Shown one piece after another: positions 1-64,000 of a stretch of 64,000 nucleotides of DNA (positions are counted from its first letter, which is position 1; the number at the start of each line of letters is the position of its first letter). The notes below the pieces were generated by a model. The model did not search any database. It saw only the letters and a list, made by a program, of their open reading frames with translations, and was not told the DNA's origin. This stretch comes from an uncultured Gammaproteobacteria bacterium (GTDB lineage: Bacteria > Patescibacteriota > Patescibacteriia > 2-01-FULL-39-33), in assembly GCA_964512625.1 (NCBI GenBank), contig CAZEKG010000001.1, positions 217,413 to 281,412 of the forward strand, given 5' to 3'. The position numbers were made by a program, and so were the translations under genes.

Positions 1-478
1 AGCGTTTGGCCGTCGGGATTTGGACTTGCATAATACCATGCGCGTCTTTGTTCGACTTAGCGTGGATATTATGCTCGCTTTCCCGATGACCGATCGAAAG
101 GAGTAAGCCGGGAGTGAAATCATACTTCTTTTCTTCCGCCCGGTAATAGCCGGCAATCTTGTTCGCCAGCTCAAACTCCATATGATGATTGTCGGTCATG
201 ATCAGCTCCGCGTACGCCGCGATAAGCTGATCATCGGAAAGTTCCTTCTTCAGTGTCGCTGAAACTTGCGCCTCAGCTTTTTCCGACTGAACCTCGGTTA
301 CTGCCGGTTGCGGAATCACAACCGCTTCCGGAAACGCCAAAGGCTCTTCATAGCTCCGATCAATCGCTAACGGGACTTCCGTCAAACGATCGGTCGCTGC
401 GAAAGCAATCTGCTCACTCTGATACTTTGCCGCCATGAAGACAGCAGCTATCAAAATCAAGCAGACGCCGATTCCCAT
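1..478 (-). CDS. lytic transglycosylase (SLT-domain) protein with N-terminal membrane anchor; the C-terminal part runs off the window edge
   Basis: Minus-strand translation reads MGIGVCLILIAAVFMAAKYQ...ESEHNIHAKSNKDAHGIMQVQIPTAKR, carrying the ES...G(L/I)MQ SLT motif. The start is either the ATG at 476-478 or the one at ~530. Confidence 0.45.
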   Translation of the reverse strand, partial: MGIGVCLILIAAVFMAAKYQSEQIAFAATDRLTEVPLAIDRSYEEPLAFPEAVVIPQPAVTEVQSEKAEAQVSATLKKELSDDQLIAAYAELIMTDNHHMEFELANKIAGYYRAEEKKYDFTPGLLLSIGHRESEHNIHAKSNKDAHGIMQVQIPTAKR

Positions 479-904
479 CTTAGAGTACTTGCCCAGCAAG
501 TACAATAAGGGCAATAGGGATCTCATCATTTCTCGTCTCCTGTGCCTCGCTAACGAGGTCCTGGGTTTGGAAGTGAACCTTGATTGGCTACCTAGCCAAC
601 CTGACATAATAGCATATTTCAGCCATTATGTCAATAATCGTCAAAAAGAACCATTTTATTTATCTAAATTTAGATAAATTATAAAATAGCCCATTAAAAA
701 GGCCTTCATAAGCTAAGGATTGTTTAAAACGACTCCCAATAAAAAACCCAAGAGAAAGATTTTCCCCAGGGTTTTAATATTTTATTAACTATGATTATTG
801 GAAAAAGCTGGCGCGCCCGAACATAAGAATCAAAAATGTCAAACTCGCCTAGCCTTCAATGGTACTACCCGATTCAAGATTGATTTGTTTCAATCTTTAT
901 TTTT

Positions 905-943
905 CCCGCCTCGACAAGCCCGGCAAAAAGCGGATGAGGCCGG
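905..943 (+). repeat. 39-bp direct repeat, copy 1 (identical to the pyrG 3' end at 9553-9591); putative left boundary of the island
   Basis: Exact 39-nt match cccgcctcgacaagcccggcaaaaagcggatgaggccgg at 905-943 and 9553-9591, in the same orientation. Confidence 0.8.
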
Positions 944-956
944 GGTTACTTGCAAC

Positions 957-992
957 AAAAAAAAACTGAGATTTTAAGGTCTCAATTTTTTT
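957..992. terminator. bidirectional rho-independent terminator
   Basis: A-run, then hairpin tgagattttaaggtctca, then T-run, located immediately 3' of the minus-strand gene ending at 1013. Confidence 0.6.
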
Positions 993-1012
993 ATTACGAA
1001 TATTAAATGAAA

Positions 1013-3550
1013 TCATTTCTTGCCTTTCTTCGCCGTTAGTTTCTTCGCCTCGGCGATTATTTCTTTCGAAACATGACTAGGCAAATCAGCGACTTTTTCG
1101 ACGCAATGTCCGCCCGGATAAGCTTTAACCGCTTCACCACTCTTAGTCATACCCCAAGCTGAAACCATAACCCCTAAATCGCGCAGCTTATTATCCTCTT
1201 TTATATAAGCACTAAGATCGTCAACTTCACCATCCATAAAAGCCATAACCGCGCGAACCCTCGGCTTGGATTTTTTCTTTTTCCCAGCCTGAACCTCGTC
1301 ATTCAAATCAGCCTCAATTACTTCTCTAACTTTTACTAGGCCGAGATGCGCCGGCGTCCCGCCGCCGATATTAGACTCCAAGCCCTTCCAAACCGCGTAT
1401 TGCTCTTTCGGTCCCCAACTTGATCCGGAAGACTTAATAACGCCGGCCGAGCCGGCTTGAAATGCGGTTAAAGAAGATTTTACATCTAAAGGCGAAATCA
1501 GCTTGCCGGCTCGCTGAGCGATGCGAGTTTTTTCGGCAAAGGAATACAAAGCGTCTTGAAGAATAAAACAAGCAAGTTGCTGTTCGTCTTTCTTTGGCAA
1601 GCCGGAAGATTCGTCAATATAATTCATAGAACTACTGCGATCAACGACGAAATGAATATCCAACCCGCTGTAATCCTGGATCATTTTATTAGTCTTCGCT
1701 TCCATCGCATACCCCTCAGGGTCGTTCGAGCCAGTCCTAATATCCCGGCCAATCATCGTCCAGCTATCAGGCTCATCGCCTATTGACCTTTTAACCGGGC
1801 CTTTAGTCGTCGCTTTCGGGACTAGATTAGTCTCGACGATTTCTTGGAACTGCGTTCTTAATTTTTCTAAGACATTAGCATACTTGAGCCTAGCCTGCCT
1901 TATTTTTTCTCTTACTATCAAAGCTTCCTCGTAAGAACATTCTGCATCTTTTGCCCACTCCCTCGCCTCCCAATCTTTTTCCCTTTCCCGAGTCTCAGCT
2001 TCTTTTTCCGCTTCTTGCATTTTACGCTTCAAATCATCAAGCTGTTCCTCCGTCAATTCCGGCGCTTCCTGTTCGCCGAAGTCACCTTCTCCCGGCTCAT
2101 CCTCCGGCAGCTCATCAGGCATTTCTTCATCCGCGTTCGGATCGCCCTCCGGCGTTGCGTCGAAACGATGCCATTTTTTATCCTCAGTATTATATACCTC
2201 CGTCCAAGCGTGCCGATTGCCCGAATTCAACGATGCGGCGCCATTGCTATCCTTACTCTTGACATAATTGCCGGTCGCCAACCTGGCTTTCACTCCCGAA
2301 GCGGATAATAAGTTTATATAATATGCGTTAGCCACATCGCAATCGGCTTGGCGATGTTCCTCGATTCCCGCGAAATAGCCGACCGGATGATTCTGATAAA
2401 CCTTATTGAACGAGCTGTCATTAGAATAAGTCAAGTAATTCCTAACGAATCTTTTAAGCTTCCTAGCCTTAACTAAATTATCCGTCTCATTTTCTATTTC
2501 CGCGAGCGCTTTTCCGGCGTCAGCCCCCGCATAAGGCGATTCGACCGCTAAGTCATTTTCATTTACTTCTAGCCGTCTTTCGGCTATCGAGCTTTCCGCT
2601 TCGCCGATCATAACTGTAAAACTGATTGGGAATTTTTCCAAGCCTCGCGAATCGATAAGCCAATTGCCATTGCCATCAATTAAAAACTTTAGTTCATCGC
2701 TGGCTTTTACAGTCCTGATATCCGGACGATAGCCGTAAGGCAAAGGGAAATCAGCCAATCTTCCGCCATTAACTTTTCCGCGGAAAACCTTTTTTGAATC
2801 TTCTTTAAGCTCGATTTCCGGTCCAGCAGTCAGCTCGCCTCGTTCAGTCTTCCAACGGGAACCGCCGGCATGTTTATTATAAACATTTTCGCGATAATAG
2901 CCGCCAAAAAACGGATGAACTGAAAAATAACCCTTATTTTCTTCCCCTTCATTTTTCTCCATTTCATCCATAGAAGTATCCATATCATCTCGGCTATCGG
3001 GCGGCATTTCCTCGTTACCTTTTTTTTCCTGACTTTCTTCCTCAACTTTTTCTTCATCTCTTAATTTTCTTAAATCACTGCGATAAGCGTAGTTTAAAAG
3101 CCCGGCAATCTTTTTATTAAAATAATCGTTCCTAACGCTTGACTGAGTGTTAGGCGAGGTTAAGACCTGAAGAGCATTAACTCTTCCTTCCTCGGTTTCC
3201 ACTCCCCTCAATTCGCTTATAACATCTTCCCAGACTTTCGAAGGCGAATAATTGTCATCTTTGGCGGCAGCTAGCAACTCTCTGACTAATCCGTCATATT
3301 CGCTCAAACCGATATCCCTCTGGTTATAAGCCGCATCGCCATTTTTTAAAGATTCGGACGAGCTAAAAATCATCTTGTCCAGCTCCTTCTTAAAATGCCT
3401 TTCCGCCGGCGTGCCCCTTGATTGCCAATCGCGCTGAGCCTCGACATCCTCGGAAGTCCTTATCCGCTCACGCCAAAAACCGGAAGATTTTTTTATTTCT
3501 TCCGATCCATTTTCTAAAATATTAGCTTTATTTTTTTCAACACTGTCCAT
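1013..3550 (-). CDS. cytoplasmic transglutaminase-like cysteine protease domain + C-terminal von Willebrand factor A (vWA) domain protein
   Basis: Cys-His-Asp transglutaminase core (QADCDVANAYY...NRHAWTEVYN...WHRFDATP). vWA MIDAS motif DRSSSM plus GGGTPAHLG. A coiled-coil/acidic linker joins the domains. No signal peptide. Confidence 0.7.
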   Translation of the reverse strand: MDSVEKNKANILENGSEEIKKSSGFWRERIRTSEDVEAQRDWQSRGTPAERHFKKELDKMIFSSSESLKNGDAAYNQRDIGLSEYDGLVRELLAAAKDDNYSPSKVWEDVISELRGVETEEGRVNALQVLTSPNTQSSVRNDYFNKKIAGLLNYAYRSDLRKLRDEEKVEEESQEKKGNEEMPPDSRDDMDTSMDEMEKNEGEENKGYFSVHPFFGGYYRENVYNKHAGGSRWKTERGELTAGPEIELKEDSKKVFRGKVNGGRLADFPLPYGYRPDIRTVKASDELKFLIDGNGNWLIDSRGLEKFPISFTVMIGEAESSIAERRLEVNENDLAVESPYAGADAGKALAEIENETDNLVKARKLKRFVRNYLTYSNDSSFNKVYQNHPVGYFAGIEEHRQADCDVANAYYINLLSASGVKARLATGNYVKSKDSNGAASLNSGNRHAWTEVYNTEDKKWHRFDATPEGDPNADEEMPDELPEDEPGEGDFGEQEAPELTEEQLDDLKRKMQEAEKEAETREREKDWEAREWAKDAECSYEEALIVREKIRQARLKYANVLEKLRTQFQEIVETNLVPKATTKGPVKRSIGDEPDSWTMIGRDIRTGSNDPEGYAMEAKTNKMIQDYSGLDIHFVVDRSSSMNYIDESSGLPKKDEQQLACFILQDALYSFAEKTRIAQRAGKLISPLDVKSSLTAFQAGSAGVIKSSGSSWGPKEQYAVWKGLESNIGGGTPAHLGLVKVREVIEADLNDEVQAGKKKKSKPRVRAVMAFMDGEVDDLSAYIKEDNKLRDLGVMVSAWGMTKSGEAVKAYPGGHCVEKVADLPSHVSKEIIAEAKKLTAKKGKK

Positions 3551-3584
3551 AGGCTTTATAAAATCTTGATTATTTCATTCTTTA

Positions 3585-4199
3585 TTACACGCTTCTGGCG
3601 ATTTTCTCTAAAAAGCTTTTTACTGCTGTAAAGTCTATATTTCTCTGATGCTTGAATTTTATCGGTTCCTTATTAATATCTTTAAAATATACTAAACTTT
3701 TTAAGACAAGATTGATATCTAAGTCGGGAAACTTTTTACTAAACACAAGCAAGATTTGACTAATCGTCAAATCTTGAAAAATAAAATACAAGTCAACATA
3801 ATCCTTATTTGTCGCGCGACTGACGATAGCTGACAATTTCATGCAGGCGATATCGACAATAGAGGCAATATTTAAATTTTCTTCTTTAATCGTCGGACTG
3901 ACTAACTTATAAGGATAAGAGAAAAAACTGATTTTGATATTATTGTCAATAAATACAGTTAAAGTATCTTTTTCATCCTGAACCTTGACTACCCGATAAT
4001 CGGCAAAAATTTCCTTTACTTTTTTAAATAAAATAGCGGTATCAATCGACTTAGGAGAAAAGAAGTCAAAATCTATACTATCGCGATGCCCCAATTGCAA
4101 AGCCAAACCCGTACCGCCGGCCAGATAAAAATCGGCTTTGAAATTTTTTAACAACGGAAGTATTTGACGCCTTTTAGCGTCTAAGATATCATAGAACAT
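3585..4199 (-). CDS. nucleotidyltransferase, AbiEii/DUF1814-like (type IV toxin-antitoxin toxin family)
   Basis: N-terminal minimal-NTase motif LAGGTGLALQLGHRDSIDFDFF (GG[TS]...DxD), ~200 aa. Tightly linked to a small upstream ORF. Confidence 0.55.
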   Translation of the reverse strand: MFYDILDAKRRQILPLLKNFKADFYLAGGTGLALQLGHRDSIDFDFFSPKSIDTAILFKKVKEIFADYRVVKVQDEKDTLTVFIDNNIKISFFSYPYKLVSPTIKEENLNIASIVDIACMKLSAIVSRATNKDYVDLYFIFQDLTISQILLVFSKKFPDLDINLVLKSLVYFKDINKEPIKFKHQRNIDFTAVKSFLEKIARSV

Positions 4200-4208
4200 A
4201 AAATTTAA

Positions 4209-4478
4209 TTAAAAACGAGAACGAGTTAATTCTCTCTCATTAATATTTAAAATCAGCGACCAATAATGCAGCGACTTATCATTTAATTCTCCCTTAGCGC
4301 CGTAATTAATAACCGCCTTCTTAATGCTTGATTTGGGATAAAAATCGAATAGCCAATCAGTAGCTTTCTTGTCGCCGAAATTAAGCAAATTCAAGATTAT
4401 CCTGACCCTATCCTTTTTAAGGTCAAGCTTACTGAAATCATTGAACCAAAAATACTTTTTTATAAACTTTGGCGGCAT
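4209..4478 (-). CDS. hypothetical 89-aa protein, possible antitoxin/partner of the AbiEii-like NTase
   Basis: Co-directional ORF with a 10-bp gap to the NTase gene. I recognise no family. Confidence 0.4.
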   Translation of the reverse strand: MPPKFIKKYFWFNDFSKLDLKKDRVRIILNLLNFGDKKATDWLFDFYPKSSIKKAVINYGAKGELNDKSLHYWSLILNINERELTRSRF

Positions 4479-4525
4479 AATATTGCTAATTTCTCCCCTA
4501 ATTATATCACATTTTAAGATTCAAA

Positions 4526-5572
4526 TCAATCGCCCGCATACCCCTTAATTACACCTAGAACGGCGTCATATTCTTCGCTGGAACCGATAATCTCCCTGTA
4601 AGAGCATAAGCTGTCATAAAGATTATCATCAAAGCCGGACAATTTCTCATTAAGCTCCTTTTTAGCCTTTAAAACCGTTTTGGGCCTTGGCCAAACCTTC
4701 AAGCCGTTGGTTTGAAGCCCTAAAACGTCGATAACTCCTGGAAATTGGCAAATATCTATTTTAGACTCAGGGATTTCTAATCCCAGCCTCTCTTTAGTAA
4801 AAGAACGGATCATTTTAACCGACTTCTCCGCAACTGGCCGATTGCCAGCCAGAAAAAGCAAGTCATCATTATACCTGATATAATGCTTTATTTTCAATTC
4901 TTTCTTAATATGCCAATCAAGCTCGTTAAGATAAATATTGGCTAAGACCTGGCTAGTTAAGTTTCCTAAGGGCAACCCCTTGCCATTTTCGCCAAAACTG
5001 ACGATTACCTGGCTTATGATATTTGAAATCAACTCATTCTTAGTTCTCTTTCTTAAAATAGCATTTAAAATATTATGATCTATGTTGCTGAAATATTTTT
5101 TAACATCCATCTTAACGGCTAATGTCCGGCGGCTGCGATACAGCCGAAAACAATTGCCGATAAAATATTTCCTAGCTAAATGAAGTCCCTTATTCGGACG
5201 GGAAGCGTAGGAATGGAAGTAAAATATTTGATCATATTTATGAAAAAGATAATCGAAGATGATTTGATGGACGACCCTGTCCCTGACCGAGGCTACATAA
5301 ATATCACGCTTCTTCGGATCGTAAATCCTAAAATGCTGATAACCGCCATGGCGATAACGACCGCTTGCCAAGTCATGATATAATGAGTTTACTTCGCTCT
5401 CAAGATTAAGCCAAAACTCCCTAACTAGCCTTTGACGAAGTTTTCCGCGACGGAATTTTTCCCATTTCCAACATATATTTTCTTTACCAAATAATAATTC
5501 ATATTCTTCTATGAGTCTCCCCCCCCCCCCCGACTCTTTTAAAGCTTCCATTTTTTCACAAACTCCGCTCAT
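4526..5572 (-). CDS. diversity-generating retroelement (DGR) reverse transcriptase
   Basis: RT motifs: YIRYNDDLLFL (motif C, YxDD-like) and the DGR-typical LPLGNLTSQVLANIYL (I/LGxxxSQ). It sits immediately downstream of a TR that has a cognate VR. Confidence 0.9.
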   Translation of the reverse strand: MSGVCEKMEALKESGGGGRLIEEYELLFGKENICWKWEKFRRGKLRQRLVREFWLNLESEVNSLYHDLASGRYRHGGYQHFRIYDPKKRDIYVASVRDRVVHQIIFDYLFHKYDQIFYFHSYASRPNKGLHLARKYFIGNCFRLYRSRRTLAVKMDVKKYFSNIDHNILNAILRKRTKNELISNIISQVIVSFGENGKGLPLGNLTSQVLANIYLNELDWHIKKELKIKHYIRYNDDLLFLAGNRPVAEKSVKMIRSFTKERLGLEIPESKIDICQFPGVIDVLGLQTNGLKVWPRPKTVLKAKKELNEKLSGFDDNLYDSLCSYREIIGSSEEYDAVLGVIKGYAGD

Positions 5573-5975
5573 TTTAAAAAGTTATTTTCTATACCGCGAA
5601 ATACTTAAATTAACTAAAGACTTTCCTAAGGTTTACCGCTACGGCTTAGGAGAAAAAAGCCAAAACGCCATCTTAAGCATAATTGAAATTACTTCTCAGG
5701 CACTTTATAGCCGGCAACCATTAAAAGAGCCTTTGATACTAAAGCTTATCGGCATCATACAAACCTTGCAGCTTTTTATCCGCTTGGCTTATGACGAAGA
5801 ACTGATAAGCGAGCGGAACTTTTTTACCCTAAGCGATCAAGTAATCGAGCTAAACAAAATGGCGGCGGGCTGGCTAACCTCCGTTCGCTCGCCATCCCAG
5901 CCTAAAGTCGAACCCTCGCCGAGAAACGGAAGCCGCTGTTCGAATTCGCATCCACATCATCCCTGTTCAAGTTGA
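5511..5975 (+). CDS. avd: Avd-like accessory protein (four-helix-bundle / 23S rRNA-IVS protein family). Start uncertain; the 3' end reads through the TR.
   Basis: DFPKVYRYGLGEKSQNAILSIIEITSQA...LILKLIGIIQTLQLFIRLAYDEELISERNFFTLSDQVIELNKMAAGWL resembles the FPKxE+YGLxSQ+RRAAVSI...SLxELxxQL...GYI four-helix-bundle pattern of DGR Avd proteins. It lies on the strand opposite to the RT, TR and target. Confidence 0.45.
   Translation: MSLPPPPDSFKASIFSQTPLILKSYFLYREILKLTKDFPKVYRYGLGEKSQNAILSIIEITSQALYSRQPLKEPLILKLIGIIQTLQLFIRLAYDEELISERNFFTLSDQVIELNKMAAGWLTSVRSPSQPKVEPSPRNGSRCSNSHPHHPCSS
5519..5531. repeat. 13-nt homopolymeric C tract (G13 on the coding strand of the RT gene, codons 14-18)
   Basis: Direct read: tctc + c x13 + gactc. 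It encodes the SGGGG stretch of the RT. Confidence 0.9.
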
Positions 5976-6034
5976 GCTGGGAATCGTCGGAATTCCAATT
6001 GCCGTTCGGCACATTGCCGTCAGAAGCGACCGGC
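5914..6034 (-). repeat. DGR template repeat (TR), 121 bp
   Basis: Aligns to 6381-6501 with 15 mismatches. Fourteen are at positions where the TR minus strand has A. In the VR frame the TR carries nine AAT/AAC codons. Confidence 0.85.
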
Positions 6035-6232
6035 CTCCGTTTCTTATCGTCCATAATCTCTTAACCCCTAAACCTGCCGAAGCAGACCTATCTAAAAACT
6101 TCCCTTGTTGACGCGTGAGGATATGTGAATCAAAGCGCTAAGAAACGCCTCCATTGCCCTTTAGCAATGCTCTGCCATAAACTCTTACGCTACCCGGCAA
6201 ACCAATTGCTTTTTTATTGGAAGTCGCTCAAA

Positions 6233-6252
6233 CCTGCCTGCCGGCAGGCAGG
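6233..6252. repeat. 20-bp perfect GC-rich palindrome (cctgcctgccggcaggcagg) between the VR and TR
   Basis: The sequence is its own reverse complement. It lies 111 nt 3' of the target-gene stop. Confidence 0.7.
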
Positions 6253-6362
6253 TACTTCGTCCGCTTAGCGGCGGGGTCAACTTCATTAAAAAACAAGGTT
6301 ATATTAGCCGGCTTTAAATTCTAAATTTAAAAATAAATAATAATCAAACTGAATTATAAAAC

Positions 6363-9300
6363 TTAAATCTTGCGAGGGATCCTCACCGAGAAACGGAAGC
6401 CGCTGCGCGAATGCGCATCCACAACATCCCCGTCCAAGACGAGCTGGGAAGCGTCGGAAAACCAAATGCCGTCCGGCACACTGCCGTCAGAAGCGACCGG
6501 CAGGTCAATAAAGCGGGAAAAAGTTCCGCCAGTGCGCCTATAATCATCAAGCGGTACGAGATCGTTTAATGCTTTGGCTTCTAAAACGCGATCTGTAAAA
6601 CGATTTTGTAGGATAAGATACTCGGCAATAGAAGTGATATTGACCATTTCTAAGGTTATGCCTTCATTCAAATCAATAAACTCTTGCTTGATCTTTTCGA
6701 ATTCCGCTTTTTGAGCGCCTAAGGCTTTATTCTTCGTTCTCTCCTCAGGCGATTGAGAGGGAGTAATTAAGGAAATATATGGAGATTCGGGAATGCTTAG
6801 GACTGCCTGGAATAGGAGTTCCGGATCTTCGCCGGCCTTTAAAAAAGGGGCGATTTCTGCTTTTAACTTATCCTTTTCCTTTATAGTCATATCAGGCTTC
6901 CCGGCGATCTTCTCCATAAAAGAAATGAGACTATCGATATAATCCCAAAGATAAGTATCGGCGACTTGACCTTCCTGCCCATCTTTCTTAAATCTCGGCT
7001 TAAGTTTTTCTATAGCCGTTTTAAGGCCTTTTATTTGAGCTAAACGCCCAGGCACGAAAAGCGGGATCTCGCCCAATTCCATTCGCGATCCGATAAGCTC
7101 GATATCTTCCTCGCTAAGATTAAAATCTTCCATATTTTCCGGCAAATGTCCGGCCATATTCCTATCGAGCCAAAAAGTTACTTCTTGATAGGCCCGCCTG
7201 TCTTTAGATAATATTTCCTGGAGATCGACTTCTAAATCCTGTTGTTCCGGATTATTCGCTTGATCTATTATTCCCGCTTCCTTAAAAGCTTCATGATAAG
7301 GATTTTTAGCGTTGAAAACAGTAAACTGGTAATTGCCATGCAGCCTTTCCAGCTCGTCAAGACTGTCGATTATTTCCCGATCGCCTTTTCCCGACTCGAC
7401 TAGCCATTTTCCTTTAAGCTCAGGAAACTTAGCGCACTCTTTAATTAAGCCGACAAAAGTAAAAGTCAAATCTTCTCCTGCCTTGTCCGGAGAAACATAC
7501 CGCCCTTTCGGCGCGGCCACCTTATCGAGCGATACTTTGACCCTTTTCTTGCCTCCATAATCGATGAATTCATCGGCGTATTCGGGGGCAGCCGGCGTAT
7601 TATCTTTTATTTCCGCTTTTCTTGGCACTCTGGGAGATAACTGCGCCAATTCCTTATCCGTTATGATATCTAAGCTTATCTTAGGGCCGGCCAAGGGTTC
7701 CAGCTTCGCATTCCCGCCGCCGGCAATAAGTCCATATTCAGCAAAAAGCTTAATGTAAAGATCCTTGTCTTCGAGATAATCATCAGCCGTAAAAGCGGTT
7801 TCCAGCCATTCGACTAATTTTTCGGAGAGAAATGATTTTAAAGACTTACCCTCTCGAGCCAATAGGCGGTATTCTTTTAACCAAAGAAAAATATCGCCCG
7901 GAGTTAGGACGCTGCCCGAAATCAGCGCTTCCGGATTGCCTCGGCTCAAGATATTATCTCGTCCGTAAAGGTTTTCGTAAGCTTGGGAAAGCGCTTGGGC
8001 TAAGCGCCAAAGTTCGCCGCCGGCTTTAGGATCGCCATCGAGAACTTCTTCCGTAATATTCTTACCGTTTTCTTCCTTATGTTTTTCATTATATATCGGC
8101 CCTAATTCCGCCTTGTTCGCCTGAATACGATTAGAATCATCCATCAGGGCGACTAAAAAGGTTTCGAACAATTCCGGGTTTTCGGCTGACTGAGGGAAAT
8201 ACTCGACCGGAATCATTTTCATTTTTCTTTGGATTTCCGGCGTATAGCTGGTGCGGCGGAATCTTGAGCCAGCCGGATTCTGGGCGCCGAGCACAATTGC
8301 TTTGGATAAGACAAGGTCTTTCGGATCGGCGCCGTTAGTAGAATAGCCTGTCGGCTCTCCGGAGCGAAGCCGATCGCACAAAGTCGCTAAAGTCCCGATA
8401 TCTTCCGCTTTATTCGCCTCATCGATAAAAACCGCCAAGCCCTGATGTTCGGGAGATGCTTGATCAGCTGTCTTTTTTCCAGTCAAACCGTATAAGACCG
8501 GGCCGTAATCCGTTCCGCCCCTAAGATTCTTATCGGCTAAAAGCTCTCTATCAACTTTCATTCTTTCATCAGCTTCCTTAATAATCGGCGCCTCGCCGGT
8601 AAAAAGCTGGGCGACAGCCTTGGCTAAAGTCGTCTTACCGGTACCCGATTGCCCTTCCAGGACGACCATTCTTAAAGTATTGGCCGAAGCGACAGCATCT
8701 TCTATCGCTTCCAATATCTTATGCCGGCTTTTAGTCCACATAAAATGATCCGGCCCGTCCAATTGTTCTTTTAACTCTTTAAGCTCGCTGAAAACCGCCC
8801 TGGCTGCCAAGTCCGGATTTTTAGCTAAAAGCTCAGCTTGCCTAGCTTTATTTTCCGCCATGGCCGAGGAAGCAATAGCTAATTCTTCCAATACCGCGCC
8901 TTTTTCTCGGCCCTGGCGCAAACCCTCAAAACGCTTCTTTTGAAGCTGGGCTTCCTCTTCTTCCCAAATATCCTCGTCATTCCTAAGCTCTTGATATTTC
9001 GGCCAATTGCCGTTAACCGAAGCCCATTGCTCGGCATACTTTTTCATCCCTTGCTCATAAACTAATCTTGTTTCTTCATCGCTGTACATCTCTTTAAGTA
9101 AAGAGAGAATTCTGGCGTTTTCCAGACGAGATTTGAATTCCTGAGTTAAGGGATTTTCGTCATCGAATATATCCATGAGAGCGAGCGACTGGGAATCTCC
9201 AGACTCTCTTTTTTCTTTAATATACTCAAGCCAAGAGTCCTTAAAGCTCTGCCAGAAACTCCAAAGAGCTTCCGCTTTCGCTTCCGGGCCTTTTTCTCTA

Positions 9301-9428
9301 AGCTTTTTTAGGGAAAACTCCCTGATTTTTTTCTCTTTCGGAGATTGTTCTTCTTTAGCAGGAGTGATTTCCTGAGCTGTCTTCTCAAGCGAGAAAATCG
9401 ATTTTATTTTCGGGTTTTTTTCCGGCAT
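6363..9428 (-). CDS. DGR target protein: MoxR-like AAA+ ATPase with C-terminal variable (CLec/FGE-like) domain; no signal peptide
   Basis: Walker A VLEGQSGTGKTTLAKAV, Walker B/sensor VFIDEANKAEDIG (the DEaNrA pattern of MoxR/AAA_5), and a coiled-coil N-terminus. The C-terminus ...DGSVPDGIWFSDASQLVLDGDVVDAHSRSGFRFSVR is encoded by the VR. Confidence 0.8.
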   Translation of the reverse strand: MPEKNPKIKSIFSLEKTAQEITPAKEEQSPKEKKIREFSLKKLREKGPEAKAEALWSFWQSFKDSWLEYIKEKRESGDSQSLALMDIFDDENPLTQEFKSRLENARILSLLKEMYSDEETRLVYEQGMKKYAEQWASVNGNWPKYQELRNDEDIWEEEEAQLQKKRFEGLRQGREKGAVLEELAIASSAMAENKARQAELLAKNPDLAARAVFSELKELKEQLDGPDHFMWTKSRHKILEAIEDAVASANTLRMVVLEGQSGTGKTTLAKAVAQLFTGEAPIIKEADERMKVDRELLADKNLRGGTDYGPVLYGLTGKKTADQASPEHQGLAVFIDEANKAEDIGTLATLCDRLRSGEPTGYSTNGADPKDLVLSKAIVLGAQNPAGSRFRRTSYTPEIQRKMKMIPVEYFPQSAENPELFETFLVALMDDSNRIQANKAELGPIYNEKHKEENGKNITEEVLDGDPKAGGELWRLAQALSQAYENLYGRDNILSRGNPEALISGSVLTPGDIFLWLKEYRLLAREGKSLKSFLSEKLVEWLETAFTADDYLEDKDLYIKLFAEYGLIAGGGNAKLEPLAGPKISLDIITDKELAQLSPRVPRKAEIKDNTPAAPEYADEFIDYGGKKRVKVSLDKVAAPKGRYVSPDKAGEDLTFTFVGLIKECAKFPELKGKWLVESGKGDREIIDSLDELERLHGNYQFTVFNAKNPYHEAFKEAGIIDQANNPEQQDLEVDLQEILSKDRRAYQEVTFWLDRNMAGHLPENMEDFNLSEEDIELIGSRMELGEIPLFVPGRLAQIKGLKTAIEKLKPRFKKDGQEGQVADTYLWDYIDSLISFMEKIAGKPDMTIKEKDKLKAEIAPFLKAGEDPELLFQAVLSIPESPYISLITPSQSPEERTKNKALGAQKAEFEKIKQEFIDLNEGITLEMVNITSIAEYLILQNRFTDRVLEAKALNDLVPLDDYRRTGGTFSRFIDLPVASDGSVPDGIWFSDASQLVLDGDVVDAHSRSGFRFSVRIPRKI
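6381..6501 (-). repeat. DGR variable repeat (VR), 121 bp, covering the last ~40 codons of the target gene
   Basis: See TR. The VR ends 15 nt before the stop codon. A single non-A mismatch (TR C vs VR T) lies 5 nt from the 3' end, in an IMH-like position. Confidence 0.85.
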
Positions 9429-9530
9429 ATATGCTTAATTAATAATTGATGATTAACCGGCTAATTTTCAATACTGAAAAGCGGCCGATTTATAGACTAA
9501 TCATAGAGGAATAATAAACTAATATCAAGA

Positions 9531-11180
9531 TTATTGATTCAGCCGATTCTTCCCCGCCTCGACAAGCCCGGCAAAAAGCGGATGAGGCCGGAGAGGCCGA
9601 GACTTGAATTCCGGATGGAATTGAACGCCAACGAAAAATGGATGAACACCCTTAGGTAATTCGACGATCTCAACTAATTGCCCATCCGGCGAAGTCCCGG
9701 CGATAACCAAGCCGTTACTCTTCGCCATTTCCAGATAATCATTATTGAATTCATACCTATGGCGATGGCGCTCTATAATATTTTTATCTTTATAAAGACT
9801 AAAAGAAATCGACTCTTCGCTAAGAACGCAAGGATAAGCTCCTAAGCGCATCGTATTACCATATTGATTCTTCGCCAGCCTCTCTGCCTGCTCCGGCATG
9901 ATATGAATAACGGGATTAGTAGTCTCTTTATTTATTTCGGTCGTATTAGCATCTTCAAGACCGGCCGTATGGCGCATAAATTCAATCGTCGCCAATTGCA
10001 TACCGTAACAAAGCCCGAGATAAGGAATATTATTTTCCCGCGCGAACTTAATAGCCAAGATCTTCCCCTCTACTCCCCGCGAACCAAAGCCGCCAGGAAC
10101 GACTAAACAATGATAATTATTCAACTCACTTACTTTTTCCGGCTCCTTCTCATAGATATCTGAATTGATCCATTCGATTTCCGGCTGAACCGATTGATGC
10201 CAACAAGCGTATTTCAAGCTTTCAATGACTGAGATATAAGAATCAGAAAGAACGAAGTCCCCCGTTTCAAAATATTTTCCGATAATGCCTATTTTCAGTT
10301 TCGAACCTTGGTTTTTAGTTTTCTCAACAAACTCCCGCCACTGATTTCCATCCTTAAGCTTCGGCTCCAAGCCGAGATCAGCCAGGATCTTATCCGATAA
10401 GCCTTCTTTCTCAAAATTAACCGGAATATCATAAACGCTCTCTACATCGGGCGCAGAAATAATATGGTCTTTTTTAACATTACAAAATAAAGCCAACTTC
10501 TCCTTCCGAGGCTCATCGATCGGATGAGTCGAACGGCCAAGAATGAAATCAGGCTGAATACCGACATAGTTAAGCTCCCGTGAAGCCATTTGGGTTGGCT
10601 TCGTCTTCATCTCGCCGATTTTTGATGGTACAGGAAGATAACTAACAAGAACGAAAAGCACATCATTAGGCTCCCTAAGATGCATCATCCTAGCCGCTTC
10701 TAAGAATAAAGCGTTTTGATATTCGCCGACCGTTCCGCCGATTTCAATCAAGGTGATATCAGCCTCGGCTTTTTTCGAGGCCCGCTCAATCCTTTCCATG
10801 ATTTCATAAGGAATATGAGGAACCGCCTCGACGCATTTTCCGCCATACTCAAGATTGCGCTCCTTATTAATAACCGAAAGATAAACGCGTCCGGTTGTCA
10901 TATAATTATCGCGGAAAATATTAACATCGAGAAAACGTTCGTAATTGCCAATATCCTGATCAGTTTCATCGCCGTCTTCCGTGACAAAAACCTCCCCATG
11001 CTCGACCGGATTCATAGTCCCAGCATCAACATTAAGATAAGGATCTATTTTAACCGCCGTTACTTTAAAACCTCTTTCTTCAAGTAGCCGGCCAATCGAA
11101 GCGCAAGCAATTCCCTTGCCGACTCCTGACATAACCCCGCCGACGATAAAAATATATTTCTTTTTTTTCTCACCTTCCAT
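9531..11180 (-). CDS. pyrG: CTP synthase
   Basis: N-terminal KYIFIVGGVMSGVGKGI...; C-terminal glutamine amidotransferase domain; full length 549 aa. Confidence 0.95.
   Translation of the reverse strand: MEGEKKKKYIFIVGGVMSGVGKGIACASIGRLLEERGFKVTAVKIDPYLNVDAGTMNPVEHGEVFVTEDGDETDQDIGNYERFLDVNIFRDNYMTTGRVYLSVINKERNLEYGGKCVEAVPHIPYEIMERIERASKKAEADITLIEIGGTVGEYQNALFLEAARMMHLREPNDVLFVLVSYLPVPSKIGEMKTKPTQMASRELNYVGIQPDFILGRSTHPIDEPRKEKLALFCNVKKDHIISAPDVESVYDIPVNFEKEGLSDKILADLGLEPKLKDGNQWREFVEKTKNQGSKLKIGIIGKYFETGDFVLSDSYISVIESLKYACWHQSVQPEIEWINSDIYEKEPEKVSELNNYHCLVVPGGFGSRGVEGKILAIKFARENNIPYLGLCYGMQLATIEFMRHTAGLEDANTTEINKETTNPVIHIMPEQAERLAKNQYGNTMRLGAYPCVLSEESISFSLYKDKNIIERHRHRYEFNNDYLEMAKSNGLVIAGTSPDGQLVEIVELPKGVHPFFVGVQFHPEFKSRPLRPHPLFAGLVEAGKNRLNQ
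9553..9591 (+). repeat. 39-bp direct repeat, copy 2 (inside the pyrG 3' end; encodes RPHPLFAGLVEAG)
   Basis: Exact match to 905-943. Confidence 0.8.
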
Positions 11181-11289
11181 AAATATTTAAATTATTTTTT
11201 ATTTTTTGGGTTTTATTTCATAAACTTAAAAAGAAAAATAGAGGTAATAAGCCTCTATTCTCTTCTTAAAATCAATGTTTTATGATATT

Positions 11290-11733
11290 TCATAATTCTT
11301 CCACTGTTAACATGAACTCCGTGTCAAGACTATGATCAAGGGAAGCAGTAATCATAAAATCACCAGATTCCTTTACCGGCTCCTTAAAAATAATCTTGTC
11401 TTTAGATATTTCGATGCCTTTTTCCTTTAACTTGCTAACTACCTGGCTCGCGGTTATAGCGGCATAAAGCTTGCCGGAATCATTAGCCTTCGCTTTAATA
11501 ATAATTGACAATCCCCTTAGCTTCTCCGCCAGTTTTTGAGTCGCTTTTAAATCCTTAACCGCTTTAAGCCTTAAAATTTCCTCCTCTTTCTTTTGGGAAT
11601 TGACCGTATTTTCATTAGCAATAACTCCGAGCTTTTGAGGCAAGATAAAATTCCTAGCGAAACCTTCCGCCACTTCTTTTATTTCACCTTTTTGCCCTAC
11701 TCCTTTAATTGCTTTTAATAATAGGATTTTCAT
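11290..11733 (-). CDS. rplI: 50S ribosomal protein L9
   Basis: MKILLLKAIKGVGQKGEIKEVAEGFARNFILP... matches the L9 N-terminal domain. Confidence 0.9.
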   Translation of the reverse strand: MKILLLKAIKGVGQKGEIKEVAEGFARNFILPQKLGVIANENTVNSQKKEEEILRLKAVKDLKATQKLAEKLRGLSIIIKAKANDSGKLYAAITASQVVSKLKEKGIEISKDKIIFKEPVKESGDFMITASLDHSLDTEFMLTVEEL

Positions 11734-11800
11734 AATCGCTTAATTTTACAATTTCATTTTATCACCCTCCTAAATACCTTGGCAATACTCTTATCGAATT

Positions 11801-13075
11801 CTATCTTAATAATTCTAAAGCCTTATCCATTTGGGGATCGCGGTCCTTATTAAAGTCTTCCTCAGTCAATTTAACCTCCAAATCAGGACTGATTCCCTGC
11901 TCATCGATCGATCGTCCTTTTGGTGTAAACCATTTCGCGATCGTCAACTTAAGGCTTGAGCCGTCAGGCAAGCTTTCCAATTCCTGGACTGAGCCCTTGC
12001 CGAAAGATTTTTCTCCGACGATCTTCGCCAAGGCGTAATCCTGAAGAGCGCCAGCAACAATTTCCGAGGCTGAAGCGCTGCCACCATTGATTAAAACTAT
12101 TGTTTGATAGCCATTAAGCCTGGTAGCGGTCGTCGGCGCATGAGCGATCTCGCTGCCGTCTCTTAATCTTTCCTTAACAACCGGCTGACCAGCAACCCAC
12201 TCGCCGGAAATATCGATCGCCGACTCAAGATAACCTCCCGGATTATTCCTTAAATCAAAAACTAATTTTTTAACGCCTCTTGATCTCATCTCATTTATCG
12301 CTTGATCGACTAAAGGATAAGTATCGTCGTTGAATTGGCGGACTTTAACGATTGCCACATCGCCCTTGAATTCCCAACTAACGCTTTTAACATTAATTGC
12401 ATCCCTGACGATCTCAAAATCTTTCGGCTGAGTAAAGCCATCCCTAAAAATAGATAAAATGACTTTCGTCCCTTTTTGTCCGCGAATTAGCTTAACCGCC
12501 GCATCTGTACTCATACCTTCAGTACTAGTACCGTTTATCTTGACGATAATATCTTTCGGCTTTAGGCCTGCTTTAATAGCCGGCGTATCAGGTAGCGGGG
12601 AAACAATAACCAAAACTCCCGCCTTAGAAGAAATCTCGGCGCCAATACCTTCGAAATTTCCTTTTAAATCTTCCTGGAATTGAGCGGAATCAGTCGGCGT
12701 CATAAAAACCGAATAAGGGTCATTTAATGAAGCGACGATTCCGGAAACCGCGCCGTAAAATAATTGGGTATCTGGAACATTCTTATCGTAATACTTATCC
12801 TGGACTAATTTCCAGACTTGCCAAAATAGATCAAAATTAGCGTCCTTAACTAAATACTCGGGCACTTTGCCGTCTTGCTTGATAACACTACTAGAAGAAC
12901 TGGCGACAGACGGATCAGCACCCTTAATAACCTCTTGGCCTCCGGTCGAACCGAAAACATCCGCCTGACCTCCGGCGTAAACCCCGGCCGTAAACGATAG
13001 TAAAATAGCCATAGTTGCCAGCCAAACGCTGACCCGGCTTTTAATTATTCTTTGCTTTAATGATTGGAAATCCAT
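11801..13075 (-). CDS. carboxy-terminal processing protease (S41 family, PDZ domain), secreted
   Basis: N-terminal signal anchor, PDZ region, S41 core (...GGSASASEIVAGALQD...). Confidence 0.85.
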   Translation of the reverse strand: MDFQSLKQRIIKSRVSVWLATMAILLSFTAGVYAGGQADVFGSTGGQEVIKGADPSVASSSSSVIKQDGKVPEYLVKDANFDLFWQVWKLVQDKYYDKNVPDTQLFYGAVSGIVASLNDPYSVFMTPTDSAQFQEDLKGNFEGIGAEISSKAGVLVIVSPLPDTPAIKAGLKPKDIIVKINGTSTEGMSTDAAVKLIRGQKGTKVILSIFRDGFTQPKDFEIVRDAINVKSVSWEFKGDVAIVKVRQFNDDTYPLVDQAINEMRSRGVKKLVFDLRNNPGGYLESAIDISGEWVAGQPVVKERLRDGSEIAHAPTTATRLNGYQTIVLINGGSASASEIVAGALQDYALAKIVGEKSFGKGSVQELESLPDGSSLKLTIAKWFTPKGRSIDEQGISPDLEVKLTEEDFNKDRDPQMDKALELLR

Positions 13076-13250
13076 ATTGCGTATTTATAATGTTTAATCA
13101 CAAATATAATAATACCATTTGCTTAAAAACTTCACAAACATTAAAAAGGCTGGACTATATTGGAGGATAATAAGGCTTGATTGTCAAGGTGAAAAATATT
13201 TTAAAAAATGTTATGATATTAAGTACTCAATCATGACAATAATCCAAGAT

Positions 13251-14513
13251 ATGGAAAAATATTTAATCCAGGGAGGACATAAACTCAGTGGCGAAATAAA
13301 AGTGGCCGGCGCGAAAAACGCCGCCTTAAAAATCCTCGCCGCCTGCGTCCTTTCAAAAAAGCCCTGCCTTATAACCAATGTGCCGGAAATAGAAGATTTA
13401 AAAAGAATGGTAGAAATACTCGAGGACCTGGGAGCAGAAGTCGATTGGTCTGGATCCAATATTTCCGTTAAAACTGAAAATATCAAAAAAAGTAATCCGA
13501 ATCCTGACCTAGTCAGGAAGCTTAGATCTTCAATCATGTTCGCCGGTCCCCTTTTAGCTCGCTTCGGAGAAGTAACTATGGCTCATCCGGGAGGCTGTAT
13601 AATCGGCAAGCGTCCTATCGATTTATTTCTTTCGGGCTTTAAAGCTATGGGAGCGCAGATTTTCGATCACCATGAAGAAGGCTTTTATACCCTTAAAGCT
13701 AAGAAGCTTAAAGGCGCAAAAATAGTCTTTCCTTGGGTAGCCGTAACGGCTACGGAAAGCTTAATGATGACCGCTTGTTTAGCTGAAGGGACAACAACCC
13801 TAATAAACGCAGCTATGGAACCGGAAATACCAGCCTTAGCTGATTACTTAAACTCTTGTGGCGCTAAGATCTCCGGCGCCGGCACCCCGATCATTACGAT
13901 CGAAGGCGTTAAGGAGCTTAACGGCGGAACTTATAACCTTATCCCTGACCGGATTGAAGCCGGATCATTCATTATCCTTGGACTTATTACCAATAGCCGA
14001 ATAAAAATCATGAACTGTAATCCGGCTAATTTGGAAACGGAATTGTTCATACTGAAAAAAGCTGGCGCAGAATTGGAAATCGGAGCTGATTATGTCATTA
14101 CCAAACCTTCCAAGTTTAGGGGCATTGAAATTAGGACTCATGAATATCCCGGCTTTGCAACCGACTTACAAGCGCCTTTTACAGTTTTAATGACTCAAGC
14201 CGAAGGCCAAAGCCTAATTCACGAAAATATTTACGACGGACGACTTTATTATACGGATAAACTAATCCAAATGGGCGCTAATATCATCATGTGCGATCCT
14301 CATCGCGTCGTCGTCAACGGCCCGACAAATCTTTATGGACGAAAACTGGAAAGCCCGGATCTTCGAGCCGGCATGGCCCTCATCCTAGCCGGCTTATGCG
14401 CCGAAGGAAAAACCATTATCGAAAATATTTATCAAATCGAGCGCGGTTATGAAAATATTATCGAGCGATTAAGAAAAATCGGCGCCAACATAGAAAAAGT
14501 CAACGATTGTTAA
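13251..14513 (+). CDS. murA: UDP-N-acetylglucosamine 1-carboxyvinyltransferase
   Basis: KLSGEIKVAGAKNAALKILAACVLS... Versus the ORF-track start at 13119, the MurA-like N-terminus begins at the Met at 13251 (MEKYLIQGG). Confidence 0.85.
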   Translation: MEKYLIQGGHKLSGEIKVAGAKNAALKILAACVLSKKPCLITNVPEIEDLKRMVEILEDLGAEVDWSGSNISVKTENIKKSNPNPDLVRKLRSSIMFAGPLLARFGEVTMAHPGGCIIGKRPIDLFLSGFKAMGAQIFDHHEEGFYTLKAKKLKGAKIVFPWVAVTATESLMMTACLAEGTTTLINAAMEPEIPALADYLNSCGAKISGAGTPIITIEGVKELNGGTYNLIPDRIEAGSFIILGLITNSRIKIMNCNPANLETELFILKKAGAELEIGADYVITKPSKFRGIEIRTHEYPGFATDLQAPFTVLMTQAEGQSLIHENIYDGRLYYTDKLIQMGANIIMCDPHRVVVNGPTNLYGRKLESPDLRAGMALILAGLCAEGKTIIENIYQIERGYENIIERLRKIGANIEKVNDC

Positions 14514-14520
14514 TTAAAAC

Positions 14521-15900
14521 ATGAATAATTTCAATAAAACCAGCCTGCCTAAAAGCGGTAATCCGGGAATAGCCTATCGGCGTTTTATCTATTCCATCTT
14601 TATCATTCTTTTTTTCGCCATCACCCCCTTAGTCGTCCTTTATACCGAGGGCTATCGTTATAATTTCCAAAAAGGCCGCGTTCAAAAAACCGGCATTTTG
14701 ATTATCAGCTCAACGCCTAAGAAAGCGGATATCTATTTAAACGGCCAAAAGGCTGACGACTATTCAACCCCGGCTAAGATCGAGAAAGTCCTGCCGGCTG
14801 ATTATGAAATAAGATTATCTAAAGAGGGCTATCATGATTGGCAAAAAAGGCTGACCGTCAACGAAAACCAAACGACTTTCGCGGAAAAGATAATCCTTTG
14901 GAAAATGAATTGGCCAGTTTCCGTCTCCTTAAAAAAAGCGGAAAGCCTCTTAACTTCTCCCGATAAAAGCCGAGCTATTTATATCGATAGTAACAAGGCT
15001 GTCCAGCTTTTCGATTTTAATGATGGGAAATTTTATCAGATCGACGACTTAAAAGAATATCAAAACGTCAAAATCGTTTCCTGGTCAGCTAGCAGCCGTA
15101 AATTCCTAATCAAAGGAGAAAAAAACGCCAACACCTCCTACTTCGTTTATACTTACAATAATTATGACCTAAACACCGGGGCGGAAAAATTCACTCTCCC
15201 TGGCAAAGGAATCATATCGGTCAAATGGGATAAGAATAGTGATAACAAGCTTTTTACGGAGGACGGCTCTTCTCTTTGGTCGATAGATTTAATGAGTAAG
15301 AAGCCGACTTTGATCGGCAAGATAAAAAATTGGCGCGATTTCATCCCAGTTGATAACATTATTTATTACTTATCAGAAAATTATCTTTATAAACAATCAG
15401 CTGACTTAAAGAAAGAAGCGGAAAAAATCGCCGAGATAAACTGCCCTAATTGCCTTATTGCCGGCTACAAATCTAATTATCTTATTCTCCTCAATAAAGA
15501 AAATCAATCGGCTAATTTAATCGATCTATCAGGGCAAAAAAAGATTCTCTCCCTCAACGCTAAAGGCTTCGATTGGCTAAATGATCAAACCCTGCTTTAT
15601 TACAATGATTGGGAAATATATGTTTATCACCTAGGCTTGGAAAACAGCGACCTTATCACCCGTCCAGGACAAAAAATAAACTCTGCTGTTTGGCATCCTG
15701 AGGGCAAGCATATTTTTTTCGCGACCGAAGACAAGATAAGAGTCATTGAATTAGATAATCGCGAACTGCGAAATACCGTCGAAATGTCTTCGGGAATTAT
15801 CAGTGACTATTTGAATTTTGATCAAAAAGGCAGAAACCTCTTTTTCTCAGGAGAGGGAGAAAACGCCCTGCCGGGCATCTATAAGCTTAATGTGCAATAA
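14521..15900 (+). CDS. membrane-anchored PEGA-domain + beta-propeller-like protein
   Basis: N-terminal TM segment. PEGA-like ISSTPKKADIYLNGQ...YEIRLSKEGYHDWQ. C-terminal repetitive beta-rich region. Confidence 0.5.
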   Translation: MNNFNKTSLPKSGNPGIAYRRFIYSIFIILFFAITPLVVLYTEGYRYNFQKGRVQKTGILIISSTPKKADIYLNGQKADDYSTPAKIEKVLPADYEIRLSKEGYHDWQKRLTVNENQTTFAEKIILWKMNWPVSVSLKKAESLLTSPDKSRAIYIDSNKAVQLFDFNDGKFYQIDDLKEYQNVKIVSWSASSRKFLIKGEKNANTSYFVYTYNNYDLNTGAEKFTLPGKGIISVKWDKNSDNKLFTEDGSSLWSIDLMSKKPTLIGKIKNWRDFIPVDNIIYYLSENYLYKQSADLKKEAEKIAEINCPNCLIAGYKSNYLILLNKENQSANLIDLSGQKKILSLNAKGFDWLNDQTLLYYNDWEIYVYHLGLENSDLITRPGQKINSAVWHPEGKHIFFATEDKIRVIELDNRELRNTVEMSSGIISDYLNFDQKGRNLFFSGEGENALPGIYKLNVQ

Positions 15901-15932
15901 AAAAACGGCTCGTCGACTGAGCCGTTTTTTTA
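15901..15932. terminator. bidirectional rho-independent terminator between convergent genes
   Basis: aaaaa + cggctcgtcgactgagccg + ttttttt. Confidence 0.7.
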
Positions 15933-15939
15933 TTTAAGT

Positions 15940-18021
15940 TTAATATTGCCAAACGAGATTACTGCCAAACGCCTTCGGTTCGCCTAAAAGATTATTCAAT
16001 TCAAGGATCGCTTGGGGCTTAGCCTTATCAGCTTCGATGACTATATACAACTTAGCGGCTTTAGCCGTTTTTAACGCCTCGCTCAAAAGTTCCTTGGATG
16101 GCTTGCTTAAAATGGAATTATAGAAACCAACCCTTTCCGGCTGTTGGTAATTATAAGCGACCGGAAAATTGCCAAGAACTATCTCTTTGGCCGAATAAGC
16201 TTCTAAAGCTAAAAGCGGCCAAGTATTAGCTAAGACCGCCGAACCTTTCGGGTCTTGTTTCGCCTGATCGAAGACATAAGCCATGGCTCGAGACTCGTCA
16301 GCAGTTACCATAGCATTCATAATCGGACCAGTCGCAAAAATGTAAGTAGAAATCAAAGCCAGGATAAAAGACGAACTGATTAATAAATATTTTTTCCTTA
16401 TCTCTGGAAAATTGGAAACAATAATCATAACTAGAAAGACAACTAAGAAAACATTCAATCTTCTTGATAGATGATTTATGCCTTGGATAAAAAAGCCGGA
16501 TAAAAAGTAATCAAGAATCAGGATAACAGCTATGAAAGCCAAAAGTCGATCCGCTTGCCTCTTCGAATTTAAAGATTTTAATAGCGAGTAGCCTAAGAAA
16601 AAGATAAATAAAATTAGAATCGCCTTAGATAATATATGCTCTCCCTTAAAATCGAAAGGCATGAAATTACCGAACTCGAAAAACAGCCAATCACCTTTAG
16701 AAATAAGTTTTTCAAACATCTCCAAGCTCGGCAAGTTAAGATTGAGAGAGCTACTGAAACTAAAAAGCTCGACTAAAAATAAAGGAATAATCATAAGGAT
16801 CGAAAACCAGCCTCTTTTATTTTTTTTCGACAGCCAATAAACCAATCCGAGCAAGAGAGCTAAAAGAAAAGCTAAGGAATAGCCGAAATACATCATAACG
16901 GAAAAGAATAATATGAGCCAGCCCCGGCGTCTAGTCGGGTTATTAAGATATCCAGACCAAAGCAAGATTAAACTTAGTAGGCTAAGGACTCCGAAACCGG
17001 CTGGCAAAGTCTGGGCGCCGTAATATTGCAATAAATAAAAACTGTTGCTTAGAGCTGAAAGCAATAAAGCCTTGCCGTTGTCCTTAAAAAGATTAAGCCC
17101 GATAAGATAAAAAAGGAGCGGCGCAAAAATAGACCAGACTCCGAAAATAAAATATTTATTGATCACCTCAAAAGTCCAACCGGTCAATCGATGGATTAAA
17201 ACCGCCCAAGACCACTCAAAGCCGTAAGACAGTTTAGTTTCGGAAATTAAAACCGTAGGAACGCTAAGAGGGCCGATCTTAGACAACCAAAGATTAGGAG
17301 TCAGTAAAGTCGGCTGATATTCCATTTCCTTATCGACTCGTATCTCCGAGCCGATATGGCGCCAAGAGTCCCCGCCGAAGCCGTTGCTATAAACTAATAA
17401 ATAGCCATGAATAGCTAAACTGGCTAAAACTATCAAGACTAGAGCCTTATTATCTTTCTTAAAAGAGAAGATAAAAGAGATAAATAAGATAAGCGCCACT
17501 AAGATTAAATAAGGCCAAAACAAAACCTGCCAAGGAGAAACAATATAGCGCTCCGTAACCGCCGAAAAGATAAAATAATAAGCCGCTAAAGCCAGGATTG
17601 AAGCTAAACCGATAACCCAATAAGCCGCGCGGCCGCTCTTACTAAAAAATATTTTTTCCTCAACCGCCTTAGACTTTTTAAAATAAGCATCAAAGAAATA
17701 AACCTCTAAGCCGGTAAGAGCCATCGCCGAAACTAAAGAAAGATCACTAAGCTTGAACCAAGAAGTGAATATATTAGCAATATAGCCGAATAATAAAAAA
17801 TTAAAAAATATGACTGTCGGCCATTTAAGGTTTTCAGGCAAATAAAAAGCTTTAACTAAGAATCGCGACATTATTCCAGCTGTAATTAAAAACCAAACAA
17901 TGAAAATAAAGCTCTTAAGCCAAAACCAGCCGACTAAGCCAAAAGCAAAATACTCGGACGCCGAGAGGGCCAGTCCGAGAAGAGTTAAATGAAAAGAATT
18001 TATTTTTTTTAGATCAAGCAT
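15940..18021 (-). CDS. large polytopic integral membrane protein (possible GT-C-type glycosyltransferase) with C-terminal extracytoplasmic domain
   Basis: More than 12 predicted hydrophobic helices; I recognise no catalytic motif. Confidence 0.5.
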   Translation of the reverse strand: MLDLKKINSFHLTLLGLALSASEYFAFGLVGWFWLKSFIFIVWFLITAGIMSRFLVKAFYLPENLKWPTVIFFNFLLFGYIANIFTSWFKLSDLSLVSAMALTGLEVYFFDAYFKKSKAVEEKIFFSKSGRAAYWVIGLASILALAAYYFIFSAVTERYIVSPWQVLFWPYLILVALILFISFIFSFKKDNKALVLIVLASLAIHGYLLVYSNGFGGDSWRHIGSEIRVDKEMEYQPTLLTPNLWLSKIGPLSVPTVLISETKLSYGFEWSWAVLIHRLTGWTFEVINKYFIFGVWSIFAPLLFYLIGLNLFKDNGKALLLSALSNSFYLLQYYGAQTLPAGFGVLSLLSLILLWSGYLNNPTRRRGWLILFFSVMMYFGYSLAFLLALLLGLVYWLSKKNKRGWFSILMIIPLFLVELFSFSSSLNLNLPSLEMFEKLISKGDWLFFEFGNFMPFDFKGEHILSKAILILFIFFLGYSLLKSLNSKRQADRLLAFIAVILILDYFLSGFFIQGINHLSRRLNVFLVVFLVMIIVSNFPEIRKKYLLISSSFILALISTYIFATGPIMNAMVTADESRAMAYVFDQAKQDPKGSAVLANTWPLLALEAYSAKEIVLGNFPVAYNYQQPERVGFYNSILSKPSKELLSEALKTAKAAKLYIVIEADKAKPQAILELNNLLGEPKAFGSNLVWQY

Positions 18022-18024
18022 AAA

Positions 18025-18900
18025 TTAAATACCAAAAAACTTCCTCGCGTTTTCAGTTGTCGCCTTAGAAACAACTTCTAAGTCCTCGTTTTTCAGCTCG
18101 GCTATTTTCTTAGCGATATATTTCACATAAGCGGGCTCGTTGCGACGGCCGCGATAAGGCTCGGGAGTTAAAAATGGCGCATCAGTCTCAACCAATATCC
18201 GACTTAGAGGGACCGCTTTAACCGCCAATTGGACTTCCGAGGCTTTTTTACCGAAAGTGATAATGCCGGTAAAGCCAACATAAAAACCCAGCTCAATAAA
18301 ACGCTCCGCCTGATCCGCGCGGCCGCCGAAACAATGAATAACGGCCTTAATCTTCCGACCGACGGCGATTTCCTTTTTTAGGATATCTAGCATCTCATCA
18401 TAGGCCGCATAAGGCTCATCTTTCGAACCGCGGCAATGGAGGATTAAGGGCAATTCCAGTTTTTCGGCTAAAGCGATAAAATCAAGGAAGATTTTTTGTT
18501 GTTTTGCTTTTCTCACTAGCACTTCTTCCTCACTCTTGCCCTCAAAAAAATAATAATCCAGCCCGACTTCGCCGATCGCGACGACTTTTTTAGAAGAGCG
18601 GGCTAATTTTTCATACAACGAAAAATCAGGCTCCTCGCCCGCATGCTTAATGATTTTCTTTTCGCCGTTTGCTTCCGTAAATTCTTCCGTCTCGGAAAAA
18701 AGATGAATCGGATGAAGCCCGATCGAGGCGTATACCCCCTGGGGGTATAGCTCGGCCGCTTCGATAGCTCGCTCGGAAGTAGAAAATTGAGCGCCGACAT
18801 TTATCAGCCAGACATCTTCCTTAAGCGTCCGATCAATAACTTCCCGCCAATCATCCTTAAAAGCAAAAAAGTCGAGATGGCAATGAGAGTCAATCAGCAT
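18025..18900 (-). CDS. tatD: TatD-family metal-dependent hydrolase/DNase
   Basis: MLIDSHCHLDF...GLHPIHL...EVGLDYY. The probable start is the internal Met at 18900, which removes the overlap with cvpA. The ORF-track start is 18981. Confidence 0.8.
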   Translation of the reverse strand: MLIDSHCHLDFFAFKDDWREVIDRTLKEDVWLINVGAQFSTSERAIEAAELYPQGVYASIGLHPIHLFSETEEFTEANGEKKIIKHAGEEPDFSLYEKLARSSKKVVAIGEVGLDYYFFEGKSEEEVLVRKAKQQKIFLDFIALAEKLELPLILHCRGSKDEPYAAYDEMLDILKKEIAVGRKIKAVIHCFGGRADQAERFIELGFYVGFTGIITFGKKASEVQLAVKAVPLSRILVETDAPFLTPEPYRGRRNEPAYVKYIAKKIAELKNEDLEVVSKATTENARKFFGI

Positions 18901-18904
18901 AAAT

Positions 18905-19438
18905 TTATAACAAAGTCTTAATCGTCTTAAAGGCTTCCGGAACGATATTAGGCCAATAATTATTGAACTGACTAATAACAATACTAAGCCAAGAAGCCAG
19001 CTTAGATCCGGAAATAAAAACGGCTACAGCCGGAATCGCGCCCTCAAAAGCGCCAATCGCTGCTAAGGAGAAACTAAGGATGATAATGCCTTCGATAAGC
19101 CCGAGAATCAAGCCGCCGAAGCGATTGATAGTTCCTAAGAAAGGAATGATGGCGATAAGCTTGAAAATCTTATTGATAAAATAAAAAAGTAAGCCGATTA
19201 ACCTGTTAGCAATGGTAAAAATAAGAATGAAAGCAACTACTTTAGCCCAGCCGGCATTGCCAAGTAAGATCGGAGTTAAAAAATCAGCCACCTTCAAGTA
19301 ATAAAGGCCGGCCAATTTAAGGCCAAGAACTAGGCCGATCAAAGCTCCTATTCCCTGGATCAAGCCGAGAAAGAAACCCATTGCACCGAAAAAGGCCAGG
19401 ACGGCGATAATTATGACATCAAGCAAAGTAAAAGTCAT
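18905..19438 (-). CDS. cvpA: CvpA-family membrane protein
   Basis: Four TM helices, ~177 aa, MTFTLLDVIIIAVLAFFGAMGFFLG pattern. Confidence 0.65.
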   Translation of the reverse strand: MTFTLLDVIIIAVLAFFGAMGFFLGLIQGIGALIGLVLGLKLAGLYYLKVADFLTPILLGNAGWAKVVAFILIFTIANRLIGLLFYFINKIFKLIAIIPFLGTINRFGGLILGLIEGIIILSFSLAAIGAFEGAIPAVAVFISGSKLASWLSIVISQFNNYWPNIVPEAFKTIKTLL

Positions 19439-19507
19439 ATCGTAAAATTATTTTCCATGTTTTCCTTGTTACGTAACATGCTACGCAACAAATAAAACTT
19501 TTTTATT

Positions 19508-21013
19508 TTAACTTATGCGGGGGAAAAGTCCTTCCCCTTTTTCAACCTTAGCCTTAGTTTCTAAACCGCCCCAGGCCATCGAGGCTTCTAGGTTTTGATT
19601 CTTATACTCATCAGCCCAAGCAAGATTAGCTAAAAGCTTTTCGGCGGCTTGAGGCATAACCGGATAAATCATCAAGCCAAGATGCCTTAAAAGCTCAAGC
19701 AAGTTATAAATAACTTTAGCTAGCCTATCGGGATCAGTTTTTGCAAGTTCCCAAGGCTTATTCTTTTCCACATAGCCGTCACCAAGAGAAACTAAAGATT
19801 TTATAGCGAGAATCATCTTATCAACCGCAAAAATCTCCGCCGCCGCTTCATAATCGCGCCAGATATCCTTGACCGAGACTTCTAATTCATGATCTTTTTC
19901 CGGAACTTCGCCGTTAAAATATTTTTCCGTCATCGCCAAGACTCGACTGGAAAGATTGCCGACGCCATTGGCTAAATCAGCATTGTATTGCAAAACAAAA
20001 TCGCCGGCCTTGAAATCGCCATCTTGTCCGAAAGGAAACTGAGCTAACAATAAATATCTCACCGCATCGGAACCGAATTCTTTGACTAATTCCGTCGGAT
20101 CAATAATATTGCCTAGCGATTTTCCCATCTTCTGACCATCAACCGTAAAAAAGCCATGAGCGAAAACGACTTTCGGCGTTTCAATACCGATAGCCATCAG
20201 CATCGCCGGCCAATAAACTGCATGGAACTTCAAGATATCCTTACCGATCACATGGATGTCTGCCGGCCAGAATTTTTCCAATCTACTTTCGTCATTAGAA
20301 CCGTAGCCTAAACCGGTAATGTAATTAGATAGGGCATCAACCCAAACATAAGTGACTTGCTTCTCGTCAAACGGCAGTTTAATACCCCACTTGACGCTTT
20401 CGCGCGAAATGGAAAAATCTTCCATACCCTGCTTGAATAAACCAATAACTTCTTTTTTCTTCGATTCAGGCATGATTCTTATCTCATCCTCAATGATTTT
20501 CCTTTCTAATTCCGGCAAATATTTCTTGAGATTGAAAAAATAATTCTTTTCCCTTACTTCTTCGGGCCTAACTTTATGAACCGGGCAAAGGCCATCGATC
20601 AATTCTTTTTCCGTCACAAAACTTTCACAGCCATTACAATAAAGGCCGAGATATTCACCTTCGTAAATAGCGCCCGCTTCTTTCATTTTATTCAAAACTT
20701 TTTCCACGCCGTTCTTATGCTCGATTGAAGTCGTCCTGATGAAATGATCCTGAGAAATATCTAAGATATCCCAAGCGAGCATGAAGCTAGCCGAGATTTG
20801 ATCGGTAAATTCCTTTGGCGATAAATTATTTTCTTCCGCCGTCTTGGCGACTTTATTGCCGTGCTCGTCAGTTCCGGTTAAGAAAAAAACCTCCTCGCCT
20901 TTCAAGCGATGATAGCGAGCTAAAACATCAGAAGCAATGGTCGGATAAGCGCTACCGATATGGGGCTTATCATTGGCATAATAAATCGGAGTAGTGATAT
21001 AAAATTTTTTCAT
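19508..21013 (-). CDS. metG: methionyl-tRNA synthetase
   Basis: HIGSAYPTIASDVLARYHRLKG (HIGH region), KMGKSLGN (KMSKS). Confidence 0.95.
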   Translation of the reverse strand: MKKFYITTPIYYANDKPHIGSAYPTIASDVLARYHRLKGEEVFFLTGTDEHGNKVAKTAEENNLSPKEFTDQISASFMLAWDILDISQDHFIRTTSIEHKNGVEKVLNKMKEAGAIYEGEYLGLYCNGCESFVTEKELIDGLCPVHKVRPEEVREKNYFFNLKKYLPELERKIIEDEIRIMPESKKKEVIGLFKQGMEDFSISRESVKWGIKLPFDEKQVTYVWVDALSNYITGLGYGSNDESRLEKFWPADIHVIGKDILKFHAVYWPAMLMAIGIETPKVVFAHGFFTVDGQKMGKSLGNIIDPTELVKEFGSDAVRYLLLAQFPFGQDGDFKAGDFVLQYNADLANGVGNLSSRVLAMTEKYFNGEVPEKDHELEVSVKDIWRDYEAAAEIFAVDKMILAIKSLVSLGDGYVEKNKPWELAKTDPDRLAKVIYNLLELLRHLGLMIYPVMPQAAEKLLANLAWADEYKNQNLEASMAWGGLETKAKVEKGEGLFPRIS

Positions 21014-21052
21014 AAGACTCGTTTAAATATTATTTAGATCTTTTCATCGCTA

Positions 21053-21751
21053 TTATCTCTTACCTTCGACGACAACGACGAATTCGCCCTTAGTCACGCC
21101 TTCTTTCAACTTAGCGATTACCGTCTTCAGATCGCCGCGATAAACCGTTTCGAATTTTTTTGTCAGTTCTCGACAAACGACGATCCGGCGATGTTTATCA
21201 GCCCCGTCGGGCATCATCTCCTCTAACTTTACCAAAGACTTCATAATCCGATGAGTCGATTCATAAAAAACCGCCGTTTCTTCGCTTTCGATTATCCGTT
21301 TCAACATCGTTTCCTTGCCTTTTTTGTGGGGTAAGAAACCGAGGAATAAAAAGCGATCCGTCGGCAAGCCGGAAATGGAAAGGGCCGAGATAATGGCCGA
21401 AGGTCCGGGAATCGCTACAACTTCCAGCTCTTCGCCAAACTTCTTAATCGCCTCGGCGATAAAAAGATTGCCCGGATCAGATATTCCGGGAGTTCCGGCA
21501 TCAGTAATCAAAGCCATCTCCCCCGCTTCTTTCATTTTATCAAGCAAGAAGCCGACTTTATCCGACGAACTGTGCTGATGATAAGAAACGGTTTTAGTTT
21601 TTATTTCATAAGCCGCTAAAAGCCGACTAGAAACGCGCGTATCTTCACAAGCAATTAAAGGCACAGACTTAAGTATTTCCAAAGCCCGTAAAGTGATATC
21701 GCTTAAATTTCCCAGTGGCGTCGCCACGATATATAGCTTAATCATGGGCAA
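21053..21751 (-). CDS. rsmI: 16S rRNA (cytidine1402-2'-O)-methyltransferase
   Basis: LYIVATPLGNLSDITLRALEILKSVPLIACEDTR tetrapyrrole-methylase fold. Confidence 0.85.
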   Translation of the reverse strand: MPMIKLYIVATPLGNLSDITLRALEILKSVPLIACEDTRVSSRLLAAYEIKTKTVSYHQHSSSDKVGFLLDKMKEAGEMALITDAGTPGISDPGNLFIAEAIKKFGEELEVVAIPGPSAIISALSISGLPTDRFLFLGFLPHKKGKETMLKRIIESEETAVFYESTHRIMKSLVKLEEMMPDGADKHRRIVVCRELTKKFETVYRGDLKTVIAKLKEGVTKGEFVVVVEGKR

Positions 21752-21854
21752 ATCATACCATTTTTCCCCTATAAAATCAAATTTTAGCGATTTTTGGGAT
21801 AAAAAACTCCGCCCTAGGGCGGAGTTTTCTTATATAGAGTTTTAAGCGATAATC

Positions 21855-22745
21855 TTATTTAACGGCCGGAGCGGTTGTCGAAACTGTCTGAGTCAGGTCA
21901 ACCTTAATGACCTTATTCTTAGCTAAATCCTTATAAGTACCCATAGCATCAAGCTTCGTAAAGATATAGGCGCCATCAGTCTTATTAATAGTACCATAGT
22001 TCGGCCAAATTTGAGTCAAACCCTGATACTCGGACATCTCGCCGGTAATGATAATGGTCGGAACGACGGTAATGGCATATTTCTTAACTAAGTCTTTACC
22101 TTCGGCGGAAGAAATATCAACTGACTTGGAATTCTTATCAGTAATGCCTAATTGTTGTAAAGCCTGTTCATGAGTCCTAACATCATAGCATTCCTTGCAA
22201 GAAGAATCCCCGAGGTAAGTTACATTAACTTTGCCTTTTATTTGTCCGGAGGCGATATCAAAATAAGGAGGAATGACTTGCCTAAAAACGAAAGTACCAT
22301 CAATGATCTCTCCTAAAGCACCCCAAATTTCTTTCCACTCAGCTTTCGCTTCTAAATCGCCGGTAATGATAATAGTCGGGACTTTAGTAATCTTATATTT
22401 CTCAACTAGATCCTTGCCTTTCTTATCTTCAATATTAACGGTCGCCTTTTTAGTTTCGGTTATGCCATTCTGATGAAGGGCGTCTAAAAGTAAATTAACA
22501 TCCCAGCAATCAGTGCATTCATTCTTAGTTATGATAGTCAATTCAAGCTTGGCGTTTTTTACACCAGACGATCCATCTTTAGAGCCGCCTTTATTCTGGA
22601 TGAAATAAATAGCCAACAAAACGATGATTAAGATTAAAAACGCGATGCTAAGGCCGATAGCCAAGCCTCGTCCGAAAGAGGTCGGTTCAGCTTCTGAAGG
22701 AAATTCACCTTTAGGGCGAAGTAACTTAGAAAAAGGATTCTTCAT
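21855..22745 (-). CDS. membrane-anchored protein with two tandem thioredoxin-like domains (CxxC)
   Basis: N-terminal TM segment. Duplicated modules with CTDC/CKEC and VPTIIITG (cis-Pro-like). Confidence 0.5.
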   Translation of the reverse strand: MKNPFSKLLRPKGEFPSEAEPTSFGRGLAIGLSIAFLILIIVLLAIYFIQNKGGSKDGSSGVKNAKLELTIITKNECTDCWDVNLLLDALHQNGITETKKATVNIEDKKGKDLVEKYKITKVPTIIITGDLEAKAEWKEIWGALGEIIDGTFVFRQVIPPYFDIASGQIKGKVNVTYLGDSSCKECYDVRTHEQALQQLGITDKNSKSVDISSAEGKDLVKKYAITVVPTIIITGEMSEYQGLTQIWPNYGTINKTDGAYIFTKLDAMGTYKDLAKNKVIKVDLTQTVSTTAPAVK

Positions 22746-22829
22746 AGTTATTCTTTTAATTATTTTACAAAAAAATTAGACTCATTCCGAGTTGCTAATA
22801 TTTTAACATATAAAAATAAGGGACGCAAA

Positions 22830-23402
22830 CTACTTTGGAACAATCTTACCCTGCCTTAAAATCGTAAAATCTTCCTGATCAAACTTAATTAAAGTCGAGG
22901 GTAAACCCTTGCTGAGCCTCCCAGCGTAATAATAATCTACTTTAGTCGCAAAATATTTTTTTGCCTCAGTAAGGTTACTAGCCGGCGGAAAACCGGAAGG
23001 ATTAGCGCTAGGGGCCGCTAAAGGGCCTGTTTTTTTAACTATTTCTCTTAGCCATTCATTATCAGGTAAGCGGAAAGCTAAAGATTTCGTTCCTCTATGA
23101 AGATAATGCCATTTTACCTTAGGGCAATCAAAAATAATACTTAAGGCTCCAGGCCAATTGCGCCTCAGAAAAGCTCGCTGAAAATCACTGATTTTAATAC
23201 CGAAAAGATCAAGATCTTTAATATTAGAAATAAGAATAATAAAAGGCTTATCTTTTTCCCGATCCTTGATTTCATAAACTCTCTCAACAGCCTTTTTAGA
23301 AAAAGCGGAAGCGACTAAGCCGTAAATCGTATCCGTCGGCATGACCGCTAGACCACCGGACTTTAAAGTTTCTATCAAGCACTTATCTTTTTCGTTTAAC
23401 AT
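22830..23402 (-). CDS. tsaC: L-threonylcarbamoyladenylate synthase (YrdC/TsaC family)
   Basis: PTDTIYGLVASAFSKKAVERVYEIKDREKDKPFIIL. Confidence 0.85.
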   Translation of the reverse strand: MLNEKDKCLIETLKSGGLAVMPTDTIYGLVASAFSKKAVERVYEIKDREKDKPFIILISNIKDLDLFGIKISDFQRAFLRRNWPGALSIIFDCPKVKWHYLHRGTKSLAFRLPDNEWLREIVKKTGPLAAPSANPSGFPPASNLTEAKKYFATKVDYYYAGRLSKGLPSTLIKFDQEDFTILRQGKIVPK

Positions 23403-23407
23403 AGAGA

Positions 23408-24154
23408 TTACTCAAAAATTATTTTAGCCCCGTACATAAAAACTAAAGCTAAAACAAAAAGCCCGAAGTTAAAAACAGATCTTTTCATGTTACTGTCTTT
23501 ATGAAGTTCCGGAATTAGATCGGAGGCCGCAATATAAATAAAACCGCCAGCCGCGATCGGCAATAATAAATAATGGAAACCGGGGTTCAAGCCGCTTAGA
23601 AAATAAGCTAGAAAAACTCCAATGATAGCGACAATGGCCGAAGCGAAGTTATATAATAAAGCCTGGATTTTGGAAAAGCCGGAATAAATCAAAACGCCGA
23701 AATCTCCGAGCTCCTGAGGGATTTCATGAAGAATAATAGAGAATAAAACCGACCAGCCAAGATAAAAATCAATCGCGAAAGCGGAAAAAATGATCATGCC
23801 GTCAATAACGTTATGGATGCCACCGCCGATAATATTGAGCCAGCCTAAATGCTCGTGAGTCTCGCAATGGCCTTCGTGGCAATGGCGCCAGCGAAGCAGC
23901 CTCTCCATAATATAAAAAAGGCAGAACCCAACTAAGAGCCAAGCGAAAACCGGTATGGCGTTACTGTTTTGATCAAGCGCCTCAGGTAAAAGATGGAAAA
24001 AAGCGCCTCCCATCAAGGCTCCGGCTGAAAAAGCTACTAGATGAATAATGATCTTATTCAAAGTCTTATCCCTGATTAGAAGCGATAAAGCTCCAACGAA
24101 AGAGATTAAGCCGACGATTATAGCGGCCAAGAGAGACCAATAAAGACTCATCAT
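23408..24154 (-). CDS. ZIP-family metal (Zn) transporter
   Basis: HEIPQELGDFGVL and a His-rich loop HCHEGHCETHEH. I trimmed the start to the Met at 24154 because the ORF-track start at 24223 overlaps a tRNA. Confidence 0.75.
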   Translation of the reverse strand: MMSLYWSLLAAIIVGLISFVGALSLLIRDKTLNKIIIHLVAFSAGALMGGAFFHLLPEALDQNSNAIPVFAWLLVGFCLFYIMERLLRWRHCHEGHCETHEHLGWLNIIGGGIHNVIDGMIIFSAFAIDFYLGWSVLFSIILHEIPQELGDFGVLIYSGFSKIQALLYNFASAIVAIIGVFLAYFLSGLNPGFHYLLLPIAAGGFIYIAASDLIPELHKDSNMKRSVFNFGLFVLALVFMYGAKIIFE

Positions 24155-24177
24155 ATTTTTAAGCTTAATATCAGAAA

Positions 24178-24248
24178 TGGACCTAGGCGGAGTCGAACCG
24201 CCGTTACTGCAATGCGAATGCAATGTCGTACCGCTAGACCATAGGCCC
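24178..24248 (-). tRNA. tRNA-Ala (anticodon CGC)
   Basis: Cloverleaf folded by hand: acceptor GGGCCTA/TAGGTCC with G3:U70, anticodon loop TTCGCAT, T-arm GGCGG-TTCGACT-CCGCC. CCA is not encoded. Confidence 0.7.
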
Positions 24249-24297
24249 TTTATACTGCCAATAAAAATCTTGACTAACTCATATTAGCCTAAAAAAG

Positions 24298-25773
24298 CTA
24301 AAATTTCAACCCGGCTTTAGTTTTATTCATAGCGGCTCGGATCTTAGTCTTGGCCATTGAAGTCTTGACGAATTCCAACCAATCAGGATTAGGACTTTTA
24401 CGATTCTTATCATTTATAATTTCAACAATATCACCGCTTTTCAAAACCGAATCAAGACTGACCATTTGATCATTTATTCTGGCGCCAACACATTTATCGC
24501 CGAGCGAACTATGAACGTGATAAGCGAAATCAACCGGCGTCGAACCTTCCGGCAAATCGATTACATCTCCTCTCGGAGTAAGGACGAAGATCCTGTTTTG
24601 AAAAATATCAAACTTAATCGTATGTAAGAATTGCTCATTATCTTTTATTTGACTTTGCCATTTAACCAATTCATTAATCCATTTCGTTACTTGATTATCG
24701 ACCGAACCTTTATTTTCTTTATAATTCCAATGAGCGGCTACTCCGTATTCCGCCTCTTCATGCATCTTTTTCGTCCTGATTTGAAACTCAACAATTTCAC
24801 CGTCCTCGGTAAAGACGGTCGTATGAAGCGACTGATAGCCGTTTAGCTTCGGCTGAGCTATATAATCTTTAATACGGCCCGGCATCGGCCGATACATTTG
24901 ATGGATAACTCCGAGAGTTAAATAACAATCCGCTACGGTCGGCAAGATTATTCTAAGAGCGATTAAATCATAAACTTTCGAAAGATCGCGGTTAATATTA
25001 GGCTTATTCAACTTTTTATAAAGACTATATAAATGCTTAGTTCGGCCATGAATCGAAAGAACTTCCACATCAAGACCGTTTTCAACCAGCTTCTTATCGA
25101 TCGCTTTTTTAACTTTTTCCAAATACCTACCTTTTGCCTTATATTCCTTAGGTAATATCTCACTGATCCATTTATAATCCTCAGGATAAACATACTTGAA
25201 AGACAAGTCCTCTAGTTCGCCTTTAATCTTACCAATAGAAAGACGATCAGCAATCGGGGCATAAATCTCTAAAGACTCGCGGGCTATCCTGATTTGCTTA
25301 TCCGGCGGCAAGGCATCCAAGGTTTTTAGGTTGTGAAGCCGATCGGCGAATTTAATAAGAATGACCCGAATGTCATCACTCATCGCGACGAACATCTTCC
25401 GAAGATTTTCTGCATAACGTTCAATGCCACGATATTTTATTTTTCCCAACTTGGTAATGCCGTCGACCAACTGCGCCACATCCGGCCCGAAATTTTTCCT
25501 AAGATCCTCGATGGTTTTTCCCGTATCTTCCGGCACATCATGAAGTAAGCCGGCAATAATAGTATTTAAGTCCATTTTCAAATCGGCCAGCTTTTGGGCG
25601 GTCGCTATGGGATGAAGGATATATGGCTCGCCGGAAGCGCGCTTTTGGCCTTGATGAGCCTCCGCCGCATACTCATAAGCCATTTTTACCAATTCTAAAT
25701 CATCAGCTGAAAAATTGCCTTCCAGCTTCTGGGATAGCTTTTTAAATTCTTGGTTCGGATCGTAAGTGAACAT
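24298..25773 (-). CDS. (p)ppGpp synthetase/hydrolase, short Rel/SpoT homologue (HD + synthetase + TGS domains)
   Basis: HD motif LHDVPEDT. The synthetase region is followed by a TGS-like C-terminus. At 491 aa it lacks the usual ACT/RRM tail. Confidence 0.8.
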   Translation of the reverse strand: MFTYDPNQEFKKLSQKLEGNFSADDLELVKMAYEYAAEAHQGQKRASGEPYILHPIATAQKLADLKMDLNTIIAGLLHDVPEDTGKTIEDLRKNFGPDVAQLVDGITKLGKIKYRGIERYAENLRKMFVAMSDDIRVILIKFADRLHNLKTLDALPPDKQIRIARESLEIYAPIADRLSIGKIKGELEDLSFKYVYPEDYKWISEILPKEYKAKGRYLEKVKKAIDKKLVENGLDVEVLSIHGRTKHLYSLYKKLNKPNINRDLSKVYDLIALRIILPTVADCYLTLGVIHQMYRPMPGRIKDYIAQPKLNGYQSLHTTVFTEDGEIVEFQIRTKKMHEEAEYGVAAHWNYKENKGSVDNQVTKWINELVKWQSQIKDNEQFLHTIKFDIFQNRIFVLTPRGDVIDLPEGSTPVDFAYHVHSSLGDKCVGARINDQMVSLDSVLKSGDIVEIINDKNRKSPNPDWLEFVKTSMAKTKIRAAMNKTKAGLKF

Positions 25774-25915
25774 AATAATTGTTCGCCAGGATTAAAAATA
25801 GGCTTTAGCAAATTATAGCCGAAACTGTGGATAAAATCAATTGACTACTTAATTGAATTGTTTTTTCGTGGTATACTATAAACATTAAGTAACTCAAAAT
25901 AAAAACTAAAAAAGT

Positions 25916-26854
25916 ATGGCTCCCAAAAAAACTCCAGTTGCGATGCCGGCTTCTATGCCTTCCATCCCAACTAAAACCGTCAGCCAGTCTAAAATCCTCC
26001 AGGCTCTTGGCTTAGCGGTTGTTGCCGTTGCCGGCTTAGCTTTCTTCGGCTCGGTTTTAATGAACAGCATAATCGGCCTCCAACCGAAACCAATCATCTC
26101 TGCTGTTAATGTTTCTAATTACACTCCGGTTTTAGCTGACGGAACTATTACAATTTCTTGGATCGCTCAAAATGCTAGCCAATATCTAGTTCAATACCAG
26201 AAAACTGGGGGAACTAACGATACTAGGATCGCCTACTCTCCGCAAATCACTCTTAGATTAATGGATTTACCTCTCGAAATTCCTTTCAAGGTCAAAATCA
26301 CTCCGAAAACCTCAAACTGGTTCAATCCTATTTATGGTTCTCCCGTTTATACTCAAGATATTACTATCGGCAAGTTGGCTACCCGCCCTTGCAGCAATCA
26401 ATGCAAAGTCGGCGATGTGAATTGTGATGGATTAACCGATTCTAAAGACCTAAGTATCGCCAACACTATACAAGCTTCCAACCTTTCTATTACCGATAAT
26501 AATCGATGTGCAGATGTTGATAATAGTGGTAAATTTGATGTTACAGATTGGCAAAAAATCAGCAATGTAGTTACTCTTGGCCATAACTACGGCAATTGGC
26601 CGTTTATCGCCACAACCACCTCAACAACAACCCTCCCGATTCTTGGACTTATTTGCCCAAATAGAATAAAGGGCGATGTTAATGGCGATGGCAAAGTTGA
26701 TGCTTTAGATATTCAATTAGCTATAAATATTTCATTGAATACTGCCTCCTTAAGAAACTACCCTTGCGCCGATCGAAATAACGACGGACTAGTCAATAAG
26801 ATGGATATAGATGTCTTAGTTAATTGCATTTTGTCTCTAGAAACTTGCAAATAA
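25916..26854 (+). CDS. secreted Fn3-like + dockerin-repeat protein
   Basis: Signal/TM segment. Four Ca-binding dockerin-type repeats (DVNCDGLTDSKD, DVDNSGKFDVTD, DVNGDGKVDALD, DRNNDGLVNKMD). Confidence 0.6.
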   Translation: MAPKKTPVAMPASMPSIPTKTVSQSKILQALGLAVVAVAGLAFFGSVLMNSIIGLQPKPIISAVNVSNYTPVLADGTITISWIAQNASQYLVQYQKTGGTNDTRIAYSPQITLRLMDLPLEIPFKVKITPKTSNWFNPIYGSPVYTQDITIGKLATRPCSNQCKVGDVNCDGLTDSKDLSIANTIQASNLSITDNNRCADVDNSGKFDVTDWQKISNVVTLGHNYGNWPFIATTTSTTTLPILGLICPNRIKGDVNGDGKVDALDIQLAINISLNTASLRNYPCADRNNDGLVNKMDIDVLVNCILSLETCK

Positions 26855-26875
26855 GTTTTCAAACTCCACGATTAT

Positions 26876-26911
26876 AAAACCCCGCTCGGATCCGAGCGGG
26901 GTTTTATTTTT
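26876..26911. terminator. rho-independent terminator (22-bp perfect palindrome + T-run)
   Basis: ccccgctcggatccgagcgggg followed by ttttatttttt. Confidence 0.7.
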
Positions 26912-26938
26912 AATTTTGTTACGTAACAAGCGATGAGC

Positions 26939-29110
26939 TTATTTTTTCTTATGCGGATTATGATTAGGGCAATTCTTGTCAGAGCAACGCTCCGGAATCG
27001 TCTTTGTTCCTTCCATCATTAGCTGGCCACAGATCGGGCAAAGGTTGCCGGTCGGCTTAGTCTTAATGATATTCTTACACTTCGGATAATTGCTACAGCC
27101 GTAAAAGACTCCGTAACGGCCTCTTTTTTCAATCATGGTCCCTTCTTTACATTGCGGACATTTAACGCCCGTATCGGCGGCCTTCATCCTTTCAGCTTCG
27201 GCGGCTTCGTCCTTTTTAATATATTTGCATTTCGGATAATTACTGCAAGCGATAAATTTTCCAAACTTTCCTTCGCGTTCGATCAACTTACCCGTCTTGC
27301 AATCAGGGCATTCTTCGCCGGTTTCTTTCGGCCCTTCTAAGACCTTGCCCTCGATCGTCATCGCTCCCAGGCAATCGGGATATTTTGAACAAGAATAGAA
27401 CTTGCCTCCGCGACTTAGTTTTATAATCATCTCCGAACCGCAAAGCGGGCATTTAATGTCTTTAGGCGCTTTTCCAAGATCGGAAATCTTCGCGATATCT
27501 TTCTTGCTTTTTATTTCATTTGTAAAAGGACCGTAAAAATCCTTAAGAATCTTTAAATAAGTTAAATTGCCTTTAGCAACTTCATCAAGCTCGTCTTCCA
27601 ATTCTGCCGTATAAGTATCGGAGATATAATTGCCGAAATACTCGCTTAAAAAATCACTAACGACTTCGCCAGTATCTGTCGGCTTCAAAGACTTATTTTC
27701 TTTCTCGACATAACCGCGAGCCAAGATGGTATTGATAATCGAAGCGTAAGTCGAAGGACGGCCGATGCCTCGCTTTTCAAGCTCTTTAACTAGGCCGGCT
27801 TCGCTATAACGATGGGGCGGTTCAGTTTGCTTTTCTTCATTAAAGATTTCCAAAAGCTTCAAGCCCTCCCCCTGCTTGATCTCCGGTAATTCATTCTCTT
27901 CGCCGCGAGATCGTTTATCCGCTGCCAACCAGCCTTCAAACTCGATATGCATGCCGTCAGTAATAAAAGCCGGCAAGCCTTTTGCCTCGGCGGTAATCCT
28001 CGTCTTAAGCATTTTAGCATCCGCCATTTGCGAAGCTACTGCCCGACTCCAAATAAGCTGATACAATTTATGTTCTTGAGGCGTAGCGCCGGCTTCTAAA
28101 ACCTTAAAGTGGGTCGGCCTGATGGCTTCATGGGCTTCCTGGGCATTCTTGCTTTTCGTTAAGAATTTCTGAGGCTTAGAATAATTAGCGCCGTATTTTT
28201 CAATGACCAAAGAATTGATTTCTTTGACCGCCTGCTCAGAGAGATTAGTTGAATCCGTACGCATATAAGTAATATGTCCAGCCTCGTATAACTTTTGGGC
28301 TAAGCGCATAGTAATCGACGGCGAATAGCCAAGACGCGAAGATGCGGCCTGCTGAAGAGTCGAGGTATGGAAAGGCGCTTTAGTTTTCCGCTTCACTTCA
28401 CTTTGCTCAACTGATAAAACTTGCCATTTCGCTTTCTTAGCTTCCTCGACGATTTCCGAAGCGACTGATTCTTCCTTAACTTCTTTAGCGCACTTGAATC
28501 TTAGCTTATCTTTTCTCTCCGTCTCAAAATCAGCTTCGATGACAAAATATTTTTCCGGAATAAAAGCTTTGATTTCTTTTTCCTTCTCAACAATAATGCG
28601 AAGGGCTGGCGATTGGACCCGGCCGGCGGAAAGGCCGTAACGCAATTTCTTCCAGAGCAACCCGGAAAGATCGTAGCCGAATAAGCGATCCAAGACTCGG
28701 CGCGCCTCTTGAGCCTCTTTTAGATTCTCGTCTATCTCGCGCGGATGCTTCATAGCTTCCTGAACTGCTTCTTTAGTAATTTCATGAAAAACAATCCTTT
28801 TAGGTTTTTTCAAACCGATAGCTTCTTTGATATGCCAGGCAATCGCCTCGCCTTCGCGATCAGGGTCAGTAGCCAAGATTACTTCATCAGCGCTCTTAGC
28901 CAATTTCTTCAGCTCACTAACCACTTTCTCCTTGCCCGGAGAAATCTCATAATGCGGCAAAAATCCCGCCTCAATATCAATGGCGTTCTTATTGGACTTG
29001 GGTAAGTCGCGAATATGGCCGACCGACGCCCTAACTAAATACTCATTATCGAGATATTTAGCGATAGTCTTTGATTTGGCTGGTGACTCGACAATGACTA
29101 ATTTAGACAT
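26939..29110 (-). CDS. topA: DNA topoisomerase I with C-terminal Zn-ribbon repeats
   Basis: TOPRIM (LVIVESPAKSKTI), active-site region, multiple C4 zinc fingers at the C-terminus. Confidence 0.95.
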   Translation of the reverse strand: MSKLVIVESPAKSKTIAKYLDNEYLVRASVGHIRDLPKSNKNAIDIEAGFLPHYEISPGKEKVVSELKKLAKSADEVILATDPDREGEAIAWHIKEAIGLKKPKRIVFHEITKEAVQEAMKHPREIDENLKEAQEARRVLDRLFGYDLSGLLWKKLRYGLSAGRVQSPALRIIVEKEKEIKAFIPEKYFVIEADFETERKDKLRFKCAKEVKEESVASEIVEEAKKAKWQVLSVEQSEVKRKTKAPFHTSTLQQAASSRLGYSPSITMRLAQKLYEAGHITYMRTDSTNLSEQAVKEINSLVIEKYGANYSKPQKFLTKSKNAQEAHEAIRPTHFKVLEAGATPQEHKLYQLIWSRAVASQMADAKMLKTRITAEAKGLPAFITDGMHIEFEGWLAADKRSRGEENELPEIKQGEGLKLLEIFNEEKQTEPPHRYSEAGLVKELEKRGIGRPSTYASIINTILARGYVEKENKSLKPTDTGEVVSDFLSEYFGNYISDTYTAELEDELDEVAKGNLTYLKILKDFYGPFTNEIKSKKDIAKISDLGKAPKDIKCPLCGSEMIIKLSRGGKFYSCSKYPDCLGAMTIEGKVLEGPKETGEECPDCKTGKLIEREGKFGKFIACSNYPKCKYIKKDEAAEAERMKAADTGVKCPQCKEGTMIEKRGRYGVFYGCSNYPKCKNIIKTKPTGNLCPICGQLMMEGTKTIPERCSDKNCPNHNPHKKK

Positions 29111-29121
29111 ATAATAATGAT

Positions 29122-30261
29122 TTACAATTTAATATAATTCTTGCCGCCAAGATCCCTAACATAACCTTTCATTTCTAAAAGCGACAAAGATCCCGATAAG
29201 ACACTAATCCCTAGTTTACATGATTTGGCGATTTTGTCAACATGAAGCGGTTCTTTGGAAAGTACTGCCAATATTAATGATTCCTCTAAATTTAGATTAA
29301 AATAGTCACTATCCCTTTCTTTATTAATAACTAAATTTAGCTTTAATTCTTCTATGACATCTTCCGGCTTACTAACAGTTTTCGCTCCCTGTTTAATTAA
29401 TTTTATGGTTCCTTGAGAGCCTTGGTTATAAATATTACCAGGAACAGCAAAAACTTCCCTATTCTGCTCAAGAGCGTAATAAGCGGTTATTAAAGAACCG
29501 GAAGGCTCCGGCGCTTCAATAACTAAAACGCCATAAGAAAGTCCCGAAATAATTCGATTGCGCTGCGGATAAGTAATTTTGCTCGGATTAGTCCCTAAAG
29601 GGAAATCAGAAATTAAACAGCCGCCGCTATCGATTATTTTATTAGCTAGATAGCGATTAGAAGAAGGGTAAATATTTTGCGTCTCAAGGCTTGAGCCGAG
29701 AACAGCCGCCGTCCTGCCTTCGGCTTTAAGAGCTCCCAAATGCGCTATAGCGTCTATCCCGAGAGCTAAGCCGGAAACAATGCAAAGCCCCGAAGAAGCT
29801 AAAGCGCCGGAAAAATCCTCAGCCACCTGCTTACCGTAAGGACTAAACTTTCTTGTCCCGACGATCGCCAAAGGATTGATCTTGACCGCCTCGATCTCGC
29901 CTCGATAATAAAGAAGGAAGGGTGGATTATAAATCTGCTTTAAAAGCCGAGGATATTTATTATCTGTTATTTTTAAAACCTTGATTCCCTCTTTCTCTAA
30001 CCTCTCTAATTCCCTATCCGGATTGATTTGGTTCTTGCATAAAATAATTTCTTGGATTAATTCATGATCGAAGCCAGTACATAGCCAATCATTAAAACGA
30101 CTTTCCCAAGCCGTCTTAAGATCGGGAAAGCAACTACTGATTTTACCAAACCTGGCCGGACCGATTTTCCGAACTTGAGAAAAAGCCAGCCAATATTTTA
30201 TATCATTATAATCGCTTTGAGCCTTTTCCGGCTCAAAAATATTTAAACATGTTCCCTCCAT
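29122..30261 (-). CDS. dprA: DNA processing protein A
   Basis: IVGTRKFSPYGKQVAEDFSGALASSGLCIVSGLALGIDAIAH Rossmann-like DprA core. Confidence 0.85.
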   Translation of the reverse strand: MEGTCLNIFEPEKAQSDYNDIKYWLAFSQVRKIGPARFGKISSCFPDLKTAWESRFNDWLCTGFDHELIQEIILCKNQINPDRELERLEKEGIKVLKITDNKYPRLLKQIYNPPFLLYYRGEIEAVKINPLAIVGTRKFSPYGKQVAEDFSGALASSGLCIVSGLALGIDAIAHLGALKAEGRTAAVLGSSLETQNIYPSSNRYLANKIIDSGGCLISDFPLGTNPSKITYPQRNRIISGLSYGVLVIEAPEPSGSLITAYYALEQNREVFAVPGNIYNQGSQGTIKLIKQGAKTVSKPEDVIEELKLNLVINKERDSDYFNLNLEESLILAVLSKEPLHVDKIAKSCKLGISVLSGSLSLLEMKGYVRDLGGKNYIKL

Positions 30262-30329
30262 GTAAAAAGTTAAGAAATTTAGCTGTTTTAAAGTCTATTG
30301 ACAAACGGATTATTTTTTTATACAATACA

Positions 30330-30670
30330 TCATCAGAAGCATGATCTTTATAAGGCTGTTTGTTAGTCGGCAGGAGTTGTTTCCCTCCTAATAACTCCAG
30401 CTTTAAAATGATTTAGGCCTTTTGGCGTAAATCATGCTAACAGGCAGCCTTATACGGATCATTCTAATGAAATAGCAGGATGCGCCCCTTGAAGTCCGCT
30501 TCATAGGGCTTAAGCCCCTTTTACGGGTTAGAGGGTCCAAATCCCTCCACCCTGACCATTCAAACTTGCTTTGGGAGCGGCCGTGTTCGTTATCATGCAG
30601 CGGCAACGGATTGCTTGACTCGAGAACTTCTCCTTCGCCGAGTTGAGATAGGCCGCTCCCCCGCGTTCTT
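30330..30670 (+). ncRNA. rnpB: putative structured RNA; candidate RNase P RNA (boundaries uncertain)
   Basis: A ~400-bp gene-free gap in a compact region. The + strand contains GAAGUCCGCUUCAUAGGGC, close to the universal P4/CR-I element GAAAGUCCGGGCUCCAUAGGGC. Other conserved regions were not convincingly found by eye. Confidence 0.3.
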
Positions 30671-30673
30671 TAA

Positions 30674-31237
30674 TTAATTGAAGGCATTCATTGCCTTCGA
30701 GAAATCAACCAAAGCCATTTCCAAGCCGGGGATGGCTTTATTTATTTGTTCTAATAATAAATCAGCTTCAGCCTTAGCCGGCTTTTCCAAAACATAATCG
30801 GGCGCCGGGACTGTTGCCAGCCTCTCAGTCTTAACGCCGATCTTAAGGCGCTTAAAATCCTTAGTTCCTAATTCTTCAATGATTGATTTTATGCCGTTAT
30901 GGCCGCCGGAAGAAGAATTGCTAGAAAATCTTAAAGTACCCAATAATAAATCAATATCGTCATGAACAATAATAATATCTTCAACCTTAATTTTATAATA
31001 CTGAGCAACACTTTTAACGGATGAACCGGAAAGATTCATAAAAGTACTCGGCTTAAGCAACAAGATTCTTTCACTTTTAATCCTACCCTCGCTGATTTCG
31101 CCGTTGAATTTATTCTCAGCCTTAAAAACCGGAAAACCGAAATCCTGCCGAAATTTTTCGACAGCCATAAACCCGGCATTGTGCCAGGTTTTTTCATACT
31201 TTTTTCCGGGATTGCCGAGACCGACAATTAATTTCAT
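30674..31237 (-). CDS. pth: peptidyl-tRNA hydrolase
   Basis: MKLIVGLGNPGKKYEKTWHNAGF. Confidence 0.9.
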   Translation of the reverse strand: MKLIVGLGNPGKKYEKTWHNAGFMAVEKFRQDFGFPVFKAENKFNGEISEGRIKSERILLLKPSTFMNLSGSSVKSVAQYYKIKVEDIIIVHDDIDLLLGTLRFSSNSSSGGHNGIKSIIEELGTKDFKRLKIGVKTERLATVPAPDYVLEKPAKAEADLLLEQINKAIPGLEMALVDFSKAMNAFN

Positions 31238-31243
31238 AGCTGA

Positions 31244-32122
31244 TCAGCTAATAATTATCCTTCTAATCAGCTCGTCCATTTCCTCATCAGAATAGAAACT
31301 GATTAAGATTTGGCCAGCATGACCCTTCTTCTTAACCTCAACTTTAGTTCCAAGCGCCGATTGCATCTCTTCTTCTCTCGCTCTTATCTCCGGATTAAAA
31401 GAAGTTTTGCGAAGCTTCTTATTTGAAGTTACTTTCTTGCCCTCGATTTCTGTATCGTGAACACTAAGATTGGTCGAGGAAATTTTCTTTAAAAGCTCAA
31501 GCTGTTCTTTCTCCGGCAACCCGGCTAAGACACGGGCGTGGCTTTCTGTTATTTCCGATTTCTTTAAAGCTTCGATAACCTCCTCGCTTAAAGTCAATAA
31601 TCTTAAGTTATTGGCCACAGCCGAACGGCTCTTGCCGACTCGCTTCGCTAATTGGTCCTGAGTCAAGTTGAACTCATCAACCAGCTTCTGATAAGCTAAA
31701 GCGACTTCGTAAGGATTAAGATTAGCGCGCTGAAGATTCTCGATAAGCGCTACTTCCATTTTTTTCTGTTCGCTGAATTCGCGGACGATGGCCGGAACTG
31801 TCTTTAGGCCGAGCAACTTGGCGCTGCGCCATCTTCGTTCTCCAGCAATCAACTGCCAATCATCGCCGTGCTCAGTAACAATCAGCGGCTGAATAATGCC
31901 ATGTTCCCTAATTGACTCGATAAGATCTTTTAAATTTTCCGTATCAAAATGAGTCCTCGGCTGATGAGGGTTCGGCGTTATTCTTTCAACATCAATAGCT
32001 GTTACCTGTTCTTTTTTATCAAGCAGTTCCTCAACGATTACATTGGCCGAAGCCATAATTGTCGGGCGCTTTTGAGGAATCAGCGATCCCAGTCCTCGGC
32101 CTAAGCCGGTATTTTTTTGCAT
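31244..32122 (-). CDS. parB: chromosome partitioning protein ParB/Spo0J
   Basis: GLGRGLGSLIP N-terminal box. HTH region. Confidence 0.9.
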   Translation of the reverse strand: MQKNTGLGRGLGSLIPQKRPTIMASANVIVEELLDKKEQVTAIDVERITPNPHQPRTHFDTENLKDLIESIREHGIIQPLIVTEHGDDWQLIAGERRWRSAKLLGLKTVPAIVREFSEQKKMEVALIENLQRANLNPYEVALAYQKLVDEFNLTQDQLAKRVGKSRSAVANNLRLLTLSEEVIEALKKSEITESHARVLAGLPEKEQLELLKKISSTNLSVHDTEIEGKKVTSNKKLRKTSFNPEIRAREEEMQSALGTKVEVKKKGHAGQILISFYSDEEMDELIRRIIIS

Positions 32123-32136
32123 ATCTGAAAATATAA

Positions 32137-32904
32137 TTAATCTGATGTTTGATATAAAACTTCTCGCGCCAGTTTCTCATACGCCCTGGCGCCTTTCGAC
32201 TTCGGATCGTATTCAAGAATCGTTTTGCCGTAACTCGGAGCTTCAGAAAGCCTAACACTGCGAGGAATAACCGAACGGAAAATCTTATTAGGGAAATATT
32301 GATACAACTCACGAAGAACATCATTAGCCAAGCGGAAACGGCTGTCATACATCGTTAAAACCGCGCCCAAGACATCGAGCTCCGGCTTGATATTTTCTTT
32401 TATCAAATCGATCGTACCCATTAACTGACCCAATCCCTCAAGCGCGAAATATTCCGCCTGAACCGGAATTAAAACTTGATCGGAGCCGACTAAGCCGTTA
32501 ATCGTTAAAAGGCCGAGAGACGGCGGGCAATCAATAATAATATAATCAAACTCATCTTTTATTTCCGCGATATTGTCATAAAGCCGGAATTCACGGCGAT
32601 CAAGGTTAACCAGCTCAACGTTAGCGCCAGCTAAAGACATCGTCGAAGGAGCCAGCTTATAAAAAGAATGCGCCGTATCGACAATTACTTCCTTAAAAGT
32701 CGTCGGACTGATTAAGACTTCATAAACTCCCATATCCAGCTTATCGCGCGTATAACCCAAGCCAGAAGTAGCATTGCTTTGAGGATCAAGATCTATAAGA
32801 AGAACCGACTTATCTAATCGGCTTAGATAAGCGGCTAAATTGACCGAGGTCGTCGTTTTGCCGACGCCCCCTTTTTGATTGACAATTGATATTACTCTTC
32901 CCAT
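32137..32904 (-). CDS. parA: chromosome partitioning ATPase ParA/Soj
   Basis: Deviant Walker A VNQKGGVGKTTTSVNLAAYL. Likely start at the Met at 32904. Confidence 0.9.
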   Translation of the reverse strand: MGRVISIVNQKGGVGKTTTSVNLAAYLSRLDKSVLLIDLDPQSNATSGLGYTRDKLDMGVYEVLISPTTFKEVIVDTAHSFYKLAPSTMSLAGANVELVNLDRREFRLYDNIAEIKDEFDYIIIDCPPSLGLLTINGLVGSDQVLIPVQAEYFALEGLGQLMGTIDLIKENIKPELDVLGAVLTMYDSRFRLANDVLRELYQYFPNKIFRSVIPRSVRLSEAPSYGKTILEYDPKSKGARAYEKLAREVLYQTSD

Positions 32905-32998
32905 ATGAAATGAATTATAGCACAACAAAAGGAGTAATTAAAGACATAAAAAATAAGGAAATTAAAGCAAAAAATAAAAAGAAGGTTTAAGACCTTCT

Positions 32999-33268
32999 TT
33001 AGTCGCGATCAAGAAAGATTCCCTTCTTTCTAGCATTCAGTAGGATCTCTTCAAGGTATATGAAGCGACGAATACTTTCCGAAGCTTCCTCAAGCTCCTC
33101 AACCTTCTTATTGTATCCATCTACGTCCTGCTTTCGACGATACGTATTGCCATTACAGACAATCGACATGAGTTGTTGTTGCATGGTGCCTATTTCATGG
33201 ATATTAGCTCCCGTAGCAACCCGCCTAAGGCGATAGGTCAAGGATGGATCAATCTTTAATTTAGGCAA
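32999..33268 (-). CDS. hypothetical 89-aa protein
   Basis: ORF only; no recognised motif. Confidence 0.3.
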   Translation of the reverse strand: MPKLKIDPSLTYRLRRVATGANIHEIGTMQQQLMSIVCNGNTYRRKQDVDGYNKKVEELEEASESIRRFIYLEEILLNARKKGIFLDRD

Positions 33269-33495
33269 CCCTATTCTTCTCTCTATATCAAGTACCTATT
33301 CCGTCGTCGTCTTCATAAACAGGCTTATTGAATTCCGGAGGCAAGTCGTCTTCCTCGCAAAACTCATCAAGCCGCATATCAGGAGGAGCGAAAATACTAG
33401 CCAAAAAAGAAAAACCAAATAAAGAGCCAGTAAGAAAGAACAAACCAAGTATTCCATACCCGCACCCCCATATATTGTGAAGTTTTCAGAACAAG

Positions 33496-33577
33496 TGCCC
33501 GAGGTGAGACTCGAACTCACACACCTTGCGGTACACGATTTTGAGTCGTGCGCGTCTACCAATTCCACCACTCGGGC
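33496..33577 (-). tRNA. tRNA-Leu (anticodon CAA), long variable arm
   Basis: Acceptor GCCCGAG/CTCGGGC, anticodon loop CTCAAAA, long extra arm, T-arm GTGAG-TTCGAGT-CTCAC. Confidence 0.75.
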
Positions 33578-33597
33578 AATTTTAAATTAACAACGAT

Positions 33598-33672
<75 letters not shown>

Positions 33673-33699
33673 GTAAAATAGTTTAAAAAGTCAAAAGTC

Positions 33700-33775
33700 C
33701 ATAAGGTCGAAAGTTAAAAGAAAATGCGGAAACTTAGATTCTTTATGGACTTTTAACTTTATGGACTTTTGACTT
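33700..33775. repeat. 16-bp perfect inverted repeat (agtcaaaagtccataa / ttatggacttttgact) plus a local direct repeat of tggactttt between two tRNA genes
   Basis: Read directly from the sequence. Confidence 0.7.
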
Positions 33776-33781
33776 GTTTTG

Positions 33782-33854
33782 TTGCGGGGACAGGACTCGA
33801 ACCTGTGACCTTCGGGTTATGGGCCCGACGAGCTGCCAACTGCTCTACCCCGCG
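33782..33854 (-). tRNA. initiator tRNA-fMet (anticodon CAT)
   Basis: C1xA72 mismatch, three consecutive G-C pairs in the anticodon stem (TCGGG-CCCATAA-CCCGA), T-arm ACAGG-TTCGAGT-CCTGT. Confidence 0.75.
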
Positions 33855-33988
33855 ATAATCGCCAAAGGTCTTAGGCATAACAATAATAACAAAATTACAT
33901 CTTTTTGGCAAGGGCCTTAATCCTAACAACGGAGGATAACCGATAGACGAGTGATTTTCTTTTTGTTATAATTACGTTTGTTAAGATA

Positions 33989-34492
33989 ATGAAACATATG
34001 TTTATAACTGTTCACGCGGCCGCAGCCACAATTATCGGTAAAGAAATTGCAAACCCCATAATCGCCTTTATAGCCGGTTTCGGGCTTCATTTCATTCTTG
34101 ATATGATTCCTCATGGTGATATGAAAATGGGGCGGAAATTCTTTGGTGTAGAGTTCAAAACCTTCAGACAAGAAGAGAACTTCAAGGCCATGGCCCTTTA
34201 CGGTACGATTGACGGAATCATTATGGCCGGCTATTTGATTTTTCTTTTTAGGACTTTCGATTTTGCCAATACAGATGGCGTAACCGCTGCGATTATCGGC
34301 GGCATTCTTCCTGATATTATCGTTGCCCTATATAAGCTTGGGAACTTTAAATTCCTTCGCTGGTTCGATCGCCTTCATCATAAAATCCATTATTCCCTAA
34401 CTAGCCGACTTAAGGACGATATTCCTTTGTCCGCTGGAATAATTATGCAAGTCGCCTTCATGGCTTTTCTTATTTGGATTCTTTATACCTAA
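33989..34492 (+). CDS. small polytopic membrane protein (possible membrane-bound metal-dependent hydrolase, YdjM/DUF457-like)
   Basis: Four or five hydrophobic helices; HGD and HH motifs. Weak family assignment. Confidence 0.4.
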   Translation: MKHMFITVHAAAATIIGKEIANPIIAFIAGFGLHFILDMIPHGDMKMGRKFFGVEFKTFRQEENFKAMALYGTIDGIIMAGYLIFLFRTFDFANTDGVTAAIIGGILPDIIVALYKLGNFKFLRWFDRLHHKIHYSLTSRLKDDIPLSAGIIMQVAFMAFLIWILYT

Positions 34493-34512
34493 AAATCCTT
34501 CTACTATTTAAT

Positions 34513-34546
34513 TCTGCAGATACAACCGTATCTGCATTTTATTTTT
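34513..34546 (+). terminator. rho-independent terminator
   Basis: tgcagata-caaccg-tatctgca followed by a T-run. Confidence 0.65.
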
Positions 34547-34577
34547 ATTCTTTTTTGTATTTGTATTTGCGAGCCTT

Positions 34578-34611
34578 AAAAAATAAAAAACTCCGATAAG
34601 GAGTTTTTTTA
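34578..34611. terminator. bidirectional rho-independent terminator
   Basis: A-run, then ctccgataaggag, then T-run. Confidence 0.65.
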
Positions 34612-34629
34612 TATAAGTATAAGAATAGA

Positions 34630-35919
34630 TTATTTCTTTTTTTCCAACACAACATCTTTATAAATCTCTAAAGTCTTCATCGCGCAATCTTTCCAGGAAA
34701 AATCCTTTGACCTATTAATCGCTTCAATACCAAGACTTTCACTTAATCCTTGATCAGTAATAATCTGACTAAGCGCTTCCGCGATTTCTGAATCCTTCTC
34801 CGGATCGACGAGCAATCCCGCTTTCTTAGTCACTACCTCCGAGAGAGAACTATTATCAGAAGTAATAACCGGAACCCCCATACTCATTGCTTCTAAAACA
34901 GGAAGTCCGAAACCTTCATATAAACTCGGAAAAACAAAAGCCTTGGCATTACATATTAAAGCGGTTTTTTCTTCATCACTAATATAGCTAATATATTTGA
35001 CCGGCAAACCCTTCCTTCTTTCACGATTTGATCTTCTTTCTCCTACTTTTTGAACCTCCTTTTCATCCCTTAAATCAAAGCCACTTCTTCTTTCTATGCC
35101 GCCTCTTTTTTTACTGTCACCAAGTAAACTGGCATTAGTATCGGAGATAGAATCAAAAACAGCTTGATCGGACCAACCCCGACTACCGGCAATAATCAAC
35201 TGATAATCTTTAGCTGGAGAATCATAGGCCAGCCTTAAATTCCTAAAGGCATTAATGAGATTGACTAAGTTTTTCCTTGGCTCAATAGTTCCAATAAATA
35301 GAAAATACTTATCTTCGATGCCGAATTTTTCCTTGATCTTCTCAAAGCTTATTGCAGACAAGCAGGACTTATCATTGACAGTAATCCCCTCATAAACAAC
35401 TTCGATCCGCTCTTCGGGTACGCCGAATTCTTCAATAATATCGGACTTAGTATTTTTAGAAACCGCAATAATTCGATCGGCCTTAGTTACGGTTTTAGGC
35501 ACTAAAGTCTTTATCGCAAAAGATTGGCGATTAACATTGGGAAAAAGATTCGGGTATTTATAAATGGCCAAATCATGAATCGTAACCACCGAAGTCTTAC
35601 TATAAAGAAGAGGTAAAATGTTAGCTGGAGAATGGAAAACATCTAAGTTCTCTTTATCTAAAATAGCACTGATTAGTATATGAGAATAAGCCAAAGGCAG
35701 GTATTTTTTATACTGATAAAAAGGAAAAGTAACCATCTTAACATTCTTTTGCTTGAAAAGATCGAACTTCGTAAAGCGATTATCGAAAAACAAAACATAA
35801 AGATTGTCCTTATCTATCTCTAGTAAGTTTTTCACAAGATAATAAGTATAGTATCCTACTCCGGCTCTTTCTCCGGTCTTAGGATTTAAAATCGTGCGAC
35901 AATCTATTCCGATACGCAT
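34630..35919 (-). CDS. glycosyltransferase family 4 (GT-B, group 1)
   Basis: C-terminal ...FVFPSLYEGFGLPVLEAMSMGVPVITSD... An unusual basic ~45-aa insert (KKRGGIERRSGFDLRDEKEVQKVGERRSNRERRKG). Confidence 0.8.
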   Translation of the reverse strand: MRIGIDCRTILNPKTGERAGVGYYTYYLVKNLLEIDKDNLYVLFFDNRFTKFDLFKQKNVKMVTFPFYQYKKYLPLAYSHILISAILDKENLDVFHSPANILPLLYSKTSVVTIHDLAIYKYPNLFPNVNRQSFAIKTLVPKTVTKADRIIAVSKNTKSDIIEEFGVPEERIEVVYEGITVNDKSCLSAISFEKIKEKFGIEDKYFLFIGTIEPRKNLVNLINAFRNLRLAYDSPAKDYQLIIAGSRGWSDQAVFDSISDTNASLLGDSKKRGGIERRSGFDLRDEKEVQKVGERRSNRERRKGLPVKYISYISDEEKTALICNAKAFVFPSLYEGFGLPVLEAMSMGVPVITSDNSSLSEVVTKKAGLLVDPEKDSEIAEALSQIITDQGLSESLGIEAINRSKDFSWKDCAMKTLEIYKDVVLEKKK

Positions 35920-35929
35920 ATATTTGCGA

Positions 35930-37189
35930 TTAAGAATTTAATATATTTTTGAATTTCGATTCGTCTTTAAAAGGCCCAATAACCGCCAAGCTTAACTTAT
36001 TAAAATTAATAACTTCTTCGGCGATTTTTTTTACTTCCTCAAGTGTAACTTTATTGAATTTTTCAAGCTTCTCTTCCGGCGTCATCAATTCATCCAAGAA
36101 TAACTCTTGCTGAACAAACCATTGTGAAAGATGGAGTGAATCCTCAAGGTCAATAGCCATCCGGCCCGAGAGAGAATCCTTCGCCCGACTTAATTCCTCT
36201 TCGGTAACGCCCTCTTTAATCTTCTTTAACTCTTCAATAATTATCTCGATAGCTTCTTCTATCCTATTCTTATCCAAACCTGATTGGATGACTAAGCCGC
36301 CAGTATCATCAAAAATATTTACCCAAGAACGAATGAAATAAGCAAGTCCATGTTTTTCTCTAACCTGAAGAAAAAGTCGAGAACTCATATTTCCGCCAAG
36401 AATTGCTGAAAGTATTTGAAGAGGATAAATCCGTTCATCTCCATAAGAGAATGCCGGAAAACCCATAGCCAATTGAACCTGTTCAGTTTCTTTATACATT
36501 AATTTTATTCTAGGTTCTTTTTGATCAATAGCTATTCTTTCAAACTTATTCTTATTTTCTGAACCAAGAAAAGAGAATTTTTCTTCTATTTCCTTCAAGT
36601 GCCCTTCACCAAAACGTCCACCCAAGCCAATAACTACATTCACGCCACGATAATTATTATCGCGATAACTTATCAGATCATCGGCACTAATTCCCTTAAC
36701 TGATTCACGAGTGCCGGCAATAGAACGACCAAGAGGATTGTCTTGGAACATTATCTGCTCAAGGATATCCTCAACCAACATCATTGGATTATCTTCATAC
36801 ATATTTATCTCCTCAATAATAACCCGCTTCTCTCTTTCTACTTCTTCCGGATCAAATTTTGAATGCAGCAGCATGTCTGAAAGCACATCAATCGCCAAAG
36901 AAAGATGTTTGCCATCAGACTTTACATAATAACCAGTATAATCCTTACCAGTAAAAGCATTATATTCAGCGCCAATCCTATCTAATTCTTTAGATAAATC
37001 AAGAGTCTTTGGCCTTCTCTTCGTTCCTTTAAACATCATATGCTCGACAAAATGAGAAATGCCAGCCATTCTTTCTTCCTCAAAACGGGAGCCAACTTTA
37101 AAAAGGACCAAAAGGCTAGCCGTTTTTGTTTCATGGAGCGGCAAGGTAATCAGTCGTACTTGATTTTTAAAAACTTTTTTATTATACAT
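35930..37189 (-). CDS. M16-family zinc peptidase (insulinase-like)
   Basis: Inverted zinc motif HFVEHMMFKGT (HxxEH). Confidence 0.85.
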   Translation of the reverse strand: MYNKKVFKNQVRLITLPLHETKTASLLVLFKVGSRFEEERMAGISHFVEHMMFKGTKRRPKTLDLSKELDRIGAEYNAFTGKDYTGYYVKSDGKHLSLAIDVLSDMLLHSKFDPEEVEREKRVIIEEINMYEDNPMMLVEDILEQIMFQDNPLGRSIAGTRESVKGISADDLISYRDNNYRGVNVVIGLGGRFGEGHLKEIEEKFSFLGSENKNKFERIAIDQKEPRIKLMYKETEQVQLAMGFPAFSYGDERIYPLQILSAILGGNMSSRLFLQVREKHGLAYFIRSWVNIFDDTGGLVIQSGLDKNRIEEAIEIIIEELKKIKEGVTEEELSRAKDSLSGRMAIDLEDSLHLSQWFVQQELFLDELMTPEEKLEKFNKVTLEEVKKIAEEVINFNKLSLAVIGPFKDESKFKNILNS

Positions 37190-37207
37190 GTTGTTAAAAT
37201 AAAATGA

Positions 37208-38587
37208 TTACTCGCCCAATTTTTCCTTAAGCCAATTTTTCAAATCTTTGATATTTATTCTCTCTTGTTTCATGCTGTCGCGATCGCGGACCGTAACCGC
37301 TTCATCCTCTAATGATTCAAAATCAATCGTAATGCAATAAGGAGTTCCGATCTCATCCTGACGGCGATAGCGCTTACCTACATTGCCGTTATCATCAAAC
37401 TCGCATTTAAATTCATTCTTTAAGCTATCGAATATTTCCTGCGCTTTAGCAACCAGTTCCGGCTTATTCTTTAATAATGGGAAGATAGCGGCTTTAATCG
37501 GAGCTATTTTCGGAGGGAATTTAAGAACAACGCGACTATCATCCTCACCTAAATCCTCTTCAGTGTAAGCGGCGGAAAGAGCTAAAAGAATACATCTATC
37601 AACTCCAAAGGTCGGCTCAAGCACATGAGGCAAATATTTAGTTCCGGCTTGTTGGTCAAAATATTGCAAATCAGCGCCGGAAAACTTCTGATGCTGACTA
37701 AGATCGAAATCACCTCTATGGGCAAGGCCGAACAACTCGGAAAAACCGAACGGAAAATTATATTCGATATCAACTGTCTTTCGAGAATAATGGGACAACT
37801 TCTCTTTCGGATGCTCATAACGGCGAAGATCCTCTTCCTTCGCTCCAAGCTCTTTAGCGAATTCTTCCTGTAAAGCCAGCCAATCGGTAAAAAGAGTCTC
37901 CCACTTCGCCTCCGGAGAAATAAAATACTCGATTTCCATTTGCTCGAACTCTCTTACTCGGAAAATGAAATTGCGAGCTACGATTTCATTCCTGAAAGCC
38001 TTGCCGATTTGACCAATACCGAAAGGTACTTTAACTCGGCAGGAATTGATAATATTTTTAAAATCAACAAAAATAGCTCCGGCAGTTTCCGGCCTTAAAT
38101 AAACCGGGCCTTCAGCGCCATTCATCTCCGTCTTAAACATCATGTTAAAAAATCTCGCTTCCGTCCAATCTTTTTTTCCGCAATTCGGGCAATTTATTTT
38201 TTCACTTATCTTTTTCGTCAAGGCCTCAAGATTACCTTCCAAATCTTCGCCCGTCGCCTCGGCAACTAAGTGATCAGCGCGATAACGCTTTTTGCAATTC
38301 TTACAATCAATCATAGCGTCATTAAAGCCTCCTAAATGGCCAGACGCTTCCCATAATTTAGAATTTAAAAGAATTGGTCCATCCATTCCAACCATGTCTT
38401 CCCGAGAATCGATAAATTTTTTCCACCACAAGCGCTTAATATTATTTTTTAACTCCGCGCCATAAGGACCATAAGAATAAGCATTAGCAAAGCCGCCGTA
38501 AATCTCGCAAGCAGGAAAGACAAAACCTTTCCTTTTACATAAAGAAACGATCTTTTCCATTAAATCATCTTTTTTAGGTTTTTCCAT
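37208..38587 (-). CDS. glyQS: glycyl-tRNA synthetase (class II, alpha2 type)
   Basis: N-terminal CKRKGFVFPACEIYGGFANAYSYGPYGAELKNN. Confidence 0.9.
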   Translation of the reverse strand: MEKPKKDDLMEKIVSLCKRKGFVFPACEIYGGFANAYSYGPYGAELKNNIKRLWWKKFIDSREDMVGMDGPILLNSKLWEASGHLGGFNDAMIDCKNCKKRYRADHLVAEATGEDLEGNLEALTKKISEKINCPNCGKKDWTEARFFNMMFKTEMNGAEGPVYLRPETAGAIFVDFKNIINSCRVKVPFGIGQIGKAFRNEIVARNFIFRVREFEQMEIEYFISPEAKWETLFTDWLALQEEFAKELGAKEEDLRRYEHPKEKLSHYSRKTVDIEYNFPFGFSELFGLAHRGDFDLSQHQKFSGADLQYFDQQAGTKYLPHVLEPTFGVDRCILLALSAAYTEEDLGEDDSRVVLKFPPKIAPIKAAIFPLLKNKPELVAKAQEIFDSLKNEFKCEFDDNGNVGKRYRRQDEIGTPYCITIDFESLEDEAVTVRDRDSMKQERINIKDLKNWLKEKLGE

Positions 38588-38719
38588 AAAAATCGATAAT
38601 GAATATATATGCTTTATAATAGTTTAATCAGAGCTAAAAGTCAACCGAAAAACCGACCTTTAAATATGGACAGAAAGTCTTAAATTCATTATTATTAATA
38701 TGACTAAACTTAATAAAAT

Positions 38720-40201
38720 ATGAAAAATATCAAAGCTCTTCTTATTGGCTTAACAGCTATCGCGGTTTTTTTCCTCGTTTACCAAATCCACTGGTCGTAT
38801 CACCTCCCTTATCATGTCGACGAATGGCATCACATCACTGAAGGGATTAGAGTCGGAAACTATGGCGAATACCTAATGGACTATACTGCCAAAGGACTCT
38901 CGGACGGCTTTAGCGGCACAGAGTTCGGCTTCCATATTTTTCTTTTTATCATCAGCTGGTTTACTAACCTGATCAATATTTACCAATTCCTGCCGGCTAT
39001 TTGGGCGGCCATAGGATCGCTAATAATTTTTTTTGTAACCTATAAAAAGTCAGAAAGCTTTTTCGTCGGCTGGCTATCCATGCTCTTTTTCGCTTCCATT
39101 AAATCTAATGTCAACTTGATGGGCATTTGGTTCTTTACGCCATTATCCTTCGCCATACCATTTATTTATTTATTTTTTTATTTATTTACCGAAGGCCTGG
39201 AAAAAAGAAACCGGAAATACCTGCTCGGTAGTATCGCCGTCATGATTCTGCTTTGCCTCACTCATGCCATCTCCTTTCTTTTTGCCTTGCCAATACTATT
39301 AATCGTTTCGGCTGTAAATTACAAATACATTATAAAGAAGATAAAATTCTTCTCTTTATTCTTATTAGTCCCTTTAGCTGGTCTAATTTTCTATAAATTG
39401 ACTCTCGCCTTGACTTGGAGCGAGCTATTAAGCCACCTCTCCAGCCAAATAATATTCAAGTTAGGCTGGGGCGTCTTAGAAAGACAAAATCAACCGACGG
39501 AATTATACAGTTTAGCCGGCTACGCCCTCGCCTTTATCGGTTTAGCTATCGCCTTTGTTATTAAGGGCGAATCAAAAAAATATTTAGCCTACCTTATCTG
39601 GCCACTATGGCTCCTCGCCGAAATCGTTTTTTATCGACTTACCAGTTTCTCACCTCTAGCTCCATACCAAAGAAACTTTTATTACTTCGTCCTAGGCTTA
39701 CCCTTCTTAAGTGCTTTAGGAGCGAGCTATATCTGGCGAGGCGTTAAATTTTATATCGGAAAAACCCCTCTCTCGGAAATAGAAAAAAAATATGCCAAGA
39801 TTTTATTTATGATCATTTTTATTCCTGTAATTATCCTCTTCGCTTTTAAAGATTATTATAAGACAGAAAAGGCAGTCTCTCTTTATAAACTAGTAAGCGA
39901 CAAAGATATTAGCACTTTAAATTATTTAAAAGGCCTACCCAAAGGCAAGGTAATGGCAACTCCATTTATCTCAACTACTCTATACCCAATGAGCGGCCAT
40001 AAGCCAATAGGTACTTTAGTTTTTTACGGCGATCCGGAAATAGTAAATCAATTTTTTATGGTCGAAGATTGCGCCTTCCGGCAAAATATCATCAACCAAC
40101 ATAAAATAGACTATGTGATTTCCAAATGGAATATGGGTTGCGGCTGGAAAACTCTTTACAATAAAGACGATTACATTTACGATACCTCGATAAGTCAGTA
40201 A
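38720..40201 (+). CDS. polytopic integral membrane protein (possible GT-C glycosyltransferase / polymerase)
   Basis: More than 10 TM helices; I recognise no motif. Confidence 0.5.
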   Translation: MKNIKALLIGLTAIAVFFLVYQIHWSYHLPYHVDEWHHITEGIRVGNYGEYLMDYTAKGLSDGFSGTEFGFHIFLFIISWFTNLINIYQFLPAIWAAIGSLIIFFVTYKKSESFFVGWLSMLFFASIKSNVNLMGIWFFTPLSFAIPFIYLFFYLFTEGLEKRNRKYLLGSIAVMILLCLTHAISFLFALPILLIVSAVNYKYIIKKIKFFSLFLLVPLAGLIFYKLTLALTWSELLSHLSSQIIFKLGWGVLERQNQPTELYSLAGYALAFIGLAIAFVIKGESKKYLAYLIWPLWLLAEIVFYRLTSFSPLAPYQRNFYYFVLGLPFLSALGASYIWRGVKFYIGKTPLSEIEKKYAKILFMIIFIPVIILFAFKDYYKTEKAVSLYKLVSDKDISTLNYLKGLPKGKVMATPFISTTLYPMSGHKPIGTLVFYGDPEIVNQFFMVEDCAFRQNIINQHKIDYVISKWNMGCGWKTLYNKDDYIYDTSISQ

Positions 40202-40269
40202 TTGGAAAGTTTGGCGGCTTATCTTTAAATTAAGCCGTTATCCGTAAAGCTGAAACCAAAGAAAATCAT

Positions 40270-41985
40270 ATGACTGAATTATTTAATCGTTTAAAAATCT
40301 TCTTAGACTATTTAAAAAATGAGCCCTCCGCTTTATGGCTGCGGCTTTTTTTTATCTTAGCGATCTTACTAGCCGGACTAGTTCTAAGAGCATATTTATC
40401 TAATCAATGCGCTTTGCCCTATTCGCCTTATGAACTCTTCCAACTAAACGAGCACCCGCGCTTATTCAATCCCAGCCAAGAAATAGATTTTTCCCAAAAA
40501 GCGGCGAAATACCCCTTGAGTTTCTTACTACAACCACTAATAGACGCCCTACCTGTCGGGAAATACATTATCTATTTTTTAGGAGCGATAATCATTTATT
40601 TTTTAGGCAAAGAAATCTCTTCAAAAGGGTTTGGGGGCATATTAGCTTTAACTTTTTTCGCCTTCGCTCCAGACAATTTGCTTTTTTATACTAGTAATTT
40701 TTTCTATAGCGGCCTTTGCTATATCCTTAGCTGGCTTTCTCTTCTTTATTTATTAAAGTACCTGAAATCAAGGAAACCGCCTTATCTTTTTGCTTTCTTT
40801 ATTTTTTCTCTTGGTGTTTTATTATCTTATCATACCGGTTCTTACGCTTTTGCGATCATAATCAGCGCCATCTTTTTTTATGATCTTTTTTCTTCCGGAA
40901 AAGTCGATAAAAAAATGGCGGCCGCTTATGCCTTCATTATTTCTTTCCTTTTCGTTTGGTCGCTTATTTTTGATTTAAACGAATTACTACTAATAAGAAA
41001 CTCCCTAATCACCGCTTTTACGACTTGGCCAGCGGTTCTCCTTATAACAATCTTAATAGCTATAACCGCCATTATCTTCATTTTAAAAAATAAAGGTTTC
41101 CTATACCTAAATTATCCAACTACATACTTAATAATTCTCGTCACTAGCCTAATCATTTGCTATCCGACGTTAAGTCATTCAATTGTAACTTTTCTTTCCA
41201 GCTACGCTTATATAACGCCCACGACTTTCTCCGCATACTTTATTCAGCTTATCATTATAATAATTTCCATTTTAAGCCTCTTTTCCAAAGAAAATAAAAA
41301 CCTTAATGAGGCCGAGCAAATATTCTTAAAAGGCTGGCTGATCGGCTTAGTAATTGTTCTTTTGGGGCTATTTATGGAAGGTTATTTAGTAAGAATAATT
41401 GATTTCATCGCTCCCTTGGCTTTTATTGTCTTTGGTCTTTTTTGGTCAAACAAAAAAAGACTCCGAACAATCGCCGGCATCCTTTTAATTGTCATTATGA
41501 TTACAACTCAGTTAGCAATCATTTATGATAAGTATAATATTAGGCGATGCTATTCAAAAAACGAGATTTATTCAGCTCGAGAAGTGGCTAACCTGCCGCT
41601 AAGCGGTATCTTCGTTTCCGACTTAAGGACGGCGGGGCTCCTATACTATTGCGGGCAAAAAAATATTACCTATACCAGCTATTATCTTGAATTCCATAAA
41701 ATCATATTTAAAAAACCCGAAACCTTAAGGAATTACCAACAGAAATTTATTTTTTATAAATACGACAATATAGTCAACCACTACCTCATCCTTTCAAAAA
41801 AAATGGATACGCTTATTTACGGCGTTAACTTCCCGCAGCAACCGCTCAAAAAATCAATCAGGGATTATTATCACACTAACTACGAATTAGTTTACGATAA
41901 CGAGGAGTTAGAGGTTTTTAAGATCAATAACAAGCCTGAATACAAAACTGATTCATACACAACAGCAACTAACCAATCTTTTTAG
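40270..41985 (+). CDS. polytopic integral membrane protein (possible GT-C glycosyltransferase / polymerase)
   Basis: More than 12 TM helices. Confidence 0.5.
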   Translation: MTELFNRLKIFLDYLKNEPSALWLRLFFILAILLAGLVLRAYLSNQCALPYSPYELFQLNEHPRLFNPSQEIDFSQKAAKYPLSFLLQPLIDALPVGKYIIYFLGAIIIYFLGKEISSKGFGGILALTFFAFAPDNLLFYTSNFFYSGLCYILSWLSLLYLLKYLKSRKPPYLFAFFIFSLGVLLSYHTGSYAFAIIISAIFFYDLFSSGKVDKKMAAAYAFIISFLFVWSLIFDLNELLLIRNSLITAFTTWPAVLLITILIAITAIIFILKNKGFLYLNYPTTYLIILVTSLIICYPTLSHSIVTFLSSYAYITPTTFSAYFIQLIIIIISILSLFSKENKNLNEAEQIFLKGWLIGLVIVLLGLFMEGYLVRIIDFIAPLAFIVFGLFWSNKKRLRTIAGILLIVIMITTQLAIIYDKYNIRRCYSKNEIYSAREVANLPLSGIFVSDLRTAGLLYYCGQKNITYTSYYLEFHKIIFKKPETLRNYQQKFIFYKYDNIVNHYLILSKKMDTLIYGVNFPQQPLKKSIRDYYHTNYELVYDNEELEVFKINNKPEYKTDSYTTATNQSF

Positions 41986-44371
41986 CCGAGGATAAGAGAA
42001 AGTTATAACAATTCTCCATACTCGACAAGTCCGCAATTTCCTCGCCGGATCTTAAAGCTAATTCATTAAAAAGTTTTTCCTGTTCCAAGCAAACTATTCC
42101 ATAATCCATAATCAATCTAAAATAAGCAGTATAATAACAATACTGCCTTATTTTTTCTAAATTATTAAAATTAGCACCCAATATCTGCCAATACCTATCT
42201 TTAAAGTTTTTAACGTCTTGATCTTCTAAATAATGGCACTTGATAGCCTTACCACTTAAAAACTCCGCTCCGAAATAAAACTCCAGAGACTCAGCGCGAT
42301 TAATTCGACTAAAAAAATAGGGGCTGTTCAAGGTTTTTTCCGTCAAAATAAGAGGGATAACCCGGTCATTTTCTTCAAGAGTCGTAAGAGTTGGCCAAGG
42401 ACTATCCTTAAGGGAAAAATCAATCAAGATATTTTTTATAATCTCGTCTTTTAATGGGATGAATATATAAAGTATCCTCTCTTTCGGTGTTAAATAAGTT
42501 CGAGGCGATAAATAAATCGCTTCCGTTCCAAGATGAGAAAGTTTTTCCACTTCTTTCTCTAGAAAAATCAATTTCCCGCCCTCTTTTTTTCCGACCAATT
42601 CCAACTCCCTCTTTTCATTATCAATTTCAAAGTTAAGATTCTCAAATAACTTTAAAGAAGTATAAATAATAAAAACCGCATCATCAAGACTGAAAATCTT
42701 ATTTTTATTCAAAATATTTTTCTCTATCAAATCTTCATTAAATCCCGCTTTTTCATGAATAAAAACGACTAATTCCTTAAGACTAGGATCAACTCCCAAT
42801 TCCTTAATATAGAACATCCTAGAAAGATTAAAAAAATACTCTCTCACCTTACGAGCTGATTTCAATGAGCCGTTTTTTAGATAATCAATGATTTCTAGTA
42901 AGATAAATTCATAACAAGTCCTTGCTCTTTCGGTTAGAAAAGTTTCTTCTTTTTTTATTTTATTCACTCTTAAATCGGAACCCAAAATAAGCTTAAAATC
43001 GGCTAAGTGCTTACCGACTCGCGTAATCTCATTAGTAGTATGTAATTCAATCAGTCTAAAATCATCGACCCTTAAAATCGAATTAATATGGATAATAGGT
43101 AATATTTTTTTAAATACTCTAATTGTTTTGTTAAGTTTTTTAATCCTCTCTTTCTTTTCTTCAGAGGAAGAATTGCTTATGATAACTAATAAATCAACAT
43201 CGCTTTGGCCGGCAACTATTCTATTTAAATCGGTCTTACTGTAAACAGCAACAACAAAATCGTATCGGGAAATAACTAAAATAAAAATCTTTACTGAAAA
43301 GTCATAAATAAAAAGCCAAAAATCATTGACTAATTTCCATTTCGAGCTTTTTTCAGCGATTTTAGCGATTAACCTATAAATAGATTTTAATGGATCAAAC
43401 CCTCTAGATTGCGATTGCCTTAAAATGAATTCATTGATTGCTATGTAATTTTCTAACCTATCACTGCCAAGATAGGCTTCGAAACATTTTGATCTAATAA
43501 CTAAAGACAGTGAAGCAAAAAACCGACCAAACCCTATCTTTGACTTACTAAATCCGGTCTTAAAATCATTAAGAATAAAAAAAGCTAAGGATTGCTGAAG
43601 CTCAAGCCCAAGAACCATACTTTTAAAAAGGGCTGTCAAAAGGCTAAATCGACTAGCTGAATCAACTCGACAATTACCAGTCATAAAGCGCCGACCTTTA
43701 ATAAGGCAAAAGGGTTGAAAATATAAATCATCAAAATTGAGCTTTTCATGATTAATTATCTTTTTCTCCTGACCAATTTCCTCTCTTAAAGACCAGGCGA
43801 AGTTAAGAGGATAAAGCTTATTCTTTTTATAAAGAACCATATCCTCGCCCAATACCCTAATCAACTTATCCTGAAAAAAGTTCATAGCCAAGGTTGATTT
43901 CCCGGCTCCGGGAGGCATAAGAAAAAGATAAGCTAGCCCTTTATAATCAAGAGCTAGGCAATGAACTCGATAATAGCCGAGCATGTCTAACTTTTCTCCT
44001 AATAAAGTTTCAAAAGCTAATCTTAATATCTTATAAGCCTTTAAAGAATCCTCCGCATAAATAAATACCTCCGATTTCTTCTTACTAAAATCATAAACGA
44101 CTAAGGCCGATCCAAAATAATCAATGTAGCGCACTTTCTTATCTTGCGATTCATAAACTATATAATCCTGATGATACTTTACGGCTGGCAGTTCTAATAA
44201 CCGATTATAATTGGGCCTTTCTAAAGCGACTGAGAAAAATAAATCTTCCTCGCGCGATAACTCTTTTTTATAATAACCATACTCCGATTCAGCTAACGAC
44301 AATAATTCTTCCGGCAAACTCAAAGCTATTAAGACATTATAAATATCAAGTTTTAGATTATTTTGAGACAT
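41969..44371 (-). CDS. 800-aa protein with HprK-like P-loop kinase domain and nucleotidyltransferase-like (pol-beta superfamily) domain
   Basis: YRVHCLALDYKGLAYLFLMPPGAGKSTLAMNF...LGEDMV resembles the HprK C-terminal kinase fold. AGQSDVDLLVI is a GS...DxD NTase motif. Confidence 0.5.
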   Translation of the reverse strand: MSQNNLKLDIYNVLIALSLPEELLSLAESEYGYYKKELSREEDLFFSVALERPNYNRLLELPAVKYHQDYIVYESQDKKVRYIDYFGSALVVYDFSKKKSEVFIYAEDSLKAYKILRLAFETLLGEKLDMLGYYRVHCLALDYKGLAYLFLMPPGAGKSTLAMNFFQDKLIRVLGEDMVLYKKNKLYPLNFAWSLREEIGQEKKIINHEKLNFDDLYFQPFCLIKGRRFMTGNCRVDSASRFSLLTALFKSMVLGLELQQSLAFFILNDFKTGFSKSKIGFGRFFASLSLVIRSKCFEAYLGSDRLENYIAINEFILRQSQSRGFDPLKSIYRLIAKIAEKSSKWKLVNDFWLFIYDFSVKIFILVISRYDFVVAVYSKTDLNRIVAGQSDVDLLVIISNSSSEEKKERIKKLNKTIRVFKKILPIIHINSILRVDDFRLIELHTTNEITRVGKHLADFKLILGSDLRVNKIKKEETFLTERARTCYEFILLEIIDYLKNGSLKSARKVREYFFNLSRMFYIKELGVDPSLKELVVFIHEKAGFNEDLIEKNILNKNKIFSLDDAVFIIYTSLKLFENLNFEIDNEKRELELVGKKEGGKLIFLEKEVEKLSHLGTEAIYLSPRTYLTPKERILYIFIPLKDEIIKNILIDFSLKDSPWPTLTTLEENDRVIPLILTEKTLNSPYFFSRINRAESLEFYFGAEFLSGKAIKCHYLEDQDVKNFKDRYWQILGANFNNLEKIRQYCYYTAYFRLIMDYGIVCLEQEKLFNELALRSGEEIADLSSMENCYNFLLSSAKKIG

Positions 44372-45500
44372 AGACGTAATACTCTTCTAAATCTTTTGCG
44401 ATCTTATCCCAATCAAAAGCTTTAGCTTTAATTAAGGAGTGCTCAGCCATTTTCTGCCTTAAGTTATCATCATTCAAAACATTTAAAACCTTAGCCGCGA
44501 TATCTTCAGCGCTATCCTCGGCCAAGAAACCGTTTAAACCATTATCGATTAGCTCCTTTGAGGCTGACATAACACTATCGACAACAATCGCCGGCAACCC
44601 GCAAGCATTAGCTTCAATAACTACAATTCCAAAACCCTCAAGAAGCGAGGGTAAAACGAATACTCGGCTTCGCTTAAGAGTCTTAAAGACTTCTTTAGAA
44701 GAAGCGAGAAACCCTGTCATAAAAATAACCTCTTCCAAGCCTAATTCTTTGATTTTTTCAATAATCACTTCTTTTTCCGGACCATCCCCGATTAAGCAAG
44801 CCTTGAGTTCCGGCTTTTTTTTCTTCATCTCATAAATAGCTTCAATCAACCTTATAATATTCTTTTGATGAACGAAACGACCAGCAAAAGCTAAATCATA
44901 GATTTTTTCCGGCTCTGCAATCTTGGCTATTTTTTCGTTATCAACTCCATTATAAGAAATAAATATTTTTTCCGGACTTAAGCCTGATCTTATTAAATCT
45001 CTTTTAGTTGTTTGGGACATGGCAAGATGATTATCGGTAAAATTCTCAACTATCTTCTCAATCACCCTACCGATAAAACCCCGAACCGGCCCTAGATAAT
45101 CATACCAGTAATCGCCCCAAAATTGATGCCAGCTCATTATCAGCTTGGACTTCGTTTTCAAAGAAGCTAGCTTAACCGTAAAGCAATGAAAATAAACAAA
45201 GGAAGAACAATCAATAATATCAAATTTTTCTTTCGCTAAATGACGATAAAGAAAGAAAGCGAATTTCAATGGCTCCCAGACTGTCCTCGTTCCGGAAAAA
45301 TTATATAGCTTTTTATAACGGCAAACTCCATGAATAATAATCCCGTCGCAAGAAATCGTATCCGGGCCATCCCAAAGCTTAACCCCAAATAGATGAACTT
45401 CGTGATTCTTGGCCAACCGTTTAGCCATTTCATAATTCCTTAACTCTGCCCCGCCAATGTTGAAGGGGTAAATCATATCATAGATAAAAGCGATCTTCAT
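44358..45500 (-). CDS. glycosyltransferase family 4
   Basis: ...RVFVLPSLLEGFGIVVIEANACGLPAIVVD... Confidence 0.8.
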   Translation of the reverse strand: MKIAFIYDMIYPFNIGGAELRNYEMAKRLAKNHEVHLFGVKLWDGPDTISCDGIIIHGVCRYKKLYNFSGTRTVWEPLKFAFFLYRHLAKEKFDIIDCSSFVYFHCFTVKLASLKTKSKLIMSWHQFWGDYWYDYLGPVRGFIGRVIEKIVENFTDNHLAMSQTTKRDLIRSGLSPEKIFISYNGVDNEKIAKIAEPEKIYDLAFAGRFVHQKNIIRLIEAIYEMKKKKPELKACLIGDGPEKEVIIEKIKELGLEEVIFMTGFLASSKEVFKTLKRSRVFVLPSLLEGFGIVVIEANACGLPAIVVDSVMSASKELIDNGLNGFLAEDSAEDIAAKVLNVLNDDNLRQKMAEHSLIKAKAFDWDKIAKDLEEYYVYVSK

Positions 45501-45603
45501 TTATATTCCGATTTAAGATTTATACTAATTCAGCGGCCCTATGGGGCCGCTGAGAGCTTATCTAATCCCTTACTATCCTACAAAATTATCCCATTTATAG
45601 CAA

Positions 45604-48600
45604 TTAAGGCGTCAAGCCTTCTTCCGGAGGAGTCTCGACTATAACAGTCGAATTATCAGCCGGCGTTTCAACGCTGACAGTCGGCTCTTCGACAATAGGC
45701 TCAGAAGGCGTTTCTAAAGCCGGCGGCTCAACTTCAGGATCAGTACTACTTGAGACAGTCTCTTCAGGCATACTGGAAGAGGCTTCGGTACTTGAGCTAA
45801 CAGACACCTCGTTATTATTTCCGGACTCGGTCGAATTACCGGAAGAAACATCAATTGAATTATTATTATTTTCACCGCCGATAACTTCCCCAACATTCGA
45901 TTGATCACTTGAGGAAGCGTAATTAAACCCGTCAACCGCTAAAGCGTGCCAACCAAACTCGATGTCGCTAGAAAAAATCGGATCAATATTAAGCCTGAAG
46001 CCAGTCTTTGATTCTTCACTAATCCAATAAGTTGAAGGTTTGATATCGTTTCTCGGGGTAGCGGTAATGATTGGGATCCAAAGGTATTCTTTCGAGAAAT
46101 TAACTTCCGTCGAAGTGGCTCCGGCTAAAAGCTTGACAATTCCGGCCATATCGCGATTAAAGTAAACCTGATCCTTAAAGACGACTTTAGAGGTAAAGTT
46201 AGCCTCGCCAATAACGGTTATACTGCCGACAAAATCAGCTTCCTGGTTAACGGTTATACGGGCAAAAGAAGCGTCCGCAGTAACAGTTATAGGAGCATTA
46301 AATTCTTGAGATTCCTTAAAAGTAAAAGAATAAAGAACTTCCCGTTTTCCAGAACTAGAAGTCGACGAACTAGTTGAAGCGCTTCCGGAAGAACTATTAG
46401 CAGATACTTCATTTTCAAGAGAAGAGCTATTTCTAATTAACATCATGATCTTTCCAGTTGAGCCATTAAAGTCTTCAAGCGCTACACCAATAATACCGAC
46501 TGAGCGAGCAGTCGCTTTCATGGCATGACCAAGAGTGTCGGAAGTCGTCAATAAATCACCCGCTTTAATCGAGCCATTTTCTCCCGAAACCTTAACCGGA
46601 ATACGACCGGCCAAACCAATTCTTACAGCATCATCACCAGCGTTTTCGGCGCTCATAACTACGCCTGGATCAGTTGTTACCGCTCCTAAGACTCTTGAAT
46701 CATAACTCTTACTACTTAAGGTAACTTTTTCTTCGCCAGCCGCAATTAGAACATCACCTTCTTCCGGTTTTTGGCCGATATATTTTATCCACTCAGCGAT
46801 ATCAGAAGAATTACTAACGACGCCACCGGCAGTATATACCTTGCCCCTACTCCAAATACCGATACTGGCAGTAGAAGTTGTATCGACATATAAACCGTAA
46901 CCGGTTTGCTGAGAACCAATAGTCAAACCATGCGTAAGAGTTGAAGTAGCAATAGCAACTTTAGTAGTACTTACATACATAGCAACTACCCTATTAGATC
47001 CGCCTCCAGTAGCAGCATAATCTTCCTTAAAAATCCTTAATAAGCCGCCGTTAGCATCAATATTCCATAAATTGCTTTTATTCGAAGCGGGAAGAATCAC
47101 TCTAGTATCAATTCTAGCTTCACCAGCAACATGAAGACGATTACCAGGAGTAGTAGTTCCGATGCCGACGTTACCACCCCCCTGAATAGTCATCAAATTA
47201 TTCATCACTCCAGCATTAGTATAATCATATAATCTAAAACCTCCGATATTTCCTCCAGCTCGATTGGAAACTAAATCAATCTCTCCTTCGCCCCCTGAAT
47301 AATTCCAACCAGTAAGTAGTTTTCCTGAACTTTGCAAAGGAACTAAAGAATATCCTGCTGTCGGATCCATATTTTTACCTGCGACAATAAGACCTCCTGC
47401 GCCATTCACATCTAATTTTCCACTAGGTGCTGTTAGACCAATCCCCACATTACCAGTACTAGCAATAGTCATTTTATTGGAATCATTAGCAAAGAAATCC
47501 AAATAACCTGTTCGAACACCAAAACCATAAAAATCAGAAGTACCGTCATAAACGGCCAGCTTCTTAGCCGTAACATCAGTACCCAAAGACAATTTAACCA
47601 GAGGCGCATTAGTTCCAGTCCCGACTCCCAAATACCCAGCTGAACTAATAGTCATAACATTACCGGTTCCAAGAGAAGAAGTAGCGATAGTAAAATAATC
47701 ACTAGCAGACACATCATTGCCGATTGACCATTTAAGGACTCCTGATTTCCTAAACTCCATAACACTATCTCCGCCGGCGGCAGCACCAACAGCTAAATTG
47801 CCTGTCGTCGTTACATTGCCGCTAGTGTCGATAGTAAAGTTATTGGCACTGCCGACAGTAAATAGTTTTGATGGAGTTGTCGTTCCGATACCGACATTAG
47901 TTCCATTATCATATAAGACTCCCGTACTTAAGGTATTAGCATCGCTCCAACGTGCCACATAACCAGCAACACCAGTCATAGCAGTAAAGGCCCCTGTACC
48001 ATTACCTTTTACAACACCAGTTAAAGTACTTGCTCCAGTACCGCCATTAGCAACAGATAGGACAGTTCCTGACCAATTACTATTATTTATTGTATTTAAA
48101 ACCGCTAAAGATCCGAGGCCTAAATTAGTTCTTGCTCCAGCAGCTGTAGAAGATCCAGTACCCCCATAAGCAACGCCAATAACTCCACCTATCCATGTTC
48201 CTGAAATATTACCGGAAACAACCAAATTACCAGAAGTTGTTGCATTCGTTACCTGAAGACTGCCAAGAGTCATTGCACTAACCGTACCAGTTAAGTTAAT
48301 GGATGGTGCCGTTAAAGATATAGCTTGAGTCGCCGACAAATCAACATTGGAGTTGGTTCCATTAGCATTAATACCAATACTAGAACCATTGCCGTTAGTT
48401 TGAATAGTAAGCCCATGACTATTGCCAACTGTTTCCATGGTTAAATTCGTACCTCCAGTCATTGTTAAGGTAGAACTACTATTCATATTTATACCGCCAC
48501 TGCCAGTATTAAACAACTGCAAGGCGCCATTGATCGTATTAAGTTTTAAATTCTGACCGGTATCAGCATAAAAATTCAAATTAGTCGCATCACTAGTAAT

Positions 48601-50997
48601 AACCCTTGTTCCGTTCATATAAAAGGAGTTACCACTAGTATAGATATGATCAGCATACAAGGCGCCCGAAACCGTCAAGGTTGTCGTTGCTGAATAAGGA
48701 GTTGAGGTTCCGATCGTAGTTATGTTTGGTAAAATAGTCATACCTGATCCGGAAGGCTGAAGAGTAATATTCTGATTCGAACCGCCGGCCGTAAAAGTAA
48801 GAGCGCCGGTTCCAGTAATCGAACCATTATTGCTTCCCGTACCGCCATAAGGCACTCCGACAATCGTACCATTCCAAGTGCCTCCGGAGATAACTGCTCC
48901 GTTAATCGTCCCAGTAACGCTAAGATTGCCGCCGACGCTTAGGTTGGCATAAATAGAGGAGGTACCTGTCGGTCCATTAACGGCCAAGGTACCGCCAATA
49001 ACGGCGCCATTATTCAAAGTCAAAGAACTGAATTGAGGACTGGCACCAGTTCCAATGTTTTGGACAGTATCAAGCTGGCTGCCGCTAACCATTAAATTGC
49101 TAGTATTAAAACTAAGACTTAATTGCCCGGTTGTTGTAGATAGTTGTAATGGACTAACGGTATTAAAAGCCGACCTAGCTCTAACATCAGTAAAATACAA
49201 ATTAGAAACTTCCGGAATATTAGAAGTATTTAAATCGACAGCCCCAGAAAAACCGTTAACAGAAGTAACACTAGCCCCTTGAAGTAACTCAACCCAATCG
49301 CTGGATGAGGTAGCACTGTTTCCCTGGAGAATATAGGTCTTATTAAGGGAAGAAATAACCGCCACATCCCCCTTATTAGCGCTTAAATTAAGCATGGATG
49401 AGGTCGTATTGGTTACGAAAGTATTATTCAAAGGTACGGAGCCGATTTGAGAAGTCGGAATCTTGCCATTAGAATCAAGTGTAGCTAAGCCATTAACTTG
49501 GCCCTTTTGTAGATCTATCCTAGCATCGGCGCGAGCATTCGTATAATAAAGATTTGTTACTCCCTCCCCTATATCATCCGTATCAATAAGAATCGAGCCA
49601 TTAACCGGAAATACGCCATTAACTTCCCTAACCGAAGCCATAGGAGAGGAAAGCTCGATCCAATCTCCAACCTGACTACAGGGTGCCGTTTGCAAAACGA
49701 AAGAAGTGCTACTAGCCGAAATAATGGCCACATCACCTACCGTCAGCGTACTACTTGAAGGTCCGGAACAAAGATTGACCATTTCCTGGGTTGTTGAAAC
49801 GACATAAGTATTACCAATAACGATAGATGACAACTGAGAAAGAGGGATCTTACGATTAGCTCCTAAAGTAGCCAAGCCATTCGCCTCACCTTTCTGAAGT
49901 GAAATCCTACTATCAGCCGCCAAATTAGCTCTCGTATCCGTATAGTATAAATTAGAGCCCTCCGTTAAATTAGAAGTTGATTTTAAAGCAAAATTACTAT
50001 TGAAATTAGAAGTATCTCGAGCATCGGTATAATAAAGGTTCGAGCCTTCCGCTAAATTAGAAGTTGATTTAGTCGCTAAGTCAGCATTAAATAAAGTTGA
50101 AGAATAATATTTATTAGTAGATCCTTGAGCTAGATCGTCTGTCGTTTTTTGACTAAGGAGAGTATTAAAACTACTAGTTGCTCGAGCTGAAGTATAATAA
50201 AGATTCGATCCTTCAGTTAAATTAGAAGTACTCTTAAGAGAAAAATTACTATCAAAATTGGTTCCGAAAGCCCACCAACTCGAGGTCGCATTAAAAGCGT
50301 CATTCCAAGCATTATTAAAACCAACACCAGTTAATGAGCCGTTAATAACTGCCGGCCCGTTAAATGTCGAAGTTGCGGTAACTGTTAATTTACCCTGAGA
50401 AAGAATATCAGCGGTCGTCGTTACGCCGTTTAGCGTCATTCCACCAACAGAATCCATAACCATGATTTGATTAGCAACGGGAGTTGTCGTCGCCTTAAAA
50501 CCGCCCAAAGTTTCCGAGTTAAAAGCGTAAGGCGTAGCCGTCAGCTTTTTCCTCGGCGTAAAAGCTTCCTCAAAAATTCCGTTATTATCCGTATCTAAAT
50601 AAACTTGGAGATAAACGGTGCTATTGGCACTAAAAATATCTTGAGGGAGCGTCGAAGAAGCGCCTAAAGTGGCAGAAAAAATACCGTTACTAACGCTGAC
50701 TGATTGGGTTTCCGACCAGGAACTTATCGGACTACCGCCGGAAGAGGTATTGTAAAGCTCAAACTTAAAGCTTAGGGGCGTAGAAGTTACGGCCTGACCA
50801 AGGGAATTAATTAACTTACCTTGATAGGTTATTTCGCGATTTATATCTCCAGTTAAGGCCTGAGAAATCTTCTTTTGGCCGTAAATACCAATAAACAAAA
50901 GGATAAAAATAAAACTAAAAAACAAGCAAGTAAAATAAAATCTTCCTCTTTTTTGATTAGAATTGTTTTTTTCGGTTTGTTTTAGACTAGAAAGCAT
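45604..50997 (-). CDS. giant (1797 aa) cell-surface fibre-like protein with tandem repeats
   Basis: N-terminal TM anchor. About five tandem copies of ...KSTSNLTEGSNLYYT(D/S)AR... GVPYGGTGS / VANGGTGAST motifs. Ser/Thr/Asn-rich. Pro/Glu-rich C-terminal tail. Confidence 0.7.
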   Translation of the reverse strand: MLSSLKQTEKNNSNQKRGRFYFTCLFFSFIFILLFIGIYGQKKISQALTGDINREITYQGKLINSLGQAVTSTPLSFKFELYNTSSGGSPISSWSETQSVSVSNGIFSATLGASSTLPQDIFSANSTVYLQVYLDTDNNGIFEEAFTPRKKLTATPYAFNSETLGGFKATTTPVANQIMVMDSVGGMTLNGVTTTADILSQGKLTVTATSTFNGPAVINGSLTGVGFNNAWNDAFNATSSWWAFGTNFDSNFSLKSTSNLTEGSNLYYTSARATSSFNTLLSQKTTDDLAQGSTNKYYSSTLFNADLATKSTSNLAEGSNLYYTDARDTSNFNSNFALKSTSNLTEGSNLYYTDTRANLAADSRISLQKGEANGLATLGANRKIPLSQLSSIVIGNTYVVSTTQEMVNLCSGPSSSTLTVGDVAIISASSTSFVLQTAPCSQVGDWIELSSPMASVREVNGVFPVNGSILIDTDDIGEGVTNLYYTNARADARIDLQKGQVNGLATLDSNGKIPTSQIGSVPLNNTFVTNTTSSMLNLSANKGDVAVISSLNKTYILQGNSATSSSDWVELLQGASVTSVNGFSGAVDLNTSNIPEVSNLYFTDVRARSAFNTVSPLQLSTTTGQLSLSFNTSNLMVSGSQLDTVQNIGTGASPQFSSLTLNNGAVIGGTLAVNGPTGTSSIYANLSVGGNLSVTGTINGAVISGGTWNGTIVGVPYGGTGSNNGSITGTGALTFTAGGSNQNITLQPSGSGMTILPNITTIGTSTPYSATTTLTVSGALYADHIYTSGNSFYMNGTRVITSDATNLNFYADTGQNLKLNTINGALQLFNTGSGGINMNSSSTLTMTGGTNLTMETVGNSHGLTIQTNGNGSSIGINANGTNSNVDLSATQAISLTAPSINLTGTVSAMTLGSLQVTNATTSGNLVVSGNISGTWIGGVIGVAYGGTGSSTAAGARTNLGLGSLAVLNTINNSNWSGTVLSVANGGTGASTLTGVVKGNGTGAFTAMTGVAGYVARWSDANTLSTGVLYDNGTNVGIGTTTPSKLFTVGSANNFTIDTSGNVTTTGNLAVGAAAGGDSVMEFRKSGVLKWSIGNDVSASDYFTIATSSLGTGNVMTISSAGYLGVGTGTNAPLVKLSLGTDVTAKKLAVYDGTSDFYGFGVRTGYLDFFANDSNKMTIASTGNVGIGLTAPSGKLDVNGAGGLIVAGKNMDPTAGYSLVPLQSSGKLLTGWNYSGGEGEIDLVSNRAGGNIGGFRLYDYTNAGVMNNLMTIQGGGNVGIGTTTPGNRLHVAGEARIDTRVILPASNKSNLWNIDANGGLLRIFKEDYAATGGGSNRVVAMYVSTTKVAIATSTLTHGLTIGSQQTGYGLYVDTTSTASIGIWSRGKVYTAGGVVSNSSDIAEWIKYIGQKPEEGDVLIAAGEEKVTLSSKSYDSRVLGAVTTDPGVVMSAENAGDDAVRIGLAGRIPVKVSGENGSIKAGDLLTTSDTLGHAMKATARSVGIIGVALEDFNGSTGKIMMLIRNSSSLENEVSANSSSGSASTSSSTSSSGKREVLYSFTFKESQEFNAPITVTADASFARITVNQEADFVGSITVIGEANFTSKVVFKDQVYFNRDMAGIVKLLAGATSTEVNFSKEYLWIPIITATPRNDIKPSTYWISEESKTGFRLNIDPIFSSDIEFGWHALAVDGFNYASSSDQSNVGEVIGGENNNNSIDVSSGNSTESGNNNEVSVSSSTEASSSMPEETVSSSTDPEVEPPALETPSEPIVEEPTVSVETPADNSTVIVETPPEEGLTP

Positions 50998-51335
50998 GAA
51001 AAGTCTCTTGTTCCGAATTTATTTTTTAATAAAAACCCCCGATTTTAGGCCAACAAAAACAGTTTTTAAAAACTTTTAGTCTGAAATTTATTTTCAGCTA
51101 AATTTTCGCCAACCTTCCATCGATTGTCTATATTATTATAACATTATTAAGCTATTCCTTTCAAGAGATAAGAAGAAAATAAAAAAACGCTTTAACAGCG
51201 TCTATAAAAACTCATAATTAGCTGACTTTACTGCTTTTTTTATAAAAAATTTTCTTTAATTAAAAATTTAGAATGTGTTACTATATCAAACCTGTGGAAA
51301 AAAACTTGACCGGCTTTTTTTCGTCAAGTTTTTTT

Positions 51336-52568
51336 TTAATCTAATTTAAGAGTACCGCCATCTATTTTTACAGTTCCGCCATCGATCAACGCTTTAGTCG
51401 GGGTAATTTCTGAATAAATAACTGTGAGGTAGGGCTGATAGCCCATGCCAGCTTCCGAGAGATGAATTCGAATATCACTACCAAATATTGGCGTTGCCTG
51501 AACATTTTCTAAATCATGACCCTCTCTTAGACCTAAACAAGTTACTCCCGTAGTATTATTTGCTGTTCCACAAGAAGACGCTTCTCCATTTCTTTTAATC
51601 CACCCCTTACCGATATTATTTAAAGAGAAATGTATAAATCCTGAACCCATACTATCAATATCCGTAAGGCTAATGGGCGTAGCTCCAACAGTGTTCGTAA
51701 AATTATCATAATTATCATAACTCCAAGCCGAGATACTGGATTGGGAACTTTCAACTACATTAATGTAATTTTTACCATCAGCGGAACCGTCATAAACACT
51801 ATTGACATAAACAACTAGCGTTGCGGAAATAATATTCGCCCCGCTACGAATAGAAGAGGTATCGAAAGGTAAGAAAGTTCTATAAATCGCAAAAGTACTA
51901 TCCATAGCATTATAGTTAATCCCACTATAAGCATCAACTAATTCCATAGAGCCGCAATTTCCCGTAGTCGCGTTATGAGTAGTCGCCCAAGATGTTGACC
52001 CGCCATAACATATCCAGCCATCACCCGATCCAGAAAAAAAATAAGAAGTCAAATCAGCTAAAGCTTTTTTTCCGAAAAACTCCTTAACCCGATCAAGAAC
52101 CGTCAGCTTAACTTGCCTTTTAAAAGAGACGGCTGTTGTCGTTGCGGCTTCAATCTTATACCATTTATTCCCAACTCGCTCAAAGGACTTTCCGGAAAAG
52201 AAACGGGCAACATACTTTTCTTCCTGGAATTTTTTATTTATCGGCTTGACTGATTCAAGAAAAGTCATAGAGCTTTCCGTTCTCTTACTTAAATCTTCCT
52301 TAAGACCATTATAAAGCATAGGGGGAACTTCCTGATTAGAGATATAGCTATATCTTACAATACTTTCTTCTTCCTTTCCCGGCCGGCCTAAAACTTTATA
52401 ATCAATAATTTTTTCCTTCGGTGCTTTTAATAACTCGTCGCCGCTTAGCGACTCAACCGCTTTTTGCTTTTGATAGAAATCAATACTAAAAATAACGATC
52501 CCGACCACAAAAATTAAAGCCAGTACGGCTAATAATATTTTTTTAGAGTTTGAATTTATTATCTTCAT
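51336..52568 (-). CDS. membrane-anchored hypothetical protein (410 aa), extracytoplasmic
   Basis: N-terminal TM segment; no motif. Co-directional with, and immediately downstream of, the giant protein gene. Confidence 0.5.
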   Translation of the reverse strand: MKIINSNSKKILLAVLALIFVVGIVIFSIDFYQKQKAVESLSGDELLKAPKEKIIDYKVLGRPGKEEESIVRYSYISNQEVPPMLYNGLKEDLSKRTESSMTFLESVKPINKKFQEEKYVARFFSGKSFERVGNKWYKIEAATTTAVSFKRQVKLTVLDRVKEFFGKKALADLTSYFFSGSGDGWICYGGSTSWATTHNATTGNCGSMELVDAYSGINYNAMDSTFAIYRTFLPFDTSSIRSGANIISATLVVYVNSVYDGSADGKNYINVVESSQSSISAWSYDNYDNFTNTVGATPISLTDIDSMGSGFIHFSLNNIGKGWIKRNGEASSCGTANNTTGVTCLGLREGHDLENVQATPIFGSDIRIHLSEAGMGYQPYLTVIYSEITPTKALIDGGTVKIDGGTLKLD

Positions 52569-52572
52569 TTTA

Positions 52573-53247
52573 TTATTTTAAGGATTCGCTTTCCCCGGCC
52601 ACTTCTCCATTTCTTAAAAATAAAGCGCCTCTAATCTTATCAGTCAATAATTCATCATTGATCTTTCCATTAGAAAACTTCTCTAATACTAAGGAAGTTC
52701 CGCGATTAAGACCTGATTGGAAGTCAATCGAAGCTGTTTTTATCATCTCTCCTTCAATAATAATAGTTTTTCCGATATCTCTGCCCAAGGATAAGCCGAT
52801 ACCTAAGATAGCTACTGTCGCGATTCCCGCCAAGAAAGAAAATTGGTAATCCCTCCCCTTTTTCTCCGGCCGAGCCTTAATCTTATTTTTTATAATCTTG
52901 TCCTTAACGATTTTTTTGTTACCTGATCGGCTTTTAAAAGCAACCGACTTAACTTTACTATCGGAAAAAACATGATGATTTAGGTGATGATCATCCGACT
53001 TCCGAGCTATTTCCAATTCATCATCCAATCCCTTCTTAAATTTATTAAGATAGTCCTTAAACCAAGCCTCGTTTGTCAGCCAATGGCCGTCATACTTAAA
53101 AGCCTTTAAAGAACCGGCGCCTATCAAGCGCATTAAATGAGCTTCGCTGAAACCGAACTTAACCGAAGCCTCTTTTAATGTTAGGCAACCAGGAAAATAA
53201 GCGTCTAAATCGACTAGATTGTCCTTTTTTAAAACTTTTCTTTTCAT
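52573..53247 (-). CDS. membrane-anchored protein with N-terminal excisionase/MerR-like HTH
   Basis: LTLKEASVKFGFSEAHLMRLIGAGSLKAFKYDGHWL resembles Xis-type HTH. One TM segment at about residue 150. Confidence 0.45.
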   Translation of the reverse strand: MKRKVLKKDNLVDLDAYFPGCLTLKEASVKFGFSEAHLMRLIGAGSLKAFKYDGHWLTNEAWFKDYLNKFKKGLDDELEIARKSDDHHLNHHVFSDSKVKSVAFKSRSGNKKIVKDKIIKNKIKARPEKKGRDYQFSFLAGIATVAILGIGLSLGRDIGKTIIIEGEMIKTASIDFQSGLNRGTSLVLEKFSNGKINDELLTDKIRGALFLRNGEVAGESESLK

Positions 53248-53344
53248 AAGGCTATTATAACATAAATAAGACTATCTAATCGAGTCTTAAAAAATAAAAT
53301 TCCCACACCAACAGGAATGGGAATCTTAGATTTTTTTTAAAAAC

Positions 53345-53902
53345 CTATTTAGTAGCGGCCGTAGAAGAAGCCTTCTGTTGTTTTAAATAGCTATTGATTG
53401 CCTGAACGACCTTAGAATCTAATCTCAATTTTTCAGTCAATAAAACCTGGGCTCGGTTTATAACCATATTATCCGTCGGGCCATGAAGCTCGTTACCAAG
53501 TTTAATTAAAGTCAACTGCTGCTCTTGATTAGCCGCATCAGTAGTCGCTGCTTCTTGAGTCCTTTGAAGTGGCTTAGTTACAACTTGAAGATAATAAATA
53601 TCCCTTAGGATTATATTATTATCGTCCTGAGACTTTATCTTGCCAAAATAAACCTGGCCATTTGTTAAGAAAACCGCTTGCCAACCGCTGTAATCCTGAC
53701 CTTTGGCCTTAGCCATCATCTCCGATCCGTATTGGTTGTAAGCGAATAAAACGCCTCCGATAACAACTATTAACACAATGATTCCAACCAGCCAGCCCAT
53801 CATTCCCTTACCTTTTCCGCTTCTTCTCGGTTCTGATTGATCCACTTCTTGATCATCGAATGACATTTCTGACATTGGTGATTCTCTCCTTTTATAAACC
53901 AT
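53345..53902 (-). CDS. membrane-anchored hypothetical protein
   Basis: Single TM (WLVGIIVLIVVIGGVLFAY); no motif. Confidence 0.45.
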   Translation of the reverse strand: MVYKRRESPMSEMSFDDQEVDQSEPRRSGKGKGMMGWLVGIIVLIVVIGGVLFAYNQYGSEMMAKAKGQDYSGWQAVFLTNGQVYFGKIKSQDDNNIILRDIYYLQVVTKPLQRTQEAATTDAANQEQQLTLIKLGNELHGPTDNMVINRAQVLLTEKLRLDSKVVQAINSYLKQQKASSTAATK

Positions 53903-53982
53903 GTTATTGTCTCCTTCTTGTTTAGGCAGGACGATTACTCGGCCTACTGTTATTTTTATTAATATTTTAATTTTTTTTAAGC

Positions 53983-55029
53983 TTAATTTTTCTCACTATC
54001 ATTATTCATAAAATCACCGATAAAAACCGACATGGCTGTCGCAACCGGAACTGCCATCAAGACCCCGAGAATCCCGGCAATTTTCGCGCCTATCAAGATC
54101 GCGATAATAACAACAACCGGACTTAAGCCTACTGCTTTTTGCATAACCTTAGGCACTATCAAATGATTCTCTGCCTGTTGGATAATTATATATAAGCCGA
54201 TAACCCAAAGGGCTAAGGTTGGATCCTGAGTAAAAGCGATAAAAACGGCTGGCAAGGCGCCGATAAACGGCCCGAGATAAGGAATCAATTCCGTAATGCC
54301 GGCAAACAAGGCGAGGACTAAGGCATACTTAACGCCAAGAATACTTAAACCTATCCAGCTCATTAAAAAAATAATCAGCGAAAGAACTAACTGCCCTCTT
54401 AACCACCAACCGATCTTCGTTTGGATTCTATTGATAAGATTAGTAACATAAGGCTGATAGCTTACCGGAACAACAGACCTGACCGTTCTTTTCATTGATT
54501 GCTCATCGGCCGCTAAATAGAAAGCCATGACAATAATAATAAAGAAAGAAACGATACCACCGAAGAAAGAGCCGACGATATTGAAAAGACCTCCCGCCAT
54601 TCCACCTAAACTCGATTCAATAGCATTAAGGGTTTCTTGGATATTCTTATCGAGGCCAAGATTACTTGAATAGCTTTGGAAGTTAGCAAATATTCCGGAA
54701 GCCTTATTCCAATAAGCGGGAAAGTTCTTCGCTAAGTCAGAAGTTTCTAAAAAGATCGGCGGAATAATTAAATAAATCGATAAGGCTAGAATGGAAAAAA
54801 TTCCGAGATAAATAAATAACAAGCCGGCCGAACGAGGAATCTTATATTTTTGCATCCAATCAACAGCGGGATCGAGCGCCGCAGAGATAAGCAGCGCGAC
54901 AAAAATAAGCAGCAAGATGTCCTTAATGAAGAAAAGAAAAAAGACAACTAAGATAATCAAAAGAACTTTAATCAAAGTTAAAGTTGAGATATCGATCAAT
55001 AATTTCTTATCCTGTTTTTTTTGCATCAC
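53983..55029 (-). CDS. AI-2E family transporter (PerM/YhhT-like)
   Basis: Eight TM helices. C-terminal ...GLSPVVVIIAILIGAKIAGILGVLMAVPVA. Confidence 0.75.
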   Translation of the reverse strand: MMQKKQDKKLLIDISTLTLIKVLLIILVVFFLFFIKDILLLIFVALLISAALDPAVDWMQKYKIPRSAGLLFIYLGIFSILALSIYLIIPPIFLETSDLAKNFPAYWNKASGIFANFQSYSSNLGLDKNIQETLNAIESSLGGMAGGLFNIVGSFFGGIVSFFIIIVMAFYLAADEQSMKRTVRSVVPVSYQPYVTNLINRIQTKIGWWLRGQLVLSLIIFLMSWIGLSILGVKYALVLALFAGITELIPYLGPFIGALPAVFIAFTQDPTLALWVIGLYIIIQQAENHLIVPKVMQKAVGLSPVVVIIAILIGAKIAGILGVLMAVPVATAMSVFIGDFMNNDSEKN

Positions 55030-55199
55030 CTTCCGTTATTTAGTTTAATTATACAATGGAATCAAAAGCAGGGTCAAGGGGAAAATATAAATTATGTAAC
55101 TAGTAATTGGAAACTGGTAACTAGAAATTAATTATTTATTTGCAAGTTGCATCACTCGCATCTCTTCCATTACTGCCCCACTTCTGCTAATCTTAAAAT

Positions 55200-55652
55200 A
55201 TGAAAACGATTACCATAAACAAGGAAGGGCTTTATAACTACGAAGTCCTCGAAAAATACGAGGCCGGAATAGTCTTGACCGGACCGGAAGTCAAGTCAGT
55301 TAAGCTCGGGCAAATAAGCCTTAGAGGCGCCTACATCAGACTTGATAAGAATAATGAAGCTTGGCTGATAGGATCTCATATATTACCCTACAAACCAGCT
55401 AAAAACGCCCAAATCAACTATAATCCTGATCAACATCGGAAGCTACTTTTAAGGCGAAAAGAGCTAGACTCACTTCTAGGCAAGAGCAAACAGAAGAACT
55501 TGACAATTATACCGACTTCTGTATATAATAAGAGAGGATTGATAAAGATAGAGCTGGCTTTAGCTAAAGGCAAAAGCAAGATTGATAAGCGCGAAACGAT
55601 TAAAAAACGGGAAAGCGCTCGAGAAATCAAGCGAGTCTTAAGACAAAAATAG
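55200..55652 (+). CDS. smpB: SsrA-binding protein
   Basis: ITINKEGLYNYEVLEKYEAGIVLTGPEVKSVK. Confidence 0.9.
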   Translation: MKTITINKEGLYNYEVLEKYEAGIVLTGPEVKSVKLGQISLRGAYIRLDKNNEAWLIGSHILPYKPAKNAQINYNPDQHRKLLLRRKELDSLLGKSKQKNLTIIPTSVYNKRGLIKIELALAKGKSKIDKRETIKKRESAREIKRVLRQK

Positions 55653-55679
55653 GCTCTATTATGCAGTAAATTACAATTT

Positions 55680-56068
55680 GGGGATGCTTTGACTCGATAG
55701 GAGTTTCAAAGTTCCAAGAAGGCAAGCCGAGCTTGATGGCTGACTCGTTAAACCGGTCATCAAAACATAAGTGTAAAAACCACTTTGGCTAAAGTTGCTT
55801 CCGCTTTCCGCGGAATGGCTTTTGCCCCAGTTATGGCCTAAAAGGCATCATAACCATCGCCCTGCCAACGCCTGATACGCAGTCAGCGGTGTTATATTAT
55901 CGGGCTGGACACAAACCTTCTTAGTAGTTGGTGTCGAGAACCTTACCTAAGTAAGTCCTCGGCCGTTTTTTTCTTTTTTAAGGCCGCGGTCTGATTTAAA
56001 AAGAAGAAAAGCTTGTAAACCGACTTGGATCTTGCTTCTAGACAGGGGTTCATCGCCCCTCATCTCCA
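55680..56068 (+). ncRNA. ssrA: tmRNA (transfer-messenger RNA)
   Basis: Immediately 3' of smpB. The 5' GGGGAUG pairs with 3' CAUCUCC-A; T-arm-like AGGGG-UUCAUCG-CCCCU; ~389 nt. Candidate tag ORF ...AKVASAFRGMAFAPVMA*, frame not verified. Confidence 0.6.
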
Positions 56069-56119
56069 CAAAAGCTAATCATCTTAAGCTTCCATCAAAA
56101 AATTCCATAACAAAAACTA

Positions 56120-56677
56120 ATGCGAAGATCCTTTAGAGGAAAAAACCACAATCAGAACGAAATCAAGGAATTCAAGGTAAACGAAAGAATTAATTCCCCC
56201 GAGCTTGTCGTCATCGACGAGAATGGAGTTAACCTCGGGATTTTAACCCGTCTTCAAGCCCTCGAAGAAGCTCGCTCCCGAGAACTCGATTTAATCGAAG
56301 TCTCGCCGAAAGCTGTTCCGCCGATTGCGAAGTTCATGGATTACGGCTCCTACAAATATCAGAAAGAAAAATCCGAAAGAAAGCAAAAAGCTAAGACTAA
56401 AACTATCAGCGTCAAGACGATCAAGATCTCCACTCGCATCAGTCAGCATGATGTCGATGTAAGAGTCAAACAGGCTCTAGGCTTCCTTGAGGACGGCGAT
56501 AAAGTCAGGATAGAACTCCAGCTAAGAGGCCGAGAAAACCAACATGGCGACTTAGCCGAACAAAGTATTAAGCGGACTATGGAAGAGATAAAAGAAAAAC
56601 TAGGAAATAAAATTTTAAAAATAGAACAGGATATTAATCGGCAAGGGGGTAAATTCTCTGCTACGATTAGCCTTTAA
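56120..56677 (+). CDS. infC: translation initiation factor IF-3
   Basis: INSPELVVIDENGVNLGILTRLQALEEARSRELDLIEV. The true start may be a non-ATG codon upstream. Confidence 0.9.
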   Translation: MRRSFRGKNHNQNEIKEFKVNERINSPELVVIDENGVNLGILTRLQALEEARSRELDLIEVSPKAVPPIAKFMDYGSYKYQKEKSERKQKAKTKTISVKTIKISTRISQHDVDVRVKQALGFLEDGDKVRIELQLRGRENQHGDLAEQSIKRTMEEIKEKLGNKILKIEQDINRQGGKFSATISL

Positions 56678-56690
56678 AGAAAGAAAATAT

Positions 56691-56900
56691 ATGCCAAAAA
56701 TCAAAACCAGAAAAGCTTTCGTCAAGAGATTCGTTATCACCAAAAACAAGAAGGTTTTAAAAAGAACTGCTGGTAAGAATCATTTCAATGCCAGGGAAGA
56801 CGGAGCTACCGGACGAAGCAAGAAAAGAGATAATCAAATCTCCAAAGCCGATCGCAAGAATATCTTAGTGGCTATCACTAACTTCAAAAAGAAAAAGTAA
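56691..56900 (+). CDS. rpmI: 50S ribosomal protein L35
   Basis: MPKIKTRKAFVKRF... Confidence 0.9.
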   Translation: MPKIKTRKAFVKRFVITKNKKVLKRTAGKNHFNAREDGATGRSKKRDNQISKADRKNILVAITNFKKKK

Positions 56901-56937
56901 AGTAAGAACTGAAAAAATAATTTAAAGCAAGAAAAAT

Positions 56938-57282
56938 ATGCCAAGAGTAAAACGAGGTGTTATCCACTCAAAATCAAGAAAGAACTTATTGAAGCAAGCT
57001 AAAGGCTTCATGTGGGGAAGAAAAAAATTAATCAAACTAGCTACTACTGCCGTTACTAAAGCCGGCGCTTACGCTTACAGAGATCGAAGGACGAAGAAAC
57101 GAGATGCTCGCGCCCTTTGGCAGATAAGACTTAACGCCGCCGCTAGAGAGCACGGTCTAAGTTACAGCAAGTTCATCGCCGGCATCAAGAAATCCAGCAT
57201 CGAACTCGACCGAAAAGTTATGTCAGAAATCGCAAGAAAATACCCGACTATCTTCGCTAAAATCGTAGAAAAAGCTAAATAG
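56938..57282 (+). CDS. rplT: 50S ribosomal protein L20
   Basis: MPRVKRGVIHSKSRKNLLKQAKGF... Confidence 0.95.
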   Translation: MPRVKRGVIHSKSRKNLLKQAKGFMWGRKKLIKLATTAVTKAGAYAYRDRRTKKRDARALWQIRLNAAAREHGLSYSKFIAGIKKSSIELDRKVMSEIARKYPTIFAKIVEKAK

Positions 57283-57296
57283 ATTCTTACTCGAAA

Positions 57297-57326
57297 CTCC
57301 CGCTTCACGGCGGGGGTTTTGTTTTT
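57297..57326 (+). terminator. rho-independent terminator after the infC-rpmI-rplT operon
   Basis: cccgcttcacggcggggg followed by ttttgttttt. Confidence 0.7.
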
Positions 57327-57336
57327 CTCTTTGAAA

Positions 57337-57365
57337 TTGACTATTACAATATAGTGCCATATAAT
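57337..57365 (+). promoter_or_regulatory. perfect consensus sigma70-type promoter (TTGACT-N17-TATAAT)
   Basis: Direct read: ttgact attacaatatagtgcca tataat, 44 nt upstream of the XRE gene's ATG. Confidence 0.6.
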
Positions 57366-57408
57366 AATCTAGGTCATATAGAACATTCAATCAAGGAGAA
57401 GAAGAATA

Positions 57409-57657
57409 ATGGGAATAAAACCCGTCGCAGTGGGAGCTTCGGCTTCCATCGTTAAATGCCTTAAGCAGTTAGCCAAAGACAAGAAATTGACCCAAGCCGT
57501 AATGGCTAAAAGATCAGGCCTTCGACAGCCTACGATCAGCAACATGTTTACAGGAAAAACAATCCCTAATCTCGACACTTTTCTAAGTCTATGTCGGGCT
57601 ATAGGCCTCAAACCTTCGGAGGTTTGCGAGCTAGCAGAGAAGAAAACTAGAACCTAA
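57409..57657 (+). CDS. XRE-family helix-turn-helix transcriptional regulator (82 aa)
   Basis: LTQAVMAKRSGLRQPTISNMFTGKTIPNLDTFLSLCRAIGLKPSEV. Confidence 0.75.
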   Translation: MGIKPVAVGASASIVKCLKQLAKDKKLTQAVMAKRSGLRQPTISNMFTGKTIPNLDTFLSLCRAIGLKPSEVCELAEKKTRT

Positions 57658-57713
57658 GCGGGAAACCAAGATCGGCGACCCGCTCTTTTAATTCAAAAAT
57701 AAAAAGTCGGGTA

Positions 57714-58079
57714 TTAAAACCCGACTGCGCGCAAATGGAATTCCTCAATCACTTTTCTTACGGCCTGAGGCGTCTTGTCGATATGGATAACTCCCAACTC
57801 TTCCATCTCGGACGATCTTACGGAAGAAATCGAAAAAAGACTAAGAGTAGTCTTATTCTCGACAAGCTCTCTAGCTACTTCCAGGCCATCGTTACCGTGG
57901 CCAAGATCGTTATCTAAAAACACCGCTACTAAGTTGGGATGTTTATCTATTTCCGCCAAAACCTCCTCTTTTGATCGGCACCTTTTGATCAAGACCCTTT
58001 CGTCCCTACTGAACAAAAGAGCAAATGACGTCACTATCGGTTCATAGTCATCGACGAGCAAGAACTTAATTAAAGGCAT
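57714..58079 (-). CDS. single-domain response regulator (CheY-like receiver)
   Basis: LLVDDYEPIV...LVAVFLDNDLG...: acidic pocket and the phospho-acceptor Asp context. Confidence 0.7.
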   Translation of the reverse strand: MPLIKFLLVDDYEPIVTSFALLFSRDERVLIKRCRSKEEVLAEIDKHPNLVAVFLDNDLGHGNDGLEVARELVENKTTLSLFSISSVRSSEMEELGVIHIDKTPQAVRKVIEEFHLRAVGF

Positions 58080-58236
58080 TGATCGAATCCCCCTTGCCTA
58101 TTTTTTCCGACTAAAGAACGAGAATTTCATTTTATCAAAAATATTAAGATAAGTCGAAATATAAAAATTAAAGAAAATAAAGACCGGACAAGCATATTAG
58201 CTCATCCGGTTGATAATTTAGATTCTCTTTTCCGCC

Positions 58237-59334
58237 CTAAGGCAGGATGGAGAAATCAACTTGCCACATGACATTGCCATCAGAGGTGGCTTTGGTAACT
58301 TGGGCGGCCGTTCCGCTCGCTCCCGCCTCGACATAGTCAGGGTTGACGAACAGCCTGTCAGAACAGTTGTTCGTCTGAAAGAAGAAGTTAACAAAGAAGG
58401 TCGAGCTGTCGACAACTACTGTCGTCGGCTGATTTCCCCAGTCAACTCCGCTTCCCGTAAAGGTCAAGATTGTCGTATCGCCGTCTTGAGTGACAGTAAC
58501 ATTCTTAACCTCGAGAACGGTCCAAGGCGCCGAGGAAAGTTTACAGTAAATCCCGATTGCGGTGATATTACTGTAGCTAGTCCCCTGCGGTAAAACTCCC
58601 GGGTTACTCAAGATACTGGCCAAAGCCGCACCGTGAGCGTTGAAAACGACGGAATAAACCGCTTCCCCGGCGTTGTGTGTGACCGTAAAAGTCGCTGGTA
58701 CGGTCGCCGCGGGTAAAACAGTTAAGACGCCCGGCGTCGATTCAATCGGCGTATTGATACCGTCGCTGGCAACGCAGGTATAGGTCCCGGCGTCGCCTAG
58801 CGTCGCCGAAGTAACACTGTAGTTAGCCGAGGTCGCTCCCGTAACCGCGACTCCGTCTTTCTTCCACTGGTATGAGACAGTACCCTGTCCCGTCGCCACA
58901 ACGGAAAAGTCGAATGGCTGGCCGACAGTCTTACTCAGCGCCGTCCAGGGCTGAGTCGTAAACCGCAACTGGTCGTAAATGACCAAGTTGCAAACCGCGC
59001 TCTCCCGACTAATTCCCGAGCCGGTACTGGTTACTACGCATTTGTAGTTTCCAGCGTCGGTAAGGGCAACGGACGCAATACCGTAAGTCGCCGAATTGGC
59101 GCCTACGATATCAGCTCCTTCCTTCTGCCACTTGTACACAAATGGTCCCGTTCCAGAGACCACCACGCCTAGGTTGAGAGTTTGGCCAACAAACCGAGTT
59201 ACCGTCGCCGGTGGCGAGGAGTCAAGGTTGGGCGGCGTATGAACCATCAAGAAAACCGAGGGCGAAGGCACAACCGCCGCTAAAGCCGCCTGGCAGACAA
59301 CCAGGCAAAAAACCAATAGCATCATCTTTTTCAT
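58237..59334 (-). CDS. secreted protein with two Ig-like (I-set-like) domains; lies in the GC-rich segment
   Basis: Signal peptide. Repeats FVYKWQKEGADIVGANSATYGIASVALTDAGNYKCVVTS and VSYQWKKDGVAVTGATSANYSVTSATLGDAGTYTCVASD. Confidence 0.7.
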   Translation of the reverse strand: MKKMMLLVFCLVVCQAALAAVVPSPSVFLMVHTPPNLDSSPPATVTRFVGQTLNLGVVVSGTGPFVYKWQKEGADIVGANSATYGIASVALTDAGNYKCVVTSTGSGISRESAVCNLVIYDQLRFTTQPWTALSKTVGQPFDFSVVATGQGTVSYQWKKDGVAVTGATSANYSVTSATLGDAGTYTCVASDGINTPIESTPGVLTVLPAATVPATFTVTHNAGEAVYSVVFNAHGAALASILSNPGVLPQGTSYSNITAIGIYCKLSSAPWTVLEVKNVTVTQDGDTTILTFTGSGVDWGNQPTTVVVDSSTFFVNFFFQTNNCSDRLFVNPDYVEAGASGTAAQVTKATSDGNVMWQVDFSILP

Positions 59335-59567
59335 CGATTCAACCTCCTCCCCTCATCGGGGCTTGTTACTAAACATACATTCAGACAGAACAAGACAAAG
59401 TAACTTACCATATATCTTTATTTATGTCAATATATTTTAAGTTATTTTCTTATTTTTTAGCCTATTTTAGATATTATATATTAACTCCCAAAGAAATTTA
59501 AAGAAAATAAAAAGCGGGCTGTATTTCAAGCCCGCGAGGTGTAAAAAAGTACTGAGATCTTTGTCGT

Positions 59568-60308
59568 TTACGGCAAGGTCGCCGTTACAACGCAACGCCA
59601 ATAACCGCCATCAGCCGCGCTGATTTGAGCCACGCTGAGTTGGTCGCCGGTCAGGACCGCAGTCCCGATACTGGCGCCAAGATCGCCGTTATTGATATTC
59701 GTCCAATTCGTGTTGTCTGGCGAATGCTGCCACTGGAACGTGTAAGTCGTCCCAGCCTGGCCGCCGGAAGGCGTGGCTGTGAGAGTCATCGTATGCGGAT
59801 AGGTAGCATTGCCGTCCGGATACGGATTGACTGTCGTATTGTCGGCCATGACGGAAACCGTCGGCGCCGCATAAACGGTCAGCTGTGCCGAGTCCGAAGT
59901 CAAGCTAACGCCCGACCCGCTATTGGTCGTAATCACGCAACGGTAATATCCCGCGTTACCAAGGACGACGGACGGCGCGTTATAGGTCGCGGCTGTCGCA
60001 CCCACAACATCGTTAAACGTAACGTTGTCGGATGAGTATTGCCACTGGTAAACCAGGGCGGGTCCGGTCGCCGAAATTGAGAAGCCAGCCGGGTCGCCGA
60101 CATAGGCCGCCGTACTCGTCGGTTGCGCCGAAATGTTCGCCGTGCCATTGACGGTAATCAAAACCGCATTCGAATTGACCGTAACAGCAAGCGCCGGGAA
60201 CGACCCGAAGGTCATGGCAATCGCGAGAACCGCGGTCAACAACACTTTCGAAAGCTTCTGCTTCTTCATGAGTTCTTCTCCTTCTCCCGATATCCTCGGG
60301 AATTCCAT
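59568..60308 (-). CDS. secreted protein with Ig-like domains; lies in the GC-rich segment
   Basis: Signal peptide. YQWQYSSDNVTF...AGYYRCVITT... GGYWRCVVTA. Confidence 0.65.
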   Translation of the reverse strand: MEFPRISGEGEELMKKQKLSKVLLTAVLAIAMTFGSFPALAVTVNSNAVLITVNGTANISAQPTSTAAYVGDPAGFSISATGPALVYQWQYSSDNVTFNDVVGATAATYNAPSVVLGNAGYYRCVITTNSGSGVSLTSDSAQLTVYAAPTVSVMADNTTVNPYPDGNATYPHTMTLTATPSGGQAGTTYTFQWQHSPDNTNWTNINNGDLGASIGTAVLTGDQLSVAQISAADGGYWRCVVTATLP

Positions 60309-60344
60309 ATGCCTTTCGAATTGAGAGACGCTCCCCCAACTCGA

Positions 60345-61934
60345 TCATTCCACAGTCAGAGATTTCGTCTGCCCGGCAGAATCAGTTACCGAACAGATAT
60401 AGGCTCCCGTATTACTACTTGAAGCCTTGAACGAGAGAGTTGAGTTGGAGCCGACCGGTTGGCCGACTCGCTTCCAAGCGAAACTATAAGGCGGAATCCC
60501 GCCCCAAGCCTCGCAAACAATCTCCACGGTTGTTCCCGAAGAAACTGTTACCTGACTTTCATCAGGATAGCCTCTAACGTAGATTCGCGCCTTGAGCGGG
60601 TAGCTCACTGACGCGAAATCAATCAGGAAAAGACCGTTCTCCACTCTCGCTTCCTGTCCGTTGACCATGAGTTTCAGAAAGTTATGGTTGAAGCCATAAC
60701 CCTGAGTCCCCTGGCCCGTATAAGACAGGAGATCGAGATAGAACTTGGAGTTCCGATTAAGAGCGAGGCTAACCGGCGAACCGGCGCTGTTCACTCCTTG
60801 CGGACTCAGGTCAATCTCGATCTTGGGAGTAGAACCTAAAAAGTTGACTGTCCAGGCCTTGAAGATCCCCTCACTCTCGTTACCCAAAGCGTTCGGGTAA
60901 TAAGCAGCCTCGAAGATCTTGACATTCGACCAGGGCCAACCTGTACTCCAACCCAGCAAGATTTCCTCCGGTTTCTTCCCTGAAAGGTCGAAGGAGAAAT
61001 GGAAGCTGCCGCCCGGCGTCCCATCGTAAGTTAGGTACGCTGTCGTTTGTTCCACTTCAGCCGGAACCGAGAAGCTATCCGTCGGACTTGAGCCGTGGTT
61101 TAACTCGAAGAAGTCGCTGAACCCGTCCCCGTCCGTATCGATCTTCAAAGGATCCGTCTTATGAAGATGCTCCTCAAGGTTACTCAGTCCGTCCTTATCG
61201 GCGTCCTGAGTTGCATCGCCGGAGTTCAATGGGTTTAAGCCGTAACGAATTTCCCAACCGTCAAGCAAGCCGTCATCATCAGAGTCGGCAACCGTCGGAT
61301 TGGTATTCTTCGAATTCTCGGTGATGTTGTTGGCGCCATCGCCATCAAAATCACCGTAGGCTCCGTTTACTCCGACCGCACTATTAGGATCCAGTCCGTA
61401 CTGGATTTCCCAAGTGTTCGGCAGACCGTCGCCATCGACATCATTACTGCTCGGCGTTCGCCGTTTCAGCACGATATTTCTGACCTCAAACTTGCCGTTA
61501 GCGAGAGCGACTTCAAGTTTCATCGTCGCCGTTTGGAAGCCAAACGGAAAAGAAACATGAAAAACGAAACCGTCCGCCGTATTCTCGTAGGTCGTTTCCG
61601 AGGAAGTTTTCACTTCACCGTCATTGACAACAACGACAACCGGCGTCCCCGATCCAGTCGAATACTCGACAGTCAGAAGCGGATTACAATCCACGACCTT
61701 ACCGTCTTTCTTCTCCTGGACCAAGAGATCAAGAATCTTCCCTTCGGTTTCGATGACTGCCGGGTTATCCGTAACCTCGACATCAGTCGAAACCGGATTT
61801 CCCGCAAAGTCGTACAAACTGGCGAAAACCGCCAGCGTGTATTGAGGCGGCGGCGAAGGCGAAGGACAGCCCGTCAGGCCGGCCAAAGCCAGAAAAAACG
61901 CCACCATAAGCCACCCACTAATCCTACTCTTCAT
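60345..61934 (-). CDS. lipoprotein with thrombospondin type-3-like Ca-binding repeats and a C-terminal Ig-like domain
   Basis: Lipobox LALAGLTGC. Repeats DVDGDGLPNTWE, DFDGDGANN, DSDDDGLLDGWE, DADKDGLSNLEE, DTDGDGFSDFFE. C-terminal PYSFAWKRVGQPVGSNS...GAYICSVTD. Confidence 0.7.
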   Translation of the reverse strand: MKSRISGWLMVAFFLALAGLTGCPSPSPPPQYTLAVFASLYDFAGNPVSTDVEVTDNPAVIETEGKILDLLVQEKKDGKVVDCNPLLTVEYSTGSGTPVVVVVNDGEVKTSSETTYENTADGFVFHVSFPFGFQTATMKLEVALANGKFEVRNIVLKRRTPSSNDVDGDGLPNTWEIQYGLDPNSAVGVNGAYGDFDGDGANNITENSKNTNPTVADSDDDGLLDGWEIRYGLNPLNSGDATQDADKDGLSNLEEHLHKTDPLKIDTDGDGFSDFFELNHGSSPTDSFSVPAEVEQTTAYLTYDGTPGGSFHFSFDLSGKKPEEILLGWSTGWPWSNVKIFEAAYYPNALGNESEGIFKAWTVNFLGSTPKIEIDLSPQGVNSAGSPVSLALNRNSKFYLDLLSYTGQGTQGYGFNHNFLKLMVNGQEARVENGLFLIDFASVSYPLKARIYVRGYPDESQVTVSSGTTVEIVCEAWGGIPPYSFAWKRVGQPVGSNSTLSFKASSSNTGAYICSVTDSAGQTKSLTVE

Positions 61935-62120
61935 CTTCGTTCCTCCATCCCGCTTATAAAGCGGTTATGTTGCAAAATCCAAACTAAGTTTTCAAACATT
62001 CATGGCCGGAAACCATTCCTGCCAACGACATAACTTACAACAATTTCAATAATTTGTCAATACCCTTAAAATTATCCTTATTTTTTTCTTAATTTAGACT
62101 TTTTATGGGTTATTTTTAAG

Positions 62121-62160
62121 GGAAAATAAAACGACGCCATTTCATGCGGAAATGACGTCT
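62121..62160 (-). terminator. rho-independent terminator downstream of purC
   Basis: 11-bp arms gacgccatttc / gaaatgacgtc (one mismatch) around the loop atgcg, with a T-run on the minus strand. Confidence 0.5.
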
Positions 62161-62193
62161 TAAGTGTTAAATTCCAAGATAACGGGCTATCAC

Positions 62194-63120
62194 CTACTCT
62201 GACAACGCCAATGACATCGCCTGATCGATGGAAAATCCCTGAACTAGCCGCGCAACCAAAGCGTACTTTTCCTCGACTTCGCTCAAGTCATGACAATCGC
62301 GGAAAAGCTGTTTTGAAAGCTCTTTCCATTCTCGATCGCGGACTCGCCAGCTATCGTTGTCGATAACATCAGCGACGAGAAGCTCCCCATTCGGCCCGAG
62401 GCCAAACTCAAGCTTGAAGTCGATGAGCCGACAGTCAAGTTGAGCCCAAGCGCCCTCAAGAACGAGGAAGACATCGCGAGCGATTTCTTCGATTTGCTCG
62501 ACAGTAACCCCTGTCGACAGGATCGCTTCCCGATCGATATAGAAACCAAGACTCCAGCCATCGGCATAACTCGGAAGCTTCGGATGAACTGGTCTCCACG
62601 ACCTCACATAAGGATCCAAGATAAGCGGGTCGTCAATGTGACGATCGTTCTTCGGATCAATCGGGGTCTGACCGATTTTCTCGCCGCAAAAACTAGTAAT
62701 CCTGCCCCCCGTCGTCTTCAAGAAGAGCTCGAATTCCAGTCGGTCGAACCGGTAAGGAGGAGAGCCTGATGGCGTCGCCAGCTGCGGATTCCGATTGAGA
62801 TAACTGCCGACGGCGTAACGCCTGACAACAACTTCAAGGGGAATCATCTTGCAGTTAGGGACTAGGAACTCCCTTTCCGAAAGCTGCCTATGAAAGGCGA
62901 CGGGCAATTCCGCTTCCTTCAGTAGTTGGAAAACCGCACAAGTCGTGGCGGTCGCGTGCTTAGCTTTTGAGGACATTTCCCTGGTCGCCGATGGGTCGTC
63001 ATTTTTCGTAATGGCGTCCATGTTTTCGACGATTAGAGCTGTCGGATCTCCCTCAACCTCGTATAAGACCTTCGTCTTTCCCTTGGCAATTTCGCCGCCT
63101 CTTATTATTATATTTACCAA
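62194..63120 (-). CDS. purC: phosphoribosylaminoimidazole-succinocarboxamide (SAICAR) synthase, long form
   Basis: KGKTKVLYEVEGDPTALIV...DAITKND; MIPLEVVVRRYAVGS (compare yeast ADE1 LIPLEVIVRGY). Confidence 0.75.
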   Translation of the reverse strand: MVNIIIRGGEIAKGKTKVLYEVEGDPTALIVENMDAITKNDDPSATREMSSKAKHATATTCAVFQLLKEAELPVAFHRQLSEREFLVPNCKMIPLEVVVRRYAVGSYLNRNPQLATPSGSPPYRFDRLEFELFLKTTGGRITSFCGEKIGQTPIDPKNDRHIDDPLILDPYVRSWRPVHPKLPSYADGWSLGFYIDREAILSTGVTVEQIEEIARDVFLVLEGAWAQLDCRLIDFKLEFGLGPNGELLVADVIDNDSWRVRDREWKELSKQLFRDCHDLSEVEEKYALVARLVQGFSIDQAMSLALSE

Positions 63121-63224
63121 AACGACCTCCTTTTCCGGGCTTAGCCCGACCCGACACTAAAACACTAAAAACGAGCAATGCAAAGATAAGTTAACAGGAA
63201 AGAAATAAAAAGTCAACCTCAACC

Positions 63225-63962
63225 CTAACCCTTAACCGCCTCAACCGCTAAGCTTTCTAAGGGCATTCCCTGATATTGTTTCTTACTTATCTCTTTGTTT
63301 TCATTTAAAATATTAACTTTAAAACCGACTGATTCGATTATTCTTAAATATTCATCTCTCATCAAAGCGCCAGCTACGCACCCAGCTAAAAGCGCTTCAT
63401 CGTTTTTCTGACCTTCCGTCAAATCCCCTAAAAGGACGATATCGGATAAATAAATCCGGCCGCCTGATTTTAAAACTCGAAAGGCTTCGCGGAAAACTTT
63501 CTCTTTATCGGGCGCTAGATTAATGACGCAATTGCTGATTATGATATCGATCGATTCATCATCAACTGGTAATTTTTCAATATCGCCCAATCTGAATTCC
63601 GTATTATTATAATTATATTTTTCTGCATTAGCTTTAGCGCGGGCAATCATCTCTTCCATCATATCAACGCCGATAACCTTGCCACTCGCGCCGACTTTCT
63701 TGGCCGCTAAAAAAGCGTCAAACCCGGCACCGCTGCCAAGATCTAAAACAATGTCGCCTTCTTTTATTTTTCCAAGAGCGATCGGATTGCCGCAACCGAG
63801 ACCGAGATTGGCTTCAGGAACGGCATTAATTTCTTCGTCCGAATAGCCGATACTCTTAGAAATGTCCTTGGCACTCTTACAGCCGCAACCGCAACTTGAT
63901 TGAGAAACGGCAATACCGGCATAGCTATCCTTAACGATCTTTTTAATCTTATCTGAATCCAT
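63225..63962 (-). CDS. arsM: arsenite S-adenosylmethionine methyltransferase-like (ArsM) SAM-dependent methyltransferase
   Basis: Cys cluster [61 protein letters not shown] matches the ArsM core. Confidence 0.7.
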
Positions 63963-64000
63963 ATTTAATGGTTATTAATTAGGTTTTATTACTATAGCAA

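What the first reader, a model, noticed from the sequence alone, without database searches (positions are those of the whole stretch)
45604..50997. 1797-aa tandem-repeat surface fibre protein downstream of a glycosylation gene cluster
The protein has an N-terminal membrane anchor followed by ~5 near-identical ~24-aa repeats (KSTSNLTEGSNLYYT[DS]AR[AD]TS.FN). It then runs through long Ser/Thr/Asn/Gly-rich beta-type sequence, with GGTGS-type motifs reminiscent of phage tail-fibre or adhesin shafts. It ends in a Pro/Glu-rich tail.

It is co-directional with two GT4 glycosyltransferases, an HprK-like/NTase protein and two large polytopic membrane proteins on the opposite strand upstream (38.7-45.5 kb). 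It is followed by three small membrane-anchored proteins.

Together this looks like a locus for a glycosylated surface filament or S-layer-like structure, which in episymbiotic CPR-like bacteria would be a prime host-attachment candidate.
Basis: partly seen in the sequence, partly recalled or inferred. Interest (0 to 1): 0.55.

Follow-up and report, generated by a model that had tools for sequence, protein, structure and literature searches.

The report
Phage-tail-fibre-like surface fibre of a CPR bacterium
The 1797-residue gene is real. It encodes a secreted, phage-tail-fibre-like surface fibre of a probable CPR (Patescibacteria) bacterium, related to the prey-recognition fibres of the predator Bdellovibrio, so it is a good but unproven candidate for binding the host cell.

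Summary
The ORF (45604-50997, minus strand, 1797 aa) and the described features are real, and the repeats are not an assembly artefact.

It is a mosaic fibre. In order it has:
- a signal peptide or membrane anchor;
- an N-terminal domain homologous to the Bdellovibrio MAT-fibre N-domain;
- a 27-29-aa NLYYT repeat array and two small modules shared with phage minor tail and structural proteins;
- a Gly/Thr/Asn shaft;
- a beta-helix matching solved Bdellovibrio MAT fibres Bd2133 and Bd3182;
This is a phi29-gp12-type (Peptidase_G2-like) intramolecular chaperone whose S1398|D1399 aligns in register with the gp12 cleavage site, followed by a Ser linker, an H-type-lectin-like beta-sandwich and an acidic tail.

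The flanks are housekeeping genes, with no phage genes. Named relatives of the N-domain are nearly all Patescibacteria.

The gene has its own promoter-like site and a following hairpin, so it is probably not in an operon with the glycosyltransferases. A conserved envelope-glycan cassette adjoins fibre genes in 3 of 6 loci, but it also occurs without fibres. Glycosylation and an S-layer role are unsupported.

Verdict: a new variant of a known kind (MAT / tail-fibre-like adhesins), of moderate interest.

The parts
51135..51164 (-). Sigma-70-like promoter (TTGAAA-18-TATAAT with an extended -10 TG) about 140 nt upstream of the ATG. A terminator-like hairpin at 51185-51203 precedes it.
   Evidence: a consensus match only
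50857..50997 (-). aa 1-47: KRGR, a 20-residue hydrophobic core, then SQA|LTG. This is either a Sec signal peptide or an N-terminal membrane anchor.
   Evidence: SQA|LTG aligns with AQA|ATG-type signal-peptidase sites in homologues. Cleavage is inferred.
50503..50850 (-). aa 50-165: N-terminal beta-sandwich domain homologous to the Bdellovibrio MAT-fibre N-domain. It is the presumed cell-proximal docking end.
   Evidence: NCBIfam Bdello_MAT_N E 1.8e-9, and 7/7 relatives hit. AF2 pLDDT 66-88. Conserved in P0019/P0062/P0059/P0101/P0113.
49858..50247 (-). aa 251-380: array of 27-29-aa repeats (KSTSNLTEGSNLYYTxAR), three near-identical copies plus one degenerate copy.
   Evidence: PHROG 697 structural protein. 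Relatives in cyanophage structural proteins.
49138..49857 (-). aa 381-620: two copies of a small alpha/beta module (LQKG..NGLATLD.NGKIP.SQ ... GDVAV...KTYIL...W.EL), each flanked by a diverged NLY[YF]T repeat.
   Evidence: AF2 pLDDT 76-90. PHROG minor tail protein 23595 E 6.6e-19 and tail protein 26941. BFVD hits to minor tail and receptor-binding proteins. 615 phage records.
47998..49137 (-). aa 621-1000: Gly/Thr/Ser/Asn-rich shaft with GGTG motifs, including AYGGTGSSTAAGARTNLGLG.
   Evidence: 61-66% identity over aa 742-931 to fibres in L001 and L002.
46804..47997 (-). aa 1001-1398: beta-helix shaft with GNVGIG repeats, similar to the crystallised Bdellovibrio MAT fibres Bd2133 and Bd3182. 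It ends at S1398.
   Evidence: PDB 8OND E 2.2e-4 (aa 1001-1200) and 8OJN E 4.7e-5 (aa 1166-1298). PHROG 9942 tail fiber protein E 2.7e-11.
46429..46803 (-). aa 1399-1523: phi29-gp12-type (Peptidase_G2-like) intramolecular chaperone domain starting with DIAEW. The putative autocleavage site is S1398|D1399.
   Evidence: hhalign to gp12: probability 73.6%, E 2.9e-5, S|D in register. hmmsearch hit to 3GQH. Foldseek 3SUC E 1.7e-3. AF2 pLDDT 75-96. D-x-A-E motif in 127/149 relatives.
46273..46428 (-). aa 1524-1575: Ser-rich disordered linker.
45913..46272 (-). aa 1576-1695: H-type-lectin-like beta-sandwich (domain B). In relatives it follows either the G2-like domain or a Peptidase_S74 domain.
   Evidence: AF2 pLDDT 81-97. 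Foldseek HPA 2ce6/2ccv and 4q56, TM 0.55-0.58. Pfam H_lectin in 10/18 homologues, best E 1.1e-4. Domain order in relatives.
45607..45912 (-). aa 1696-1797: acidic, low-complexity tail rich in Ser, Glu, Val and Pro. No sorting signal was noticed on reading the sequence.
45531..45552 (-). 9-bp GC-rich hairpin 52 nt after the stop codon (-23 kcal/mol, z -5.0). Probably a terminator, although it has no T-run.
38720..41985 (+). Context: w493 and w571, two polytopic membrane proteins of a conserved envelope-glycan cassette.
   Evidence: w493 homologues adjoin fibre genes in L001 and L007.
41969..45500 (-). Context: a GT4 glycosyltransferase (44358-45500) overlapping by 14 nt an 800-aa P-loop / nucleotidyltransferase-like protein (41969-44371), immediately downstream of the fibre gene.
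51336..53902 (-). Context, upstream and co-directional: a DNRLRE-domain membrane or secreted protein (51336-52568), an HTH_17 protein with a transmembrane segment (52573-53247) and a 185-aa single-pass membrane protein (53345-53902).
   Evidence: Small HTH_17/MerR-like genes also precede fibre genes in L004-L007.

Best explanation
The gene encodes a cell-encoded, Sec-exported fibre of a CPR (Patescibacteria) bacterium. It is probably homotrimeric and is built like a phage tail fibre. It belongs to the same broad superfamily as the Bdellovibrio MAT (mosaic adhesive trimer) prey-recognition fibres.

**Proposed mechanism**
1. The N-terminal signal peptide takes the chain across the membrane. It is either cleaved after A47 or retained as an anchor.
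2. The conserved MAT_N-like beta-sandwich (aa 50-165) holds the fibre on the cell surface.
3. The repeat array, the phage-type modules and the beta-helix form a long shaft.
4. Folding and trimerisation are nucleated from the C-terminus by a phi29-gp12-type intramolecular chaperone (aa 1399-1523).
5. That chaperone probably then cuts the chain at S1398|D1399. The cut would release or cap off the chaperone, the H-lectin-like domain and the acidic tail.
6. The exposed distal end binds a surface glycan of the host bacterium. This end is the beta-helix tip, or the H-lectin-like trimer if it stays attached.

**Shown:** the domain composition and its homologies, the cellular non-phage context, and the restriction of close relatives to CPR.

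**Inferred:** trimer formation, signal-peptide cleavage, autoproteolysis, surface retention and host binding.
For: **N-terminal domain**
- NCBIfam Bdello_MAT_N scores E 1.8e-9 for this protein, and all 7 of 7 aligned relatives hit it, best E 1.4e-12.
- AF2 predicts a confident beta-sandwich.

**Shaft**
- Sequence matches to solved MAT fibres Bd3182 (8OJN, E 4.7e-5) and Bd2133 (8OND, E 2.2e-4).
- PHROG tail fiber protein 9942, E 2.7e-11.

**aa 41-620**
- PHROG minor tail, tail and structural protein families, down to E 6.6e-19.
- 36 BFVD structural hits at E<1e-3 to minor tail and receptor-binding proteins.
- 615 phage records by tblastn.

**C-terminal cassette**
- hhalign of the family profile against phi29 gp12 gives probability 73.6% and E 2.9e-5, with S1398-D1399 aligned to gp12 S691-D692.
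- Mature gp12* ends at residue 691 (PMC6542822), and the crystallised gp12 chaperone fragment begins DFAEYF.
- Foldseek matches premature gp12 (3SUC) at E 1.7e-3.
- The D-x-A-E motif is kept in 127/149 relatives.
- The confident AF2 domain begins exactly at the S|D site.
- Domain B has an H-lectin-like fold and weak Pfam H_lectin hits in 10/18 homologues.

**Relatives and context**
- Relatives with the same N-domain and domain B carry Peptidase_S74 in place of the G2-like domain, so a self-cleaving chaperone sits at the same position.
- Export signal: a hydrophobic N-terminus, with AxA-type sites aligned in homologues.
- Cellular context: housekeeping genes on both sides and no phage genes. 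No relative was found in IMG/VR.
- Taxonomy: named N-domain relatives are almost all Patescibacteria. The closest fibres and cassettes are in Buchananbacteria, Magasanikiibacteriota and Patescibacteria MAGs.
- The functional analogy comes from PMC10769870.
Against: - No Pfam model reaches threshold on this protein.
- The Bdello_MAT_N score (37.6 bits) is below the curated cut-off of 60 and covers only profile positions 14-80 of 162.
- Each link to gp12 and to H-lectins is individually weak: hmmsearch E 0.18, Foldseek E about 1e-3 and 0.07-0.14.
- The residue before the conserved Asp varies in the family (Ala 69, Tyr 45, Phe 42, Ser 12).
- The G2-like domain occurs twice, internally, in some proteins such as P0145. 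That fits poorly with obligate C-terminal cleavage.
- From my own recollection, not checked here, gp12 cleavage was reported to depend on ATP, which is unavailable outside the cell.
- A conserved lectin-like domain placed after a self-cleaving chaperone is puzzling if the lectin is the adhesive tip.
- The trimeric state could not be modelled, and AF2 confidence is low for the repeat and shaft regions.
- No experimental or expression data exist, and the organism was not directly identified.
Confidence: 0.7

Rival explanations
1. It is a virion protein: a tail fibre of a prophage, a tailocin or an extracellular contractile injection system, and not a cell-surface structure.
For: Nearly every module has phage counterparts. 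The C-terminal chaperone is of the phi29 gp12 type, and its closest phage relatives are PA5oct-like jumbo-phage virion proteins. One relative (P0019) lies in a mobile-element-like context.
Against: The protein has an N-terminal export signal; from general knowledge, not tested here, virion fibres normally lack one. No capsid, portal, terminase, sheath, tube or baseplate genes were found among the window ORFs scanned. Those scans covered 34.6-64 kb and the ten largest ORFs of 1-30 kb, and the flanks are tRNA synthetases, tmRNA/SmpB, IF3, L20, topoisomerase I and CTP synthase. No relative was found in IMG/VR. Named N-domain relatives come from Patescibacteria genomes. The C-terminal query has 17,104 relative clusters in metagenomes (66 of the top 149 carry both domains), but phage records match domain A only, in 11 records.
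Confidence: 0.05
2. It is a general adhesin or matrix fibre for surfaces, biofilm or self-aggregation, or a protective coat, and not a host-specific recognition device.
For: Nothing in the sequence identifies the ligand. H-type lectins and beta-helix fibres bind common sugars. Adjacency to an envelope-glycan cassette could mean the fibre binds the cell's own glycan.
Against: The mosaic design, with a conserved N-domain and swapped shafts and tips among relatives, is the pattern expected of diversifying recognition proteins and is the pattern described for MAT fibres (PMC10769870). CPR bacteria cultivated so far are obligate episymbionts (PMC12206443).
Confidence: 0.2
3. It is a glycosylated S-layer-like or sheath protein made by one dedicated locus together with the neighbouring glycosyltransferases.
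For: A GT4 gene lies 103 nt downstream. w493-family polytopic proteins adjoin fibre genes in 3 of 6 loci. L001 and L007 also carry GT2, GT4 and GT8 genes nearby. There is mild NxS/T enrichment.
Against: There are no S-layer or SLH domains, and all recognised modules are fibre-type. The gene has its own promoter-like site and a strong hairpin before the GT4 gene. The w493/w571 cassette occurs with no fibre gene within 10 kb in L008-L010. Fibre loci L002, L003 and L004/5 lack it.
Confidence: 0.07

Closest known systems
Bdellovibrio bacteriovorus MAT (mosaic adhesive trimer) fibres, e.g. Bd3182, Bd2133 (Caulton et al. 2024, PMC10769870; PDB 8OJN, 8OND)
   Same: Signal peptide followed by a homologous N-terminal domain. 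A long shaft with a beta-helix that matches Bd3182 and Bd2133 by sequence. A mosaic design with a conserved N-end and exchangeable distal parts. Close relatives end in Peptidase_S74, like the S74 subfamily of MATs. The producer lives on other bacteria.
   Different: It is below the curated NCBIfam cut-off (37.6 against 60 bits) and matches only the first half of the N-domain model. It is almost twice the typical MAT length of about 1000 aa. It adds an NLYYT repeat array and actinophage/cyanophage-type modules. Its C-terminus is a G2-like chaperone plus an H-lectin-like domain plus an acidic tail, which is not among the tips described for Bdellovibrio (S74, two novel beta-sandwiches, TNF-like, C-type lectin). 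The host lineage is CPR, not Bdellovibrionota.
Bacillus phage phi29 pre-neck appendage protein gp12 (tailspike with a self-cleaving C-terminal auto-chaperone; PDB 3SUC, 3GQH; Pfam Peptidase_G2)
   Same: A beta-helical trimeric shaft is followed by a beta-stranded chaperone domain. The S|D-x-A-E junction aligns in register. Fold match at E 1.7e-3.
   Different: It does not reach Pfam Peptidase_G2. Here the domain is not the C-terminal end: a linker, a lectin-like domain and an acidic tail follow it. The protein is exported by a cell and not assembled onto a virion. Cleavage is untested.
Phage minor tail proteins and tail fibres of actinophages and T4-like cyanophages (PHROGs 23595, 26941, 697, 9942)
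   Same: The 27-29-aa NLYYT repeats and the LDxxGKIPxSQL / GDVAV...KTYIL modules.
   Different: Those are virion components without export signals, encoded in phage structural modules. They lack the MAT_N-like domain and the G2-like plus H-lectin-like cassette.
H-type lectins (Helix pomatia agglutinin, discoidin II C-domain, SLL-2; Pfam PF09458)
   Same: Domain B has a beta-sandwich of similar size and topology (TM 0.55-0.58). There are weak Pfam hits in 10/18 homologues. From general knowledge, H-type lectins are trimeric, which would suit a trimeric fibre.
   Different: No Pfam hit for this protein itself. Identity is about 10%. Sugar-binding residues were not examined. The position after a presumably self-cleaving chaperone is unlike any characterised H-type lectin known to me.

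Membership tests
Bdellovibrio MAT fibre family (NCBIfam NF053851 Bdello_MAT_N; PMC10769870) | Conserved N-terminal MAT domain after a signal peptide | tested here: inconclusive
   The hit is significant (E 1.8e-9, with 7/7 relatives hitting, best 1.4e-12). However, it scores 37.6 bits against a curated cut-off of 60 and covers only profile positions 14-80 of 162. This shows homology, not subfamily membership.
Bdellovibrio MAT fibre family | Beta-helical fibre shaft like Bd3182 and Bd2133 | tested here: met
   phmmer against PDB: 8OJN E 4.7e-5 (aa 1166-1298) and 8OND E 2.2e-4 (aa 1001-1200).
Bdellovibrio MAT fibre family | Mosaicism: a conserved presentation end with exchangeable distal domains | tested here: met
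   Relatives share the N-domain and domain B but differ in shaft and chaperone type. The best local alignments cover only 4-35% of the query for all but one of the 119 listed relatives (P0019, 71%).
Bdellovibrio MAT fibre family | Homotrimer displayed on the cell surface | not testable with these tools
   No multimer modelling or localisation data. Only an export signal was seen.
Peptidase_G2 / phi29 gp12-type intramolecular chaperone | Match to Pfam PF11962 | tested here: not met
   No hit for this protein. Only 2 of 18 homologues hit, best E 3.2e-4.
Peptidase_G2 / phi29 gp12-type intramolecular chaperone | Fold and profile similarity to the gp12 C-terminal domain | tested here: met
   hhalign probability 73.6%, E 2.9e-5. 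Foldseek 3SUC E 1.7e-3 over 179 columns. hmmsearch 3GQH E 0.18.
Peptidase_G2 / phi29 gp12-type intramolecular chaperone | Cleavage-site motif Ser|Asp-x-Ala-Glu at the junction with the beta-helix | tested here: met
   S1398-D1399-I-A-E aligns with gp12 S691-D692-F-A-E. D-x-A-E is present in 127/149 relatives, but the residue before Asp varies.
Peptidase_G2 / phi29 gp12-type intramolecular chaperone | Autoproteolytic release after trimer assembly | not testable with these tools
   Needs expression and mass spectrometry.
Peptidase_S74 (endosialidase-type intramolecular chaperone) | Match to Pfam PF13884 | tested here: not met
   Absent from this protein. Present at the equivalent position in relatives P0019, P0062 and P0101.
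H-type lectin (Pfam PF09458) | Pfam match and H-lectin beta-sandwich fold | tested here: inconclusive
   No Pfam hit for this protein, while 10/18 homologues hit weakly (best E 1.1e-4). Foldseek to HPA, 4q56, SLL-2 and discoidin II gives TM 0.54-0.58 for the small lectins (0.24 for discoidin II), E 0.07-0.3.
H-type lectin (Pfam PF09458) | Conserved GalNAc/GlcNAc-binding residues and sugar binding | not tested
   Residue mapping was not done. Binding needs experiment.
Virion tail fibre (phage, tailocin or eCIS) | Encoded within a phage or injection-system structural gene module | tested here: not met
   The flanks are housekeeping genes. No IMG/VR relative.
S-layer protein | S-layer, SLH or other lattice-forming domains | tested here: not met
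   No Pfam or NCBIfam S-layer model matched.

The most novel reading that the evidence does not exclude
Patescibacteria as a whole carry a large, fast-recombining family of MAT-type fibres built from phage parts, and these fibres are their host-recognition determinants. The family is marked by a MAT_N-like docking domain, seen here in relatives named from about ten candidate phyla. It also carries a C-terminal cassette (a G2-like or S74 chaperone followed by an H-lectin-like domain) that looks overwhelmingly cellular, not viral. After self-cleavage, the chaperone-lectin fragment may act as a removable cap or as a released trimeric lectin. This would link the surface-recognition toolkits of episymbionts (CPR) and predators (Bdellovibrio) to one common, phage-derived origin.
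Probability: 0.3. Interest if true: 0.7.

Novelty: new variant of a known kind. Interest (0 to 1): 0.5.

Why it matters
How ultra-small episymbiotic CPR bacteria find and hold their hosts is largely unknown. Type IV pili are the only well-studied device (PMC12206443).

This protein belongs to a family with three relevant properties:
- It is homologous to the only characterised bacterial fibres that target other bacteria, the Bdellovibrio MAT fibres.
- It is widespread in Patescibacteria.
- It is modular in the way receptor-binding proteins are.

It therefore gives concrete constructs for binding and cleavage assays: the tip domains and the S1398|D1399 junction. It also gives a family marker, the N-domain, for predicting host range from genomes.

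The combination of a G2-like chaperone with an H-lectin-like domain has many thousands of relative clusters in metagenomes (17,104 for the two-domain query; 66 of the top 149 carry both domains). I found no description of it in the papers searched.

Tried and rejected
**Searches that gave nothing useful**
- Pfam on the whole protein gave nothing.
- Tandem Repeats Finder found no DNA tandem array in the ORF.
- An exact-sequence contig look-up for the protein failed.
- The N-domain alignment was too diverse for the genome-collection scan. The single-protein scan found only three relatives and not the source genome.
- The metagenome scan returned the same two contigs again, and the viral scan returned nothing.
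- Foldseek of the N-terminal model against PDB gave only generic Ig-like hits. [quoted passage not shown]
- The polytopic neighbour w493 has no PDB, Pfam or NCBIfam match beyond a weak EpsG hit, and all its named relatives are 'hypothetical'.
- Literature searches for Peptidase_G2 and for CPR tail-fibre-like adhesins found no direct description.

**Readings rejected**
- Assembly artefact: the DNA copies of the repeat are only 66-76% identical.
- Prophage origin: the context is housekeeping genes.
- Operon with the GT4 gene: promoter-like site and hairpin.
- A paralogue within the window: tblastn found none.
- The three upstream genes as conserved partners: no homologues in the related loci.
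Full report
**1. Observation**

The ORF 45604..50997 lies on the minus strand and encodes 1797 aa.
- It has one hydrophobic segment (aa 20-38) after a KRGR motif.
- The NLY[YF]T motif occurs at aa 265, 320, 349, 482 and 599, with a degenerate copy near aa 297. GGTG motifs lie at aa 718, 945 and 985, and GNVGIG motifs at aa 1034, 1183 and 1276.
- The last 102 residues are S21 E17 V12 P11.
- Only three repeat copies are near-identical, and the period is 27-29 aa.
- Tandem Repeats Finder sees no DNA array in the ORF, and the DNA copies are 66-76% identical. The peptide motif is therefore kept by selection, and an assembly artefact is excluded.
- Because the gene is on the minus strand, the three membrane-anchored proteins at 51336-53902 are upstream. 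The GT4 gene (44358-45500) and the 800-aa protein (41969-44371) are downstream.

**2. Genomic setting**

The window is ordinary chromosome. It carries tmRNA and SmpB, IF3, L20, tRNAs, aminoacyl-tRNA synthetases, an M16 peptidase, topoisomerase I, CTP synthase, a RelA/SpoT-family protein, a MurA-like enzyme and DprA. No phage structural gene was seen.

The exact protein is in NCBI on a 284-kb contig, without a name. The source genome is not among the species representatives searched. The closest loci are MAGs of Candidatus Buchananbacteria and Candidatus Magasanikiibacteriota, plus one 12-kb contig binned as Gammaproteobacteria.

A profile of the N-terminal domain finds 539 proteins. Those that carry a name are almost all Patescibacteria: Parcubacteria, Magasanikbacteria, Pacebacteria, Kaiserbacteria, Nomurabacteria, Vogelbacteria, Yonathbacteria, Nealsonbacteria and Saccharibacteria. 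The closest named relatives of the C-terminal cassette are again Buchananbacteria and Patescibacteria. A CPR origin is thus well supported, though indirectly.

**3. Anatomy, from the N-terminus**

(a) *aa 1-47, export signal.* The homologues have canonical AxA sites (AQA|ATG, ANA|AFT) aligned with SQA|LTG here. Cleavage as a signal peptide is therefore at least as likely as a retained anchor.

(b) *aa 50-165, N-terminal domain.* This is a beta-sandwich (AF2 pLDDT 66-88). It hits NCBIfam Bdello_MAT_N at E 1.8e-9, as do all seven aligned relatives. The score is below the curated cut-off. Foldseek finds only generic Ig-like folds in the PDB; Caulton et al. also report that the MAT N-domain has no structural homologue (PMC10769870).

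(c) *aa 251-620, repeats and modules.* This stretch holds the NLYYT repeat array and two copies of a small alpha/beta module (pLDDT 76-90).
   - It is the part shared with most of the 1466 relatives.
   - It matches PHROG minor tail, tail and structural protein families (down to E 6.6e-19).
   - It matches predicted structures of actinophage minor tail proteins and a Synechococcus phage tail fibre.
   - It has relatives in 615 phage records.

(d) *aa 621-1398, shaft.* The distal part of this Gly/Thr/Asn shaft matches the crystallised beta-helices of Bd2133 (8OND, E 2.2e-4) and Bd3182 (8OJN, E 4.7e-5) and PHROG tail fiber protein 9942.

(e) *aa 1399-1523, domain A.* AF2 pLDDT is 75-96, and the confident region starts exactly at the S|D junction.
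   - The family profile finds the phi29 gp12 chaperone fragment 3GQH, starting at its first residue (DFAEYF).
   - hhalign against gp12 gives probability 73.6% and E 2.9e-5, with S1398-D1399 aligned to S691-D692.
   - Foldseek finds premature gp12 (3SUC) at E 1.7e-3, together with phage capsid decoration proteins of the same fold.
   - Mature gp12* ends at residue 691 (PMC6542822), and the gp12 chaperone is released by autoproteolysis (PMC4690869).
   - D-x-A-E is kept in 127 of 149 relatives.

(f) *aa 1524-1575.* A Ser-rich linker.

(g) *aa 1576-1695, domain B.* AF2 pLDDT is 81-97. It resembles H-type lectins (TM 0.55-0.58) and tailspike C-terminal knobs. Ten of 18 homologues give weak Pfam H_lectin hits.

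(h) *aa 1696-1797.* An acidic low-complexity tail.

**4. The C-terminal cassette as a family**

An exhaustive HMMER search with aa 1320-1700 finds 17,104 representative clusters at E<=1e-3. Of the top 149, 66 have domains A and B in the same order.

Relatives that share this protein's N-domain and domain B (P0019, P0062, P0101) carry Peptidase_S74 where this protein has domain A. Two different self-cleaving chaperone types therefore occupy the same slot before domain B.

In phage genomes only domain A was found, in 11 PA5oct-like jumbo phages. The cassette thus looks mainly cellular.

**5. Neighbourhood**

The fibre gene is preceded by a terminator-like hairpin and an 11/12 sigma-70-like promoter with an extended -10. 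A -23 kcal/mol hairpin (z -5) follows the stop codon. It is probably monocistronic.

The plus-strand polytopic proteins w493 and w571 belong to a conserved cassette: w493, a GT2 with GT2_TM_C, a w571-like protein, GT4, GT2 or GT8, and an ABC2 exporter (the exporter in two of the three loci). This cassette is found in Patescibacteria and Omnitrophota genomes with no fibre gene within 10 kb. On the other hand, w493 homologues adjoin fibre genes in L001 and L007 (two copies there) as well as here. That is 3 of 6 fibre loci with readable flanks.

This suggests a facultative link, for example a shared surface island, or a glycan that decorates or docks the fibre. It does not suggest a dedicated operon.

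A small HTH_17 or MerR-like gene sits directly upstream of the fibre gene in L004/5, L006 and L007. The window has an HTH_17 protein with a transmembrane segment two genes upstream.

**6. Mechanism**

The best reading is a Sec-exported, probably trimeric fibre. It would be docked by its MAT_N-like end, folded from the C-terminus by a gp12-type intramolecular chaperone, and probably cut at S1398|D1399. Its distal end would bind a glycan on the host cell.

- Shown: the homologies, the domain order, the cellular context and the CPR distribution.
- Inferred: the trimer, both cleavages, surface retention and the ligand.
- Open: why a lectin-like domain is conserved after a self-cleaving chaperone. 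It may be a cap or a released lectin, or the domain may not cleave when secreted. The variable residue before Asp, and internal duplicate A domains in some proteins, keep this open.

**7. Comparison and novelty**

The protein works like a MAT fibre or a phage receptor-binding fibre.
- It is homologous to MATs at the N-domain and the beta-helix, but it fails the curated subfamily threshold.
- It is homologous to gp12 at the chaperone, but it fails Pfam Peptidase_G2.
- It lacks S74.

I found no description of MAT-like fibres in CPR, or of the cassette combining a G2-like chaperone with an H-lectin-like domain, in the literature searches. NCBI labels at least one relative 'tail fiber domain-containing protein'.

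I therefore rate it a new variant of a known kind, with moderate interest (0.5).

Noticed in passing
window 38720-41985 (+); L008-L010: w493 belongs to an unannotated family of polytopic membrane proteins. Its named members come only from Patescibacteria, Omnitrophota and DPANN archaea. It heads a conserved cassette: w493, a GT2 with GT2_TM_C, a w571-like protein of about 570-610 aa, GT4, GT2 or GT8, and (in two of three loci) an ABC2 exporter. I would guess a Gtr-like system in which a polyprenyl-phosphate-sugar synthase feeds GT-C-type transferases, but no model matches.
   Followed up: partly
L004/L005 6094-6348; L006 9246-9954; L007 4716-4886; window 52573-53247: A small HTH_17 or MerR-like gene lies immediately upstream of fibre genes in three independent related loci. 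The window instead has a 224-aa HTH_17 protein with a transmembrane segment, two genes upstream. This may be a dedicated regulator.
   Followed up: partly
window 58237-61934 (-): An island of higher GC (0.50-0.52 against about 0.40) encodes three proteins with immunoglobulin (Ig_3 / I-set / Ig_2), bacterial TSP3 repeat and Binary_toxB calcium-binding domains, next to a receiver-domain protein. These may be horizontally acquired adhesins.
   Followed up: no
window 41969-44371 (-): An 800-aa cytoplasmic protein has a P-loop (PPGAGKST), weak HprK-related-kinase-A similarity (E 0.028) and a nucleotidyltransferase-like GQSDVDLLVI motif. It overlaps the upstream GT4 gene by 14 nt and has no Pfam family.
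   Followed up: no
L004/L005 (protein P0019): The best collinear relative (31% identity over aa 52-1320) lies in a mobile-element-like context. Its neighbours are a serine recombinase, a TrwB-like coupling protein, a Thoeris ThsB TIR protein, a caspase-like peptidase C14 and LexA. This suggests that fibre genes can travel on integrative elements.
   Followed up: no
proteins P0145, P0213 and others: The G2-like domain A occurs twice, at internal positions, in some giant proteins (for example P0145 aa 501-640 and 992-1138). This is hard to reconcile with a purely C-terminal, self-removing chaperone.
   Followed up: no
window 51336-52568 (-): The gene directly upstream of the fibre encodes a 410-aa protein with an N-terminal hydrophobic segment and a DNRLRE domain (E 7.8e-9). 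No homologue is present in the related fibre loci.
   Followed up: partly
window 49768, 49678 (codons for Cys410 and Cys440): Apart from one Cys in the signal peptide, the only two cysteines of the protein lie 30 residues apart in the first alpha/beta module. A single disulphide is possible, which would fit an extracellular location.
   Followed up: no

Follow-up and report, generated by a model that had tools for sequence, protein, structure and literature searches.

Genes and signals of the segment

Four genes, all on the minus strand, occupy positions 58237 to 63120 of the window, i.e. of the whole stretch of 64,000 nucleotides that was analysed. The co-directional arrangement described in an earlier sequence-only reading is confirmed, and Pfam domains together with a lipobox bear out its description of the products as PurC and adhesin-like Ig/TSP3 proteins that are secreted or carry a lipid anchor, with weaker Ig matches for the 246-aa open reading frame in the middle of the set.

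The largest product is a lipoprotein of 529 residues (60345-61934). Its signal peptide ends in a lipobox of the form LTG-C, read from the sequence as MKSRISGWLMVAFFLALAGLTG followed by C (pattern used: [LVI][ASTG][GA]C); the orthologue on contig L001 (Logan SRR3330206) carries LLCG-C. The lipobox is followed by an N-terminal domain, five TSP3 repeats with the DxDxDG motif in residues 165-277 (starts at 165, 195, 217, 244 and 266), a middle domain that has no family assignment and, at the C terminus, an Ig_2 domain (460-529). The repeats match TSP3_bac (PF18884) at 3.2e-19 (68.8 bits, cut-off 25), and the Ig_2 match reaches 8.5e-10 (39.2 bits, cut-off 27).

The middle gene (59568-60269) encodes a secreted protein of about 233 residues with two divergent Ig-like domains. 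Mechanically called, its open reading frame comprises 246 residues and extends to 60308. The true start is probably Met14 (MKKQKLSKV...), as the orthologue on contig L170 aligns from its own residue 1 to window position 60269, and the 246-aa form was not found in the protein collection that was searched. The Ig_3 match of this protein is borderline (1.2e-06, 29.3 bits against a curated cut-off of 30), and it matches PHROG 3995 at 7e-21.

The third cassette gene (58237-59334) encodes a secreted protein of 365 residues. Its Sec signal peptide is followed by a pair of I-set-like Ig domains (residues ~40-205) and, at 205-365, by a C-terminal domain. The Ig half is well recognized by Pfam (Ig_3 4.6e-17, 62.7 bits against a cut-off of 30; I-set 6.5e-12, 45.8 against 23.7), and its best partial matches that carry names come mostly from Verrucomicrobia and Opitutaceae, with 30-38% identity over roughly this half. 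No Pfam match was obtained for the conserved, all-beta C-terminal domain, of which only 12 representatives (clusters) were found among 1.84 billion proteins. An AF2 model built from a 13-sequence alignment (mean pLDDT 83.8) is all-beta and of the beads-on-a-string type, its only helices being that of the signal peptide and a short one; its top Foldseek matches are the Ig arrays of titin, sidekick, contactin and phage Hoc.

Promoter- and terminator-like signals, all on the minus strand, subdivide the segment. A promoter-like site TTGACA-N17-TAAGTT was read directly upstream of the lipoprotein gene (62032-62060), and L001 carries TTGACA-N17-TATAAA at the equivalent place. A second site with identical hexamers and spacing precedes the 365-aa gene (59402-59430); it is not listed by the consensus scan because the −10 rule of that scan demands A and T at positions 2 and 6, respectively, and sets a lower limit for matches. 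Hairpins resembling intrinsic terminators were found after the middle gene (59514-59535, GCGGGC...GCCCGC, then TTTTTATTTT), downstream of the 365-aa gene (58183-58210, 11 pairs, followed by a T-run with the tail CTTTATTTTC) and 35 nt past the purC stop codon (62133-62159, then GTTTTATTTT). The last of these would make purC a transcription unit separate from the cassette. The cassette itself may be laid out as a promoter, the lipoprotein gene (five TSP3 repeats plus Ig), the gene of the middle Ig protein and a terminator, followed by a second promoter, the gene of the 365-aa Ig protein and a second terminator.

The purC gene (62194-63120, TTG start) encodes a stand-alone, PAICS-like SAICAR synthetase of 308 residues. 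It scores 133.7 bits with Pfam SAICAR_synt (PF01259, cut-off 20) and only 81.6 with TIGR00081 (cut-off 189.9); NF010568 and NF009251 are also missed by far. As the Pfam cut-off is passed and the NCBIfam equivalogs fail, the protein is a member of the family and not the canonical bacterial equivalog. All columns invariant in 16 CPR homologues are present, e.g. GKTK at 14-17, LEV..RRY at 95-102, D234-K236-E238 and ADVIDNDSWR at 250-259, so that the catalytic and ligand-binding core of the predicted enzyme is retained.

That a lone purC should be unexpected in a CPR genome, as had been stated in the sequence-only reading, does not hold. The family counts thousands of homologues. The best of them share 55-62% identity with the window protein and, where they carry a name, belong to Moranbacteria, Falkowbacteria, Peregrinibacteria, Paceibacterota and "Patescibacteria". 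Most are PurC-PurE fusions; the PurE domain is absent in about 10% of them, as it is in the window. The window protein ends at the PurC/PurE linker of the fused CPR homologues, without the AIR carboxylase domain (PF00731), and no PurE remnant or PurE-like frame was found downstream of the gene. The purC homologues adjoin purB and purH in two of the four loci inspected. None of purE, purB and purH was found within the 64-kb window. Another Patescibacteria genome (L173) likewise has a stand-alone purC with no pur neighbour within ~8-10 kb on either side.

Composition, chromosomal setting and borders

The host is a Buchananbacteria-like CPR/Patescibacteria bacterium. Its IF3 is 62-65% identical to that of Ca. 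Buchananbacteria MAGs and 57-65% across the nearest genomes compared, and the block of a 185-aa gene, an AI-2E permease, SmpB, IF3, L35 and L20 is syntenic in most of the eight related loci (L084-L091). Ordinary chromosomal genes (ParAB, TopA, DprA, MetRS, RelA, PyrG, MurA) make up the remainder of the window. On one side the segment is flanked by an XRE gene (57409-57657) and a gene for a receiver-domain protein (57714-58079), on the other by arsM (63225-63962; NF008823 at 319 bits), so that the flanking genes are those named in the sequence-only reading.

Against this background the segment is compositionally foreign. Its GC content is 51.2%, compared to 40.3% in positions 1-58236 and 40.8% in 63121-64000, in agreement with the GC-rich block that had been placed at these positions, and the XRE, receiver-domain and arsM genes all return to host-like GC, as had been noted. 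The earlier estimate of 52-58% GC holds for coding sequence only, where 300-nt windows range from 0.50 to 0.58; it is too high for the segment as a whole, and two longer spacers within it fall to 35-41%. The GC3 values of the four genes (365-aa gene 0.615, middle gene 0.664, lipoprotein gene 0.587, purC 0.579) lie 3.5-5.3 SD above those of the 44 other open reading frames of the window (0.410±0.048, maximum 0.492). Their RSCU correlates with that of host genes at only 0.10-0.34, host genes themselves reaching 0.74±0.12 with a minimum of 0.43. For tetranucleotide usage, normalised for base composition, the segment correlates with the remainder of the window at 0.63, compared to 0.93±0.06 (minimum 0.67) for 4.9-kb host windows. 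In GC, GC3, RSCU and tetranucleotide usage the segment with all its four genes is therefore beyond the host range. Amino-acid composition does not account for the raised GC3, as a host surface protein of 1797 residues has a similarly high GC2 (0.50) but a GC3 of only 0.32.

The islet begins somewhere in 58080-58236 and ends somewhere in 63121-63224, and its size is about 5 kb. Both border spacers contain the 9-nt direct repeat AAGATAAGT as an exact match on the plus strand, at 58146-58154 between the receiver gene and the cassette and at 63183-63191 between purC and arsM. The repeat is part of a family (D7) in which 58146-58172 and 63183-63209 agree over 27 nt at 70% identity with a spacing of 5037. 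As a boundary of the islet it is a weak candidate; since such a match is expected by chance in about 5-20% of cases in AT-rich spacers, by a rough estimate, we regard it as a lead only. No other flanking repeats were found. Integrase and transposase genes were found neither at the borders nor elsewhere in the window, and no tRNA lies at the borders, the nearest being about 24 kb away. No VR/TR pair that would mark a target of a diversity-generating retroelement lies in or near the segment genes; the sole VR/TR pair of the window lies about 52 kb away and targets another gene. This pair (5914-6034 and 6381-6501) shows adenine-specific differences.

Synteny with the Buchananbacteria relatives stops directly after L20. 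In the relatives searched, the XRE gene, the receiver protein, the cassette, purC and arsM were all not found within ~5-9 kb downstream of L20. Since the relatives also lack the XRE, receiver and arsM genes, they do not provide a clean empty site for the islet.

Relatives of the cassette and origin of the segment

The order of a ~520-aa, a ~240-aa and a ~360-aa gene recurs on L001, on a JGI contig of 15,980 bp and on L170-L172, i.e. in at least three other metagenomic lineages; on L170-L172 the contig ends within the first gene. In gene order the identities to L001 are 32, 28 and 44%, the lipoprotein aligning over 484 residues and thus nearly its whole length. The corresponding values for L170 are 27, 38 and 43%, with the lipoprotein aligned over 237 residues of the partial first gene. 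The neighbouring genes are unrelated in each of these loci and in the window. The three surface genes are a conserved cassette in a variable genomic context, and the cassette seems to move between lineages.

A further hint comes from the edge of the cassette on L170, where it adjoins a type IV pilus cluster. The GC content steps exactly at the end of the cassette, the neighbours having ~39% GC, and the GC3 of the cassette (0.45-0.55) exceeds that of the adjoining GT4 gene and type IV pilus genes (0.29-0.415). The L170 cassette protein of this unrelated lineage occurs in seven contigs from at least three sequencing runs, and the three contigs that were examined (L170, L171, L172) stem from three different runs.

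This step bears on the possibility that a metagenome assembler inserted some 5 kb of a GC-richer organism into a contig of low GC, which the sequence-only reading had offered as an alternative to horizontal acquisition. Both ends do show an abrupt switch in composition, the source is a contig of 284 kb from a MAG, all four proteins are singletons, and the host could have sequence in common with a GC-richer relative from that sample. But the return of host composition on both sides would require two misjoins, and these would have to fall in non-conserved, AT-rich spacers and not in shared conserved genes. The cassette is a coherent and conserved operon pair, and the recurrence of an equivalent GC step in the independently assembled L170-L172 is a strong argument against misassembly. 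We therefore regard a chimeric join as improbable.

We instead infer a transfer event from the foreign composition, the conservation of the cassette in variable context and the recurrent GC step. A genuine, horizontally acquired islet, made up of the surface-protein cassette and a separately terminated, PurE-less purC of CPR type, is the best reading and in our judgement a reasonably probable one.

The donor, given as unknown in the sequence-only reading, can tentatively be narrowed by codon and tetranucleotide likenesses and by the CPR-type PurC. Most likely it was a GC-richer relative within the CPR and not a member of a distant phylum. The RSCU of the window cassette correlates at 0.70 with purC, at 0.70 with the L001 cassette and at 0.52-0.63 with L164, the locus of the second-best PurC homologue; L001 and L164 correlate with each other at 0.78-0.79. 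The taxonomic placement of L001, L164 and L170 is by compositional similarity only. In tetranucleotide usage, L164 reaches 0.95 with the Buchananbacteria locus L084, L001 reaches 0.77-0.79 with L086, L090 and L164, and the flank of L170 resembles the window host, L164 and L084 at 0.74-0.80. A stand-alone purC of native composition does occur in CPR genomes, whose GC content can be as high as 61% (L173).

A real transfer in which the cassette came from a non-CPR bacterium, e.g. of the PVC group and perhaps the physical host of the epibiont, with purC as a separate case, is to be considered in view of the Verrucomicrobia and Opitutaceae names among the partial Ig-domain matches. The closest TSP3 match (L003) also lies on a contig of 59% GC that is rich in PAS/GAF histidine kinases and not CPR-like. 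Such matches are confined to generic Ig or TSP3 repeats, however, and full-length relatives with the specific C-terminal domain amount to the 12 clusters only. Where their context is known, relatives adjoin type IV pilus genes of low GC (L170) or lie on a contig with Buchananbacteria-like tetranucleotide usage (L001). As PurC is clearly of CPR type and purC shares its codon usage with the cassette (r=0.70), we give this origin little credence.

The genes might also be native, with a GC-rich codon usage that is intrinsic to them, either by selection on expression or mRNA or by recombination-associated biased gene conversion in fast-evolving surface genes. In both low-GC genomes that allow the comparison (the window and L170) the cassette is GC-elevated over its neighbours although the copies are only 27-43% identical (27-47% between copies of different lineages), which could signal a gene-intrinsic bias instead of transfer. 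The RSCU of the L170 cassette correlates at 0.59 with its own flank, and purCE lies at the high side of the GC3 of its neighbours in three of three CPR loci, by 0.8 to 2.6 SD. Set against this, the RSCU of the window genes is far off the host range and resembles that of other genomes, such as L001. The host surface protein of comparable GC2 has low GC3, and purC is no outlier in L166, L168 and L173. The differing neighbours of the cassette in every locus are the pattern of a mobile unit, and none of the segment genes appears within ~5-9 kb downstream of L20 in the relatives searched. A native origin is accordingly unlikely in our view, and acquisition by transfer is preferred.

Finally, a phage or prophage remnant with Hoc-like Ig decoration or tail proteins and purC as an auxiliary metabolic gene would account for the PHROG matches (tail protein phrog_3995 at 2.5e-31, Hoc-like phrog_2973 at 3.2e-29, purC auxiliary family phrog_1112 at 4e-22) and for the XRE-type regulator adjoining the segment. 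These matches are limited to Ig domains or the generic PurC fold, though, and phage genes (capsid, terminase, portal, integrase) are absent from the window. Neither the 365-aa protein nor this PurC had a relative among the 2.9 million IMG/VR contigs scanned, and a lipoprotein anchor and Sec signal peptides suit cellular surface proteins, making a phage origin highly improbable.

Proposed function and known systems

Judging from the domain families, the lipoprotein would be anchored in the cell membrane and bind Ca2+ through its five TSP3 repeats, while the two secreted Ig-domain proteins may assemble on it or act beside it. Together the products could form a module for Ca2+-dependent adhesion or cell-cell contact, to which the 365-aa protein would probably contribute the ligand-binding tip in the form of its novel C-terminal domain. 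PurC is predicted to convert CAIR, aspartate and ATP to SAICAR, a step that would benefit the cell only if the genome encodes purE, purB and purH elsewhere or intermediates are imported. As a rather speculative proposal, the TSP3/Ig cassette may be a mobile "attachment module" among CPR lineages that sets or switches the host cell or surface bound by the epibiont. This would explain the foreign composition in low-GC genomes, the fast divergence, the rare C-terminal domain and the type IV pilus neighbours in one lineage.

The cassette is a rare three-gene, adhesin-like set in this CPR genome and not a new kind of thing. With horizontally acquired adhesin islets the segment shares atypical GC, codon and tetranucleotide usage, sharp intergenic borders, a self-contained operon equipped with promoters and terminators, and a context that varies between lineages. 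It differs from them by the lack of an integrase, a tRNA target and clear att repeats, and by its host, a reduced CPR genome with another CPR lineage as the probable donor.

Tandem I-set-like domains with a W...DxGxYxC core are also found in phage Hoc and in the "immunoglobulin domain-containing proteins" of the PVC group, and the arrays of Hoc, titin and contactin are matched by the cassette Ig proteins in Foldseek and PHROG searches. The cassette proteins are shorter (two Ig domains), one of them carries the 12-cluster C-terminal domain, and they are always encoded with the TSP3 lipoprotein and outside a phage context.

For PurC the counterpart is PAICS, the bifunctional SAICAR synthetase / AIR carboxylase (human ADE2, PDB 2H31). 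The closest solved structures are human and insect PAICS, where the match is to the N-terminal domain (8.6e-32), and the CPR homologues share the PAICS order of PurC followed by PurE; the window PurC is bacterial and the PurE domain is entirely absent.

A DxDxDG TSP3 array in a lipid-anchored surface protein is shared with CglD and MtsD of Myxococcus and with Akkermansia Amuc_1099 (NCBIfam 1e-12 to 2e-08). The likeness is restricted to the repeats, and the scores of the window lipoprotein are all under the cut-offs of these families (47 vs 800, 43.4 vs 50 and 32.5 vs 400); it has no VWA domain, and its flanking domains are others. The position of the L170 cassette next to a type IV pilus cluster recalls the pilus-like locus of Amuc_1099.

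Composition and borders of the segment

The sequence-only reading had described the segment from 58237 to 63120 as visibly GC-rich and had proposed sliding-window GC and tetranucleotide analyses. A GC step is present at 58-63 kb in both profiles: per 1 kb, GC amounts to 49-52% there compared to 32-48% across all other parts of the window, and in 300-nt windows the coding DNA of the segment has 0.50-0.58 GC, with a drop to 0.35-0.41 in the spacers near 59.3-59.6 kb and 61.9-62.3 kb. The mean GC is 51.2%, against 40.3% on the left and 40.8% on the right side; the step therefore stands, and the earlier estimate of 52-58% was too high for an average of about 51%. The gene content is as described, namely four minus-strand genes encoding a TSP3/Ig lipoprotein (529 aa, 60345-61934), a middle Ig protein (59568-60269), a 365-aa Ig protein (58237-59334) and PurC (62194-63120).

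The GC3 values of the four genes are 0.615, 0.664, 0.587 and 0.579, compared to 0.410±0.048 (maximum 0.492) for the 44 other open reading frames of the window. This excess is not an amino-acid effect, since a host protein of 1797 aa with a GC2 of 0.50 has a GC3 of 0.32. In base-composition-normalised tetranucleotide usage the segment correlates with the rest of the window at r = 0.63, which is below every host window of 4.9 kb (0.93±0.06, minimum 0.67). The RSCU correlation to host genes is 0.10-0.34 for the islet genes and 0.74±0.12 for the host genes themselves.

The window is ordinary chromosome and carries ParA/ParB, topoisomerase I, DprA, MetRS, RelA/SpoT, Pth, PyrG, L9, MurA, SmpB, IF3, L35 and L20. 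Its IF3 shares 57-65% identity with that of eight MAG loci (GC 34 to 48%), five of which are labelled Candidatus Buchananbacteria. The block from a 185-aa gene to L20 is largely or fully kept in these eight loci and nothing is kept past L20; neither the XRE gene, the receiver protein, the four islet genes nor arsM occurs in their flanks. The synteny stops right after rplT (L20). In the region 57283-58079, the GC3 of the XRE gene (57409-57657; 0.45) and of the cREC_REC-type receiver gene (57714-58079; 0.49) comes close to or reaches the upper end of the host values. Both genes may be part of an older variable region next to the islet.

A search of the window for an integrase, a transposase or a nearby tRNA found none. 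As a border feature the islet has only AAGATAAGT, a direct repeat of 9 identical nucleotides with copies at 58146 and 63183, which could easily be a chance match. Terminator sites of minus-strand genes lie on either side of the islet border (57705-57726, 58183-58210, 59514-59535, 62133-62159 and 63202-63215). Islet and flanking genes alike end in a hairpin with TTTTTATTTT, or a sequence very similar to it, directly behind, and therefore this style does not separate host from islet.

Could the segment be a chimeric join, as the sequence-only reading had considered? Both putative joins would fall in non-conserved spacers. Two misjoins would be needed, because host-like composition returns on both sides, and the same cassette-edge step is seen independently in L170, a contig of another lineage: there, the GC3 of the cassette is 0.45-0.55 compared to 0.29-0.415 in eleven adjacent genes, with the step precisely where the third cassette gene ends. 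For these reasons misassembly appears unlikely, and we give a chimera only a slim chance. The other earlier option, a horizontally acquired island, has become the probable reading, as the segment is compositionally foreign and the cassette has varying neighbours elsewhere. With moderate confidence we regard the segment as a real, probably horizontally acquired islet, made up of a surface-protein cassette and a CPR-typical PurC without its PurE partner. As such it would be a documented case of gene flow to a reduced CPR genome. In other respects it is unremarkable: a small genomic islet encoding surface proteins, with nothing categorically new.

The surface-protein cassette

Of the cassette proteins, the first has a lipobox, and the second and third each carry a Sec signal peptide; the alignment with L170 makes Met14 (position 60269) the probable start of the middle gene. 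In total the cassette encodes five Ig-like domains and five TSP3 repeats of the Ca-binding type, and no enzyme domain is present in its proteins. The gene order recurs in a JGI contig of 15,980 bp and in L001, a contig from run SRR3330206, with a TSP3/Ig protein of ~516-520 aa followed by proteins of 231-247 aa and 362-365 aa. Identities between window and L001 are 32%, 28% and 44% for genes one to three. The 365-aa protein has full-length relatives at 43-45% identity (P0123, P0124), which are encoded on these two contigs, and its C-terminal 161 residues were found in only 12 clusters by HMMER among 1.84 billion representatives. These proteins are mostly 345-365 aa long and carry the domain at the C-terminal end in all cases. 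A metagenome search with the 365-aa protein was dominated by generic Ig-domain proteins, none of which covers the C-terminal domain well; a search of genome contigs for the family, a weak negative as it rests on peptide patterns, found none.

One further relative, P0308, a cluster-mate of the representative P0297, is present on seven contigs. The three presented here, L170, L171 and L172, stem from three different runs, and in each the contig end cuts the cassette inside the TSP3 lipoprotein gene. Behind the cassette come a GT4 glycosyltransferase gene and a type IV pilus cluster (PilB, PilC, pseudopilins, PilM, PilN). L170 (1-12788) represents another low-GC, CPR-like lineage with the cassette directly upstream of these genes. 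The neighbours differ in each lineage, which is an argument that the cassette is a self-contained unit. Contigs with the cassette stem from the Logan runs SRR3330205/6, SRR24750906, SRR24319152 and SRR24750916 and from JGI 3300075153.

Window and L001 cassettes have in common GC-rich coding sequence, AT-rich spacers and, preceding gene one, a promoter-like site TTGACA-N17. The window has a second site of this type in the AT-rich spacer that precedes gene three; in L001 such a site precedes the gene that comes after the cassette. Terminators made of a hairpin and a T-run follow genes two and three in the window and gene three in L001. Genes one and two are 75 nt apart in the window, with no terminator between them, and overlap by 4 nt in L170. 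Two candidate relatives of the lipoprotein were rejected: P0249, a TSP3 protein from Patescibacteria with a similar length, has only the repeats in common with it, and the same is true of the top-scoring match P0178, which lies on a kinase-rich contig of 59% GC.

AF2 models the 365-aa protein as beta-sandwiches strung together (pLDDT 83.8 with 13 sequences; with 3 sequences only, the C-terminal domain stayed below 50), and this model resembles the arrays of titin, sidekick, contactin and phage Hoc. Searches of IMG/VR with the 365-aa protein and PurC gave no relative, and that the segment is phage cargo seems extremely improbable to us. The lipoprotein is similar to CglD and MtsD of Myxococcus and to Amuc_1099, a pilus-like system protein, via its TSP3 repeats only, with scores below the family cut-offs. 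Most economically, the cassette proteins would form a complex for adhesion or contact that is anchored in the membrane and stabilised by Ca2+. We found nothing specific in the literature on Ig/TSP3 adhesins in CPR; the cassette is undescribed and at the same time conventional in kind.

Little is known of how ultrasmall CPR/Patescibacteria epibionts recognize and bind their partners. The cassette, being rare, conserved, apparently exchangeable and in one lineage pilus-adjacent, provides a concrete attachment candidate for an uncultured CPR class. Among binding factors, only type IV pili are well studied, and this in Saccharibacteria (PMC11623550).

PurC and the potential source of the islet

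The 308-aa PurC is above the Pfam SAICAR_synt cut-off and below the NCBIfam equivalog thresholds. Its homologues number 4792 at E≤1e-3. The best 119 of them (self left out) are 50-62% identical, and all that bear a name are Moranbacteria, Falkowbacteria, Peregrinibacteria, Paceibacterota or 'Patescibacteria'. About 85-90% of these 119 are PF01259 + PF00731 fusions of ~440 aa, and stand-alone PurC accounts for about 12 of the top 120; the closest solved structures of the family are animal PAICS. PAICS-like PurC-PurE fusions of this length were observed in the loci L164, L166 and L168: in L166 it is flanked by purB and purH, in L168 it adjoins purB, and in L164 it has no pur neighbour. A pur neighbour is likewise absent from L173, a locus with a stand-alone 315-aa PurC of native composition in a Patescibacteria genome of 61% GC. 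Since CPR homologues, pur-linked fusions and stand-alone copies recur, purC in a CPR genome is not anomalous, and the earlier expectation that a lone purC is unusual there has to be corrected: PAICS-like PurC, mostly fused to PurE and often beside purB/purH, is common in CPR. This suggests that CPR genomes retain only the late purine steps from AIR to IMP, a subject on which our literature search returned nothing specific.

The window PurC aligns over the entire PurC domain, retains all invariant columns and ends at the PurC/PurE linker, with a terminator 35 nt past the stop codon. No PurE remnant was found downstream, and purE, purB and purH are absent within the 64-kb window. This is a CPR-typical PurC that appears to have lost its PurE partner.

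The GC3 of purC is 3.5 SD above the host genes of the window; in three other CPR loci purCE is only 0.8-2.6 SD above its neighbours. That the islet genes are native and intrinsically biased in composition would be in line with some elevation in those loci, and we consider it unlikely. The RSCU of purC correlates at 0.70 with the cassette and at 0.34 with the host. These values are compatible with a common origin of purC and cassette; in other loci (JGI contig, L001) purC forms no part of the conserved cassette.

A hint towards a donor outside the CPR might be seen in the top named partial Ig matches, which belong to PVC-group bacteria. Composition points to GC-richer CPR relatives as the probable reservoir, an indication of compositional and not phylogenetic nature. 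The RSCU of the window cassette correlates at 0.70 with the L001 cassette and at 0.52-0.63 with L164, which also carries the second-best PurC homologue. Tetranucleotide usage gives r = 0.95 for L164 and the Buchananbacteria locus L084, 0.77-0.79 for L001 and L086, L090 or L164, and 0.74-0.80 for the L170 flank and the window host, L164 or L084. A non-CPR donor accordingly receives little credit from us.

Further features of the window

A complete diversity-generating retroelement (DGR) is located at 4526-6501. It comprises a reverse transcriptase (RVT_1, 4526-5572, minus strand), a bAvd-like accessory ORF (5511-5975; weakly matched, with 34 bits against a Pfam cut-off of 40) and two repeats, the template repeat at 5914-6034 and, inside the 3' end of a 1021-aa gene (6363-9428), the variable repeat at 6381-6501. 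All 13 differences between the repeats are at template adenines (13/13). An origin of the peculiarity of the Ig genes in this DGR was rejected, as it targets another gene. A 42-nt direct repeat of 98% identity (902-943 and 9550-9591) flanks 8.6 kb with the DGR, a transglutaminase-like 845-aa gene and an AbiEii toxin gene. The 3' end of pyrG (CTP synthase) constitutes the right copy, an arrangement that resembles the att duplication at an integrated element; we saw no integrase with the bracketed stretch.

The 1797-aa ORF (45604-50997) with its unusual codon-position profile is without a Pfam match, contains degenerate repeats of ~82 nt (49923-50256) and probably encodes a large host surface protein. 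A 312-aa protein (25916-26854) ends in a dockerin type I domain, which is unexpected on a CPR chromosome. Three tRNA genes, one Leu-CAA and two Met-CAT, are found within 360 nt at 33495-33854.
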